From positions 20,398,001 through 20,462,000 of the forward strand of contig NC_135250.1 of assembly GCF_964204865.1 (NCBI RefSeq): a stretch of 64,000 nucleotides of DNA, in the 5' to 3' direction. Below are positions 1 through 64,000 of this stretch, piece by piece. The notes beneath the pieces were generated by a model. It was not told the DNA's origin. It saw only the letters and a list, made by a program, of their open reading frames with translations, and did not search any database. The number at the start of each line of letters is the position of its first letter. Position 1 is the first letter of the stretch. This DNA is from Styela clava (Eukaryota). A program made the translations under genes and the position numbers.

Positions 1-628
1 TAGCGTATGTATGATATCTAAGAAGCAATTTGGAAATACTACAGAAAAATACATTGTAACAAATCTCGTCAAAATATAAAAGATCCTCTATCCAGTAAAT
101 TTTAAAGTGACAAGCAACGCCTTAAAATCTCATTAAAAATAAATTAATTATTCAAGAAAAAGGAATTGAGCCAATGGATGAATTTCAGCTACAGTGTAAA
201 GTCTTATTTAAAGCTAAATGGAAAAATGATGTTATATTTATTATATGAAATATCATATTTATTCCAAGGAGAGTAAAAGTTCATCAGTATCGATATTCAA
301 AATTTCGCTAAAAAATATTTTATGTCTCTTCATCGCTTATACAATATTAAAAATTATATATTATATTGTATAAATATTATACAATATTATTAAAATTAGA
401 CAAATAAAAAAAATGTGTATTTCAAAATGTTATCATTATTCGTAATGGAAAAACGTCTCCACTTCAAAATTATTGCTAATTTTATTTTTAGTCCATTTTA
501 TTTAAATGAATTTATTCATATTAACATTGACTATATATACTAAAGTTTAAACCTAAACAATAAACAATACTAATGTTTATTAATTGGGATATTGAAATCT
601 TAAAACCAAACCCACTTAATTCACAAGC

Positions 629-957
629 ACAAGAGAACCATGCTCAAATATAGGATAGACACGAAGACCGAAACAAAATAGTACGGGTATGCATTCTGTC
701 ACAGTAGACTACCGGTAACGCCTGACTACCAGATCGCTAACGCGAAGGCGGAACCGCCACGAGGTGCGCAATTTTTGTGTTTGACGTCAACGCACACACA
801 ATAAAGAGAATTCCTTGTAAGCCCACAGATATTTTTGAAATAAAAAAAAGGAATATTCCTCTAGAAATCTAGAGTACGCTTTTTTCCTGCCAACAATAAT
901 TAAAAAAGAATTGTAAAACGATGACAAAACGATCTGTAAGTCCATTTCGTGTCCAAT
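629..957 (-). mobile_element. Non-autonomous Helentron/HINE (DINE-1-like) element copy
   Basis: Shares ACAAGAGA..ATGCTCAAATATA..GACACG at one end and CGTGTCCAA at the other with the copies at 20385, 33272 and 35327. Confidence 0.6.
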
Positions 958-1586
958 AAACGTTTATAAAGACATATCACATCCAATATGCTAAGGTTAC
1001 ATTCATCACAAAATCGTAGTTAGAGAAAAGTCATAAGCTATTCAGGTATTAGAAGCTGCATTGGAAATAGCAATAACCGAGTATTTGCAAGCGAGAGCTG
1101 ACTAAATAAAAGCGATATATATTGTATGAGAGCAATATAAAAAAGAACGGCTGCGAGTTTGTAACAAACTTGAGTATCCCGTAAAAAGCCTGTTTTCGGC
1201 AAGCTATATTATTCTTCAAATTATTTGTACTTTTTCATTGATATTGGGATCAATTGTCAATTTTTGTTTTCTAATCACCATTGTCCATGGCATACACTTC
1301 ATAGACTTTTGATTGCAGTCAAAAAATGATTATTATTCGGTCAGTGTCGTGTACTAATAATGATCTACAATTGGTAATTTTGCGCGTGAAAATTGCCATG
1401 ACGTTATCGTATTGAATTCGATCAAGCCAAGAAATTACACGCCTTGAGTAAAGTGAGTTCGACGCCGGAAATAATTGGCGAAAGAAAAACACATCGATCG
1501 CTTTGAGATTTGCAAAAGTGCTATTTGTTATTTGAGTTTTGCGAACGAATCTTGCTCTGTATTGTGCAGTGAGTTGACGATTTAGA

Positions 1587-4500
1587 ATGGAATCGTTGTG
1601 GAGATTTGTGATTGTTTTGAATCTGCTGGTTATCACGTGTGGAAAAGAGGTAGGATTATAACTAAAATCTTTGCCAAGACCACATTTTGGCTAGCCTTGC
1701 TAAAGTCAAATATCGTAATTAAACATATTTATTCGATTTTCCGCGAAGCCTATGAGATGAGCCATTATTGTACTTTATTTATTGCATTGACAACCTCACT
1801 GTATTATTTAATTTCACTACCGGCAACAACAGAACAGTGAAAGTGTTATTATTTCTATTGACATTGTCATGTTAAGCTAGCCTTACATAACTGAGTCATG
1901 CTCGCGCGCGAAGCTAGCAAGCAGCAAAATACGAACACTTGGGAAAGAATGACATCATTCTTACGCCATGCCATATGTTGTAAATATCTTCCCAAATCAA
2001 CCACGGAATCGCAAGGCAATTTTGTGGGAAATGGGGAATTTCCCAGATAGATGAAGGCATCAGACACTAAGTATATATATAAGCGTCAAGAAATTCGGAA
2101 AATTGCAGGACCTCACGGGAAAACTCTGAGAATGGGGGTAGTCCGTTAGGTTGCCATCCATGGGTTGGCATACTTTGGTGAAGTGTTGGGTGGTAATAGT
2201 GATGTAAAAAATTTGATTTCATATTCTGTTTGAAGCGAGTTCCACATTAAATAAGAAAAGGTATTATTTTGATACGATGTAATCTCATTTTTTCAGAGAA
2301 TCAATGATTCGTGATTTGATTAAATAGCAATTGCCGAATTTGCCCATTTTACATTAATTGGTCCCAGCGAAATAATAAAGTCGTTCACTCATGTTTGAAT
2401 TACAGATTCGCATCTCCATCAACGGTACGGAAGCCATCTACAATATCGATAAAAAATCTCCTTCCGTTACGCTAGGAATGGGAATTTTTAAATACGGTGT
2501 CATCAAATATATGAAGTCAGTAACCTTAATGAGTTAGGCTTAGAGACTGTTATTAATTGTATTTTTGTTGAAATTTACTAATTGACTCGAATATTTATTT
2601 CAATCTTCACTATTGTTCATAACCCAGGTGTGCCAGGAGATTAACTTGATCAGCTGTCACAGTCTGCGTAACCGTGCTATAATTATTCTAGTTTAAACCA
2701 TGATGGTAACTTGTATATTTGTGTCGTAATCTCTGGTAGATCCATTTTTATATGCATTGAAATACAGGCAAAAAATTTATGAACACAAATTGTTGTAGTT
2801 TTCTTTTGATTTTTGCAATGGAAATGCTATGAGTATCGCTAATTTCGATGATGTCACTTTCTTTAACAGCAACACGAAACTCTTGACATTAGCAAAAGCT
2901 CTCGGTCCATCGTATGTTAGAATGGGAGGAACGAAGTCTGATCATTCACATTTTGTTCCAGGAAATATTGCCCGTCAAATGCGAGGTACTAGCTTATTTA
3001 CAAAATAAAAGTTAATTTTTTTATGGTAAAAAATTAAAAATTAAAATTTGGAAATTTCTTTTATATAAACTGAGTACACCATTGAATTTAGATAATGTAC
3101 TTTCAATACCTATATTACCTTTCCATATTTCTAGATTTTTACCCTGATTTGGAAGCTGAAAGATTTTACTTCAACTGCGTGTTTGTATATTATGATTTAT
3201 AAGACAGCTACAATAAATGTTACCGTCATAGCTTCTATTTAACATATTCCTGTTCTTATAAGGAATATTTTTCACTAACTCTAGAAAATAAGTACTATTT
3301 TCAAAATATGAAGCTTCCTCCCCTACTCGTTATATTAAGAATATAGTATTTTAATATTGATGTAAATATTAATTAAGTGTGAAGTTGACCCATAGTTGAA
3401 ATAGATTTTTTCATATTTAAGAATATTCGGTGTAGAGAATGTGATATAATTCTTTGCTTTGTTTCTATTTTTTTTTCATTTTTCAGAACAAAATTGTCTT
3501 GGAGAAATGCCAAATAACGAAGAATTTGTGCAACATATGTTGAAAGTTGCAGAATGGCAATTCGAAAATTCATTTGCGAAAGAAAGATACGGATTATCTG
3601 ATAATAATGTATCATACACAGGTAAGTTTTTGCATTAACCTCAAATCTAAAATACAAATGTGGATAAACCTCGTTATATTTGAATGCAGCTTTTTGTTTC
3701 TATCTTCTATCAACGTCGAAAATTTAGAAAATATTTGAAAATTACTCAACGCGACTTAAAAGCAAGGCCTCATTTTTAATTATTTTGTGGTACTTTAGTA
3801 GTAGTTGTAAAATTGTTATCATCAAAGCTGATCAGAATGAATATATGCAAAGTTTCAAAAACCACATATAGCCGCTATATAACTAAACTATTGTATATAT
3901 ATTAAAATCGTAAAGATTTGGAATTTCTCATTAAAAAATTTAATCTAGGCGAGCATTTTTTTTGCTTGTCAACTTTGAGAAACTAAAATTTCTACAAATC
4001 TCATCATATAAACTGATCTGTATAGTTCCTTCAATAATAGACTCTGTAGTGACGTATTTTTTAGTGAGTGTCCAGCCCTTTACATTTCTGGTTTACAAAA
4101 TGTACAAGATTACGCTTGGGCTCATCTCAAACTTATTGCTTTAGGATCAGAGTTCGACGATCTGATGTCCTTCGTAAATTGTGCGAATTGGGAACTTATT
4201 TTTGGACTAAATCTGTTGGATAGAAAACATGGTAATAAAAAATGGAATTCCACAAATACTGTTCAATTACTCAATTATGCTAAAAGCCAAAAACATCGAG
4301 TGAATTGGGAACTTGGTAACGGTAAGTATGAAAAGCTTATTGCAAATTTTTCGCATTCATTGATTTGATTTCTACACAATTTCTTGAGCAGATTGTTTAG
4401 CATTTTCAAATGACCACTACCAGCAAAGCTTGAAGCGGAAACATCTTTTTGAAAGCAAATATTTTTATGTCGGATCGTTTTGTTTGTTATGTTGTTTTTG

Positions 4501-7059
4501 TTCTTTTGTTGTTAAAGTTGTTTTTCTTCTTGGTGTAAATAACTAATGACTCGCTCTTATACCTAATGGGACATATGCTTTGAAATTTTCAGTAGTTTAG
4601 GACTGTATTTGCTAGAAGGCTATTACTTTTTATTTATTTTCAAAATTTTCCATGGGCTCTATTGGATTCGTGTTTTTTTTGTGCGATGACGTCATCAAAA
4701 TTAAAAATGGCGCACCTTTTAGCTGTTTCGCTTTCAAGCGCTACCGGTATTCTTTTACTGTGACAAATTGCATACTCGTCCTACTTTGTTTGGGCTTCGT
4801 GACCATATATTAGAACATTGCTCTCATGCTTTCATTGTCATTCATTATTCTATAAAAATATATAGGTTTTGAAATAAAACGAAAATGTGCTTTTTCCATC
4901 TAGAACCGAATTCATATCATCATCATACAGGATTTTCTGTATCGCCGCGTGAAATAGCCACAGCTTTCTTTCAGCTAAACAAGATCTTGAAGTCAGACTC
5001 ATGGTGGAAACAATCGAAAATAATTGGACCAGATGCCAACACGATGTTCAAAACTTCGAGCTTGAAATTTTTTAAAAAGTACATATATATTAACTTTGTG
5101 GCTCCATAAAGTAGATTGTCTTCGGTGATAATTTACCACGCATTGAGTTATCGCCATATTTATAAAAAAATAAAAAAAAAACTATGTTACTGTTTTTCAC
5201 AGAGTTGTTCATTACATGGGATCTATTTTGAATGCTGTGACATTTCACCAGTAAGATGTTTTTATTTTACTTCAGCCATGACACTAAATATGAAGATACA
5301 TCATTTTAAAAAATATTAAAAACTCAAATGTATTTCATAGATAATCCATTTGGCAATTTATGACCGTTAATGAGTTCATTTGTTGTTTGTTTTGTTGCTT
5401 TGAAACTATCAGTGCTTTTGATAAAAGATAGACCATCATTTTAGCATCATCAACTCGATCTAGACAACAAACTTATTTTATGATTATCAATTATCGGAGA
5501 TAAAAACCATCGACAAATAGGTATGGCTTGACAAATGGTTGATGATCGTTTTAGGTACTACGTGGACAGTAGAGTGGCAACAATTTTTAACTTTACGGAT
5601 CCTGCTCTTTTGAACGAGTTACTACCACAGGTGATGCTAGAATTTTTTATGTAATATTTTAGTATATTTCTTTAGTTTTTCCAAGATCTGGTATGAGTTA
5701 TTTGTATGAAAAACACTCATTAACTTGTAACCAGATAGGAAATGTTATCTTCACTCTAGAAAAGTCAATATATATATACATCGCTATAAAAAATAAGTTG
5801 ACGATTAATCTACATTGAACCTTCTTATGTAACTTTTGTTAACGATTTTCAACTACAGGGCTGTAAGCAGAGTACCGACAAAATTAGTTTTAAAGTATAT
5901 TTATGATAGTGCTATAAATTCACTTTTCAGCTGAAACATGTAAAAGAAATAGTTAATCGACAATTTCCAGATCTTCCCGTTTGGATTGGAGAAACTAGCT
6001 CATCTTATGGAGGTGGAGCAAAGGGTCTTTCGGACACTTACGTTGCAGGATTCATGTCAGTATTCTATGATAAACGAATATATTTGAACTACTAAACTTA
6101 TTAAATTGCACAATGTTCACCAGAAGGTGTTAAAATATATGATATAAATTCTGTGCAATTTTAGGTGGCTTGATAAGCTGGGTTTATCTGCAAGTAATGG
6201 GATAGATATTGTGTTCAGACAAACATTAGTAGAAGGAAATTACGCGTTGCTGGACGACAATTTCGATCCTAGGCCGGTAAGTACTCTATGAAACTTAAAA
6301 TACATAATACTGAATTTTCAGTTTGTGAGACTGTTTGTCCCATACAATTTTCCACGTTTTTTATTTTCGTATACAGAATAGCTGACAATTATGTTATAGT
6401 TTTCTTTTATCCTTTAGGATTACTGGCTGACATTGCTGTATAAAACATTGGTCGGAACTCAAGTTTTAAATGTTACGAAAACAGTTATCGGTGCAATTTC
6501 TAAACAACATACAAAGGTTCGAATATACGCGCATTGCACCAACACAGAAAGGTATGAAACCTGAATGATTTTGATAATTGAATGTTTTAATCAGTGCTGT
6601 TGTGGACTATATGCATATATCAGTTCTACTAAATATATCAATATTATTCAGAACAACATATCCAACAGGATCTGTGACGTTATATTATCTCAATTTATCT
6701 ACAAGTAGAAAGAAATTATCATTTGTACAACAAAGTGAACAAAACTTGACCATAGCAGTGACTTATATTTTGACTTCTACACCGGGAGTTTTGAATTCAA
6801 GGTAAGATAATACCTATGAACATATTCCTTAATATTCTATTTATAATCATTTCTTGATTGAATAGGAAAACTAGTATTTCTTGTTTGCAGTGACATTTAT
6901 TTGAACAACAAGAAGCTTCGAATGGTAGATATTCACACGATGCCAACTTTCAACCCACGTCAAGTTAACATCGGTGCAGGAAAAAAGATAAATTTGCCAC
7001 CTTCGTCATTTGGATTCATAGTTTTGAAAGACTCTAAAATTAAGGCTTGTCTAAAATGA
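1587..7059 (+). CDS. HPSE: Heparanase-like endo-beta-glucuronidase (GH79), multi-exon
   Basis: Signal exon [21 protein letters not shown] (1587-1649). Exons at 2406-2515, 2870-2985 ([18 protein letters not shown]), 3135-3178, 3487-3621 and 4145-4321, then exons starting at about 4904, 5202, 5555, 5931, 6165, 6418, 6652 and 6891. Acid/base motif WELGNE (across the 4321/4904 junction), nucleophile motif [27 protein letters not shown], and C-terminus KIKACLK-TGA. All junctions are GT-AG and in phase except 3178/3487 (see findings). Confidence 0.93.
4467..4826 (+). mobile_element. HINE-like element copy, opposite orientation, in a heparanase intron
   Basis: Reverse-complement similarity to the 629-957 and 33272-33509 copies (TTG-rich tract, TTGAAATTTTCAGTAG, terminal CATATATTAGAACATTGCTCTC). 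Confidence 0.55.
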
Positions 7060-8872
7060 AATCGTATTCCTTGATTTATATTCGAATCAAACTCAACTCA
7101 ATTAACTGATTCAAAAATACAAGAATACACCTATTTTGAAACCCAAGGATAGTCAATTGCCTTTTCGTTCTCAGTATTGAGAATTACAATGTCGCTGCTC
7201 GGAACCAGCCCATTATAATTTAAAGTCAATGTTTGTGGAGTCGATAAAAGTGGATTGTGCTATTGTTTGCGAAAAGTGGTGCTCGGAAATAATTTAGTAG
7301 CAACTCCTATATATATAATATATATATAACCTCTCGAAAAAATTGTATATGGGTCTCATATGCTCCGAAAATATTTGCTAGTTTCCACGCGGTCACAAAC
7401 GATGAGATGAATACAGGCGATTAGCGCTGGTAAACTAATCCGTAAATGTCAAATAAATCTATAAATAAAATAAACTTATGCCAGCTGAGGAATTCAAGAA
7501 CGTGATTTTATTTATTTGCGCCGCGTTGTTATTAATTAGACGTTAGTGACGTTATAAGTGTCTGTCAGTAAGAAAATGGAGGTCTCTCATGAAAGACTGA
7601 AGTTTAACGCCGAGTTGTGAATGTTCAAGACTATCAAAGATGTGATTTGATCAATTTGTTCAAAAGTAGTAATGAAGGAGAATAATATCACAAGCAATAC
7701 TAATGCGCAAACCATTCTGCCGATCAAGGCAGCATTGTGGGTCAAATACGGGCTGACGCAATGCAGCTGTTAATTTGATGAAACGCCGGAGTGGATTTCA
7801 TGGTTACAAGAAAGACCAGAGGCTTTCCAGAAAGTCAGCACTTCAAGACATCTAATCAAAGGTATATGAATACCTCCAATTGTCTCCATTTTTTGTTACG
7901 CGATTCTTTTATCTTGTAACGAATTGTAATGTATATATATAGAGAGATGAGGAGAGTTCTTTGAAATAGATATCAAAAATTAATGCCTCTATGGATTCCA
8001 CCGTACGTGTGAACGACTATTTTACTATGATAAGATGCACACGATGCAGGCTTTGCCCTAAAATAATGCACTAATGGTTGTTGCATTCTCGGTAAATTTT
8101 TTTGGTATTATTTGTAGTTCTCGAAGCCGTTCTTTTCGGACTTATTCCCCTGTGACGTCATAAAAAATCGTTATACACTTGCGAAGCAATCAATATCTAG
8201 GCCGGAAAGTAATAAGTCTGGTATATCAAACCGTACAGTTCGAACGTAAATCAGACAGTTACAGGAAACATATTTGACAAAATATGCATTGCGAATGCCT
8301 CTAACATATCGATAGATCCACCAGTGTGCGTAGCCTGCTAGATGCTTAAGCTTCGAGAATCAAATCGTGGAAATCGCGTTACGATTAACTTTTATTTGGA
8401 ACATTTTGAATCATTGACCCACTTTTGCAGTTTCCCTTTACGAGATGAGTTTTATAGTTTTGAATATATGAAAAGAACTATGATACCATAATAAACAATC
8501 TTGATTAGCTAATGATCATTGGCCGACCGAGGAAGTACGCGTTTAGGGATACCGAAATATAATTTCTGGAAAGACCGGACCCAAATAATTTTGAAGTTTT
8601 GTATGCGGATCTTCGGTAAAAATAGTTGAGTAGCCCTGGTGTTCATCATTTCGTCCGAGTATGTATATTTCTAATTCGACATTTAGGTCATAGTTTGTAT
8701 CAATGGAAAGGACTTTATCTGTGACGTTGATCCAAAATCTCCGTCATTTACATGGGAGATGACTATATTTCTACGTCACCTAATTAAAAACTTCAAGTAA
8801 GCTCGCTCATTTTATTCACATTTATTCATTTAGTCATATTGCCTTTTGCTACTAATACGTAACATGACTATA

Positions 8873-9005
8873 CTAGAGATGTACCGATGTATCGGTATCG
8901 GGTATCGGTATCGGGTATCTGTATCGGGTATCGGCAATATCGGCCATTTTTTCGGTATCGGCCATGTATCGGTATCGGTTGAATTAAGGCCGATATTTCC
9001 GATAT
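8873..9005. repeat. hAT-like element end with GTATCG/GTATCGG subterminal repeat array
   Basis: Starts TAGAGATGTACCGAT, followed by many (G)GTATCG(G) units. Resembles Ac-type termini with subterminal repeats. The partner end was not securely identified. Confidence 0.5.
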
Positions 9006-10883
9006 ATTTATCTTTTTGATATGGTTCAGAATGTTTTAAAAGATAAGTTGGAATACTACTTTTTAATTTATTTTTTGTCTGGAGAGACCGTGAGCTATGA
9101 GACATACATGTCCCCACCCCCGCGAAAGAATAGGATTCACGTGTTTTTTGCTATTTATCAGCCAAACTAGTTCAACTAATTTGGCTATTTTCGCTGTCAA
9201 ATTATTTATATTGACATTTTTAATATTACATAGTAATTATGAAGAAATATATCAACACAGCACATAACAAAAAGCAACTAGGCGCCCAGTTTTAAATCAT
9301 ACAGTGGAATTGGGGTCCTTATTTACGGCACAAGGACTTTTGGCACGGCTATAAATGCTGACTGTTTGTCGACAAGTACGAGTGTCATTTAGTCCGTCGA
9401 CATCGATAAACTAAATTCCGAATTTCAAAATTTATGATAGCAATTGTAAAATATTTTATATTATAAAATAGTGAAGTAAAAAAACATCCTCGACGGTTAT
9501 AGGTAGGCCTTCTTTTTGTCGGTGCTGATTGATATTCTTTCAATTTGGCTTTGACTTATTGCGTCGACGATTACGATTAGCCACGAAAAAAAATATTTGT
9601 AAAATGCTTTTAATTTGAACGTAGGACGGCGGCGCTAGAATGTGTGGGTGATATTCGATATTCTTTTAAACTCGAATAACGATATTCGAAGGTCGCGATA
9701 TTCATATCAAGTTCAAATTTGACATCCCGGCTTACGTGCGTGTATGCAGGTCGTGTACTGTCCTCCAATGTCTTTTGGATTTATAGTTCTGGCAGATATG
9801 CATATCCGTGCATGTTTACAGTGAATTTTAATCAATATTTTTGACTTTCGTATAACGCCATATTGGATCTCTTTCAAGTATTAACGAGCCGTATACGCAA
9901 TATGCGACTAAAGATGTTTCATTTGGTAAGATAAAATGCCCATTTCTTTGGGTATTAGAACGTTTATCTATAAATTTCATTTTCGTTGTATTCAATAAAC
10001 TGGCTTAATATCATGTTCAGTGACTGAACTTCAGTCTAATATACATCTATTAAGTAAGAAACACAATGAGTAGTGTAGTGTTTATTCATAAACAAAGCAA
10101 GTTCGCAAATTATACGAGGCGACTGAAAGGTTTATCAGAATATATCCAATATAGCGAGACCAACTTCACTATTCGAATAAATAGTGTCCTTCAAGAATGT
10201 CCGTAACACAACGTGATTGACGTTGACGTCATAGCTCTTAGTAACCATCTAGCGGTAATTGTCCAATTCCAAGTAGAACATTTGGATGATGGCAAGGGTC
10301 CTTGCCTCGCAATTCTTAATGTCAGCAATACTTAGAAAGTGGCACTCAACTGGGACCACATCGCCAACCCGTAGGAGATATCAATTTAAATGTATCAAGG
10401 CAGTGATTTTGTCATGGTTCAAACTTTGAAATTCTGAAAGTCAGTTTACACTGAGTCGGTCTGAAACAAAATTCGTAAAACAGTTGCACTGCTGGTGTTC
10501 CACTACCCCTGCTTCGGGGCATCGACAAGCGGTCATAGAAATTGTGCGGATACAAGCGGTAGGCCACAGTATTTGATAAAAACCACAGATTGGATTTATT
10601 AATAATGGTTAGTCAAAATAATTCCTAATAATGCGCAAAGTGTCGGTGCGTAACGTAACCCAATCATACTAAACTATACTAATACCCAAATATGCGATTC
10701 CAAACTTTATACAATAGAATTTTACAAGACACTGTTGTTTATATTTCAAAACTTACTAAACTCGAAAATTCAACAAATGAAACGTAAATAGGCAATGCGT
10801 TCAAAGGATCAATCCTTTCAATACAATACAACAATGTAATCTTTCGGTGTAATATTAGCAGAACTGTTAACCTTGAAAGAAGG

Positions 10884-13800
10884 CTAGTAAGTCTGCAGCT
10901 TAAATATGATTTGGTCTCCGTCGTGTGGTACGTAAGCACTTATTCCCACTGGTAGAATTTCACCCGTTTTTCCGTTTAACATCGCCCAGTATTGTCTTGC
11001 ACTCGAATCAGCCATTACTCCTTGCAGACTTGTGACAGATTCTCCAAACGAATATGAAACCGTCTTGAACGTGCCAAATAGATAATATCGTTTTTATTGT
11101 GATAATGTATAATTTACACCTTGTATCAGTCTTGTGAAAATACTATAAATAAAAATAAGATAAAGTTTATTCATAGAAATGGTACAGTCCCAAAATGAGA
11201 GACAGCAATGTTTTGAGCGGCTTTGTACATGCTGTGAAATCGGATACAGAATCAAATTCTAAAATGGTTACGTATTCATGACAGTTCTATTTTCAAATTT
11301 TCTTGATGTGTCTTGCGGACCTAAATGCTTGCAGTTATATATATATATATCGGAGATAGGAGGTGATTTTCTATTGAAATATATTTGAATTTTGACGCTA
11401 ACTTTAGTTTTGGCTTTGTTCCTAAATCATTGGCAGCAAGTGATACATACTTGCAATTGTAGAAAAACAGTTGGCCTACTATTTTGTAGTTTCTAACTAT
11501 CTTACGTTATCAACCCATCGGCTTGTGCTTCAATCATTGCTTGGTGCAACTTTGTACCGTTTTTGATGATAACAGAAACATCTGTATTCGGATTTTCATT
11601 AACTGCATGGGGCATATCAGTAAAAATCGTCAACCTAGCGCTAATCGGAATTCCTCCAACAACGTTGGGAAAGCAGGTTTGTGGATCAATAGGATTGCAT
11701 TTTGGTTGATATCCTTGAGGTATGGAGACTGAAAATATAAAATAAAAACTATTGCTTCAACTATGTCTTCATTATGGATACAGACTGCGACCACTTTGTT
11801 TATGTCGAAAGACATTTGATTTTGCGGTGCGAATCTGTGGGTAAAGAGCTTGGCATTTGACAAAAGACAAAAATCGCCAGAACAACATCACGTTCTATCA
11901 ATAATATAGTAAAACCTTCAAATTGTATAAGGTCAACTACTCAGAAAATAGTTAACCAGTTTTAGATGCAGTATCATGAAATGGAATTTGACACTTTGCA
12001 GTGACAATAATTTTATGTTGCATAGTTATACCAAAAATCACGTCCGGCTCAAATATTGGTATATACTAAAAATAATCTCTACCTAAAAGCAAATAAAATA
12101 TAGTTTCTTGTTTTATAGTTATAAAAATATTTTATTATAAACATTTTTTAACATTTCTTGAACCTTCAGCTTTACATGTCCACCCGACTTCCAAATCAAG
12201 ATAACTGTTGCCTGCCAGAGATGGTATACGCTGAGACAAAACACCCTCTGTCTCTGGTACATCAAAACCAGTCAGGCTTTTCATCACGTCCCTGTAAAAA
12301 GAATGTCGAATTATTGAGACACACACGCACAATTGAACATTTTAAGTAATCGCGTAGGAATCTATTCATTACGAACTTGCATTTCCAAGTGTCCGTAGAA
12401 TCAATGTCGGCTTCACGTAAGGCGAGAGCTGATAGAGGAGACGAGTATTTGTTACCAATGAATGTATTCTGTTCTACAACTTTAACTTCGGAATCCAAGA
12501 AATTGACCAATTTCTTTATCGATTCTCTAACGCGTTTCATTAAAAATCGTGGTCGAACTCCAGACCCGACACACTTTAATGCAAGGATCATCTGTGCGGC
12601 ATCATCTGCAAAATGTTTTAAATATCAATATTGCTTTTATAGCAATCAACTATAATAGTGTTTTTCAAGCTTTTCCAGTTTGCGACTCACTGTTGGGAAG
12701 CACTGAACTATAAAAAAAAACTTGAAAAAAAAAAATACGATGTTTTCAAATCTACCTGTTTGTGGACGTTAGCTGCTGCGCTGTGGTCATAAAAAAAACT
12801 TTTTTAACGGGAACTGAGATTTTTCTAAAATGTTCTGGTGGTTGGTTTTTGTCAGCAATATTGAATTAAAAAACTTATTATTACTCACCAACGGAGTGTT
12901 TGTCGCCAAAACTTCCATCTTCATTTTGCTTTTTCAACAAATTCCTAACGACTGACATCTTGATATGACCTCCATTCACACAAACAGTTCCCAATGCCAG
13001 ACCAAAACTATAATACTGTTCATCCGGATTTTCTAAGAATTCAAACACAATGGTTAAAAATAAATGATAAGTCTTCATGGCAATTTTTGTCTGATTGTGC
13101 AGCAAACCAACACAACAACAATTGTTTACCTTTCCGTATCCGCTTTTCCAATGTTTTCAGAAGGTTTCTTCCATCAAAATTTCTTGGGTTTTCACACATC
13201 GATTGAATTGCAAGTATGTATTGTGCCAACTTACCGATGCTCATCCTGTAAAATTATAATTTTTAGTGTTTTCCCTCCTTCTTCATCTCCTTATTTTGCG
13301 TACACTTAATCTTTATAGTCGTCATCAATTTCACTTCTCATCTTCTCCAGAGATTTTCTCCGTCCGTAAAATTTATTCTGAGCCGACAATTGTAATCCTA
13401 ATACAACTTCTGGTGTATTTGTCCATCCCCATGATGGGTGCCGCAATTCCATCAAGCGATCAACGGCGCTGTTGATAACCTTGGTTACAGACTTATTGTT
13501 TTCTTCTCCTGGTTAAGAAATTGAACACAAATTGATGTTGCTTGTTTCTAGTTAATAAAAAAATATAGTTGGCATGAAACTGGCATAAGCTGGACATCTC
13601 AACAATGTATTTACCGTTTACGTTCTTCCTATTTAGCAAGCTATTTTGTGCTAAAATTAAAAGATCAAGAAATATCCGCTTAATAAACCCTCTCATGCAT
13701 ACCTAGATTTTCCATGCGAGTGTGAATAGTTTAATTTGAATAGTTGTAGGATCAGTTTCAATTGGTATCTCAAGGCATATATATCAATCCCAATATTGAA

Positions 13801-14027
13801 TCCATGATCAGCTCTTATTTTGGCAGTGTAGCTTGCAGATTTTCCATTATCAAATTTGCAATTTAGTTATGGGCTTTCAGTTGAAAAGTGACTAATGAAA
13901 ATAATTGCATAAAATCACGGTAAAACACGAATTAAATCTTACCGCATATCTTAAACGTGACCCGTCTATTCCCGATGACATTTCCTAATAGTAGGAGAAG
14001 AGAGGTGACGAAGACCACATACTGCAT
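10884..14027 (-). CDS. Transcobalamin/intrinsic factor-like cobalamin-binding protein, copy A (8 exons; two anomalous splice sites, possibly a pseudogene)
   Basis: Signal MQYVVFVTSLLLLLG. Alpha-domain motifs SIGKLAQYILA, YYSFGLALGTVC, HSVDDAAQMILALKC, IGNKYSSPL, SQRIPSLAGNSYL. Beta domain FGESVTSLQG..QYWAML..GISAYVPHDGDQIIF. Donor at 13309 reads TTAAGT and acceptor at 11071-11073 reads CAC. Confidence 0.85.
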
Positions 14028-14273
14028 TTTCACTCAAGTAAACGGAATCCTGGATGGCTATATTAAAACTTGCTGTCATGATAATGAATGCATTAAAATT
14101 TTCGCACATGTAACCTAGTGATAAATGTATCTACAATATTGTTGTATGCTTCTATATAGATTAGAATCACTGGTTGATATATTTGAACTTTATTCAAAGC
14201 ACACCTCGAGAAAATATTAATACGGTTATGCTTGCTCGAAATCGGCCATTTTCTTCAAGCAGGGGCCGCAATG

Positions 14274-14408
14274 GAAAAATCGGTGCGGAGACGACCAGAA
14301 CTAACCTAACCCAAAGTAAGAGGTTGCAAGGGCGAGAGCGTATCGAATACGACCAGACTAACCTAACCTAACGGTAAGGGCAAAATCGGTGCGAAGACGA
14401 CCAAAACT
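14274..14408. repeat. Short repeat relic with duplicated AAAATCGGTGCG..GACGACCA and CTAACCTAACC motifs
   Basis: Direct repeats visible at ~14276 and ~14382, with AACCTAACC tracts between them. Confidence 0.5.
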
Positions 14409-14671
14409 TCGGTCAAGGAATAGATTCATTGTCTTTAAAAAAGTATCACCAGAATCTTGATAAACATTTGAAAATACTTGATCTGGCCACTAACTAATTT
14501 TGCAGTTATCATTTTGCCAAACTAATAATTATTACATCCTGTTCTAGACTAAGATTTATACAACGTAACACGACTGAATTGGTAACATGGTATACATTTT
14601 TCATTTTTCAATATCCTTCTTCACATGCAAATTCTTATCAAAGAATAAACTATTAATCACGCGAATTCAGA

Positions 14672-16757
14672 TCATGACTGCTCAATGTCTGAAAACTATT
14701 TTAAAGCTATTTTTTGTTGGTGTGTAAAAGAGTTTTGTTAAAACCATGTCTGTATCAGTTTGTATAAAAACCCGATTTTTCGTTTGAAAATTTGGTGGAA
14801 GTATTTTTATTTATCTCATTTTCATTTCTCTCTCCTATTTTGTTTGAACAAAACAAGTTCTCAGATATCGAGAACATACCTTGAAATGACTTACAGGTCT
14901 TTTTGATTGACCAATCAGTATCAGTGTATCAAATATTTAATTTTAAACAAAATTGACTTTAATGCAGAATTAGTCTTGTCAAATTTCTTAAATTCATGAA
15001 ATTAAAATAATATTCAAAAATAGCAAACACGAAAACAAAGACTTTGGTTGAGATTGATATCAGCCGCCAAAGTATAGTTAATGCTTGGTTGCGCTATAAT
15101 AGTCTGGAATACTGGCCATACTGGAGAATTGTATATTTTTAAAACTATGGGACTTTCCTTTGTGGTAAGTTAAGTTTCGCTAATACTTGTGTTCGTACTA
15201 GTTTAAAAGCAGTATCAGTTGATACTTCGCCGCTGGGCACCACAATGATATTTTTCTTCCAGATATAAACATCTTTAAAAAAAATCTAACAGTTTTACTG
15301 TGTTTGAAGCTTAAAATCACTAAATAGTCCATTTTCTGTTTATAATTTACGTCGGTATCATTTGCATACCACAATGTCGGATACAACGCGAACACTGGGA
15401 ATAAGCTACCTCGGAGTTCAATTTCCTTGACCTGTTTCGACAAGAGAATAAATGATGCCGTTTATATTTTGATTAATGTGATAAATGATACATACCATCA
15501 TAAAAGAATTGTTCTTTAACTCTTTGGTCCAGAACCTTCACTGAATTTTTCCCTGCAAAGTATCTTGGATTTTTGCATGAAGATTTCACTGCCATCACAT
15601 AAAGAGCCACATTTCTAATATTCATGCTGAAAATATTAGTGTTTTTTTTTTCAATTATGATATCAGGATATTGTGGTGAATTTAGACACCAAGTAGTGAT
15701 CATACTATTCACTAGTTTTTCAGTATACGAGTATTGTGTAATAAAGTACTTTGTCAACTATACAAATCTGAGCAAATTACCTCACCAATCACCGCCAAAT
15801 ATTATTTCAGAAAATATCAAAGCTTGTAAACAATTTGATATATTTGTGCATTGTTACCTATTTATGTCTCTACTAATTTCGATTTTCATCTGTTCCAGTG
15901 CTTTGCATCTATGAAAGAAATTGTCTTGAGCAGATAACTGTAAACCTAAAACCACTTCTGGGGTAATTGTCCAGCCTCAATTAGGGTGGCGCAATTCCAT
16001 TAATCTTCCTACCGTGGCATTGATAACTGAAATCACGCCCTCGCTGTTATCGTCTCCTGTAAATGTTCTAAGGTATATTAATGTAGCTAAATTTAGACCG
16101 CGACAGTTTATGTGGGAAATATTCATATCTTTTTCTGATTTCAGACTCAGATGGCGTCACTTGTAGAGCCCTGCTTACGAGTTTATTAATAAAGATTTAA
16201 ACACTGTATAGTGATAAAATACATTTTCTCCCAAATAAATACGTTGAACAACTACTTTTCGTACAACATAAAGTGACGTTGTCGGAATTGAAAAAACATG
16301 TATATATATTTGTTTTATGACCAAATTCTACAATACGTATGTCATACTAATTGTCTGATAAGTTCGTTTTAGAAGATATTTAGTTTTGGTAATGAATAAG
16401 ATTTATTTCTATCGTTATACTTGGAATTTGAATCCGCAAGCACAATACTAAATTGATTTAATTGAAAATTTACATTGGTTCTTCGAAAGGTTAATTTATC
16501 TTATTTTCCTAAACTGATATAAAAAAAAATCTGCATCGTTAAAAAATGTTTAATCGTAGCTTCCTTAGTAACATGCTAAACACTTCCAAAATATGCTCGA
16601 ATTTTTACAAGCAATGTGTTATTTGTTAGGCTAAAGTTGTTCTAGGAAAATTCGCCGTAGGAAATTTTGCCGTAGAAATTCTCGCCGCAGGAAATCTCGC
16701 CGCAGGAATTTTCGCCGCAAAGCAAAAATCGCCGCAAGAGCATTTTGCTGTAAAACT
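14672..16757. repeat. Segmental duplicate of 17605-22808 with two internal deletions
   Basis: 14672-15405 matches 17605-18362; 15405-16140 matches 21363-22060; 16148-16470 matches 22388-22695; 16628-16757 matches 22710-22808. Confidence 0.85.
15495..16056 (-). pseudogene. Cobalamin-binding protein pseudogene fragment (exons 2-3 only), copy B
   Basis: Near-copy of 21417-21974. In-frame TGA replaces W in RHPN*GWT (~15977). Exon 1 and exons 4-8 are absent. Confidence 0.85.
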
Positions 16758-18451
16758 GCGGCGATTTTCCATGCAACGCGAGAAAATATTAATATAATGA
16801 TGTTTTCTATGAATCGATGGGCCCACGAAGTAATTCAATGGGGTAATTCCACGACACAAGGCTAATAATTGATCATAAAGCGACTTCGTTTGCATACTTT
16901 CCTTTTAATTAAAATAAAATTCACCGTTCAAGCTTTCACCGCAGTTTTATTACCTGATTCTGTGCGTGAATTGTTTGATCATAAGGGAATTTAAAATCTA
17001 CCAATCAAAATAGTTCGCTGGTAGGCCGTCTAACCTGTCTCCAGATGGGCGGTTTCACTACACGGTGAGATAAACTTCAGTATCGTACTATAGACGCAAA
17101 AACTCATTTGCACATTCCTAATGCCCAAAATACGAAAATGGAAGGCAGTTACGTTGGCTTTACTAAAATAAATCGGGATGAAAGAGAATGTGCGCAATAC
17201 CTGCATTGCTCGTATGTAACGAGGAATGAATCATTACGTCTGTCTAAACTCCAGAACCAACGTGACAAAAGTGACAAAAAGCATTCACAGGTAGGGACGT
17301 TTACATCAGTTTCTTGGCTGCCACGCGAGTAACATTTGATTAGAAAACAACAGATCGGGTTTCTGTCAGGTGAAACAAAATTTAGAAACCATCTTGATGT
17401 GACATTCGTCAGGCTGTATCAAAGACGGTTCCTAATATAAGAAACCTCGTCAAACAGTCCCAAGCCCAAGATTCCCATTGATTGTATACTAAAAAGCTTC
17501 AACCCTTTTTTGTCTCTGGTTTGTTTTGTGCATTCCACAAAAGGTCGTAAAAACATAATACAATCAAACACGTATAGTTTTTTGGAATGGCGAACAGGGG
17601 TCGAACATGAGTGTTCGATGTCTGCAAGCTATTTTAATTTCAGTAATTAGTGTGTAAAAGAGTTTTGTAAAAACCACGTCTGTATATGTTTTCATAGAAA
17701 CCCGTTTTGTCGTTTAAAAATTTTGTGGAAGTATTCCTATTTATCTCACTTTTATTTCTCTCTCCTATTTGTTTGAACAAAACAAATTTGCAGATATCGA
17801 GAACATACCATGAAATGATTTACAAGTGTTTTTTCAATCAGTGTATCGAATATATAATTTTGAACAAAATCGACTTTAATGCAGAATTAGTCTTGTCAAA
17901 TTTCTTAAATTCCTAAATTTAAAATAATATTCAAAAATAACAAACACGAAAACAAAGACGTTGGTGGAGATTGATATCATCCGCCAAAGTATGTTTAATG
18001 CTTGGCTGCGCTATTACAGTCTCATTTTTAATTGGGCCATACTGGAAAGTTGTATATTTTTAAAACTATGGGACTTTCCTTTGTGGTAAGATAAGTTTCG
18101 CTAAAACTTGTTGTTTTCGTACTAGTTTAAAAGCAGTATCAGGTGCTACTTCGCCGCTGGGCACCACAATGATATTTTTCCTCTAGAGATAAACATATTC
18201 AAAAAAACCTAACGGCTTTACTGCGGTTGAAGCTTAAAATCACTAAATAGTTCATTTTCTGTTTATATTTTACGCCGGTATCATTTGCACACCACAATGT
18301 CGGATACAACCAGAACACTGGGAATAAGCTACTTCGGAGTTTTCCTTGACCTGTTTCGACAAACATTCCATTTACCAAAATCAACTCGCTTTTAACATTG
18401 AAATGAGTATTAAAAATTCGTTAGTTTGGGCAAAACTCTGCTTCCCAAGCA

Positions 18452-18598
18452 ATCATACGTTAGACACGAAACCATGATTGCTACCTCTTCGCTAGTGTGA
18501 CCCACTTTTGCATTCGCTGCTTCATCATACGTTAGACACGAAACCATGATTGCTACCTCTTCGCTAGTGTGACCCACTTTTGCATTCGCTGCTTCATA
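18452..18598. repeat. Perfect 72-bp tandem duplication
   Basis: ATCATACGTTAGACACG... unit starts at 18452 and again at 18524. The ORF track shows the repeated peptide EAANAKVGHTSEEVAIMVSCLTYD. Confidence 0.9.
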
Positions 18599-18780
18599 GA
18601 CCAAACCACCATGCTAACAAGTAGGAATATTATTTTTATTGACATAATTTCAGGATTTTTAAAATTGCCAACAAGTATTTAAATAAAGTTGAAAAAAAAA
18701 ATAATAATAATCATGTCATTTTTTATTCAGTAAAACTTTGCAATGTGTAAGTCTTGGTTCTCATCATTATATAATTATCA

Positions 18781-21700
18781 CTACCATGTTTTCAATCTGA
18801 AAACTATCTGTTCTCCATCACTGGGAACATAACTGCTTACTCCTTTCGATAACAACTGTCCCGTGGCGCCATCTATCAGTGCCCAATATTCATGCGCCGT
18901 TGCGTTTGCTGCCACTCCTTGCATTGATGTAATATATTCTCCCCAAGTTGATGTTTGACTCACAAATCTGAATAACAAAACTACAGTTGATAATAAAGGA
19001 GAAGGCAGAGGGGAAAAAGATGATCTGAATATGAATTCAGCTTACGTTATAAGTCCGTTATCTCTAGCTATGACCATTGCACCGTATAATGTACTTCCAT
19101 TATTTACAGTCACTGTGACGTCGGCATTAGAAACATTTCCAACGATTGGTGGAGGATCGGTGAAGATTGTAAGACGTACATCGATAGGAATAGAAGGTAT
19201 CGGCTCGTTGGTGGGTGTGGCGGGAGAGCACGTTGACGGATCACTTGTGTTGCATTTCGGTTGATAGTCTGGTGGTATAGAAACTGCAACACATAGAATG
19301 TTTGTTAATAAACTAAGGCTTGTGTGCAGCGTAGGATAACTTTTTGAATATTCGATTCTGGTGAAATATAGCTAATTAGTATAATAAAAAGATACGAAAC
19401 ACATTTCTCACTCGTATTACCGCTCATTTTGTCGCAGTAAATCAAATAGCATGACAGAGTACTGTGAAACTTTATACAATGTTATCTATTACCTGGGTCT
19501 TGACATTGCCATTCGTCCATTAAATCCAAATAACTATCTCCTGCTAAAGCTGGTAGTCGTTGAGAAAATGCTCCTTCATTTTCGAGAGATCCAGGATTGA
19601 CGGCCAGACTACCCATAATATCTCTGTAAAATAATCGAAATTAGCATAGTATAGCAAATGCAATATAATACTCAACAATGTATTTAGGGTTTGTTTTATT
19701 GTTAAACGAAACTTAACTTAACAAGCTTTATGTAACCCACCGACATCTCCATGTACTTGGTTCTTCCTCATCTTCTTCCATAAGCCCCAATACCGACGAT
19801 GAAGATGAGTACTTATTTCCTATCCATACGTCGCCACTTTCAGTGATCACTTTTGACCTCAAGAAAGATACTAATTTTGCAATGGATCTTTTGATTTTTC
19901 GTGTCAAATAACAAGGTCGAACTTCAGTTTTGACACAGGAAAGAGCAAGAAGAATTTGTGCTGCATCATCTATAAAAATTGTTATAGTGAATATAAATTC
20001 GCACATAGAGGATTATTAAACAATAAAATGTTAACGACGAGAATTAATTAACGTTTGAACAATTTTCTATTACATATTGATAATAATACTCTCAAAGTGA
20101 GGGTCACTATTGACTCCATGGAATAGAATTTAGAAACTTACCGACAGAATGAACATCGCCGAAGCTTCCATCAGTATTTTGTCCTTTTAATAATTTTCCA
20201 ACAACCCAGTTCCTTGTCTTTCGCTTATTGACACACAATGCTCCCACTGCTAACCCAAACCGATAGTATCTGTCGTAAGGAATTGTTTGCGGTTTGCCTG
20301 AAAAAAAATCGTATTTTGCGTGGGTTCGTCATTTAGAAATATACATGAAAAAGAGAATTTGCAAGAGCGGCCTATTTTCAATAAAACAGGAGAGCAATGC
20401 TCAAATATATGGACAGGAAGATGCCGTAACGCTATCGGTAAGACCTCAGCTGCGCCCCGAATCGGAACGGAATGAAGTTTACCATTCACCATAAAAACTA
20501 TTCCAATGAGGTAAAATAAAATCGAATATCGATACATCAATCAGAGGGAAAAGTGTTTACTTTGCGCCCAATAAAATAGACGCGTCCATGCCTGATGTAT
20601 ATGGCGATTCATCTGCAGTTATACATTGTATGTATTTTATTTGTCTGAGGCTGTTGCCTGAAATCCACTAACTGGGGCTCATATCCTATCTTTAACGTGA
20701 AGTGTTTGGTCAACAAATTCGTCATATTCACGGAATGGGATATGCCTGAATGACGTTGGAACGCGAATTTAAAAAACATGTTGTGTACTTTTAAGAGGCG
20801 ACTACCAATTGTTTTGATCATGCGGGTGATATTCGTATCAATTTCAAGCATAAGTCAACAAGTCAGAAACTAATATTTATCAAGCGTATGTTGTTTATGG
20901 GAATATGATCACTCTCGCCTCCTGTTGCTCGAAGCACTCACAACCGAGACAGATCAAGATTTAAAAAATCAACTTTATTCTCGCGTAAATTGTGAATGCT
21001 AATCCTTTTCAACAAATGTTATCGGTTTTCCCCGGTTGAGGTTACACCATTTAGAATAATAGTGCGTCATCGACACACGTTCAAATATTTTTCACTGGAT
21101 TGAATCATTTGTTTTCCCCATAAATTCGTAATGCTGCGAAAAAACAGCAGTTCAAACAATTCACGCATGTTATGTTTGATTTCCATCATGTATCTGAAAC
21201 TAATTTAGTAGGGTATTCACAGATCCAATGGTTTTTTTAATTCCCATTAAGCTTTTTAGTCCTATTTTTCACGTGATTCGATCACACGTAATCTTTGGGT
21301 TATAGAAAAAAAAATTTCCATTCAACATTTAAAAAAAATGATATTGTTTAGAAATTTTTGTCCAAGAGATAAGAAGATGCCGATTAGATTTTGATAAGTG
21401 TAATCGATTATACTCACCATCATAAGAGAATTGTTTTTTAACTCTTTGATTCAGAACCTTCACTAAATTTTTTCCAGCAAAGGATCTTGGATTTTTGCAT
21501 GAAGATTTCACTGCCATCACATATAGAGCCAACTTTCCAATATTCATGCTGAAAATATTAGTGTTTTTTTAAAATATCATATCATGATAATGTGGTTAAT
21601 TCAGGCACCAAGTAGTGATCAAAATATTCACTAGTTTTCTAGAATACGAGTATTGTGTAATAATGTCATTTGTCAAACATTCAAATCTGAGCAAATCACC

Positions 21701-22210
21701 TCACCAATCACTGCCAAATATTATTTCAGAAAATATCAAATCTTGTAAACAATTTATATATTTGTGCATCGTTACCTATTTATGTCGTTATTAATTTCGA
21801 TCTCCATCTGTTCCAGCGCTTTGCATCTACCAAAGAAGTTGTCTTGAGCAGATAACTGTAAACTTAAAACCACTTCTGGTGTATTTGTCCAGCCCCAATT
21901 AGGGTGGCGCAATTCCATTAATCTATCTACCGTGGCATTGATAACTGAAATCACGTCCTCGCTGTTATCGTCTCCTGTAAATAATTCAAGGTATATTAAT
22001 GTAATTAAATTTGGACAGCGACAGTTTATGAAGGAAAAATTCATATATTTTTTCAATTTACATACGTCCCATATAAAAAAAAACTTAGCCAGAAGTAACT
22101 TAATAACTCAATTAAATTGTCTTACCGCATGTTTCATATGTGGATTCTTCCTCGCTTACTACAAACCCCAACAGCATACAAACAAAAAATATTTCCCTGA
22201 ACATCTTCAT
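18781..22210 (-). CDS. Transcobalamin/intrinsic factor-like cobalamin-binding protein, copy C (8 exons, intact)
   Basis: Signal MKMFREIFFVCMLLGFVVS (22126-22210). Exons at about 21776-21974, 21417-21549, 20142-20297, 19741-19969, 19493-19623, 19045-19283 and 18781-18967, all GT-AG and in phase. Motifs NIGKLALY, YYRFGLAVGALC, HSVDDAAQ, IGNKYSS, SQRLPALAGDSYL and a DUF4430-type beta domain WGEYITSMQG..HEYW..KGVSSYVPSDGEQIVF. Confidence 0.92.
20385..20588 (-). mobile_element. HINE-like element copy in intron 3 of cobalamin-binder C
   Basis: AACAGGAGAGCAATGCTCAAATATATGGACA... and terminal CGCGTCCA. Confidence 0.55.
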
Positions 22211-22259
22211 CTTTGTAGTAGATTTAAGGTTAAAATGATTCCGTGATTCGACAGCATTG

Positions 22260-22267
22260 TTATATAC
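22260..22267 (-). promoter_or_regulatory. Putative TATA box of cobalamin-binder C
   Basis: GTATATAA on - strand about 50 nt upstream of the ATG. The AT-rich background makes this weak. Confidence 0.35.
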
Positions 22268-22720
22268 CGGGTGCCTTGTTTGTCAGATTCGACGAAAGTA
22301 CCACAAGTATTGTTGTTTATGAGATTGGTCGAGGTGATTTTCCAACTTGTTCAAACAATGGGTAGATGATTCCAAACGTGAGTTGAACAGATGGCGTCAT
22401 TTGTAGAGCCCTGGTTACGAGTTTATTGATAAAGATTTTACCACTGTAATATATACATTTTCTCCCAAATAAATTCACTCAACAACCATTTTCTGAACAA
22501 CATATAGTGACGTTCGCGGAATTGAAAAATTATGTATATTTGTTTCATGACCAAATTCTACAATGCGTATGTCATAACAATTGTCTGATAAGTTTGTTTT
22601 AGAAGATATTTAGTTTTGGTAATGAATAAGATTTATTTCAATCGTTATACTTGGAATTTGAATCCGCAAGCACAATACTAAATTGATTTAGTTGAAAGGC
22701 TAAACATTAGGCTATAAAGT

Positions 22721-23012
22721 GGTTCTAGGAAAATTCGCCGTAGGAAATTTCACCACATAGGAAAGATCGCCGCATGAAAAATCGCCGCAAGAGAATTTTG
22801 CTGTAAAACAAATATTTGTGATAAAAACAGTTAGATTTTTGAAGTACCTTTTTATTTAAAAAAGATTCGTTATCTAAGAGCATACCTAACCCTATAAACC
22901 TAACATTTTTTTTTCATAAATACTTGTTTACAGCAAAATGCTCTTGCGGCGATTCTTCATGCAGCGAATTTCCTATGCGGCGAAATATACTGCGGTGAAT
23001 TTTCCGGACACG
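22721..23012. mobile_element. Foldback/Mutator-like MITE with repeat-bearing TIRs
   Basis: Arms of ~110 bp made of GGAAAATTCGCCGCA-like units are inverted relative to each other. Flanked by GGCT(AT)AAAGT and GGCTAAAGT; the duplicate at 16629 has GGCTAAAGT on the left, giving a 9-bp TSD. Confidence 0.65.
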
Positions 23013-23836
23013 GGCTAAAGTAACTTGAAGAGTCCTATTATAAAAAAGGCAATATGCCGACTATTGCTAAATTCGATATGATGGACAACTTTCTTCTGAT
23101 TCATAATGCCTTCTTTTAAATTTTTTCCCCCGTATTTTCCAGGTCGACGTTCTAACCAGTGTTTCAAATGAATATCATGATGTATTTGCTGCCTGTATAA
23201 TATAGCTCAGTGTTTTCCAACGTATGGCTCGGACGCCTGAAAATTTTCCTGTGTTGCCTGTTTTTTCAACAATAACTAGAAAGTTACTGAGGATATTTTT
23301 TTTTAGATTTTGAGTTTGATATTAAAGTGCTGCTCAATAGTGTCACAGCGTAACAACTTGAGATTGCGCTCGTGATATTCTATTCTGGCTCATCAATGCA
23401 AAGTTAACCTTACTCGTACTTGTGTTCTTGCGTTAATTTTTGCAGAACGATTAGTACGGCGTATGCTACTAAGTCTGTTTGACAGAATTAGTTACTATTG
23501 CAACGTTTGTCATTGTGATGACAGGATGTTCATATATTTTGGAGATTTGCATATGGCGCCAAGATTTATCCCCTCATACAGGATAGGATAACAGAAACAT
23601 ATTACATGTTAAAGTTTTGATGAATATTTAGACACCATGTGAAGGATTTCTAGCACATATGGGTACATGCACAAAGGAGAGTTGGTAGAAAATTGTTAGC
23701 AAATGTGTCAACCAGATATCATTGAAATAAACTGCAATTTCAACCTTTATTTTAACAACAGTTTTTGAATAAAAGTAGCGAAAAAGTGTAAAATTCTACT
23801 TGAAATCTTAAATAGTGTAAAAATTATACTCTAACT

Positions 23837-24495
23837 CAGGGGTCTTCAACAAGCGGCCCGTCAGTCAATTTTTGCGGCCCACGTCATGGTTGGGATTTTT
23901 CCACAAAAAAAATAAAATAGTACGATGTCAACTAATAGTAGGTTTTAGCGTGTCATTTATCATCAAGAGTCCGGTCCGACAAACTGTAAAAAGTGAAGCA
24001 AAATTCCCCCTTGTCCACGTCCATGTTTTATTATATATATCGTTATAATGCAATTTTAAATGGGATAATTTCATTTCGCATGTTTATTGTGACGAAATAA
24101 ACGAGTTTCGATCAGTCCATTGTGCCCGGAGAAAGGTTTGCAAAGATAATTGCACATTCACTTCTCATATCTGGGGTTTTTGGCAGTTGTTATATTTGCG
24201 AGCAATTTTTTCGACTATGCAAGTTAGCAAATCAGCCCTCCGCACACGACTACTAACGGACGAGCATTTGCATGTTGTTTCAACACTAGCACACCAACGC
24301 AAAATAAGGCCAAACATCGAGACCAAATATCCAACACAAGTGAATGAATATGCTTCATGTCTCGTTTGCTGTGAGATTCAAGTGTAATTCAACACAATAC
24401 ATTCAGATACCCATGTTTGTACTTAATTTCTTGGTTTGCGGCCCGAGTGGTCAATAAATTTCAAAAAGTGGCCCGCGACATGTTTGGAGTTGGAG
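23837..24495 (+). mobile_element. hAT (Charlie/SPIN-like) deletion derivative with transposase C-terminal relic
   Basis: CAGGGGTCTTCAAC terminus and GCGGCCC subterminal motifs at both ends. Frameshifted FGSCYICEQFF/STMQVSKSALRTRLLTDEHL resembles the hAT dimerisation region. Confidence 0.8.
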
Positions 24496-25706
24496 TGCTT
24501 TAACTTATATTACATATGTGTAAATGATGTGTTTACCAAGCAAAACTAAGTTAGTCATTATCATACGTCTCAGGTCTCATGACATACATCTGACGTTATT
24601 GGGAATGAGTCGTTTCACGAGATGCAGAATAATACAATATGAGAACTGACGTCATTCGCCGCTAGTCAGCAAGAGCAAAACTTTGAACCCCAATGCGTCA
24701 ATCATTCAACTTCAGTATCGTGAATGATTTCATAACACCGGGGTAATCATGGTGCATATTGGATACGTTCATGTAACACCCTCGGAACAACAAACACAGA
24801 TCAATTTATTATTTGAGTTTATCCTCAACGCAGTTTAAAAAATAGCGACTAACACAGAATATAACACAGTAACAGTCAAACTGAAAAATGCTTATTGCTT
24901 AGTTAGAATACCAATGTAAAATGCGCAACAACTGAATTTAAAATAGTGAAATAATAATTCAGAATTGTGTTCTCAAATCGAAAAGTTTGCATCCAACTAG
25001 CATTTCACTTTATAATTTTAATTTGGTCAATGCAAAAAATGCGTTTATCTTCATCCACACCCAGAAAAGATTATTGATCAGCTAGTTTGATCACTATATT
25101 AGGGAGTTAAGTATCATATTTGATGGATATTTGGCAAAACGATTTAAAGTTCAAATTTTAATTGATTAATCTTATTACAATTAATCACTATTACTCAAAT
25201 ATGCGAATAATAGTTACCAATGTACTGTTCAATCAATCGTTATCAAATATCTATTTCAACATAATGTATAATATAAGTTCAAATGTATTTTATATTTACA
25301 TTCACCAAGCAGTTCAAAAGTAAATAATAAATTCACAACACAGGTATGGCAGGTTTTAGAAAAAAAATTACAGCAATGAATATCTTCAACACCGTGTTTG
25401 ACACATTTCATCATAGCTTTTGTCTATGCAGATGCCAAATTCGTAAAGTTAAAAAAAAACTTTGCTCAAAGCAGAACTGTAGCTTTCTGTATGATATGGG
25501 AGCAAGTTTCATTTCCTCGGAGATGGTGTGTGTTGTCCTTCTCTAACCAAACTCCATAAGAATGCTCACTCGCGATATGAAAATTTCAGCATGTTGAAAA
25601 AACGAATAATAAAAGATGACAATTACAAAAAGTCTAATGTAGATAAAGAACAGTGGAATATGGGGACTGGTATCTTGAAACAGTGCGGTTTGTGTATTTC
25701 GATAAT

Positions 25707-28475
25707 CTAACGCAGTGGCTTTCTTTCCAATGAGCTACCGGGACTATGGGCGCTATTTACAGTTCCGGTGCTAGACCTACAACTGCTCAAAGTGTCGTAG
25801 TGTGTATTGGGCACTGGCTTCCACGATGCGCTAAGGTATGTATTTGCATTAGAATCTATCTTCGGGTTGTTCTTTTTTGCATCATATACGACCACTCGCG
25901 CCGAGTTTGTTATGACGGATTCCCGTCTATTATATCGATGATGTGTAAATAAAAATCGAACATCACTGTTCCTCCATTTTCTTTTAACAATTCTCCAGTC
26001 CGCTTTGTTCACAACGCAATACAATAAAAATATTTGAAGTCCTTGGAGGCCATTTACTACGGTATGTGCTGTTAGAAGAGTAGTGGTCGCACCAGGTATA
26101 TTACCTAGAATACCCAGTATCCACGGAATTGCAAGAACTGGCATTAATATTGCAAATGTTCGAGTCACAGATAGCATATGTTTCACATGCCTTTTTTGTC
26201 TGGCAGCCGACCCAAGAGGTATGGCACCGCTACCAATCGATGTGATCGAAGATCGATATCGTGGCGGGGGTGTACTGCCACGACTTTGGATGGCGTTCCC
26301 ATTTGAGTAACCGTATTGAGTGTTGCTCGATTCAAAGTTTCTCACTCGGTAAGTTTGAATTTTTCTATTCATCTTCATAACACCTTTTGTTATGTAGCAC
26401 AAAATGGCTATATTTGCCACAACGACAAATATAATTGGACCAACAGCAGTCCATACAATTCCGCTGTCAGCACTCAGCCAACATCTTTCATACATTGGCG
26501 TTGAATATGATGTATTTTGTGATTTCTGTAGAGTAATTTTATAGGCTTCAGCCAAATCGATATACTTGTTGTTTGATATCCCGTATGCTGCCGCAGGTAC
26601 CGTAAAAACTAGAGGCGCACACCAAGCAAATACAGTTTGCACTATTGTCAAAGTAGGATATTCCACGTTCAATGTTAGTTTCGGAAACATCTTCACGAAT
26701 ATTCCGAGTCCTTCGCAAAAGGACCAAAAGCCCGTGGCAAGTAGGAAATAATGAGTCATTATGGTGGCTGCTACACATCCGTTATCATTATGATTTCTTG
26801 CGAAATCGCTCCAAACAATAACTAAGTGGAGACACAGTAACGAAACACAAAGACTAACTTGCGAGTTTGTTCGGTTCGAGTTCATACCTGTTGCTTTTGG
26901 TGCGAATGTGGAATCAATACCAGCCCCGTGTCTCGCAATCAATATAAATAAAACTGTAAGTAACAAGCAGCATATGCTTGCAATCTCAAAAGCCAGAGAG
27001 ATATAATGAACCTCGGCCGGCATAACCACCGAACTATTCAACATTAATAAAGTCACGAAGGTCGTCGTGTGTTCGCACTCGCACGTCACTCCGCCGGCAT
27101 TTGATTTCGTGGATCGGCATCCTTTGTCACTCCACGTTCCGGTTGTTGTGAAATCAAACCAGACGCACACTCGCTGAACATTTTTGATTCTTTCGTTGGA
27201 TTTCAAGCCTTCAAGTTCGGTGAAGTCATTTTGGAGATCCACAGAATAAGTAACTGGTAAACTTTCTTTGATCATATCCAATTTATCATTTTCGCGATAA
27301 TAAGCAACCGTCACAGCAGTTACATTTTCCGGTATTCTAGCATCTGACCGCGTCAAGTTTCTAGGCATAGTACTCATGTCTTTCCATAATGCTACAACCA
27401 CGGTTAGTTTGGATACTTGTTTTCCACTAATTTTTGTCGCATTCAACACTTTTTTTATTGGAATTTGGACATGAACAGAACTAGCTTCGCTCGGCTTTAT
27501 TTCCAGCGAAGAAACATTGTCGCTTGTTGTAACGTTACCATCATTATTTCTTGTAGAAATTGGATTCAAGGATATTGTTTGTACAACGACGGTGACGTCT
27601 TCTCTAATAATTTCGTCATTATCGAGCTTTGCGAAATCTTCGGAAACAGATTCTTCAAATTTCCTTATTTTTGAGGCGGCGTCCCCAACGAGCAATTCGA
27701 GATCTGTGGAAATGAAATAACTCAAATTCAACTGCGTGCTAAATAAAAACTACTTATCCACGAAATGAGTAATTGGAAATTTTAACGCGCTGTACAAATT
27801 TTGTATATTATCCTACACTTATTAGAGAAAAAATATTTTATTGAATAAAAAATCATGCTTACGTACTTTTATGAGCTGTTTGTGTCGGATCGAGTTCTGG
27901 ATATTCTGGTGATGTGCGATTCACTGGTTCTGCAATAATTATAGAAAGAGCAAGATTCAATCACTGATCTAAGTCGAATTTAAATCAGAAAACAAAAAGT
28001 CAAAATATGGATTAATTTCGAAGTAAAGTTTACTCTCGTTTATTTTTGCGTTAAGTTCAGATTGTGAATAAAGTATTTTTTAAGAAAGATCGCGTTATGG
28101 AGTATGGATGACAAAACAGGAAGCACCGTTAGTTGGCGATCCGCGAAAGTTTGACCACTAGATGAGCTGGTAATGTTCTTCTATTACGTATATGTTATTG
28201 CATTATTGATGATTGAACTATTACTTATAAACAATATGCTAGAATTGTGTATGTATATAATTGCCATGTATATTAATAATGAAAGAACTTACTTTTTTCA
28301 TTTAGTGATTGAGAATTGATTCCGTCAACTATTAAATAAAAATGGCAAATTTAAAAAACAAATCAAGGCACACTCTGTAACAGCGACAATTTGAAAAGAT
28401 TTCACAATAAATCGAAAATTTACCTGCGCCCAACGTTAAGAGTAGCACAATAATCAACATATGATAAACATCCAT
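25707..28475 (-). CDS. Adhesion GPCR (class B2), intron-poor, ~703 aa
   Basis: Signal exon MDVYHMLIIVLLLTLGA (28424-28475), a 63-nt exon (27867-27929), and one 1997-nt exon (25707-27703) with GPS CVWFDF..W...GC..CECEHTTTFVTLL, seven hydrophobic segments, HYFLLA..FW..CEG, RCWLS and VVNGLQGLQIFLLYCV. Confidence 0.9.
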
Positions 28476-31400
28476 TACTTGTCTTCTTGTTGCTTCAAGC
28501 AAATAATATAAACTCAAAGTGTAACGAAAATCTTCAATCAAGCGCTTGCGTCATGTTTTCTATATATAGTTAGAACCTGCTGTAACCAATATACATGCGA
28601 TTATGTCATAGTCTGACAAAAATATCAAGGCAAATTTGTAGACGAATAACGCCGTTTTTGGATTATGAAATACTGTAATGTGGGGAAACCCTTAATATTA
28701 CTTTGATAATAATTCATTAAGTTTAATGTAAGTAGTCGAAGTTTACTGAAAGAAACGCATTATTGTCCACGCTTGAATGTTAATAAAACGCCGGTCTGAT
28801 CGTGAAAAAGACGTTTATACCAATTATTCACTGGTATAAGTCTCGGATATTACTGCTATAAGCACTGGCATAAGTCTTCTATATTACTGTGTTTTAACAA
28901 TTTAGCACGTATGTCCTGTCACGTATAGGGAGGGTCGTGCTTTGATGGTTTCTCTGAACATGGCCTGAATCATTTTCTGCATGAAATCTGCAGAAAATAT
29001 GATTTTCATCCTAATTTTTCATCAAATGAATTATTGCTCAATTATGTTTTTTTTCATAATTTATCCGATCCATAAAACAGTTAGAATAGTGCCTAATGTT
29101 AGTTATTCATATTGCGAATAGCTATAGAATATAAATAGTATATATAATATTGAGTACATATATAGAGTACTCTACAAAGTTTGCAAGTTTGCTGGAATAG
29201 TTCTTTTGCAAATTTTCATCAACTTTATATTTACATATTTTATTTCTTATTTCCTTCCTGTTCGGAGGAACGAGGATACAAACTAAATATACATATGCTA
29301 CTGAATAACGACTGCTCAATTATAAAAAAGTAAGATGCTCTTCAATTTTTTTTTTGATTTATAACCAATAAAATATCATCAAGCGATATCAAACAACTAC
29401 TATGTTTAAGAATGTTTACACTCTTGGTATCTTATCCTTATTATGCCTTATGGACCATCACAAACTAATCTTGAAACTCTACGTATTATGTGATGTGGCA
29501 GTTATGCCAACCACAGCTCGTCCACTGGAACCGTCACTGTTCTGTATTGTTTTGTATATTGAAAGCAAATGAACTGATGCTAGTGTTCAAATTTATTTAA
29601 ACCAGTCAAAAGTACCCTCTAAAACCTGTCTACCCTTTCTGTTGAGCGTAGTTTCACGAAAATCCATCTTTAGAATGTGACGCAGTAAAATCACTTATTT
29701 CGATAGTATAGTCCGCTAATAATCTGGACGTATTCTTTTTATATTCACAGCACCGACAATATCATACTTGGTCTTGATAATCGACTGCACATTGAGTTCA
29801 CACTATGACTAACGAATATTCATTCCATCTATTAACATACTGAAATATACATGTCATCAATTTCTCTAACCAGCAGTCAATTAGGATAATTTCAAAATAA
29901 AATTCTAAATCATCTCATAGCCTGTTTTTCTGCTCATAAAAGAAGTATTCGTAATATATAGCATATGGAAGAAAAAGGGACGCGGTAGGATTTTTGCATG
30001 ACGTTAGACTATGCATATGTAGGAAGTGTGGTGACGCAGATGTTCAGTATTCAATACATAACCTAACAGAACTGTTCAGAAAATAATTGAATATAATAGG
30101 AATTTCATGTAAATGCAGTTCATCAGCACAGACTAACTGTTCGGGAAAACAAAAAACTATGATTTCATGTCACTATTACGCACCATTACGCCATTTTTTC
30201 AAGAATATAAAGGCATATCAGGCATACCTTGATGGTAAATATGCTAGTACCTCCCGTTTAATAAAATGGGTGTTCGGGCTATAGCTGTTTCTAAACACTG
30301 ACTACACAAGTGCATTCTCCAATCGCTATTGTCCTAATTTGCTCGTTTACTTAGAAACAATGCAGTCATCTGATTCTGATGATGTACACTTCCTTCTCGT
30401 TGCTAATTCATCAAGTCATTAGTATGTTTGACTCATTATATGGAACTTTGACATGATTTTTCAAAATCAGAAAAACTCAGACTATTAATATCGGAAACCC
30501 GGAATATATCTGATTCACGAAAGACAGTTGAAAATCCAAAACTCTTTGAAAATTATTTTTAGAATGTTGTAATCATGTTAATTTTCTTGTTACAGCATGT
30601 TTTTCGGTATCAGCGCAACTTCTTATTAAATAGAAAATCTTGCACTACTATTTTAAAAACCAGTATGTCACCAAAATGTTATTGCAAAAAGATCAGTTAC
30701 TATTATTCAATGAGTATTTTTTACGTATTAGACAATTCGCATTTATTTTCATTCGTAACATAGAAACACTCACATTTTTGATTTTATATATAACCTTTTG
30801 CGTAGAATAATGACCGCATGCATTTCATGAACCTTGAACTCGTCAAGACTATGCCATGAACTTTCATAGTCTTTCAAAAAAAGTTTCGGTCTTCGTAAAA
30901 ACACAATTTGTCCAAAATCCAAAATATTTCATGAATAACATTCTTTTTTTCATGTACAGATATTTCAATCCATAAATCAATGTGGTTTTTGGACTTCTGC
31001 AGACGAATATTGAAATTATGAATTTGAAAAATTGGTATTTAAAAATCGATAATGTGATTTTTTATATGTAACAAATAGAGTAACTGCATTACGGGATCCA
31101 CTTGCTCAGTATCACTGTGCTACTTGTGCTGTGTTAAATTTGCCCAAGCACGCGCCAATTGTAATCTTCAACGAAAGATCAACAGCTCATTTATGACCGT
31201 TGAACCTGGCAACGATTATGTTATTACTATTTTTACGACGTCACTAAGAGTTTCATTCAGGTCTTCAGATGCGTCATTATCATATCCGTTGAACGATTTG
31301 GAAATTTTAACTCCATGAATATGATTCCATATTCAGTATTATAAAACGTCATTTCCGTTCAAATGGTCAGACACCAGACGAATGGACTTCTTCGTGACAT

Positions 31401-32097
31401 CTTGTTGCAATACTTCGTGACTATCTGAATCGTATATACATATAAAGATAATCTGGACTCAAAAATATATTTATACGTGACTGCCCAACCGTTTCACCTC
31501 AATTACAATTCTTTGGTCTATCAAGTGAGTCAAATCTTTGTGTCGGCCAAACCTCATGCAAATTTAGTTTACAGATCTATAATCTTCTCAAAGCAGCTGT
31601 TCGGATCCCATATTATCAGTTCAAAATAGCCAAGTTTTCAAATGCTTTGCCATAATTTTAATTCGAGATTTTCATTAAAAACACATGCCAGGCTATATGG
31701 CTTCAAATACTATATAGGGGTTATATTTAGCAGTGCATAAATGAGTATGTATTTGTGAATGGAACTGAATATTACGTATATGGAATTAAAAGTAATAAAA
31801 TTACAGATATCTGATTGAGCAAATTGTGCGATAAATATAGAAATTGAGTGTACATGATAATGTAAATCTATAACGGCGCAGTTGGAGTACCTAGTCGGGC
31901 CGAATATTTCGAATCAGCCTCGTTTTCGGATTAATGGCTTTAAAAAGAGATACCGGGTTCGAATTTTTTTCAAAATCATTCACAAGGATTACCTATAGAG
32001 CGCAGATAGTCTTACGTTCAAAAATTGAATTTACAGTTCTTATTTGCAGATGTACTTTTGAGATCTGGGCCTGCATTGGACTCATATACATACATAT

Positions 32098-35000
32098 TCA
32101 TGTTTCAAAAACTTCTTCTCCTGTAAATTCAACCAAATCTAGGCTGTGACCAAGATTTGTCTGCCCTATTTCTTCATTTGAATTTTTAACGTTTGGTTTT
32201 GCATTTTTTCCAGGTGATGTAAAAGTAGACCCAATCGATACCGTTGTTTTTCTTGTTGTTTCTGAAGCAGTCGAGGGGGTTAATGTTCTTCCAAATCGCG
32301 TGGTAGCACTTTGTGGAGCAAAAGGTTGTGCAATTGTGGAACTGATGACATCTTCTGCAAAAACAAAGCGTTTTGAAGTAAGAAGCGTAAAATTCTACAG
32401 TATTTTACATTTTTTGTTCATTTATACTAGTTTAGTTTTTGCCAACTTAACAACATACAATTTCATCAATGTGTCATATTACCATTTTTGTTCTTTTGGA
32501 AATTACATCTTTGTGTTATGGCCGTCGTCCAGGCTTGCCTCACATCCTTTCGCCTTAAACAGAAGAAGTAGAATACAAATACTCCCTGGAAGAAAATGAA
32601 ATGTTATCAAAAGACACCATGCAATTTCTTTCTCAGAATCAACAGCAAACGAAATAAAATTGCTCATTCGTTCATTATCCTATAATGTGATATGCAAGTT
32701 AGATACTTTAATTTAGAAACGATGCATAAAAGTGAGTATCAACGGACTTCATTGCAGGTGATGAATATCGTAACAGAGTTTGTCCAAAAAATTCGCTTTA
32801 AACTAAATGTTAAATTACGAAGATTCAAAATGCTTGACAGTAGTTACATTTTTATATTAAAATTTAGCATCATTGAAGGGCAATCGTGATTTATGCTGAG
32901 TTTCAATGAAACGAAAACTAAAAAGTGCTAATAACCAATATTCACAAATATACATTTGCGCTATTGTATATATATATATTTATATATACTTATATTCTCA
33001 GATACAGGATTTCTATATGTATGGCATTGTGTTTCATCGGCTATGATTCAGTCAGTTTCTAAATATATTTACCTGTGCCGAAGTCGTTATAGCAAAAAGC
33101 CATCCAAATACTTCCTGCACTAGGGCATTGCTTGATACGACCAGTGGTATAGCAAATATCCAAGCCACACCGAGAAGCAAGGCTACAAGTATAGCACGTA
33201 GAACATGGATAATGGGCTTCTCTTCAATCGAACACTGTACCTACAAGTAGATATTTTTTTGACTTGAAGTAAAACAAGAGAGCTATGCTCAAATATATGG
33301 ACACGTAGAGTCACATAATTTTGATGACGTCATAGCGAAAAAAAGTCATAGCCCTCTGGAAAATTTTTATCTTTAACCACTGAAAATTTCAAAGCAATTG
33401 GTCCAGTATTCAAAGAGAAAGGCGATTTCTTCAAAACGTGTTAACGGAGACAAATAATAACAATAACAACAAAATTTTGAAACGATCGTTATGCCCACTA
33501 CGTGTCCAATTATATCCTAAGACACATAAAAAAAAATAATCCTACTGATTTCCGACCCCATGTTATTGCTTTAATAATGACAACAGATAATACAATGTTG
33601 AATGTTAAAAATATTCCAACAATCAGAAGAAATCCGAAATAGAGTGAATTCCCTTGCAACCAACAATAACTTTCGGCAACGTAGGTTGACCATACATCAG
33701 TTTCGCAACCTGAAAATAGTGAATGAGTTTTAAGAAAATTAAAGGAGTTAATGTGTAATCGCCCAATGTAGATTTTGATAAAATACCAGTTCCACTTTAA
33801 AAGCAAAGTGAATATTCCCATTTCAAAAACTATGTAACTCGAATAGCATAAGAGCTATCGAAAAATCAAATCAGTTATATGTGATGATTTTTGGTTACAT
33901 ATTATAGGTGGATATTTGAGCAGGTGGGTAGAAAGTTTTACCTGCGGGTACTCATCAAGGTATATTTTTACTTTATAAAATAGTTTCCGACTCATGCTCT
34001 AAGACAGGGGTGGGAAAGGTTTTTGGAAAAAAGGTCAAAATACCTAGACTGGCGGAACATGTAAATCTGACGTAATAATTTGCCTATCATTCTTCACGAA
34101 TTAGGGTGCAGAAAAGGTTTGCAGCAACAGATTATTAGAAAACATCAAAAACGATAGACTAAATTACATGGCGAGAATGCGTAAGCTATGAACAAAAAAT
34201 ACCGTGAAAAAAGAAAGGGAGAGCGTTATGAGGAATTTAACAAAACTTTTTCGGCACTAAATTGAAACTCAAGGGCTGCGCATGACCGCACACGACAACG
34301 CACGAGGCACAAGGTGGAAAGCACGCCGTCGAGTCCAGTGAGCAAGAAAACGTGAAGTTTTGTTATCACCCCATAACATAAAAGTCTGTGGGAACCTAAA
34401 CTACACTTACCCAGACTACGATCACAATATAACAAGCCTACTGCACCATACAGATTTCAATAACAACAACTATGTAGTGCATGCAGAATTGGTTAAAAGC
34501 AGAAATTTATGGTAACATCAGGCGAGCCAGATTGAATCGCTCAACGGGGCGTAGTTTGTCCATGTAAGCTCTAAGCATATTGCAGGGATATCGTATAATG
34601 AATTAGTCTTACCTGCTCCTTTATCCCATTGCATATACTGCGATAAAATCGAGAAACTTATAGTAGTGAGAACAATTGCTGCTGCGACAGCATAGACAAC
34701 AATTGCAGATTTAACCCCTTCGTCTTTCGCGTGCCTTCTATCAAACGTTTGAACAAACATCCTGCGAAATTGTGGAAAAATTTTACTTCATAATAGCAGT
34801 GGAATTCTGAGGTTCAGCCTAGTTAGTAGTAACCTATTACCAATGTTAAATTATGTCTGTCAAATTTAGTCAGCTTTGCGCAATTGATGTATGCTCAATG
34901 TACTGAAGCAGTACTGTACCGTACTTTCACACTCGGGGGCGCCAAAGTGCATTGCTGAGAACTTCGTCGAAGTAATGGATATTGACCACATCAACATCTG

Positions 35001-38000
35001 ACTGCTGAAAATCGATTGATTGAATATTTTGGTAGTAGAATGTAATACCCTAGCGGTAAGCGCACAGTATGGGTAATTAACAAAACGAAATGACGTATTA
35101 AAGTGTCTTTTTGTGAACAAAATTTAATTAAAATTGGTCGGAAAACTGTGTATTTTCAAATCTTTGGAGGGGACGTTGCAGGTCTCGTCGCCCCAGCGAG
35201 GAATGAGAGCAGAGGAAAAGTGAAAAAAGGGTAATAGACTTCTAGGAACTTCTTCCTGGTACCGTAATCGAATAGCCCATTTACTATGAATAATAGCGAT
35301 TTTACCCAATAACAACAATCACCTAAACAACAAGAGAGCAATGCTCAAATATATGGACACGTAGACGAGAGCGAATCAGTCCTTACCGGTACCTTTGACG
35401 CTACCGGTACCATCAAGAAAATTTTAGATTTTCAGTAGCAGGAATTTTGCAGAATCGAAACGTACAGCCAGTCTCCACACGGACTAAAATCAAAATCCGT
35501 GTTCCCATGGATAAAAAAAATTCGGACGAAATTTCAAATTTAATAGAATTCATACAAAATTTAAAAATAAATAAAAGTAATAGCCTTCTAGAAAAAATTC
35601 AATCTTCAACTACTGAAAATTTCAAAGCAATTGGTCCAGTAATCAAAGAGAAAAGCGACTTTTTAAAAACGTGTCAAAGAACAAGAACAACAACAGAATA
35701 TTGAAACGATCGCTGCTATGTCTACTACGTGTCCAACAAGAATAGCAACAACACGAATTCATCAAAATCATGTGTACACTAAGTGTCCAATAATGTCTGA
35801 ACAAGTATTCTCACCTGTACATTGTTATGCTCTCTACCGCCATCCATCCCCAAGCTGCTAGTAAGAAGAAATGTATAAGGGCAGATACAGCAACACAAAC
35901 TTGTCTGTTACGCGTCGCTTCTATCCCAATCAAGAATATGAAGTAAGCAATGGAAAGGCAGGCACATAAGTTAATATGAGTGAATGCAGATCGCACGCGA
36001 CGAAGTTCTCTGTATAAACGAATTGAATATTACTGATATTTTGTTTTTGTCTGGCATAAAACTTTGAATCAACTTCAAATTCTGGAATACCCTTCCAGCT
36101 AGCAATTTTCTGACAGTGTTGACTGTTGAAGTTCTTCATATACCGCACCAAACACCATGCATATAATGAATGGAGCAGAGATCTTTCAAGAAAACCCAAT
36201 CGAAAATATAAAGACGGCTTTGTACACCAATTAGGCCCGTAATGCGAAATATTTTATTAGTAAAATACTTAAAATACATAGGATGAATTGCATAACTCAC
36301 GGTACAAACAAAAATATCCATATGGTTAATGCAAGGCATACAATACAGATAATCATTCCAATAGTGCTCACAACATCCAGAGCATAATTTGGTAGCACGT
36401 GTTCACTCTGAATAGAAAAATATTTGTTAACGTGCTATTTAATGCTATATTTATATATATTTCAATACAAAAATTCAATATCTATGATCAATTTGAATAA
36501 CAAGTCAATTAAAACCAGCATGTTATAATTTAAGATGTACGAATATGATCAGCCACAAAAAATGACTCGTTTGGTTCATAGATGATTTTGCACTTTTCAA
36601 CCGTTTGTCTGAACTAGAAAATAGCGGAACTTCTCCTCAAAGGCCGTACGCTATCCAAGCGAACCAATACATTTTTTCAGTAACTCCAATAAATCGGCTG
36701 ATGGGGATTAGATCCCAAAAAACTTCAGACAAAATATACACTAATTCAATTTATTTTTATAAAACGTATTTTCTGCTCTACATTGTAACGCGTCAAGAAC
36801 TGAGCGCAGTCGTCTAAAATTGTGATATTGTATTTTAGATTGTCGAGTTTAAAACATTATTACTCAAAGTGAGATGGAAAACAAGTTTTTATATACACGG
36901 TGTTCATAAAGTCTTGTTACAATTTCATTTTTGTTATAAAATCTGTTCTCCATATGCCCGTTTATTTTAGTGATTCAGTGTTTATTTGAGCTTTTTCTTC
37001 AACAAATATAGCTATATGTGCAAAAAAACTATATCTGGTATCTATACTTGGAACCATAAACTTGGAATCAAACTTAGGTTCATTCAGATGTCTGTATACA
37101 TCCAAATTGAATCTTACCACAACAACTGCAAAACTTGTTGTATGATCACATTTGCATCTGACAACATCGGTTCTCTGACCAATAACCGGAGGTTCAACGC
37201 GACACCCGTCTGTTTTCCATAACTGCTCTGGGTGATCATAATATCTACATTCCGTTTTGAGACACTAAATAGCGAGAGTACAAAAATGAAGCTCCACCTC
37301 CATTTATAATAGTGTAAATTTATTAATTTAATATTCTCTGAATTTAGACATTGAATATTTCTGACGTTGTGAAAAATAAGTGAGGTAAGTATTTGAATCA
37401 TTATCGTATTCTTTAGCGTACCGTTCCTGAAGAAACATTCTTATTGTCCGCTATTTGCATCGAAAACTCGACTGGAACGCTGTATGTTTGTGTGCCGTCT
37501 GTAACTGTTGCTGATATAACCTAAGCATTTGAATAAATTGAAATATTTACACTGACAAGTCTGAGTAAAAATTAAACTATTTACAAACCGCAAAATTTTC
37601 GGAAATTTCATCAAGAAAGTATTTATTTTTAATAAGTGAGAAAGCCAACGGCACATTTTTGGTTTCACTGACTAAAAGCTATGATCAATTTCAATCGTCA
37701 TTATCTTCATGATACACAGAATAATAAAGTCATTTGAGTTTTTTAGCAAGAGTTGGAACCGCCGTGATTTGTTACCAAACGTTTCAAATCTACAGTTGCC
37801 AGAAATTAGGCAGTACCTTAAATGTACTTACTGAATTCACTTCGACTTTTTCATCGGTTGGAAACAACTCATCATCATCATAAGACATAAAAACAGCGCG
37901 AAATTGCTTTTGGTTTCCGTATCCTGGTGACTTTCCCGGCAACGGAGGATCAGCTAACACTTTTATATTTGATCTTCGATCATTACTTGAATGCTCCAAC

Positions 38001-41000
38001 GCAAGGTCGTCTTCATGCTCAAGTTTTACAACCTGAAGTAAGAATTTATTTTAGCTTCTAAATTATTCCGGTACTATAGTCTCATACCAAGCATAAATAG
38101 TAATGGCTTAGGAAGAAATTGTTCTTCTTGATCGCTATGGTCCCACAGCAATTTTAATCAGATACCACGTAAGCTACTGTCTAGTGCTGACTGTACTCTT
38201 CGCAGTCTTCGTTCATGAATAAACAAATCGAGTTAAGGAGATTATTGATTATCTATACATCGATAATACATATTTGACTAATTGGGTGAGAGCGACTGGT
38301 ATATATGTACTTGAATGTTTTACATCACAGATGACTTATCCAATGACGTGTTATTCATTTGCATATTATACCACTGAATTACAATTGTCAATCAGTCCAT
38401 GTAATTGATAAATCGCTGAGGTGTTCTCCTAATCCGAAAAGATTCAATTTCTGATATATTATATATATTATGAAGACCGAAAGTAAGGCCGAATGATGGA
38501 ATGATCGCCTCGCTGGCACATGTGATATATTTTCAAGTCAGCAATAAGAAATGATTTAAATTGAACGCAATCTTTTGGTTTAAATTAGCGGTTCTCAAAC
38601 TGAATGCCGCGGCACCCTAGTCTGCAGGAAAAAATTTTAACGTGTGCCCCGAAGCCTTTGTTATTTTTAAGAAATTGATTGAGTTCAGTCGGAATCAGTT
38701 ATTCCGTCCGAACACAAAGAGATAGTTCAGCCGAAAGGTGAGGCAAATATCGAAAAGATCAAATTCATCATCAGTTAATTGCATTGTTTGGACCAATATT
38801 TTCGAGCACTGTGTTTTGAAGCAGCGTGTGGTGGTTTTGGTCATTTGCTTACAACCCCTACTCTACTAAATGATCAGTTTTAAAGCTAACAAAATATTGT
38901 TTCCATTTGCATCTTTATGGCTCTACGAATTTAATTTTTTACTCTGATAGAAATCAAAAGCAAAACACGACATTTGGAAATCGAAAAGAAAATGTGAGTG
39001 CACTTGGCAATGGCGAGAGCAAGTTTAATTCTTATTTACTTCCAAAACCAAGCCCATTTAACGCATTAGTTTGCATAATAAATGACTTTTGTCTGTAATA
39101 AGTGACTCAATTATTTTACAATCGTAGTATTATCAATAAAAGGCCGGATCACATTCAAACTTAATTGGATCGAAAGCATGGCCGACGAGACTCATCACTT
39201 AGATTCTAACAAATCTAGGCAAACCCGTACTGCAATCTTCAGCATGTAGCATATTATTAAACAATTGGCGATTTCGTATTGTGATTAAGACAGATAAATC
39301 CCAATTGCAACAATATCATAATCTGTTTGCCCATCCCATTTCATGCCCATTTTAATACCTCAACTTCAATTCCATCCGCTTCAAATTTGTGTCGTGTATT
39401 ATTCGAATCCATCTCGACATGTTGTGCAAATTTCTCCAATGCTTTTTCTAGTCGAGTTCTGAATCCCGGTCGTGCTTTGTGTGTTTTATTACGTCCGTGT
39501 CGTGATAAATATCTCCTGATCTTTGCAGTGGCTGCAATGATGTCAGAAAATACTTCAGGGGGTATCTGTAAAACATGCATTTAGTCAACATTTCAGTAGT
39601 GTTTTCCAGTTCTCTGAGTTCATAACTGTGGCTATTTCTGATTTATCCCTGTGTTTTTATCGATTTAATTTTACGATATATATACAATTAGCCTGATATT
39701 AAGCAAGCATCTTAGCTAGTTTTTGTATAACGACTACAGAGTATTCGACGTGTTTATTCAACTTCCCTGGTGCACAAATTGCTTCTTATTATCAAATTAA
39801 AAACTAGTACATTATACCAGTATCCTTTTCCTTTGACACATTTTAGCTTGTACATAAATTTATTTCATAATTGAGACGATGAGATGTACAATTCCTCAAT
39901 TGCCATGATATTTACCTTTGTGCAATACGACATATGTATACACATAATAGGAAAGGGCGTCAGGATTCAAATATCCAACATATAATACTCCAAGCAAAAA
40001 TTTTGTTGTAAACATGTGGCAATTGTAGTTTGCTATTCCACAAGTCGAGTCCTGGCGTCTTCATTATTTAAAATTTGCATAGTATAATTATATTCATATA
40101 TTAAATTACTATATATGTTCATGAAGCCCTAATACAAACAAATTTCGGTTATTAAGTCAAAACCTATACATATATATTAACCAGGTTTGTTTTATTTTAA
40201 TCACTGTTTATTTAAGATCTTACTTTGATTGCAACATTGCCCAATATCAGTTGCACGAAGCATAAGTAAAGTGCTTTTACCTATGTACCTTGTATTATGT
40301 AATTTATGTCTTAGAAAATTTCACCTTTGAATTATTTTCCGACATTTCGGATAATATTTCTATGATACGTGTTATATTATTTGTCGTGAAATTACTCAGA
40401 AGTAAAAATATCGCGTGTAATTTTCTTGTCGCCTGCTTCATTGTTATATTTTTTTGTTTTGCATCAACAAATATCTGCAAATTAAAAAAAAAAGTGTGAA
40501 GATATAAAATAGTATACGCACCCCAAAAATAGAATCCCAGATTAATCTCAACCATTTATAGGTCATCACCCTTATAGTAAGTAACCTTATTAAATAACAC
40601 TTTATATAAATGATATACTTCGCTTAAAGAATCTGATAGACTTCTGTCGCATTCCATCCGAACCAAATCTGTGAACTCAACAACCGGTTTACCGCTACAG
40701 AACATTAATCCTTTTGGAATTCCTGTTGAGTTGTTTAAATATTATTAGGGTCTTGCAAAGATATATATTTGGTGATTTGTCAAACGATCCTATTCCAACT
40801 ATTGACCGAATTCAGAGCATAACTTTTTAACCGTAAACGGTGAATCAAATGACAGAAAAATTATTTAATTAAGTTATATATCGTCACGCTAATAACCGAA
40901 TTGCGTGAGTCATTTTTGACGATTTTGAGTTTTTTTTTTTATAAAATAGGTATTTATGTAATGCTGCGCACCTGTATGTTAACTCAGATTTTATTTTAAG

Positions 41001-44000
41001 AATTCCGAAACCCATAGAGATGGAGATTTAGTATGACATGCACATTTGTGCAATTGTTCGTCATAATGAATTATCATTGTTACCGCAGGACTATTGTGAC
41101 GTCACAAGGGCAAAATAACCTTGGCGAAGTATTTTCGAGTTTTTGCATCTCGGATTCTAGCTTAGCGCGTATTAATTTGAATTTTTACTACAGTATAGGA
41201 AGACATGCACTTGTGATATTCACCATCCGAGTCAAATTCACCTTGGTTGGCTTTTATATTGGGTGAATTGCTGTTTTATTCTTTATATTTAATCTTAATC
41301 TTAGTCTTATTTCGGTGGGTGTGCAGAACGTGTTATATTGATGAAATATATATTTTTAAACATAAAAAATAATGCAAATGAAACTGATTAGCTATTTTGA
41401 GGATTAGACTTTGTAGATACTGAAAATTACATTCGGTTTTGGAATGTTTCGTTTTCAGGACTGGTGCATATAATAAAGTTGCAAAATTGCGTATGTCCCC
41501 AAATCATAGACACATTTCTGCCTAAGTCACAGTGCGCCATTATGACGTCACTTAACTGCGTCATACAAATTAACTTAAATCCGACTACGATCAAAAAATT
41601 GAACCATGGCAAATTATTGACTCTCAATGGCATAACATCATCATCAGGAAGTTTTTTACGTTTTTCTCAAAACTGCTAAAAATGACTTACGCAATTCGGG
41701 TATTAGCGTGACGATACATAAGTTTCATATTTGGAGAGGTGCATGTACAAGCATCGGTGGTTTTAATAAATTGCATTAATGGCAGCCCTGGATTTGTTAA
41801 CGACAAATTCATTAAAATAGTGAGTGGGGTCATAAATCGAAAGCCGCAATTGCTTAAATATATAGAAAAGCCTGTTATATAAAACAAATGTGATGATTTC
41901 TATTTCTCCGATTCCAATGTAGGCTACTGATGGTTTGTTCTAAAGTTTATTGATTATTCTTTTTACGATTTCGATGTGATGCAAAGTTATAACTTTTGTA
42001 GTTTCGTTTCATCTACCACTTACCATTAGGGCATTTCTCCACAGAATATCCAAATCTTCTAACTTTTGTTCTTGGAAACGTAAGTTCGGACTCATTTAAA
42101 AGAACGTATTTGTCACAAAATTTTATTGTTTTTTGGGGTCGTTTTGGTACAGAAAATGTGGGCATACTCGTATTGTAGAAATCGTCTTCTGGTCGATGTA
42201 TAGCTGTTTCATTTGAGGTTTTATTTTTACCATCTGAATTCTTTTCCAGGCAACCTAAGTGGGGTAAATGTTATCGAATAGTTGATTAAAAGTATTATTA
42301 AAACTCTTTTCATTAACATTCAGATTTTAACTGAAATTTACATTACGTGCACTCAGTCACCTACCGGCGTATAATGGTCGCTCACATATTAGAGTTGTTT
42401 CTACCTCATCACACGGTGCGGACGGTTCTGCTTCTTGTCTCTTGTGCGTGACCTCTGGCCGTTTTTCAATACAATTGCTATTTCTGTCAAAAAAATGTTT
42501 ACAATTTATTCGACATGTAAATTTACTGCTGTTGTATTATTACGCAGTTCAAATCCTGCCTTTCCGTCTACTCATTCAAAAACTTGGAATATGCAATCGG
42601 CATAATGGTCTGAAAATATAAAAGAATACAGAGTGTATACATCTATTGAAATAAGTTATTAATTAGTTGGCATCATTTAATAATTTATGTATAGTATAAA
42701 TTCAAAATCGCTCACATAAAAAATTTCTCCGCAAGGTTGCTGTTTAGGGGAACTTTTCTCCCAAATGTTGCACAATGATTTGGCACATGTGGAAATTTTC
42801 TTCCATCTGTAACGTGGGTGTAAATACTACTGTTATACACCACGGAGTTGTGCACGACATCATCTGTAAAAGTTTAAAGCAATTTCTAAAAGAAAATTTT
42901 TCCTTGATCGTTTTTCATATCAAATTATGTACAGTTGTTCCATGCTATCATAATATTAGTGGTAATTTATCGGCAATTTCCTGTTAGTTTTCTCTTCGGG
43001 ATAGTAGTATTTAACGCACCAGAATATTGGAGAAAGCTGGTCTTACTAATTTTTGTAATTTTCAGTGTGAATCGGTGGGCATTAGTCAATATCGCAGAGA
43101 CGTTCTTCGAGTAATTCCGTACGTCTGTCGTCACATCCTATCAAAGCACTTTCATTCATTTGAGACCCCTATTCTGGGAGTGAATACATTTCGCTTTAAT
43201 TATTCAATATCATAAAAACAAAAAATCTTACTAGGATAATGGCAAAGATACGCCGGTAATTTACGACCACAGCTTAAACTTTCCCATCGACCATTCTTTG
43301 CTCGTGATACAAATGCGCAGAGTTCGTCGTTTTTTGTTTCCACTAGTGGGTGTCCTGTTCTCCAGTGCTAAAAAACAAGTCATTGTATAATTAAATGCAG
43401 TCAGACTGGGCTGTACATTTCAAATTGCAAACCTGGTAGTGCTGTGCTTGGTGTTCATGTTCGCAGTTCTCATCGACTTTTCCGACTGGCATGCCGTTAT
43501 CTCCTCTAATCCATAATACTTCACCATCTTTAGGTGATATCAAATATCTTTTCAGTCCTATCCAAAATCCATTGATAGCCGAACTTTCGTTGGTGCCTTG
43601 AAGTAGTTAAATACGAACTCAGCATGCGTCACATGTATATTGTTAATATAAATTTTACTATTACTAGAATAATCAAAACAACACCGAGATCAGGTGCTGG
43701 ACAATAGACATAAAACACATAATAAATGAATCTGAGTGAGCACTTGAAACTGGCATAAATTCTGTATTTATTTAACTTTCATTCACACTATATTATGGTT
43801 TTTGAAAAAAATAGAACACAAAAGATTAAAAAAACCTCTGTTCAACATGATTTTTAGTTGTTTTTAGTGAAGATGCTCTATAACTTTTATGCTTTCTTAC
43901 CGGTTTTTTGGGGAGCCATTTCAAAAAGTGATGCAACTTTGGCATTGGAAACAAAGTTTCTTCTTATAAATCTTTGAATTGTTTCTGAGTGGGAAGTTGC

Positions 44001-44122
44001 TAAAGTTCCGCCGTCCGATATGCACTTAAAACGAGCTTCCCAATATGTAGACAACCGAGTATACAAAACATACTTGCTGCCATTGGGAGCTCTTGCCGCA
44101 TGAGTTTTTGATTGCTGAGAAG
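32098..44122 (-). CDS. Adhesion GPCR, intron-rich: CTLD - degenerate CTLD - HormR-like - GAIN - GPS - 7TM
   Basis: CTLD exons 44122-43230 (YWEARFKC..GGTLA, FWIGL, LCAFV..GRWESLSC..YLC). HormR-like FC..LTFPRT..EKCPNGIPKGLMFC (42250-40620). GAIN exons at ~40480, 39565, 38030 and 37520. GPS ECRYYD..WKTDGC..CKCDHTTSFAVVV (~37118-37267). TM exons at ~36400, 36000 (HFFLLAAWGWMAVES), 34760, 33700 (YCWL), 33240 and 32585 (QGVFVFYFFCL). Tail ends at TGA 32098. The start exon is unresolved. Confidence 0.85.
33272..33509 (-). mobile_element. HINE-like element copy (intronic)
   Basis: On - strand: TTGGACACGTAG sub-terminal repeat, TTG-rich tract, inverted CTACGTGTCCA, hairpin GAGC-ATA-GCTC, then TCTTGTTTT. 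Confidence 0.7.
35327..35736 (-). mobile_element. HINE-like element copy (intronic)
   Basis: Same termini and shared core ACTGAAAATTTCAAAGCAATTGGTCCAGTA as 33272-33509. Confidence 0.7.
40881..41714. mobile_element. TA-flanked MITE with ~50-bp TIRs (copy 1, intronic)
   Basis: TCGTCACGCTAATAACCGAATTGCG... and ...CGCAATTCGGGTATTAGCGTGACGA, with TA on both sides. Homologous copies at 56553 and 60723. Confidence 0.85.
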
Positions 44123-44449
44123 CTGAAAAGTATTTTAGATTGAATAAGAAGCCCAACAAAAAAAATAGAGCCAAGAAAGAACCAAAATTATCCTGCTATA
44201 TATATTCGAGGCAAGCACTTGTCCATTGTAGACATTTACAGCAAATATTTCGTTTTGAGTATAAAAGCTACAGTATACGGTATCCTCATAACGCTCTAAC
44301 AGTGATATCATGATATCCGTTAAATGCCTATATCCATTGCGATATTTTTACACATGATACAAAAAAAAACGTCACTTGATCCCCAACCTTGGCTGCATTA
44401 AAAATGAACTCGGATTAGCCTTCACATAATCAGCATGGTATTCATAATG

Positions 44450-45974
44450 CTATTTCTCCTTACCCAGATGTCCTTTGTCACCAAAATCATACGAATTACA
44501 TAAGTCTTCCGTACATTCTTGACATGGTGCGCCATCTCCGTCCCCTCTAGATATGGGACATGTATACATGCATCTTTTATAGAGACCATCAACACGCACA
44601 GTTACGCATACCTGTGATTGAAATGGACCATATATTATGTAAATAAAACCTTGAAAACCACATAGATTGTAATAAAAATAACTGTAAAGGTCTCCGAAAA
44701 GACACTTCCAACTAAGCTATGTACAACTTGGAAGCGCTTGATCCTGCAGAAGAAAAGTGACTTTGGTTAAACATCAACAGTTTAGTAAACCACTTGAAAA
44801 CCACTTTGTGTTCGATAATAGACACACTGAATACCAATATTGATCGAATAATCTTTCACTAAGCCTTAGTTTCCTGTGTTTGGAAAAAAATTCTTTCTTT
44901 ATTATTTTTGCTGTTTAGTATATAGTTATCACAACGACATGGTTTCGCCCTAATTTTACCACAACAAATCTGTTAATTATCATCAATTCCGTGAGAAATC
45001 AGAACTGCACATGTTTCAGTATATCAGCAATTCGTAATTAATGGCTGTCTCCGATGAGTTTTAGTTTGATAGCAGTCATTAAAGTTAAGTCCACAAAAAC
45101 CGGCGATAGATTAGGCCGAGATTAGCTATCAGTACTTTTAAATTCAGGGTGATAAATATTTTGAATCAAATTGATGGTAAGGAACATGTAAAGAAATCGC
45201 GAATGAACTTTAATAATGGATTTCAAAAAGTCTGAATGGTACAGTATAAAAAGAATTTTTTTTAGGTCGGGGAAGCGTCCATCCTATGATTAGTTAAAAG
45301 ATTTGAATACATATCATAACTTGGGGCAGCACATAGCTAGTACAGCGCTGTGCTAATTTTAGTACTTTTTGTTATTTCATTTAAAAACGAACTATATGTT
45401 TTTAATGATATCCAAAATTTTGCTGATAATTTCAAAACGTTTACCTCGTTATCTTGACAACGAACTGGTTCTTTTTCGTTACATCTCCAGTTTTCATCTT
45501 CGCCTTCACAAGAGTAGCAATATAGGGCGGTTGCTGACAAAATACATATGATCGTAATCGTTCTGATACTAGTGGAAGGGACCAAAGATAGGATAAAACT
45601 GGATCAATAGTAGTTAAAATCCCATTTGAATATTTTTAGTTTGTTTCCATTTTGCGTATTTGTCCGGTCATAAACACTGAGCTACTCACCCCCAACCAAT
45701 CTGTTACCTAGAAAAGCATTTGTTCGTGGCCTATCTAATGATAAAACCGCATGCCCATCACCTCGCCCAGTGGCCCGGTTTAGCCTTCGTAGTGGTCAAC
45801 TCTTTTACTCAACCATTATCCTTATATATGAACATATTCTAAGTATTGTCTCTATCACAAAATGCACAAAATCTATCGCAACCTTTATCGCTTTATGAAT
45901 TTTAGCATAATAAAACAAAATTACATACCTCGACCGAGGAAACACAAAAGGATCGCGAATATTTTAGTCACCAT
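44450..45974 (-). CDS. Ly6/uPAR (three-finger) domain protein, 98 aa if it terminates at 44450
   Basis: Exons 45929-45974 (MVTKIFAILLCFLGR), 45445-45533 (ATALYCYSC..WRC..VRC) and 44450-44611 (VCV..KRCMYTC..PCQECTEDLCN). Ten Cys, LxCxxC start and CN end, no GPI tail. Confidence 0.8.
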
Positions 45975-46848
45975 ATCTTCTAATTGTTTGTATAATTGTA
46001 CCTTCTAAACCTAATTCTGAATCTTTGCCAAAAACTTAAAACATGACTATATGCAAAACATAATTCTTTCAAACTAATTTCAATGCTCATACCTTAATGT
46101 CGTGGAGCATCAGAATCGCGGATATATGTCTTTCCGCTCTTTGAAAACTCACACCTTTGACGTGCAAAGGTTGGATGGGATTGCTTGATCTTTCAATATT
46201 AAACAACGCACTTTCGTGTTTGATCAGGCCAAATACAATATTATGTTGGACATTCAGGATGAAATTTACTTCCTATACATTTGTTGGACGTGAAATGGAT
46301 CTATGGATCGTTTTGTCTTTTTTTATTTCTGTTCATGTTGCTATCAAAAATCGATTTGTTCATTAACTACTGAACCATTTGCTTTTGGGACACGAAATGT
46401 ACATATGGTTGTTGTGATTGTACAACGAATAGGATGAAATATAAGTCTTTAACTACACTATAGCTACAGGCCCACGTAGGTCTTAATATGGCCCCGTATG
46501 CAGACACCCAGGACGGACAACTTTTTTCATTTCCCCAAGATTGCTTGTAAGGAATGTCTCTCAAGTATCTGATGGAAAGCTTGTTGTTTACTTTGGGTTA
46601 CGTAGCGCCCATTTTAAACTCTACCTATGTTGCTATTTGAACGCAAACGAAAAAATTCATTCTATTTTTATTTGTTTCAACTTAATTAAAATGATACAAG
46701 TAACATTATTTTAACAACAAATAAACAAAATTTACCTATGGTAAAACTATTGTATCAATTGTTCAAAAATTGCACATAAAAATGAAATATATTTAATTGT
46801 ATTGACATAATTCTGCAGGTTGTACGTATTCCTTATATTATATACTCT

Positions 46849-49393
46849 TCATGTACATCTCTCATGATGTCTTTCGCACACAACACCTTCGCATTCCAAC
46901 CTCTGAAAAATATGGAGTTTCAAATAAAATTTTTGCTCAGTTATAAGATCTATACCAACAAGTCTAGGCAGAGCACAGATATGTGGAGTTGATATAAAAT
47001 AGGTAGAGCTATAGTGTTTGTAAAAGTGTGTACAATCCGCATCTTTATTTTAATTTACTGTTTAAGAACGTTAGTGAACGCTAATTTGAAAATTGAATAT
47101 ACGTCAGCAATGTCGATACAGTGGTGTGAAACAGAAACGTATTCAAGATGACAAATTGGACTATAAATATGGTTTGTAAACAATTTTTTCTGATTTCTGA
47201 GACAGCTGCAAATTCGTCTTCATATTTCATATGTGATTTATTTTGAATTATCATGCATTTACTATGTATGTGGAGTCAAAGTTGAGCGTTTTAGCTAGTA
47301 TTGGGGGTCAAAGATGAAGTCCTATTTTTAAATTTCTGCAGCGGAAAATATTAATATGAAAACTCCAAACTAGCAAATAGTGTCGTGACCTTAGGGCAAT
47401 AAATGTATCTGTGAATACACTTGCAAGTTTATGTTAAATTACTCATTTTTCTGAAATTTATTTTAACATCCAAAATATGTTCTAATGGGCTAGTTATACG
47501 CGCTCATCTCACCAAAATCATTTTTCCATCGCCAGTTAAAATCCATTCAATCTTTGTCTCTCTTTTCTTTTTGTCTTTTCCCTCTTCCCATCGTTGAATT
47601 TCTAGTAATTTGTCATCACCATCCCATACTACGGTGGTCTATTGTAAAGTATTAATTTGAGTTGAAAATTGAGGCTGTCGCTTTGTTCGCGTGTTTTTTA
47701 TTTTATAAGAATAGACTGAGGTCTTTGTTCGGAATTTAGAATATATTGACATCCGATTTTCAGTTTTAACAAATCATCTGGGGTGGTGAGTAGACACAGC
47801 ATATCATTATTGAATAGTTTTTGTCATCTGAATCTCATACAGCTGATGCTGTCAGACAGAGCTAATCGAAGTAAAATGATAAAATAGTCAAACGGCCTCT
47901 AACAAACTACCGATGGTCTTCTAGGGATAAACGTTTTAAACTTAACTGTGTTGGCATCGCAGCTAACACATTTTGGGTTTCAATCTCCACTTCACCCAGA
48001 GTGTGATAATCTGGGTAGCGTCATGCCGAAATGCGAAGATGCTAGTCTTCGAAAAATATTAGTTCACATCTCCTTACATGTCAAGTAATGCTTGTATATA
48101 TCCGTATTCTAGTTCAGTAGTTTCACACTGTCAACAATATTAACTGAGTATAGTGTCTCTCGGGCCACCCTTCGTCGAATTAGACAGGCAACAGAGTAAA
48201 GTAATTTAAACAGGAAACCTTTACGTCCCTATCATCCATGGTATGTTCATCAATTTCCTTGCCGAGCGGGAACAAAACATTGGAACTTCTAAATGTGCTT
48301 TGAGTATTTATTCTTATTTGATTTTCGCCTTCTTCGGTGATTTCGGATGTTGATGACACAATAAGAGCCATCTTCCTCAAAGCGATGTTCACTCCTGAAA
48401 TACAGAAGATTATATTCGCAGGTTGGGTGTCAAAGTTTAATGTCTAACAGAGACGGTGTGGTCAGACTATAAATTTATGAGTTTTACTTACAAATATCAT
48501 ATATATACAATTTTACAAGTACCCATGTACCCCTAAAATTTATATTTAATAAGAAGTTAAACAATAAAAGTTCGGTGTTTTTAATGTAATAGCAGAATCA
48601 AACGGTTTGTCCCCTATGGCCTTTACTCTTGAAAAAGTGTTTGCTGATCAGACATGAGTTGGACCTATGCATTGGTTTGCTAAATTGTTTTTGATGTGAA
48701 AAATCGATTTTTTTTTCGAAGAAAAAGTCGCTAAAATACGATTATTTTTATTCAAATTGGAATCTCATATATTCTCGAAATGTGCGTTTCTCTTCTACTA
48801 GGCTATAGAAGCTAGCCAGCTGATATTATAAGCGCAAGTGCGTTATTAGTTGGAAAGCATCGGTAAAGAGAACACACTGCGACCTCAATAATCTCTCGTT
48901 TCTCACTAGATATACGATTTCCTACAAGCATGAATATTTCTTATTGTCGTTGGCACAGTTGTTATATATAATCGTTATCAGATTTGTGACAATTCTCAAC
49001 AACGCCATAATAAATATGAGATAATGGGCATATGCTTTTGGCAGGGGTGAATAACGAGACAATTCTGGCCCGTGAGACAAAGTTTCACATGCCTGGACTC
49101 TGACCTGTAACGCATATATCGTTATGCAGCAAATTTTTATCAATATGCTTTCAAAATATCTCTCGTTGCAATCTAAACCCGCTGCATAAACAAGAAATCG
49201 TACATTAAAATAAGCGATTAATAATAATCAATAATAATTAATAATACATTAAATCCATTGCCAAATTTTAGATGAATTTAAAAACAAAATTCTTTTTATT
49301 ACTTATATCCAACTTCTTACCAACTTGCTTCATATAATTATCGAAGTTGTCACTTTTGCCGAGTTTCCATTTTCCAAGAAGTTGAGAAGGCAT
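46849..49393 (-). CDS. Intracellular lipid-binding protein (FABP/CRBP/CRABP family)
   Basis: Canonical 4-exon iLBP layout: MPSQLLGKWKLGKSDNFDNYMKQV / GVNIALRKMA..TQSTFR..F.LGKEIDEHTMDDRDVK / TTVVWDGDDKLLEIQRW.. / RLECEGVVCERHHERCT-TGA. Confidence 0.92.
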
Positions 49394-50850
49394 GTTTCAG
49401 TTTTTAGTTTCTATTCAATACTTAACGTAAATTAGGAATTCTAGAATTTCATTCGACATTAATCAAATAATATAAATAAACATAGATGTGTAACAAGAGC
49501 TGGAATAGGTCGCACCCAACAACCCGCCTCGAATCACATGCTGGGTGATTTTTTTGAAACTGTTCTTCAGTGAAAGTATGTTTGTACAATTGCAAATCGC
49601 AAATAATAAATTATTTCCAGATATTTCACTAAATTCAGAATTATAGGCTTCGATTTAATGAACGGCATATGGATTTGTTGAACAAAAGATAGTCTTCTCT
49701 AAAATGAAATATTATAATATACTTTATTAATTCAACCAAACTTACGTCGGTAGATATTGAAACTGATGAAATAAATAACACCTTCCCCGAATCTCTGATT
49801 TTTATACTTTTCAGCAGTCAATTCAGCTCAGTTATATAGGTATCAAATGCACTAACCATAGTTACGTTGACCATTCGACAGCCTTGGATATTAGACAGTC
49901 AAATAGCAGCGACAGGATTGCCAGCGCCCTGGAGAAGTTACTGAGCATACTAATCAAATTTCTGGTAACTAATAAAACCGGTTGAACACGAACACGGCAA
50001 ATATTGGTTTGATAAAATTGATTTACTACAGTTAATTGCCATGTTAGCGTATTTTTTTCATCTGAACAACGATGCGCAGACAAAAATATGGACACTTTTT
50101 CTCTGGCCAGGCATATAACATGTTTGGTTTCTTGAAATGAATTTTGATGATTGTGATGACATGAACATTGAATAAACGGTCATCATTTTTATTGCCTGTA
50201 AGTTAGTTTCATGTATGATCTCAACATACGCTTTGTGTAAACTGGCTCTTACTGGAACGTTTAAAACTGGTTTGTGCAAACTGATGATCCGACATCTCTG
50301 TCATCAAAGATTGAGCACAATTCGATAACGATGGTACGACCTTGCACTAAACAATTAGTGATTTAGACAGGGGTGAAATGTTGAAAAAGTGTGTAATCAG
50401 TCAGGCGTGAGAAAAGCAAATATTCAACGTAGTTGTACCGATCAAAATAGTATACAAGTTAGGAAAATTCAAGTAACTCAAACATTAAATTCGAAAACTG
50501 GCATCAAATTTAACAATATGACATAAAAAATGAATTGAATTATTTCAAAATATGTTACATAAATCACAAAATGGTTTCACCACTAGATTTCACAACAAAA
50601 TATCAAAAAAGTTGAGCACGTTGATCATACCGTTATTGCCTTGTGTTTTTGTGAAATCTTTCAAGTGACAAGAGGAAGGATTATTTCATGTAATATGACC
50701 AATAAACTGATGATCATTCTGAATATCAACTGGTAACAAAGCATCTCATTGTAAACGGGTATTGAGTTATTATTGATTATATTAATTGTTGAAGTAGCTT
50801 AATTCGTGGCCCCATATTAGTACGGATCTAATTTGATTTTGATTACGTAC

Positions 50851-52174
50851 CAGGAGTTCTCAACCTGGGGTTCGCGACCCCCCAGGGGTTCACGAGAAGG
50901 TTTCCAGGGGTACTTGAACGGCAGTTGAGTTTTCATGTGTTGCTATTTTTTATGTCCTTTACTATCAGAGGAAAATGCGTGGATTTTCCCTGATCTTGCG
51001 TTGCTGTGACTCAGCAATGTGAAATTCACAGCTTTGCAGCCAAACTGTGAAATCTCAAAAAGACAATGTGTGTTTGCTACTCGAATTGAAAACAGGGACA
51101 GCCTTCAAACTAATGTTCTGTATAAATAAAACGAATACTTTTATTTAATATCAGTTAAAATAGTGGTTCCCAACCTTTCTGTCGGACCGGTAAAATTAAA
51201 TAAAATGTACTCGCGAATCGGCAAAAAATTGAAAGGAATAACATATATTTGCGAAATGTAATGCAATGTTGGGCACTCACTGTGCTTCTAGGTAAAAAAG
51301 GCACATTTGAAAACATTTCACATGAATAAAAACAAAAAATGCGCCGACCTCAAATTGAGTGGAGTGAATGAGTGGATCAAACTCCTGAATTGGAACTTTG
51401 TCATCGTTCTTGTTAAAAAATGTCAAAATGTTGGTTAACTCATATTAATCCCTCTGCAGTTAATCAACGCCTCAAACAAAATGAATTTGCATTAATATGA
51501 CAAAGTCGTCGGTAACTTGGAATTCACAGCCCTACTGTTCATCACCTGGAAAAGATCTCTGCGCCCCATGCTATTGTTGCGCGTCTTGTTACCACATGCA
51601 GGGTTGCAGCAAGCTCGTATTTTACTGGATGTCAAGACGAAACCCTGAAATATTATACTGCTCATGACTGTTTTCTGGGTTGAACACAGAAATATTCATA
51701 ATCATAACCTTTTATTTGGATGTTCATATTAGGCAGAAAAAGCATGCAGAACAGAAAAAACACGTGTGTCGATCTTTGGGTTCTGAATATTGCGAGATTT
51801 GACGGACGCTTTTGCGATGAATCGGAACCGAAAAGTGTGGAAACTTGGCGCCAAAACGTCGTCGGCCATTAAAACCGCAAACAGCAATATGTCGGCGAAA
51901 GAGAAATTGCGTAATAAACAAATGCAACATCGTTATTTTGGGTTCGGTGAAGCGACAGAGACGGCAGAAAAACAACAAAATTTCTCTCAGACCGACAAAA
52001 AAGCTTCTGGTGCCGGTCCGCAGACCAGCGGTTGGGATCCAATGCTTTAAAACACAGTTTAAAAATTGTTAGTCAATATATTACAACTTTGATTGGTGTC
52101 TGATTACTGGGGGTTCGTGTTGACAATTTCATGACTTCGGGGGTACTTAACGGGGGAAATGTTCAGAAACCCTG
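50851..52174. mobile_element. hAT-like non-autonomous element containing a nested hAT-like element (51161-52044)
   Basis: Outer ends CAGGAGTTCTCAACCT / ATGTTCAGAAACCCTG with GGGGTAC and GGGGTTCG motifs. Inner ends TAGTGGTTCCCAACC / GGTTGGGATCCAATG flanked by AGTTAAAA and CTTTAAAA. Absent at the paralogous position ~57615. Confidence 0.7.
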
Positions 52175-52543
52175 CTATAAACCATAGAGATTTTGGGCAA
52201 GTCGAATGGCAGAACGATCCAATTATTGATTACTGTATATCCAAGCAAAATCCGATTTGCACTCTCTATTCGGGTATCGGCTATTATCCGGAACCAGAAA
52301 GCATACAAAATATACACATTTATGTGCATTGTGGAGCGCGGTTGGAGAGAGCTGTTCGACGGGCAGTGAAACGCGGGTTTCGGTATAGGTTAATTTTACA
52401 CGTACGCTATCTATCTTGCGTAAGGTTTGATCGTACATATTAGTAAGTGTTTCCGGGAGCAGAATTATGTTGTTTGTCGGTGTCCATGTTCTACGCCCAT
52501 CTATATACATTGGATGCTCAACCTGTACAAATCGGGTTATCAG

Positions 52544-54776
52544 CAGTGTTCCCGCAAAGAAAATTTCACACTGCGCAAATGTTGTTTTTACTGAGCAAGA
52601 CCCATTTAAGGCTGAGCAGAACCCTAAATTATTTGCAAACTTTGTGAAAAGTTACAATAGTAGCCTATCATATATTATCGGAATGCGAACAAACCACACG
52701 TTTAACTTCTTCTGTACTTAATGTATAGGCTTACCATACAGTCCCGCTTCTTAGCGCCTTGTCCCGCCGTCCCGACAAGTCAGCCAATAGTCCCGCTTTG
52801 GCGTTCAGCCATCCAGCATAATACACGAACATGTTCTCCTTACTGTTGTTGCTGTGTAGCGCAACGCTAGCCTACTTACTGAAGGTGAATGCGTTATTTT
52901 GTTTGTTTCGTTGTTTCCCGCCAACATTGTTAGCGAACTTATCACATGTAAAACCAATTCTAATTGGTCCTGTTCGGACATTCACGTGAATGTAACATTA
53001 ACCAACGTCTTTTTGAATGTGTTATCTACAGAAAAGCATGCTTGGGCGAATAGGTAAATTCTCAATGCTTGAAAACGGCAGACTATTCCATTATTCTTTA
53101 TACCTTTTGTTGTGCATAACCAAATCTAAATTCGGATCATTTGTATCGTTAGCGTCTTTCACGAGGACCTTTCACCGAGCATCGACTTCCTTGTTTACTT
53201 CGTGGCATTGGCCAATCAGCAAGATGCAAAAAGTGACGTAACAATGCTCCCTTTTCGCATCCGTTCAGACACTTTTCTCACTCAGACAGATTTTCAAGCG
53301 TGGTCGTAAACATTACCTTGTTTTCGCGTTTTTGAACTCTATTCGTTAGTTTTCAGTTTATTTCGGAAATTTAAAAAATAAATCAGATAATTCAATGATC
53401 ACTCTGTCTTCCTAGGAGTTTTAATTTAATTGTAGTAATAAAAAATTAGTGTGGAAATAGCTGTGATAGACTAGGCTAAAATTATTTACAGGTACTTTTA
53501 AAAAACAGATTGTTGTATGCGATCAATCATGATGATGGTGTGAAACACATACCCCAGTTTACAGGCGCCAACTCGCAAAAGCACTCTTAAAATAGCCCCG
53601 AAAATTTTGCAATGGTAAAGTACAGGAAGAATTTTTCAGGGGTCAAAGGTTGGGGAAAGGTCCATTCATTTCTATTTTTCGAACTGAACCCGATATTCAG
53701 ACGAAGAATATGCGCATGAACTTTCGATGACAAATATGGTCAATGAAGACAGCCGTCTTTAAATGTAGGCCCATGTACTAAAATCGGAAACTGTAAAGTT
53801 ACAGGATCACAGCTAAGTGGTCATGTTTTTGAAAGCGTCCCGCTTTGAAGTCAAAAAAATATTCTAATCTCTAAATATTCTAACCCTATTAATGTACAAT
53901 CTCAACATTTTTGTTGTTGAAATATCATTGCTTCCATCAAAATTAGGGCATGAAATTTTGCTTCAGCGGTCGGTATTGCGGTGAAAAAGTTCGAGTTAAT
54001 GCATCTAGTGCGTCAATGTGCTTTCATGATTTAAATGAAGTTTTAGATAGTCAGTCCCGCCCACGATTTGCCTTCTCCAAATCACTATCTATTGCCACTT
54101 CCGACATACTTTGCAGAATATCACATTCCTTGACGCGGAATAGCAATAAATTTCGCAAATTTTAGTAGTTTGTTTTTTTTAGCTTATACATAACGGTATC
54201 ACGATTTTCTTATTTTTAGCCTTGCTTCCTTAAATATACATTATACTCACACGCCAAATAAAGAACACCGGTATATTGGTTTTGGTTGAAATGCCTAACA
54301 CTCTTTTTAGTAATTTCTGGTGAATATACTTATTATATAATCATTCAGTATAAGCTCATGTGTCCCAATCTCGAGATTCAAGCAAATTTCCTGTAACAAG
54401 CAGTGGGCACATTTGATACCATTTAAAATTCCATCTTCATATGTGTTCAACTTCACTACAGACAATATAACAAGATTTGGCGGGGTTGACAACTCGAAAT
54501 CCAGAGCGCGCGATGAAAATTTCGAAATGCGACACTGCCCCGTGCTGGCATACAGAAATCAAGGTAATTGAGCGTGACAGACACATGTGTGACATCACAA
54601 TGATCAGGGGTTACCCAAAATACGCGTGAAACATAGGAGTATTTTAGATAAGCGTGAATAAAATTACATATGAAAATATGAACCGCGCTTTAAAAAGGAA
54701 GCTGCGCGAGAATGAGATTTTACTGCGCAGATGTTCTGGTGGTACTGCGCAATTGCGCAGCTTAGAGGGAACCTTG
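52544..54776. mobile_element. hAT (Tip100-like) element with near-perfect 8-bp TSD
   Basis: Ends CAGTGTTCCC / GGGAACCTTG with TGCGCA subterminal motifs. Flanks GTTATCAG (52536-52543) and GTTACCAG (54777-54784). Confidence 0.75.
52726..53888. mobile_element. hAT (Blackjack-like) element nested in the Tip100-like element
   Basis: Ends TAGGCTTACCATA / TATTCTAACCCTA, GTCCCG subterminal repeats, perfect 8-bp TSD TTAATGTA (52718-52725, 53889-53896). Confidence 0.8.
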
Positions 54777-54891
54777 GTTACCAGAAAAGCAAATAAAATA
54801 AAATGCGTGGGTTAACCTATCTGTGTAAATATCGATCCCGTCTGAAATCTATCTCTATCGTTTGTTATTGTCGAAGCGTAGAGGTCTTGGT

Positions 54892-56176
54892 ATGGCGAGT
54901 AATGATGACCCTAATACGCGAGATATACTTACAGATGTGAGAAATGCAGACAGGGCAGGAGAAAGAGAAAATCTGTTCTATTTATATGTTGCTACGCCAA
55001 AAAGACCGCCTTCTGCACTACATAAAAAAGTTATTCGGCCGTTTCTGATATCGAAAGGTTGGAGGAAAGTCAGCTATGAAAGGACAGGCTTCAGGTGAAA
55101 TCATGTTGTTTATACTTTCATATCTGAAGGATAATATACTGTAACAACTATTGAATGATAAATGATAACATGAGCATATAACAGCGACGCAGCGATGTTG
55201 ATCTGTTAATCACGCAAAAAATAGGAGATGTCAGGGATTTAGTATCAATCAAAGAGCAGCCGAGGGCTGGTTCTGTTATTCTTTCATATTCTGTATTCTA
55301 TAGTTTATGTCCGATTCGACAATTGAAATTATACTTCATTTAAAGGTCCGTTTATAGCGTTACTTTTGTTGACACAGTCGTTCGACGTCTCGATTATACA
55401 CTATATAGGTAATGAAGGAGCTTATGAATAAATAATCGCCGAATAAGCCGCACGGACCACGGCAAGTTAAATTGAAATGCGTGAAGCAAACGCAATATCG
55501 CAAAAAGTCTTTTTGACTTTGATATAAAATCTAGATCTTATGGCTTTAGTAACGTCACAAACTTTCATATTATAAACATATATTATATATATATATATAT
55601 ACATCTGTTTTGTTCACAGTAGTTTTTCAAACAACGTATCTCGTAATCCAAGCTCCGATAGCATATAAATATCCAGGCATCAATTACCAAGCCCTTTACC
55701 TAAAATTAAATCACTTTATTTGTGTTTCTGCTTGCATGATTTTGATCCTATACTGTGCGTACTTCTTCTAGCTGATTAACTGATACATCATACACTGGTA
55801 TAGTTTATTCAAGTACAATTACAAAAATGTTTTTCCTTCACACAGAGCACTTTACTTTTTGAGAAGAAGACAAGAAACCACACCAACTGTCGAACAACAC
55901 AGCAATCGTGATCAGTCAAGTTCTGAGGTAATAATCATCACTGATAGCGATGCTGAAGACGGACCAAGTAGTTCTCAAAGTCGAAGACCACGCTTGAGAA
56001 GGAATACACAAATTCCTATAGCTATAAATGCAACTCAAATAGCCACGGATCATCGCACTGAACTAAAGCAAGTCATCGAAAATTATAGGATACAACATGA
56101 TTTAACTTTCGATGTTCATATAGTTCTTTCTAGGCCTATCGACTATGAGGTAGATTTTGCAGGGCTTGCGAGTTGA
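54892..56176 (+). CDS. Uncharacterised small protein, tandem copy 1 (177 aa, 2 coding exons)
   Basis: Exons 54892-55094 and 55846-56176 joined by a phase-2 GT-AG intron (TGFR/ALYFLRRRQE). Frame and intron position are conserved in copy 2. Confidence 0.75.
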
Positions 56177-56552
56177 CCGGGTTCTTTGGAGCCGTGAAAT
56201 ATTAAAAGTCGATATTTGTTCAAAATTGGAAAATGCCACCAACATAATCAAATGGAATATTCGAAATTCTTGAGCACAATGTTGAAACCCAGAAAAAATT
56301 CATTAAAGCTCCCGTGAAAATATGAAAAACTTTCATGTATTAGCAGATAAACACTCAGACCTAACGTATCCTATACTGCAGCGTAAACTGTTTGGGTAGT
56401 TTTTCTACCTTACTATATAAAAGTTACTATATATATAATATGTATCGTTGTATATTTATAATGCTTTTAAGAATTCATAGTTTGTTAATCAGCCTTTTTC
56501 ATTTATTCTCCACAAATCTCTTCGTTCTTTACATTGTGCCGTAAACAAAATA

Positions 56553-57357
56553 TCGTCAGGCTAATAACCGAGTTTTGAGTTTTTTTTATAAATTAAGTAT
56601 TTATCTAATGCTGCGCACCTGTCTGTTAACTCTTATTTTATCTTAAGAATTTCAAAACCCATAAAGATTGAGATTTTGTATGACATGCAAATTTGTTCAA
56701 TTGTTTCGTCATCATGAATTTTCATTGTTAACGCAGAACTATTGTGACGTCACAAAGGCGAAATAACTTCGGCGAAGGATTTTCGAGTTTTTGCATCTCA
56801 GATTCTAGTTTAGCGCTTATAAATTTGAATTTATACTACAGTATAGGAAGGCGTGCACTTGTGATATTCACTGTCTGAGTCCAATTCACATTGTTCGGCT
56901 ACTATATAAGGGTACATTGCTGTTTCATTCTTTATATTTAATCTTAGTCTTTTTTCGGTGGGTGTGCAGACCGTGTTATATTGATGAAATATATATTTTT
57001 AAACATAAAAAATAATGTAATTGAAACTGATTAGCTATTTTGGGGATTAGACATTGTAGATACTGAGAATTACATTCGTGTTTGGAATGTTTAGTTTTCA
57101 GGCGTGGTGCATATAGTAAATTTGCAAAATTGCGTATGTCCCCAAGTCATAGACACATTTCTGCCTAAGTCACAGTGCGCCATTATGACGTCACTTAACT
57201 GCGTCATACAAATTAACTTAAATCCGGCTACAATCAAAAAATTGATCCATGGCAAATTATTGACACTCAATGGCATAACAATATCATTAGGAAGTTTTTT
57301 ACGTTTTTCTCAAAACTGCTAAAAAAGACTTACGCAATTCGGTTATTAGCGTGACGA
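56553..57357. mobile_element. TA-flanked MITE copy 2
   Basis: Homologous to 40881-41714. The left TIR carries a short deletion shared with copy 3. Confidence 0.85.
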
Positions 57358-57914
57358 TATACTATTCAAATTACATAACAATGTGGGAATTTTACTTTCA
57401 CAACGGTTACCCAATGATTTTGAAGATATTCTGACCATCAATGAACGAAAACAGTTATTTCGACAGATGATGTAATGTGAACATGTTTGTGTGATAAATT
57501 GTTGTACAAGAAACCTCAGTTAAATAAGAAGACTTGAGTTAAGAACTTGAAATCAACATAAGAAAGTTAAATCCGTTACTTTAGGCCCCATATTCGTATG
57601 GATTTGATTTTGATCAATCCGAATGGCAGAACGATCCAATTATTGATTACTGTATCCGAGGAAAATCCGATTCACACATCGGCCATTATCCGCAACCAGC
57701 AAGCATACAAAATATACGGATTTACTTGCATTGTAGAGCGCGATGCGGGGGAGCTGTTCGACGGGCAGTGAAACGCAAGTTTCGGTATAGGGAAATTTTA
57801 CACGTACGCTATTTATCGTGCGTAAGGTTTGATCGTGTATATTAGTGAGTGTTTCCGTGAGCATCATAGGACGACGGTAACAGAATTATATTGTTTAACG
57901 TGGGTACAAGAGAA

Positions 57915-58075
57915 GGCTGTTCGAACTTTTTCGCCACAATACGGACTGCTGAAGAGAGTGAAATGTAGATAATATATGATATGCAAATAATGTAGGACTC
58001 TGCTCAGCTTTAAAATAGTCTTGCTCAGTAAAAACAACATTTGCGCAGTGTGAAATTTTCTTACAGGGAACACAG
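57915..58075 (-). mobile_element. Inverted fragment of the Tip100-like element left end
   Basis: Reverse complement of 52544-52650 plus a match to ~53970-53995. Abuts GTTATCAA. Confidence 0.7.
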
Positions 58076-58193
58076 GTTATCAAGAAAGCAAATATAAGGT
58101 ATGAGTGAACCTTTCTGTGTAAATATCAATCTCGTCTGGAAGCCCTTCTAACGTTTGTTACTTTCGAGGCTTAGAGGTCTTATTATAGGAGGT

Positions 58194-60369
58194 ATGGACC
58201 CTGATACGCAAGATATACTTGCAGATGTGAGAGATGCAGACGAAGCAGGAGAAAAAGAAAATGTGTTCTTTTTATATGTTGCTACACCAAAAAAACCGCC
58301 TTCAGCACTACACAAAAAAGTCATTGAGCCCTTTCTGAGATCGAAAGGTTGGAGGAAAGTCAGCTATAGAAACACAGGCTTCAGGTGAAATCATGTTGTT
58401 AATACTTCCGTATCTGAAGAATAATATAATGCAACAACTATTGAATAATAAATGATCTCATATATAGCCGCGGTAGAAGGTAGGAGGCTTTGTACCAATC
58501 TAAGAGCAGCCGATTGCTGGTTCTGTTATTCTTTTATTTACTGTGTTCTATAATTTATATCCTATTTGCAATTGAAATCATACTTCATTTAAAGTTCAAT
58601 TCATAGACATAGACGTTCTTGTTGACACAATCATTCAACGTCTCCATTATACAACATACAGAGAATAATGGAGCTTATGAGTAAACGGAAACGGCATTAA
58701 ATGATTGCGAGAGAACCCGCACCGACCCTGACGAGTTAAATCGAAATACATAGTAAACTAAATATCGCAAAAAAGTCTTATTGACTTTTGATAATAAAAC
58801 TGTATTGATATGAAATCTAGATCTCGTGGTTTCTGTAACGTTGCAAACTTTCATACGCACGTGTTTAGTTCAAAGTAATTTTTAATACAACCTATATATA
58901 TGTGTCGCTATCCAAGCTCCTATAGCATATAAATATCCAGGCAACAACTCATTAGTATATTAAATCATTATATATATATCTATAACTGAAACAAAATCGC
59001 CTCACATTGATACCGTTGCACAATATGCAGGTGGCAGATAAATTAAGGTTAGGAACAGAAATTAACGCAAATTTGGACGTAAAAATTTGCCACTTTGAGT
59101 GTCTATCCGATACGACTCCAAGTGTCCACATATGCGAAGGCGCGAAATCATGAGTTTGGAAACTCTGAGACAAAATATTCCGAAAAACTCTCAATTCTCC
59201 GCGACCGAATTTGCCGTTTTCATGCCTGGCCTTCAAATCTTCTACTGCAGGCAGAATATTACCAAAACAATTTTGATGCTTCGAACCCAGTCAAAAGATA
59301 AAAAAAAATGTGGATCTTATGGTTTAGTTGAGCAGTGGTCGGCAAACTTTACGTACTTGCGGCCCAAATATACATATTTCCGGTAGCGCGCGGGCCGCAT
59401 TATTTCATCGTCTACGAACAATCGCCGCATTAAACTTCAAATTATGGCCTGTCACAACGATGGGACGTTCATCAAGTAAATGGCATAGAACTGACGCTAC
59501 TTATAACGAAACAAGTGCCGTACAGCAGCACTTGTTACCACATAAATCCGGGTGGAGGCAATAATAAATTTAGGATCAATTTTTGTTTTATGCATTAAAA
59601 GACGGGTTGTTTGCGGGCCGCAAAAATTATGTCGCGGGCCGCAAAAAATTAGTTCACGTGCGCATTTGGCCCGCGGGCCGCAGTTTGCCGATTACTGAGT
59701 TAGAGTAATAAATCTTCTCCTCGATTTTGTAAAATCTTGGATCTCAATTTGTGTTTTTGTTTGGATTATTTTGATCCTACGGGGCTTACTTGCTTCCAGC
59801 TACTGAACTGCATCAAAAGTCTATAACTATATGTATATATGTATGTGCATTTTTGCGTTTGTTGTTATTTTTACTTGTCCATCTCTGTCTAAAATCCTAC
59901 ATCATATATTGGTTAATGTAGTTTATTCAAGTACACATGCAAAAATGTTTTTTTTTCTCCACACAGAGCACTTTACTTTTTAAGAAGAAGACAGGAAATC
60001 CCATTAGCTGTGGAACAAAACAGCAATCGTGATCAGTCTGTTTCTGACATAATAGACCTCGTATCGGATGAAAGCGATTCTGATGACGGACCAAGTAGTT
60101 CTCAAAGTCGAAATACAACCTTGAGAAAGAATACGCAAATTCGTCAACAAAACTTTTCACAATTCGACTCCCAACCCAACGATGATTCACAAGCTATTAT
60201 TGCAACTCAAAAAGCCACGAATCACCGCACTGAACTAAAGAAAGTCATCGAAGATTATAAGACACAACATGGTCTAACTTTCCATGTTCATATAGTTCTT
60301 TCTAGACCGATCGACTACGAGGTAGATTTTGTGGAGCTCGCGAGTCAGTCGGGTTCTTTAGAGCCGTAA
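58194..60369 (+). CDS. Uncharacterised small protein, tandem copy 2 (197 aa, 2 coding exons)
   Basis: Exons 58194-58384 and 59967-60369, with the same phase-2 intron. Indels relative to copy 1 preserve frame. Confidence 0.75.
59333..59697. mobile_element. hAT (Charlie-like) MITE in the intron of copy 2
   Basis: CAGTGGTCGGCAAAC / GTTTGCCGATTACTG TIRs, GCGGGCCGC subterminal repeats, flanks AGTT-GAG and AGTTAGAG. Confidence 0.8.
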
Positions 60370-60722
60370 AATATTAAAAGTCGATATTTGTTCAAAATTG
60401 GAAAATGCCACCAACATAATCATGGAATATTCGAAATTCTTGAGAACAATGTTGAAACCCAGAAAAAAATCATTAAAGCTCCCGTAAATATATGAAAAAC
60501 TTTCATGTATTAGCAGATAAACACTCAGACCTAACGTATCCTATACTGCAGCGTAAACTGTTTGGGTAGTTTTTCTACCTTACTATATAAAAGTTACTAT
60601 ATATATAATATGTACCGTTGTATATTTATAATGCTTTTAAGAATTCATAGTTTGTTAATCAGCCTTTTTCATTTATTCTCCACAAATCTTTTGGTTCTTT
60701 ACATTGTGCCGTAAACAAAATA

Positions 60723-61527
60723 TCGTCAGGCTAATAACCGAGTTTTGAGTTTTTTTTATAAAATAGGTATTTATCTAATGCTGCGCACCTGTCTGTTAAC
60801 TCAGATTTTATCTTAAGAATTTCAAAACCCATAAAGATTGAGATTTTGTATGACATGCAAATTTGTTCAATTGTTTCGTCACCATGAATTTTCATTGTTA
60901 ACGCAGAACTATTGTGACGTCACTAAGGCGAAATAACTTCGGCGAAGGATTTTCGAGTTTTTGCATCTCAGATTCTAGTTTAGCGCTTATAAATTTGAAT
61001 TTATACTACAGTATAGGAAGGCGTGCACTTGTGATATTCACTGTCTGAGTCCAATTCACATTGTTCGGCTACTATATAGGGGGACATTGCTGTTTTATTC
61101 TTTATATTTAATCTTAGTCCTATTTCGGTGGGTGTGCAGACCGTGTTATAGTGATGAAATATATATTTTTAAACATAAAAAATAATGTAATTGAAACAGA
61201 TTAGCTATTTTGGGGATTAGACATCGTAGATACTAAGAATTATATTCGTTTTTGGATTGTTTGGTTTTCAGGACTGCTGCATATAGTCAAGTTGCAAAAA
61301 TGCGTATGTCCCCAAGTCTTAGACACATTTCTGCCTAAGTCACAGTGCGCCATTATGACGTCATATGACTGCGTCATACAAATTAACTTATTTCCGGCTA
61401 CGATCAAATAATTGAATTATAGCAAATTATTGACTCTCAATGGCATAGCAATATCATTAGAAAGTTTTTTACGTTTTTCTCAAAACTGCTAAAAATGACT
61501 TACGCAATTCGGTTTTTAGCGTGACGA
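60723..61527. mobile_element. TA-flanked MITE copy 3
   Basis: Homologous to copies 1 and 2, with the same left flank as copy 2. Confidence 0.85.
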
Positions 61528-62341
61528 TATTGTGTTCAAATATTGTGTGTCGTCGTCATTTTTTTTATTTTTCCATTCGCGGTCTCGAACTGTAAGTGGA
61601 ATGAGATCGAGTCACTCGAAAGCATTTGAATGGATAATGCTGTGTAGTATAAAACTCAATGAATCAATCAATATTTATATGTTATATACTGTTTCTATAA
61701 CATGGTTTTAAAACTGTGTACCGTGACAGATTTACAGGTATGCTGTGGAGCTTTTTGAATTAACAAAAATTAATTGTATTGCGGATTAAACATATTATTA
61801 TTTATCCATATTGTGGACTATTTTATTCTATCCTCTTATATTAAGTGTTTTTTTGAACTGACCCCAGTTTAACAAATATTTTAACGTCGTATCGTCGACA
61901 TCGCTCGTTTTTTTCATCATTTTCCTAACTCTGAATTTATTTGCAGAAAAATTGATAATCCATGGCACAAAAATGTTCAGACAATGCTCGTTCACACAAT
62001 AGCACCATCGACGTCAGTACTCCATCACCGAAAAGTCGAAACTTGGTCATTTATACTTTCTGAGAATGTCCTTGGTCTCATGAGGAGCAAGTATTTCTAT
62101 GTAGGATCAAAGCACTTCTTACAGCCTTCAGCTGCTGATTCTGAATTTTCGTTTCGAAAAATGACTGTTTGGGGACAAATTGTTGTTTTTCTTATACTAT
62201 ACTAGAACAATCCTTTTCAATTTTTCTGAACCATTTGAAGCCATTAATTTTGCTGAACTTGGCGTATATCCTATATTCCCAGGAATCAGGACAGTGTTCT
62301 TTCCTTTAATAAACCATTATCCGCAATACCTGTACGTTAAT

Positions 62342-62512
62342 TTTTCAATTATCTTATACCTTATGGATGTTCTGTTTTATACATCATACAGTCTGACTTG
62401 GTCATCGGTGACCGTCAACACCAATTTTCAATTATCTTATACCTTATGGATGTTCTGTTTTATACATCATACAGTCTGACTTGGTCATCGGTGACCGTCA
62501 ACACCAATTTTC
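62342..62512. repeat. Perfect 83-bp tandem duplication
   Basis: TTTTCAATTATCTTATACC... unit starts at 62342 and 62425. Confidence 0.9.
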
Positions 62513-62529
62513 CATCACCGTGCTCCATT

Positions 62530-64000
62530 TCACATCAATAATCAAGTTGTTTGAGTTTAATGATTTGATTTTTGAGTGTTTCCATATTATTCTTAATATG
62601 TACAACTAATTCCAATTACACCAAAGTCTTTCAGTGGATGTCCAGGTTGGATAAAGTGAACACCAACGACCAGGTCTCTGTTTTTCGATTTAATACTTCT
62701 AATATATTATGATCTGAGATCCGATATTTCAGATGCCTTCCTGTTTCGCCAATATACTGTATGCCACATTTGTTACAGCTTATCAAGTAGCCGACTTTTT
62801 CCGCGTTGCACGCTATTTTTTGATTCATTTTTAGTTGAATAGTTTTGTGTTTGTTTGTCGCTACTTTACTCTCTTTAGAATGTTCGCAGGTACTGCATGA
62901 CTGTCTTCCGCATAAAAAGAAAACTGGATTGTAGCTGACATGTGCTGGCTTCAGCTTGGCTCTAACTAGCCTGCCTCTGAGTGTAGGGCATTTTCGGTGA
63001 GCTAATTCAGGTGGATTTGGAAAAAAATTCAATCTCTCGTTGTTGTTTAAAACGTATTAGTAATTTTTTCGAAAATTGGGTTGGGTGATGGATTCTAATG
63101 AAAGGAAGCAAGGTTTCGTTTTTACTTACCATGTTGGGTAGTAAAAAAAAAGTTTTTTATCTAATTCTCTCACAAACTGCAAAGCATTGTCAATAAGATT
63201 TTTTTTTAATATCACCTCATAAAGTATCGTTCCATTATTTCCGCACGCTTGTCGAAAAACTCGGTAGTTGAACAAGCTCCTCTTATTCTGATGTAAAGGA
63301 TTTGGGGGATATTTTTCGTCGCATGTTTAGGATGACAGAAAGATGGCGGTATTGTATAGGTATTTATGTGAATCTGTTTCTTTGCTAAAAAAATTCAGTT
63401 TCTAATTTGTTCTTAATGATGTAAACTTTGACATCCAAAAACGTGATACTATTCGGTGAGTATTCGAAAGTCAACTTGATGGTCGGATGTCATGAATTTG
63501 CTAGCTAGGGTAACAAATTCTAAAAGTTTCTCTTTACCATGCGTCCGAATCATGGAACAGTCGTCAATAAAGCGGCAATAATAATCATGTGGTTTGAAAA
63601 AGGTTTTCCTAATAATTTAGACTCCAGATCTGCCATGACAATATCATTATATTTCAGTACCAACTTGGTTCCCATCGCCTTTCCTTGAATTTGAAGGTAA
63701 TATTTCTCATCAAAAACAAAGTTGTTGTTTGTAAGAACCAAGGCAGCAGCTTCTGTTATGCAAGATATTTCTCACCTATTAATTTTATATCTTTAGATAG
63801 ATATCTTTCCATTACTGCTGTACCGTCATCGTGGGGGATATTGTGCACTGTACATCGATACCACATTCATGCTCACTAATAAAGATTTCTGTTGGATTGT
63901 CTTGATCTCTTTCAAATGATTCAAGAAATCCATCTCCAATGTATGAAGGTATTATTTCCTTACAAAAGAAGGGGATAAATTTATGGCCTACAAAAGCCAA
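62530..64000 (-). mobile_element. Decayed Penelope-like retroelement (RT + GIY-YIG endonuclease), runs off the window edge
   Basis: RT fragments VLTNNNFVFDEKYYLQIQGKAMGT and a frameshifted RFIDD. Cys-linker CGRQSCSTCEH. GIY-YIG VGYLISCNKCGIQYIGETGRHLKYRISDH. Multiple frameshifts. Confidence 0.9.

What the first reader, a model, noticed from the sequence alone, without database searches (positions are those of the whole stretch)
44122..45974. Ly6/uPAR three-finger gene may be the N-terminus of the adhesion GPCR, with an alternative soluble form
Seen: the CTLD-bearing GPCR has no in-frame ATG of its own; the nearby ATGs (~44226/44235) hit TAA, and the hydrophobic FLALFFLLGF frame is closed upstream by TAG. 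The Ly6 exon contains a strong phase-1 donor CTG G|GTAAGG at 44464/44463. This joins in frame to the acceptor TTTTCAG|CT at 44123/44122 through a 341-nt intron, giving ...DLCNSYDFGDKGHL-A-SQQSK...CTLD. Without that splice the frame ends GKEK-TAG, giving a secreted 98-aa three-finger protein lacking a GPI signal. Inference: one locus could make an LU-CTLD-HormR-GAIN-7TM receptor, an architecture I do not know from characterised adhesion GPCRs, plus a soluble LU ligand or decoy.
Basis: partly seen in the sequence, partly recalled or inferred. Interest (0 to 1): 0.7.

Follow-up and report, generated by a model that had tools for sequence, protein, structure and literature searches.

The report
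Sea-squirt receptor tipped with RGD finger
The apparent small three-finger gene is the spliced front end of one sea-squirt adhesion receptor, conserved in Styela, Ciona and Clavelina, whose tip keeps an RGD motif that may let it grip integrins on neighbouring cells (untested); a separate secreted form is not supported.

Summary
The Ly6 exons are the 5' end of one 22-exon adhesion GPCR gene (45974 to 32098, minus strand). The 341-nt intron is removed in RNA-type contigs from 3 of 3 studies laid and is intact in the DNA run. My model equals the Styela clava RefSeq protein XP_039260773.2 (1117 aa), so the fusion is already annotated, though its stored Pfam annotation lists no LU domain. Layout: signal peptide, LU, CTLD, degenerate CTLD, stalk, HormR/GPR128_N-like module, GAIN, 7TM. 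Ciona and Clavelina proteins share it, one from each ascidian order. The soluble 98-aa form is unsupported: 9 of 21 introns read through to a stop as quickly, and the intron has no poly(A) signal. LU-bearing adhesion GPCRs are already reported in starfish, molluscs and arthropods, and this scan noted octopus ones. New here: a chordate case, LU at the very tip, and an RGD in loop III kept in all three genera, the loop where dendroaspin carries its integrin-binding RGD. Integrin binding is inferred (about 35%); the fold model failed.

The parts
45929..46105 (-). Exon 1: 5' UTR and signal peptide (ATG at 45974; aa 1-15; phase-1 donor)
   Evidence: Contigs X1 and X2 start at 46105 and 46109 and join 45929 to 45533; hydropathy
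45445..45533 (-). Exon 2: first half of the LU domain (Cys21, 24, 33, 41)
   Evidence: Joints in X1, X2, X6; Toxin_TOLIP and UPAR_LY6 hits below cut-off on this exon
44464..44611 (-). Exon 3: second half of the LU domain (Cys47, 59, 63, 75, 78, 83-Asn)
   Evidence: Joints in X1, X2, X6; alignment with Ciona and Clavelina
44540..44548 (-). RGD codons (aa 67-69), in loop III between Cys63 and Cys75
   Evidence: invariant in 4 of 4 rows from 3 genera; loop identity from alignment to PSCA
44123..44463 (-). 341-nt phase-1 GT-AG intron between LU and CTLD; read-through stop TAG at about 44450; no AATAAA or ATTAAA
   Evidence: Skipped in X1, X2, X6 and intact in DNA run X7
43232..44122 (-). Exons 4-6 (43901-44122, 43433-43596, 43232-43367): C-type lectin-like domain 1, aa about 108-268, no EPN or QPD motif
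   Evidence: Lectin_C 30.7 bits, cut-off 22.6; exon 4-5 joint; motif scan
42365..42863 (-). Exons 7-8 (42716-42863, 42365-42483): second, shortened CTLD-like module (inferred), aa about 276-355
   Evidence: 4 invariant Cys and a weak profile match to CTLD1, probability 31%, E 5e-4; boundaries from length fit and identity with RefSeq
40619..42254 (-). Exons 9-10 (42024-42254, 40619-40722): stalk and 4-Cys HormR/GPR128_N-like module
   Evidence: GPR128_N E 3e-4, below cut-off; no Pfam HRM hit
37118..40474 (-). Exons 11-15: GAIN domain, ending in the GPS and Stachel sequence CDHTTSFAVVV (exon 37118-37264)
   Evidence: GPS E 4.9e-8; profile match to ADGRG6 over positions 503-1051; motif
32483..36407 (-). 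Exons 16-21: seven transmembrane helices
   Evidence: 7tm_2 E 2.7e-25; several joints shown
32098..32354 (-). Exon 22: Ser/Thr-rich cytoplasmic tail and stop codon
   Evidence: Joint 32354/32483 in 4 of 4 runs laid

Best explanation
This is one spliced adhesion GPCR gene, conserved across three ascidian orders, whose outermost module is a Ly6/uPAR-type domain that likely serves as its ligand-binding tip, possibly by presenting a loop-III RGD to an RGD-binding integrin on a neighbouring cell. Shown: the splice, the 22-exon open frame, the domain order and the invariant RGD. Inferred: the CTLD pair and stalk act as a spacer or second adhesion site, and pulling on the tip would relay through GAIN to the Stachel peptide and switch on G-protein signalling. 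Cleavage at the GPS is uncertain because the site reads His-Thr-Thr. Odds: single fused gene about 97%; LU as binding tip about 70%; RGD-integrin binding specifically about 35%.
For: Joint 44464 to 44122 in 3 of 3 studies laid, none in the DNA run. One 3640-nt contig spans 46105 to 31943, and the exon model predicts exactly 3640 nt with one open frame. The model equals XP_039260773.2. Ciona and Clavelina proteins have signal peptide, 10-Cys LU, CTLD and the same GPS. LU is the best-conserved ectodomain module, 38-44% identity against 18-40% for the others, partly owing to its Cys content. RGD is one of five runs of three invariant residues in aa 19-690, and the only one with no Cys, aromatic or Leu residue. 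Expected RGD frequency per 65 aa is 0.7%, and keeping three given columns has a chance of about 0.9%. Dendroaspin binds integrin with an RGD in loop III (PMC12469268 passages). ADGRE5 and ADGRA2 bind integrins through RGD (PMC13197933 passages). Ascidians have an RGD-clade integrin alpha chain (PMC1145181 passages).
Against: Only three independent lineages were found. Some run of three invariant non-Cys residues arises by chance in 21% of permutations of this domain, and RGD was picked after the fact. The AlphaFold models failed (pLDDT 43 for LU, 37 for full length), so loop exposure is not shown. No sequence match to dendroaspin appeared in PDB searches at E up to 10. An unconserved second RGD at aa 199 shows the motif occurs by chance. 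The ascidian RGD-clade alpha chain is described as fast-evolving and its binding is predicted from phylogeny only. The GPS departs from His-Leu/Ile-Ser/Thr, and the Stachel ends VV rather than LM.
Confidence: 0.55

Rival explanations
1. Same fused receptor, but the LU tip binds a non-integrin partner (a receptor ectodomain, matrix or tunic protein, or the receptor's own CTLD), and the RGD is only a conserved turn.
For: A conserved tripeptide of some kind is expected in 21% of permutations. The nearest solved relatives by sequence are PSCA and LYPD6, which lack RGD there. Other invariant surface residues (N-E-x-x-P after Cys33) could form the real binding face.
Against: The conserved tripeptide is exactly RGD and lies near the middle of an 11-12 residue loop III in all three genera, as in a known three-finger integrin ligand.
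Confidence: 0.35
2. One reading: the locus also makes a regulated secreted 98-aa three-finger protein by retaining or polyadenylating in intron 3.
For: The read-through frame ends cleanly after the domain. The donor ranks lowest of 21 in a small matrix. A newer Ciona RefSeq has a stand-alone 133-aa LU model reading on past the LU (XP_078492163.1). 51.5% of aGPCR genes have transcripts for soluble N-termini in a human RNA survey (PMC11039983 table).
Against: No AATAAA, ATTAAA or listed variant 3' of the stop until an AATATA at 44206. 9 of 21 introns stop within 4 codons. The same Ciona annotation starts the receptor at an internal Met with no signal peptide and places CTLD1 in neither model, which looks like a split gene; the older Ciona models are fused.
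Confidence: 0.1
3. Two separate genes (a Ly6 gene and a GPCR with its own start), joined only by read-through or mis-assembly.
For: One newer Ciona annotation splits the locus. A contig across two genes does not by itself prove one transcript (tool caveat).
Against: In-frame GT-AG joint in three studies, no ATG or signal peptide for the CTLD exon, and fused proteins in three ascidian orders.
Confidence: 0.02

Closest known systems
RefSeq XP_039260773.2, Styela clava 'adhesion GPCR G7-like'; Ciona LOC100179284; Clavelina XP_076815639
   Same: The Styela record is letter for letter my model; the other two share the whole layout.
   Different: The stored Pfam annotation lists only 7tm_2, GPS and Lectin_C. 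No paper on this gene was found in searches.
LU-bearing adhesion GPCRs of starfish (LyAr2, XP_033635539), molluscs and arthropods (PMC9410279, PMC11595613, PMC13719153)
   Same: One LU domain in the ectodomain of a GPS/7TM receptor; the starfish ones are also named ADGRG-like.
   Different: The starfish LU is internal (aa 224-305 of 1113; aa 186-244 of 1022); here it is the first domain, followed by CTLDs. The 2026 survey covered only a lancelet among chordates and found no LU-7TM there. Common ancestry was not tested.
Dendroaspin/mambin (three-finger snake protein with RGD in loop III)
   Same: RGD in loop III of a three-finger cysteine frame (loop placed).
   Different: A soluble venom antagonist with measured integrin binding; here a membrane-tethered domain with no binding data and no sequence match. 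Any likeness would be convergent.
ADGRE5/CD97 and ADGRA2/GPR124 (adhesion GPCRs that bind integrins by RGD)
   Same: Adhesion GPCR with an RGD in the ectodomain.
   Different: Their RGD is not in an LU domain (ADGRA2: HormR domain), and they have different N-terminal modules.
Vertebrate ADGRG7/GPR128 and the ADGRG group
   Same: GPR128_N hit below cut-off in Styela and GPR128 GAIN subdomain A above cut-off in Ciona; ADGRG6 and ADGRG2 are among the top PDB hits.
   Different: ADGRL3 scores slightly higher than ADGRG6; a 2008 Ciona survey found no GPR128-group ortholog. Orthology was not tested.

Membership tests
Adhesion GPCR | Class B2 seven-transmembrane domain | tested here: met
   7tm_2 89.5 bits, cut-off 20.6; the top 14 PDB hits are all adhesion GPCRs
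Adhesion GPCR | GAIN domain with GPS motif before TM1 | tested here: met
   GPS 33.8 bits, cut-off 22.5; match to ADGRG6 over positions 503-1051
Adhesion GPCR | Long ectodomain with signal peptide and adhesion modules | tested here: met
   About 740 aa with LU and CTLD; signal peptide judged by hydropathy only
Autoproteolysed adhesion GPCR | His-Leu/Ile-Ser/Thr cleavage tripeptide | tested here: not met
   His-Thr-Thr in all three genera against the consensus in PMC13197933; this lowers the odds of cleavage, not family membership
Adhesion GPCR | Stachel consensus TxFxxLM | tested here: inconclusive
   TSFAVVV, invariant in three genera; T and F are kept, LM is replaced
Adhesion GPCR | G-protein signalling and cleavage in cells | not testable with these tools
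   Needs expression and assay
Ly6/uPAR (LU) domain | 8-10 Cys frame ending Cys-Asn in 60-90 aa | tested here: met
   10 Cys in aa 21-83 in all three genera; the terminal motif is C-x2-C-x4-CN, with the eighth Cys two places earlier than in PSCA
Ly6/uPAR (LU) domain | Profile match to the family | tested here: met
   Isolated domain: Toxin_TOLIP 27.7 bits, cut-off 21.2; 3 of 3 members hit; UPAR_LY6 21.1, below its cut-off of 24.8; best PDB hit PSCA, E 0.039
Ly6/uPAR (LU) domain | Three-finger fold | tested here: inconclusive
   AlphaFold2 with 4 rows gave pLDDT 43; atlas neighbours are LU-clan but all score under 0.9
RGD integrin ligand | Conserved RGD on an exposed loop | tested here: inconclusive
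   Conserved in 3 of 3 genera and mid-loop III by alignment; exposure not shown
RGD integrin ligand | Cation-dependent, RGD-dependent integrin binding | not testable with these tools
   No full-length integrin chains were available to the complex tool; needs a bench test
Sugar-binding C-type lectin | EPN or QPD with WND calcium site | tested here: not met
   No EPN or QPD in any of 3; one WND string in Clavelina only
ADGRG7 ortholog | Groups with vertebrate ADGRG7 in a 7TM tree | not tested
   No vertebrate sequences were in hand; the 8-row tree held only ascidian rows and left the three LU receptors unresolved

The most novel reading that the evidence does not exclude
Ascidians evolved an adhesion GPCR tipped by a dendroaspin-like RGD three-finger domain: a membrane-tethered integrin ligand, kept since the three orders split, that couples integrin grip on one cell to G-protein signalling in the other.
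Probability: 0.3. Interest if true: 0.72.

Novelty: new variant of a known kind. Interest (0 to 1): 0.45.

Why it matters
Most adhesion GPCRs of invertebrate chordates have no known ligand. A conserved RGD on a three-finger tip names a specific candidate partner (the single ascidian RGD-clade integrin) and a one-residue control (RGE), in Ciona, where the gene can be knocked out. It also extends LU-bearing GPCRs to chordates. If the RGD is incidental, the finding is a correct but already annotated gene model with an unrecognised domain.

Tried and rejected
Structure prediction: the full-length single-sequence model (pLDDT 37) and the LU model (pLDDT 43) were unusable, so no fold search was run. 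No complex prediction was run, because full-length ascidian integrin chains were not in hand.

Soluble form in RNA: no contig of X1, X2 or X6 covered 44143-44360, and X3's bin depths fit exons only (my arithmetic). Contigs drop rare variants, so this is not evidence of absence. 4 of 6 RNA-guess holders were laid; no listed holder is on record as RNA. X7 may be the sample the window came from, so it is a control, not independent support.

More orthologs: an HMMER scan of 1.84 billion representatives with the LU profile gave 4 hits, all from the same three genera by sequence; word searches added none. P0012 is an unnamed 120-aa call on a 1281-nt contig that matches the Clavelina LU and then diverges; I treated it as a gene-calling artefact. 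The exon-3 protein found only itself in the own genome. Six other LU-like exons exist there; their neighbours were not examined.

The FLALFFLLGF stretch as a private signal peptide was rejected: it lies in the spliced-out intron and has no start codon. A second RGD at aa 199 is not in register in Clavelina and is absent in Ciona. Supplements of PMC13719153 could not be read; they list LU proteins and may hold an LU-CTLD-7TM case from another phylum.

Full report
Observation. The three Ly6 exons are 45974-45929, 45533-45445 and 44611-44464. A phase-1 GT-AG intron of 341 nt joins them in frame to the CTLD exon at 44122. The CTLD exon has no start of its own. Reading through the donor gives a 98-aa ORF ending GKEK.

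The splice is real. Six runs guessed to be RNA hold part of the region; I laid four. X1, X2 and X6, from three studies, each carry the joints 45929/45533, 45445/44611 and 44464/44122. The DNA run X7 is continuous there and has no indel near 44200. One X1 contig of 3640 nt runs from 46105 to 31943, through the transmembrane exons. I built a 22-exon model; it has one open frame of 1117 aa and predicts a contig of exactly 3640 nt. Some middle boundaries (exons 6-8, 10, 11) rest on this length fit, because the joint table was cut. A search with exon 3 returned one protein, Styela clava XP_039260773.2, identical to the model. The fusion is therefore already in RefSeq; the LU scores below cut-off in the full-length scan (19.7 bits against 21.2) and its stored annotation omits it.

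Anatomy. Signal peptide (aa 1 to about 18, by hydropathy), LU (19-85), CTLD (about 108-268, Lectin_C over cut-off, no EPN or QPD), a shortened CTLD-like module (about 276-355, weak support), a stalk, a four-Cys module that hits GPR128_N below cut-off and that I read as HormR-like from recalled pattern, GAIN with GPS, seven helices and a Ser/Thr tail. LU, CTLD1 and the second module each begin and end at phase-1 introns, which fits assembly by exon shuffling (inference). The isolated LU passes the Toxin_TOLIP cut-off and its best PDB match is PSCA. Its fold could not be modelled.

Conservation. A search with the GPS-7TM region gave 8 proteins among 4439 candidates. The two closest to the query, from Ciona (53%) and Clavelina (50%), begin with the same signal peptide, 10-Cys LU and CTLD. 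The three genera represent Stolidobranchia, Phlebobranchia and Aplousobranchia. The other five hits have EGF-SEA or Sushi ectodomains and no LU hit. A small tree left the three LU receptors unresolved, so orthology rests on score and shared layout.

Soluble form. Nine of the gene's 21 introns reach a stop within four codons when read through, so GKEK-stop is ordinary. The intron has no AATAAA or ATTAAA. In favour: the donor ranks last of 21 in a small matrix; a newer Ciona annotation holds a 133-aa LU-only model; and soluble N-terminal transcripts are listed for 51.5% of aGPCR genes in a human RNA survey (PMC11039983, passages and table). That Ciona annotation also starts the receptor at an internal Met and drops CTLD1 from both models, which points to a split gene. 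I put a regulated soluble form at about 10%.

The RGD. The loop between the seventh and eighth Cys carries RGD in all three genera and in both Ciona versions (window 44548-44540). Alignments to PSCA and to a long neurotoxin chain place this as loop III. RGD lies at positions 4-6 or 5-7 of an 11-12 residue loop. Dendroaspin binds integrin through an RGD in loop III (PMC12469268, passages). ADGRE5 and ADGRA2 engage integrins by RGD (PMC13197933, passages; PMC6365523, abstract). Ciona and Halocynthia each have an RGD-clade alpha chain (PMC1145181, passages). A starfish LU protein pulled down an integrin alpha-8-like protein (PMC11595613, passages). Against: only three lineages; some invariant tripeptide is expected in 21% of permutations, though a given three columns survive at about 0.9%; the motif was chosen after the fact; exposure and binding are untested.

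Mechanism. Most likely the LU is the distal binding module, the CTLDs and stalk hold it away from the membrane, and force or binding is relayed through GAIN to the Stachel. The integrin is my leading named partner at about 35%. The GPS reads His-Thr-Thr rather than His-Leu/Ile-Ser/Thr, so the receptor may signal uncleaved.

What is known. LU domains in adhesion GPCRs were noted in starfish (PMC9410279 and PMC11595613, passages and one supplement table) and in molluscs and arthropods (PMC13719153, parts 1-3 of 4 read; supplements unreadable). The starfish LU is internal. That survey did not include tunicates. A 2008 Ciona GPCR survey has no mention of uPAR or RGD and reports GPS-only ectodomains for 21 of 24 unclassified receptors (PMC2396169, passages). 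Searches (listings only for 70 and 71) showed no paper on this gene. This scan earlier noted two octopus receptors with an internal LU; I did not test them.

Verdict. A real, expressed, conserved gene; a new variant of a known kind. The conserved loop-III RGD is the part worth following. Interest 0.45.

Noticed in passing
window 25707-28473, minus strand: A second adhesion GPCR-like gene lies directly downstream: a short signal-peptide exon near 28470, a small exon near 27930-27866, and GAIN, GPS and 7TM in one 680-aa open frame (7tm_2 E 1.6e-17, GPS E 1.4e-7). It seems to have almost no ectodomain beyond GAIN, has the GPS His-Thr-Thr too, and is a long branch in the tree. An intron-poor body suggests retroposition (inference).
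   Followed up: partly
window about 11600-22200, minus strand: At least two tandem transcobalamin or intrinsic-factor-like genes (Cobalamin_bind hits on four stretches, one over cut-off; DUF4430 over cut-off).
   Followed up: partly
window 4012-4365, plus strand: Exon of a heparanase-like gene (Glyco_hydro_79n over cut-off).
   Followed up: no
window 45975-46105, minus strand: The 5' UTR holds three upstream ATGs (46090, 46061, 46044); the first opens a frame of about 36 codons that stops just before the main ATG. No loose end suggesting a spliced leader was listed there.
   Followed up: no
window about 52100-60400: Two pairs of related open frames (52135-52440 with 57585-57842; 55784-56173 with 59917-60366) with no Pfam hit; possibly a tandem duplication or a mobile element.
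   Followed up: no
window 62634-63056, minus strand: GIY-YIG endonuclease-like frame (E 5e-4, below cut-off), typical of a Penelope-like retroelement fragment (recalled).
   Followed up: no
window 33270-33510, 35330-35690 and 41000-41650: Intronic dispersed repeats with very high contig depth in the RNA-guess runs.
   Followed up: no
G000 contigs C1, C2, C9, C13, C19: Six other LU-like exons over the Toxin_TOLIP cut-off elsewhere in the genome; their neighbouring genes were not checked.
   Followed up: no
window 43901-43904: X6 and the older RefSeq version differ at the exon 4-5 junction, suggesting an allele or a shifted splice site inside CTLD1.
   Followed up: no

What the first reader, a model, noticed from the sequence alone, without database searches (positions are those of the whole stretch)
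54892..60369. Tandem pair of unrecognised spliced genes with a predicted compact beta-alpha-beta-beta-alpha-beta core
Seen: two paralogous two-exon genes (177 and 197 aa) with a conserved phase-2 intron, frame-preserving indels and strongly conserved blocks (F.LYVATPK.PPSALHKKVI.PFL.SKGWRKVSY..TGFRALYFLRR and HRTELK.VIE.Y..QH.LTF.VHIVLSRPIDYEVDF). A probable 5' UTR intron lies just upstream. I recognise no family. Inference: with the central loop removed, hydrophobic periodicity reads strand-helix-strand-strand-helix-strand, the ferredoxin-like topology of Cas2/VapD/GhoS-type small RNA-acting proteins, including a helix ending FL.SKGW like the FL..GF turn of Cas2. The Asp after strand 1 that Cas2 needs is absent, so a binding role is as plausible as nuclease activity. 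The TE-dense, duplicating setting fits a fast-evolving lineage-specific, possibly defence-related, family.
Basis: partly seen in the sequence, partly recalled or inferred. Interest (0 to 1): 0.75.

Follow-up and report, generated by a model that had tools for sequence, protein, structure and literature searches.

The report
Orphan chordate palm-fold gene, duplicated
Two neighbouring sea-squirt genes belong to a small unnamed protein family shared by sea squirts and sharks, with a common compact fold and unknown function; one copy looks healthy and the other seems to be decaying.

Summary
The window is Styela clava. They equal NCBI's uncharacterized LOC144425776 (177 aa, copy A) and LOC120346967 (197 aa, copy B). 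Both GT..AG phase-2 junctions occur in RNA-like contigs.

The family is neither lineage-specific nor fast-evolving. Relatives occur in Ciona, Phallusia, Clavelina and four sharks or skates, with 41-54% core identity. The intron position and phase are shared, and the tree follows taxonomy. There is no Pfam, PDB-sequence or literature match.

The insert carries a SUMO-interaction-like motif in Styela-type members. In the other unnamed and named ascidian-type members it carries two CxxC pairs, usually around a basic run. Sharks have no insert.

Copy B is conserved and expressed. Copy A evolves much faster, lost the conserved tail to a stop codon, has repeats in its 5' region, and is barely expressed.

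Best reading: a non-catalytic, probably nuclear binding module of unknown ligand.

The parts
54892..55094 (+). Gene A (LOC144425776) exon 1, coding. It holds the N-terminal helix, strand 1, helix 1, strand 2 and the start of the TGFR hairpin.
   Evidence: Translation. It equals the first part of P0002. The X1 contig lies on 54910-55091 and is joined to 55843.
55095..55845 (+). Gene A intron, GT..AG, phase 2.
   Evidence: Sequence. Joint 55091>55843 'GT..AG (cut +3)' is seen in X1.
55846..56176 (+). Gene A exon 2, coding. It holds strand 3, the disordered insert, helix 2 and strand 4, and ends at TGA 56174-56176.
   Evidence: Translation; P0002.
55928..55960 (+). SUMO-interaction-like motif of copy A (VIIITDSDAED).
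   Evidence: Motif census. The consensus is taken from passages of PMC8616421.
56177..56197 (+). Vestige of the conserved C-terminal tail (PGSLEP plus the old stop), now lying behind copy A's premature stop.
   Evidence: Sequence. The family profile reads through 1 TGA to position 182 of 184.
52462..54795 (.). 2.3-kb block of interspersed repeats, present only in copy A. It splits the region homologous to copy B's transcribed 5' leader.
   Evidence: BLASTN blocks. The own-genome search listed 52 matches among 40 scored of 4446 candidates. Most matches are to a unit of about 500 bp at 93-94% identity. That unit has inverted ends at 53165-53186 and 53642-53663.
57768..58193 (+). Gene B 5' leader, transcribed without a gap in the RNA-like contigs.
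   Evidence: X1 contig 57768-58306, X2 contig 57862-58381 and X4 contigs 57829-58075 and 58077-58252.
58194..58384 (+). Gene B (LOC120346967) exon 1, coding.
   Evidence: P0001. X2 contig with joint 58381>59964 'GT..AG (cut +3)'.
58385..59966 (+). Gene B intron, phase 2. It carries a repeat insertion at about 59333-59697 that copy A lacks.
   Evidence: Inverted arms 59333-59348 and 59682-59697. High depth at 59308-59691 in X10.
59967..60369 (+). Gene B exon 2, coding, with the full conserved tail ASQSGSLEP.
   Evidence: Translation. 100% identical to P0001. X1 and X2 contigs lie on 59964-60368.
60049..60087 (+). SUMO-interaction-like motif of copy B (IIDLVSDESDSDD).
60370..60776 (+). Gene B 3' UTR. 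Its extent is inferred.
   Evidence: The X2 contig continues 408 nt past the stop. That part was laid on the paralogous 56197-56604 because the stretch I gave ended at 60450. The two 3' regions are 98% identical over 300 nt.
56700..57360 (.). Interspersed repeat of about 660 bp downstream of gene A. A second copy lies downstream of gene B.
   Evidence: The own-genome search listed 70 matches, with 40 scored of 1010 candidates. The long matches are 93-94% identical. Depth is very high in all four runs.

Best explanation
These are two tandem copies of an old, unnamed chordate gene family, found in ascidians and cartilaginous fishes.

The protein is one small domain: an N-terminal helix, a ferredoxin-like/palm-like beta-alpha-beta-beta-alpha-beta core, and a C-terminal helix with a short conserved tail. 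It lacks the acidic residues that palm-domain cyclases and Cas2 nucleases use.

I infer that it is a binding module rather than an enzyme. Its most conserved surface is the end of strand 1 (VATPG) and the strand 2-3 hairpin (SYxxTGFRALYF). These are the positions where palm domains hold their ligand.

A lineage-specific disordered insert after strand 3 probably directs the protein. In Styela-type members it holds a SUMO-interaction-like motif. In the other ascidian-type members it holds two CxxC pairs, usually around a basic run that looks like a nuclear signal. Sharks have no insert.

The likely role is a small nuclear adaptor that binds a nucleic acid, nucleotide or protein partner.

In this window, copy B is the conserved, expressed gene. 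Copy A is a relaxed or decaying duplicate.

Shown here: the gene models, splicing, family range, fold class, absence of the catalytic motifs, and the asymmetry between the copies.

Inferred: binding rather than catalysis, nuclear location, SUMO binding, and the ligand.
For: Gene models and splicing.

Family range:
- A profile of the two copies found 14 proteins at E<=1e-3 among 1.84 billion representatives. One of them, P0006, is repetitive and matches only the loop.
- A 15-sequence profile found 23 proteins at E<=0.01 among 4924 candidates. They include Ciona intestinalis, C. savignyi, Phallusia, Clavelina, Chiloscyllium, Hemiscyllium and Cetorhinus. Rhinoraja is named.
- Shark-to-tunicate identity is 41-54% over 128 core columns. 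The four cartilaginous fishes form one side of a 100/100 branch.

Intron conservation:
- The same phase-2 intron is present in a metagenome ascidian-like contig: TTC AG|gtgag..tgcag|G GCC.
- In skates it is implied by mis-called fragments: P0021 reads ...TGFR then diverges, and P0013 begins MDGRR then ALYF.

Fold:
- The skate model has pLDDT 79.2 and pTM 0.75.
- The copy B model has block-mean pLDDT 81-98 over the core elements, apart from the first and last blocks, and below 50 for residues 82-132.

Conserved columns: T31 16/16, P32 15/16, G52/W53/K55 15/15, T61/G62 16/16, R64 19/19, L66 18/18, H172/S176/P178 22/22.

Insert census:
- A SIM-like motif occurs in 5 of the 6 Styela-type sequences that cover the insert. 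P0003 lacks it.
- Two CxxC pairs occur in 11 other sequences.
- Neither occurs in 4 of 4 shark or skate sequences.
- The SIM consensus comes from PMC8616421 passages.

Asymmetry of the copies:
- Unique changes are 17 in A against 3 in B with outgroup P0038 (binomial p 0.0026), and 11 against 3 with P0003.
- Tree branches are 0.27 for A against 0.0075 for B.
- A's premature stop removes the conserved tail.
- A has 2.3 kb of repeats in its 5' region.
- A's exons have depth 0 in 2 of the 3 RNA-like runs.
Against: - No experiment and no annotated relative gives a function.
- I had no model coordinates. The statement that conserved residues sit at the palm ligand site rests on secondary-structure order and on my recollection of GGDEF anatomy.
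- The SIM consensus is degenerate, and P0003 (the third Styela copy) lacks the motif.
- Sharks have neither the insert nor a basic run, so nuclear targeting is not a family-wide feature.
- dN/dS between A and B is 0.61, not significantly below 1 when pooled (Fisher p 0.096). It is 0.43 as an odds ratio in the cores (p 0.043). Copy A may therefore still be under some constraint rather than decaying.
- The RNA status of the runs is a guess by the tool.
- Absence from bony vertebrates, lampreys and amphioxus rests on protein databases only.
Confidence: 0.55

Rival explanations
1. One reading: a Cas2/VapD/GhoS-like small protein acting on RNA, either as a nuclease or as an RNA binder, possibly in defence.
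For: The core has the same strand-helix order. Cas2, VapD and GhoS chains appear among the weak neighbours.
- Foldseek: 4qr0_B E 0.22, TM 0.61 normalised by target; 2llz (GhoS) E 0.29.
Against: - They rank below GGDEF-type domains, which fill the first 24 rows in model 1 and the first 17 rows in model 2 (by title; two titles and one do not name the domain). They also align only 75-89 residues, against 102-119.
- Lrp/AsnC, ACT, peptidase-lid and even a de novo ferredoxin-fold protein score alike.
- The Asp after strand 1 is replaced by invariant T-P. That this Asp defines Cas2 is recalled, not taken from a call.
- No Cas2 or VapD Pfam model hits any of the 24 members at E<=1.
- This is a spliced gene conserved from ascidians to sharks, with no partner gene.
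Confidence: 0.07
2. An active enzyme that uses the palm-like site with unusual residues, for example a nucleotidyl cyclase or transferase built on the conserved T, H, K, Y, R, S and D instead of the usual acidic pair.
For: The best structural neighbours are nucleotide cyclases. The strongest conservation falls on the loop after strand 1, the strand 2-3 hairpin and strand 4. Invariant polar residues (H40, K55, Y58, T61, R64, H172, S176) are more than a scaffold would need.
Against: - There is no GG[DE]EF motif and no metal-binding Asp.
- PF00990 finds nothing in any member or anywhere in this genome, while it matches 8 of 14 control genomes.
- The domain is smaller than a full GGDEF or cyclase domain.
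- Degenerate GGDEF receptors (PelD, LapD, FimX, BcsE) score as well as the active cyclases.
Confidence: 0.1
3. Not a host gene of its own: a transposon-borne or horizontally spread open reading frame that happens to sit in repeat-rich DNA.
For: The surroundings are full of interspersed repeats. The genome holds duplicated and broken copies. The phyletic pattern, tunicates plus cartilaginous fishes only, is patchy.
Against: - There are only 4 loci in 377 Mb.
- The intron position and phase are conserved across lineages.
- The tree separates sharks and skates from tunicates and groups close relatives as taxonomy expects.
- No transposase or viral protein matches: Pfam and BFVD with 0 at E<=1e-3.
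- The repeats lie beside the gene or in its intron, not around it as a unit.
Confidence: 0.03

Closest known systems
GGDEF / class III nucleotide cyclase palm domain (Pfam PF00990 and relatives), including degenerate receptor forms such as PelD, LapD, FimX and BcsE
   Different: - There is no sequence signal.
- The hairpin reads xxTGFRALYF, not GG[DE]EF.
- No Asp follows strand 1.
- The domain is shorter.
- It is a spliced animal gene.
Cas2 / VapD / GhoS small ferredoxin-fold RNases
   Different: - The Asp after strand 1 is absent.
- The family here has extra N- and C-terminal helices.
- There is no Pfam match.
- There is no Cas1 or antitoxin partner.
- The scores are lower than for GGDEF domains and equal to those of many unrelated ferredoxin-fold proteins.
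SUMO-interacting motifs of Daxx (IIVLSDSD) and PML (VVVI followed by Ser/acidic residues)
   Same: The inserts of copy A (VIIITDSDAED) and copy B (IIDLVSDESDSDD), and of three unnamed relatives (e.g. VIVLSDDE), fit the consensus. That consensus is hXhh or hhXh flanked by acidic or phosphorylatable residues, as described in PMC8616421 (passages read; census).
   Different: This is only a motif match in a disordered loop. No binding was tested. The consensus is degenerate, and the third Styela paralogue lacks it.

Membership tests
Cas2 (CRISPR_Cas2) / VapD | Ferredoxin-like beta-alpha-beta-beta-alpha-beta core | tested here: met
Cas2 (CRISPR_Cas2) / VapD | Conserved metal-binding Asp at the end of strand 1 (feature recalled, not from a call) | tested here: not met
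   Strand 1 is followed by A-T-P-[GK]. T31 is conserved in 16/16 and P32 in 15/16 sequences, with no acidic residue.
Cas2 (CRISPR_Cas2) / VapD | Sequence match to the family model | tested here: not met
   None of the 24 members hits a Cas2 or VapD Pfam model at E<=1. The PDB profile search gave 0 at E<=10.
Cas2 (CRISPR_Cas2) / VapD | Genomic partner (Cas1/CRISPR array, or antitoxin) | tested here: not met
   This is a spliced animal gene. Its neighbours in the window are repeats and an adhesion-GPCR open frame.
GGDEF diguanylate cyclase (PF00990) | Palm fold with a preceding helix | tested here: inconclusive
GGDEF diguanylate cyclase (PF00990) | GG[DE]EF hairpin and metal-binding Asp in strand 1 (features recalled) | tested here: not met
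   The hairpin is Y-x-x-T-G-F-R-A-L-Y-F, and strand 1 ends V-A-T-P. The placement of these residues rests on secondary-structure order, not on a residue-level superposition.
GGDEF diguanylate cyclase (PF00990) | Match to the PF00990 model | tested here: not met
   None of the 24 members matches at E<=1. There are 0 matches in the whole Styela genome, while 8 of 14 control genomes match.
Unnamed family typified by Ciona LOC100177587 and shark LOC132821417 | Significant sequence similarity over both conserved modules | tested here: met
   In the 15-sequence profile search, P0001 scored E 1.2e-68 and P0002 E 8.7e-60. The skate protein P0005 scored E 4.4e-31 with the Styela-only profile.
Unnamed family typified by Ciona LOC100177587 and shark LOC132821417 | Phase-2 intron between TGF-R and ALYF | tested here: met
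   - Window copies.
- C10 copy, AG|GTAT...TTTTAG|A.
- Metagenome contig L011.
- Skate fragments P0021 and P0013 imply it.
Unnamed family typified by Ciona LOC100177587 and shark LOC132821417 | Conserved C-terminal tail [AT]-S-Q-P-[GN]-x-[IV]-E | tested here: inconclusive
   Copy B has ASQSGSLEP. Copy A stops before the tail, and the tail is still readable behind the TGA.
SUMO-interacting motif | Aliphatic core hXhh or hhXh flanked by acidic or Ser residues | tested here: met
   Copy A VIII+TDSDAED and copy B IIDL+VSDESDSDD. Consensus from PMC8616421.
SUMO-interacting motif | Binding to SUMO | not testable with these tools
   This needs a pull-down or NMR titration.

The most novel reading that the evidence does not exclude
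A non-catalytic, GGDEF-like palm domain has survived in chordates as a small nuclear sensor of a nucleotide second messenger or a nucleic-acid end. It would use the invariant VATPG loop and TGFRALYF hairpin as its pocket. It would be an ancient gene of the tunicate-vertebrate ancestor, kept by ascidians and cartilaginous fishes and lost by bony vertebrates.
Probability: 0.07. Interest if true: 0.8.

Novelty: new variant of a known kind. Interest (0 to 1): 0.45.

Why it matters
If this reading is right, it defines a protein family with no Pfam model and no paper found under its gene identifiers. The family has been strongly conserved since the common ancestor of tunicates and vertebrates, yet it is missing from annotated bony-vertebrate proteomes. 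It is a compact domain of about 115 residues with a clear conserved surface, so its ligand and role can be tested directly in Ciona. The tandem pair in this window also shows asymmetric fate after duplication: one copy is almost unchanged, while the other is fast-evolving, truncated, interrupted by repeats and barely expressed.

Tried and rejected
Searches that found nothing:
- Pfam on the four exon peptides and on 24 family members. The best was 2 of 24 members for one DUF at E 0.12.
- PDB sequence and profile searches. One chance hit at E 0.72 and none at E<=10.
- Foldseek against PDB and against viral models. 0 hits at E<=1e-3 in each.
- Paper search for six gene or protein identifiers. 0 papers.

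Leads dropped:
- ESM Atlas gave only sub-threshold leads: 0.77 to tubulin-tyrosine-ligase fragment clusters and 0.76 to an unnamed viral cluster. I dropped the TTL lead because neither fold search supports it.
- HUH/Rep endonuclease. IS200 TnpA and SIRV ORF119 appear as weak neighbours. I rejected it because only one His sits on strand 4 and the conserved Tyr follows it too closely. This rests on recalled motif spacing.
- Transposon ORF. Rejected because there are only 4 loci in the genome.
- Synteny. The Brix/PPAN-like gene next to the homologue in metagenome contig L011 lies on another Styela contig, C5.

Not achieved:
- I could not make a profile-profile comparison with GGDEF or Cas2. No tool gave me sequences of those families, and the PF00990 genome search returned no loci.
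- The search of earlier findings gave one unrelated note. It gave nothing for the words tried.
- No supplementary files were consulted.

Full report
**What is there**

The exon-2 peptide of the downstream copy is 100% identical to the NCBI protein 'uncharacterized protein LOC120346967 [Styela clava]' (P0001, 197 aa). The upstream copy corresponds to LOC144425776 (P0002, 177 aa).

- Gene A is 54892-55094 plus 55846-56176.
- Gene B is 58194-58384 plus 59967-60369.
- Both introns are GT..AG and phase 2, splitting the Arg codon of TGFR|ALYF.

I searched my own models exon by exon and left the joined step out. All full-length sequences used later are database records returned by the tools.

**Splicing and expression**

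The run search listed thirteen runs. Nine hold about a fifth to a quarter of the stretch's words (0.19-0.25), as expected for exons only. Four hold about 80-88%.

I laid three of the low-share runs, from three studies, together with one high-share run.

- Gene B's junction lies inside a 1333-nt contig of X2 (57862-58381 | 59964-60368 | 3' UTR). Loose ends in X4 and X1 fit it.
- Gene A's junction is seen once, in a 204-nt X1 contig of depth 5.9.
- Gene A's exons have depth 0 in X2 and X4.
- The DNA-like control X10 covers all 30 bins with unspliced contigs.

The tool marks the RNA status of X1, X2 and X4 as a guess. Contigs cannot give strand or level.

The 'goes back 4172' joints arise from how I cut the stretch. 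It ended at 60450, so gene B's 3' UTR was laid on the 98%-identical 3' UTR of gene A.

No joint is listed in the 426 nt upstream of gene B's ATG, and three runs have contigs running through it. The proposed 5' UTR intron is therefore not supported.

**The family**

No Pfam model matches: 0 of 4 exon peptides at E<=10, and no family shared by more than 2 of 24 members at E<=1.

A profile of the two copies, scored against 1.84 billion representative proteins, gave 14 hits at E<=1e-3. One of them (P0006, 1703 aa, repetitive) matches only the loop positions, and I set it aside.

A 15-sequence profile found 23 proteins at E<=0.01 among 4924 candidates. By the names the sources give, members come from:
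- Styela clava, three genes;
- Ciona intestinalis, C. savignyi, Phallusia mammillata and Clavelina lepadiformis;
- the cartilaginous fishes Chiloscyllium punctatum, Hemiscyllium ocellatum, Cetorhinus maximus and Rhinoraja longicauda.

All are labelled 'uncharacterized'. The rest are unnamed metagenome or run assemblies. A search of the paper library for six of the identifiers found nothing.

In the Styela genome the profile finds only four loci:
- the two copies in this window;
- an intact third gene on contig C10 (P0003, 161 aa);
- a frameshifted fragment about 24 kb from that gene, on the opposite strand.

**History**

Over 128 core columns, shark and skate proteins are 41-54% identical to ascidian ones.

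In the maximum-likelihood tree, the four cartilaginous fishes sit on one side of a 100/100 branch. Skates and sharks form weakly supported pairs (87/82 and 86/79). The two Ciona species group together, and so do the Styela-type sequences (13 full-length rows, fragments left out).

The intron is at the same place and phase in four settings:
- the C10 copy;
- a metagenome ascidian-like contig, with a 71-nt intron, TTC AG|gtgag...tgcag|G GCC;
- skates, by inference, because gene-caller fragments end at or begin from that point (P0021, P0013);
- the two copies in this window.

This fits vertical descent from the tunicate-vertebrate ancestor followed by loss elsewhere. It does not fit a young, fast-evolving, lineage-specific family.

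The absence from bony vertebrates rests on protein databases only.

**Fold**

AlphaFold2 on the 131-residue skate protein, with 15 aligned sequences, gave pLDDT 79.2 and pTM 0.75. The elements are H5-17, E24-30, H39-49, E54-56, E66-70, H77-99, E106-110 and H115-124.

AlphaFold2 on copy B, with 24 sequences, gave the same order. Block-mean pLDDT is 81-98 over the core elements apart from the first and last blocks. Residues 82-132 fall below 50.

One helix is added at each end.

Foldseek found nothing at E<=1e-3 in PDB or BFVD. The weak rows are adenylyl cyclase, Cas2, VapD, GhoS, Lrp/AsnC, IS200 transposase and RRM.

VIA-align against 48,161 chains put GGDEF-type domains first for both models:

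These row counts go by entry titles. Two titles and one do not name the domain.

PF00990 finds nothing in the family or in the genome, whereas it matches 8 of 14 control genomes.

**Conserved sites**

The best conserved columns (numbering of P0001) are:
- T31 and P32 after strand 1;
- H40 and P46 in helix 1;
- G52-W53 and K55;
- Y58 and T61-G62-F63-R64-A65-L66-Y67-F68, the strand 2-3 hairpin;
- R151, L154 and K155 in helix 2;
- F169, H172, S176 and P178 around strand 4;
- Y181, D184 and F185.

From my recollection of palm domains, the end of strand 1 and the strand 2-3 hairpin are where cyclases hold metal and nucleotide. Here those places are the most conserved, but they carry no acidic pair. 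That is why I favour a binding role over catalysis. This step is an inference. No residue-level superposition was available.

Conserved TQ and SQ dipeptides occur in most members, at DTQDIL near the N-terminus and ASQPG in the tail. I note them only as a lead.

**The insert**

The insert sits after strand 3 and comes in three forms.
- Sharks and skates have almost none (4 of 4).
- Eleven sequences, including Ciona, Phallusia and Clavelina, have two CxxC pairs. A run of at least three basic residues lies between them in 8 of the 11 (e.g. KKRK).
- Five of the six Styela-type sequences that cover the region have an aliphatic run followed by Ser/Asp/Glu. Copy A has VIIITDSDAED and copy B has IIDLVSDESDSDD. 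The C10 paralogue lacks it.

The aliphatic-plus-acidic pattern fits the SUMO-interacting-motif consensus. That consensus is hXhh or hhXh with an acidic or phosphoserine flank, as in Daxx IIVLSDSD and PML VVVI plus Ser/acidic residues. I read this in passages of PMC8616421. The same review warns that the consensus is degenerate.

**The two copies**

BLASTN finds three homologous blocks between A and B:
- 52189-52461 with 57606-57863, 84% identical;
- 54796-55166 with 58090-58456, 85% identical;
- 56020-57371 with 60192-61541, 94% identical, of which 56252-56551 is 98% identical.

The much higher identity of the 3' UTR suggests a later gene conversion there.

Copy A carries an extra 2.3 kb (52462-54795). 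This block is made of interspersed repeats. It lies inside what is copy B's transcribed leader.

dN/dS between the copies:
- pooled, 0.61 (172 codons, dS 0.229, Fisher p 0.096);
- C-terminal core, 0.37;
- insert, 0.90;
- both cores together, significantly below 1 (p 0.043);
- against the C10 copy, dS is saturated and dN is 0.33.

The divergence is one-sided:
- Where A and B differ, A alone departs from the outgroup at 17 sites and B at 3, using P0038 (p 0.0026). With P0003 the counts are 11 and 3 (p 0.057). More distant outgroups give the same direction without significance.
- Tree branch lengths are 0.27 for A and 0.0075 for B.
- Copy A reads NTR in place of the conserved DTQ.
- A TGA in copy A cuts off the conserved tail, which is still readable in frame behind it.

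Copy B is therefore the working member. Copy A is relaxed, decaying or diverging.

**Verdict**

- The fold prediction was right.
- The specific Cas2/VapD link and the 'lineage-specific, fast-evolving, defence' reading are not supported.
- What remains is a real, old and unstudied small-domain family whose function is open.

Noticed in passing
window 56252-56551 vs 60422-60721: The 3' UTRs of the two copies are 98% identical over 300 nt. The coding exons and introns are only 80-89% identical. This looks like a later gene conversion confined to the 3' end.
   Followed up: partly
G000 contig C10, 9056361-9057751 (+) and 9032484-9032664 (-); loci L009, L010: There is a third intact family member (P0003, 161 aa, short insert without the SUMO-like motif). 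About 24 kb away on the opposite strand lies a frameshifted exon-1 fragment.
   Followed up: partly
window 60007-60198: RNA-like contigs of X1 and X2, from two studies, share about nine differences from the reference inside gene B's insert region. At 60040-60041 the codon becomes the one copy A has. This may be a divergent allele or exchange between the copies.
   Followed up: no
window 25707-27731 (-): A 674-aa open frame looks like the cleavage-site and seven-helix part of an adhesion GPCR. The identification is by eye only.
   Followed up: no
window 62631-63032 (-): A 133-aa open frame contains ...CGIQYIGETGRHLKYRISDH.... From memory this resembles the GIY-YIG nuclease of Penelope-like retroelements. 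It was not tested.
   Followed up: no
window 62342-62507: A perfect tandem duplication of an 83-nt unit.
   Followed up: no
window 59333-59697: A repeat of about 365 bp with 16-nt inverted ends lies inside gene B's intron and is absent from gene A's intron. It has high depth in the DNA-like run, and RNA-like contigs cover it.
   Followed up: partly
L011 4299-5609 (+): In the metagenome ascidian-like contig, the family member lies about 0.4 kb downstream of a 436-aa open frame that looks like a Brix/PPAN ribosome-biogenesis protein (by eye). The Styela counterpart is on contig C5, so there is no shared neighbourhood.
   Followed up: yes
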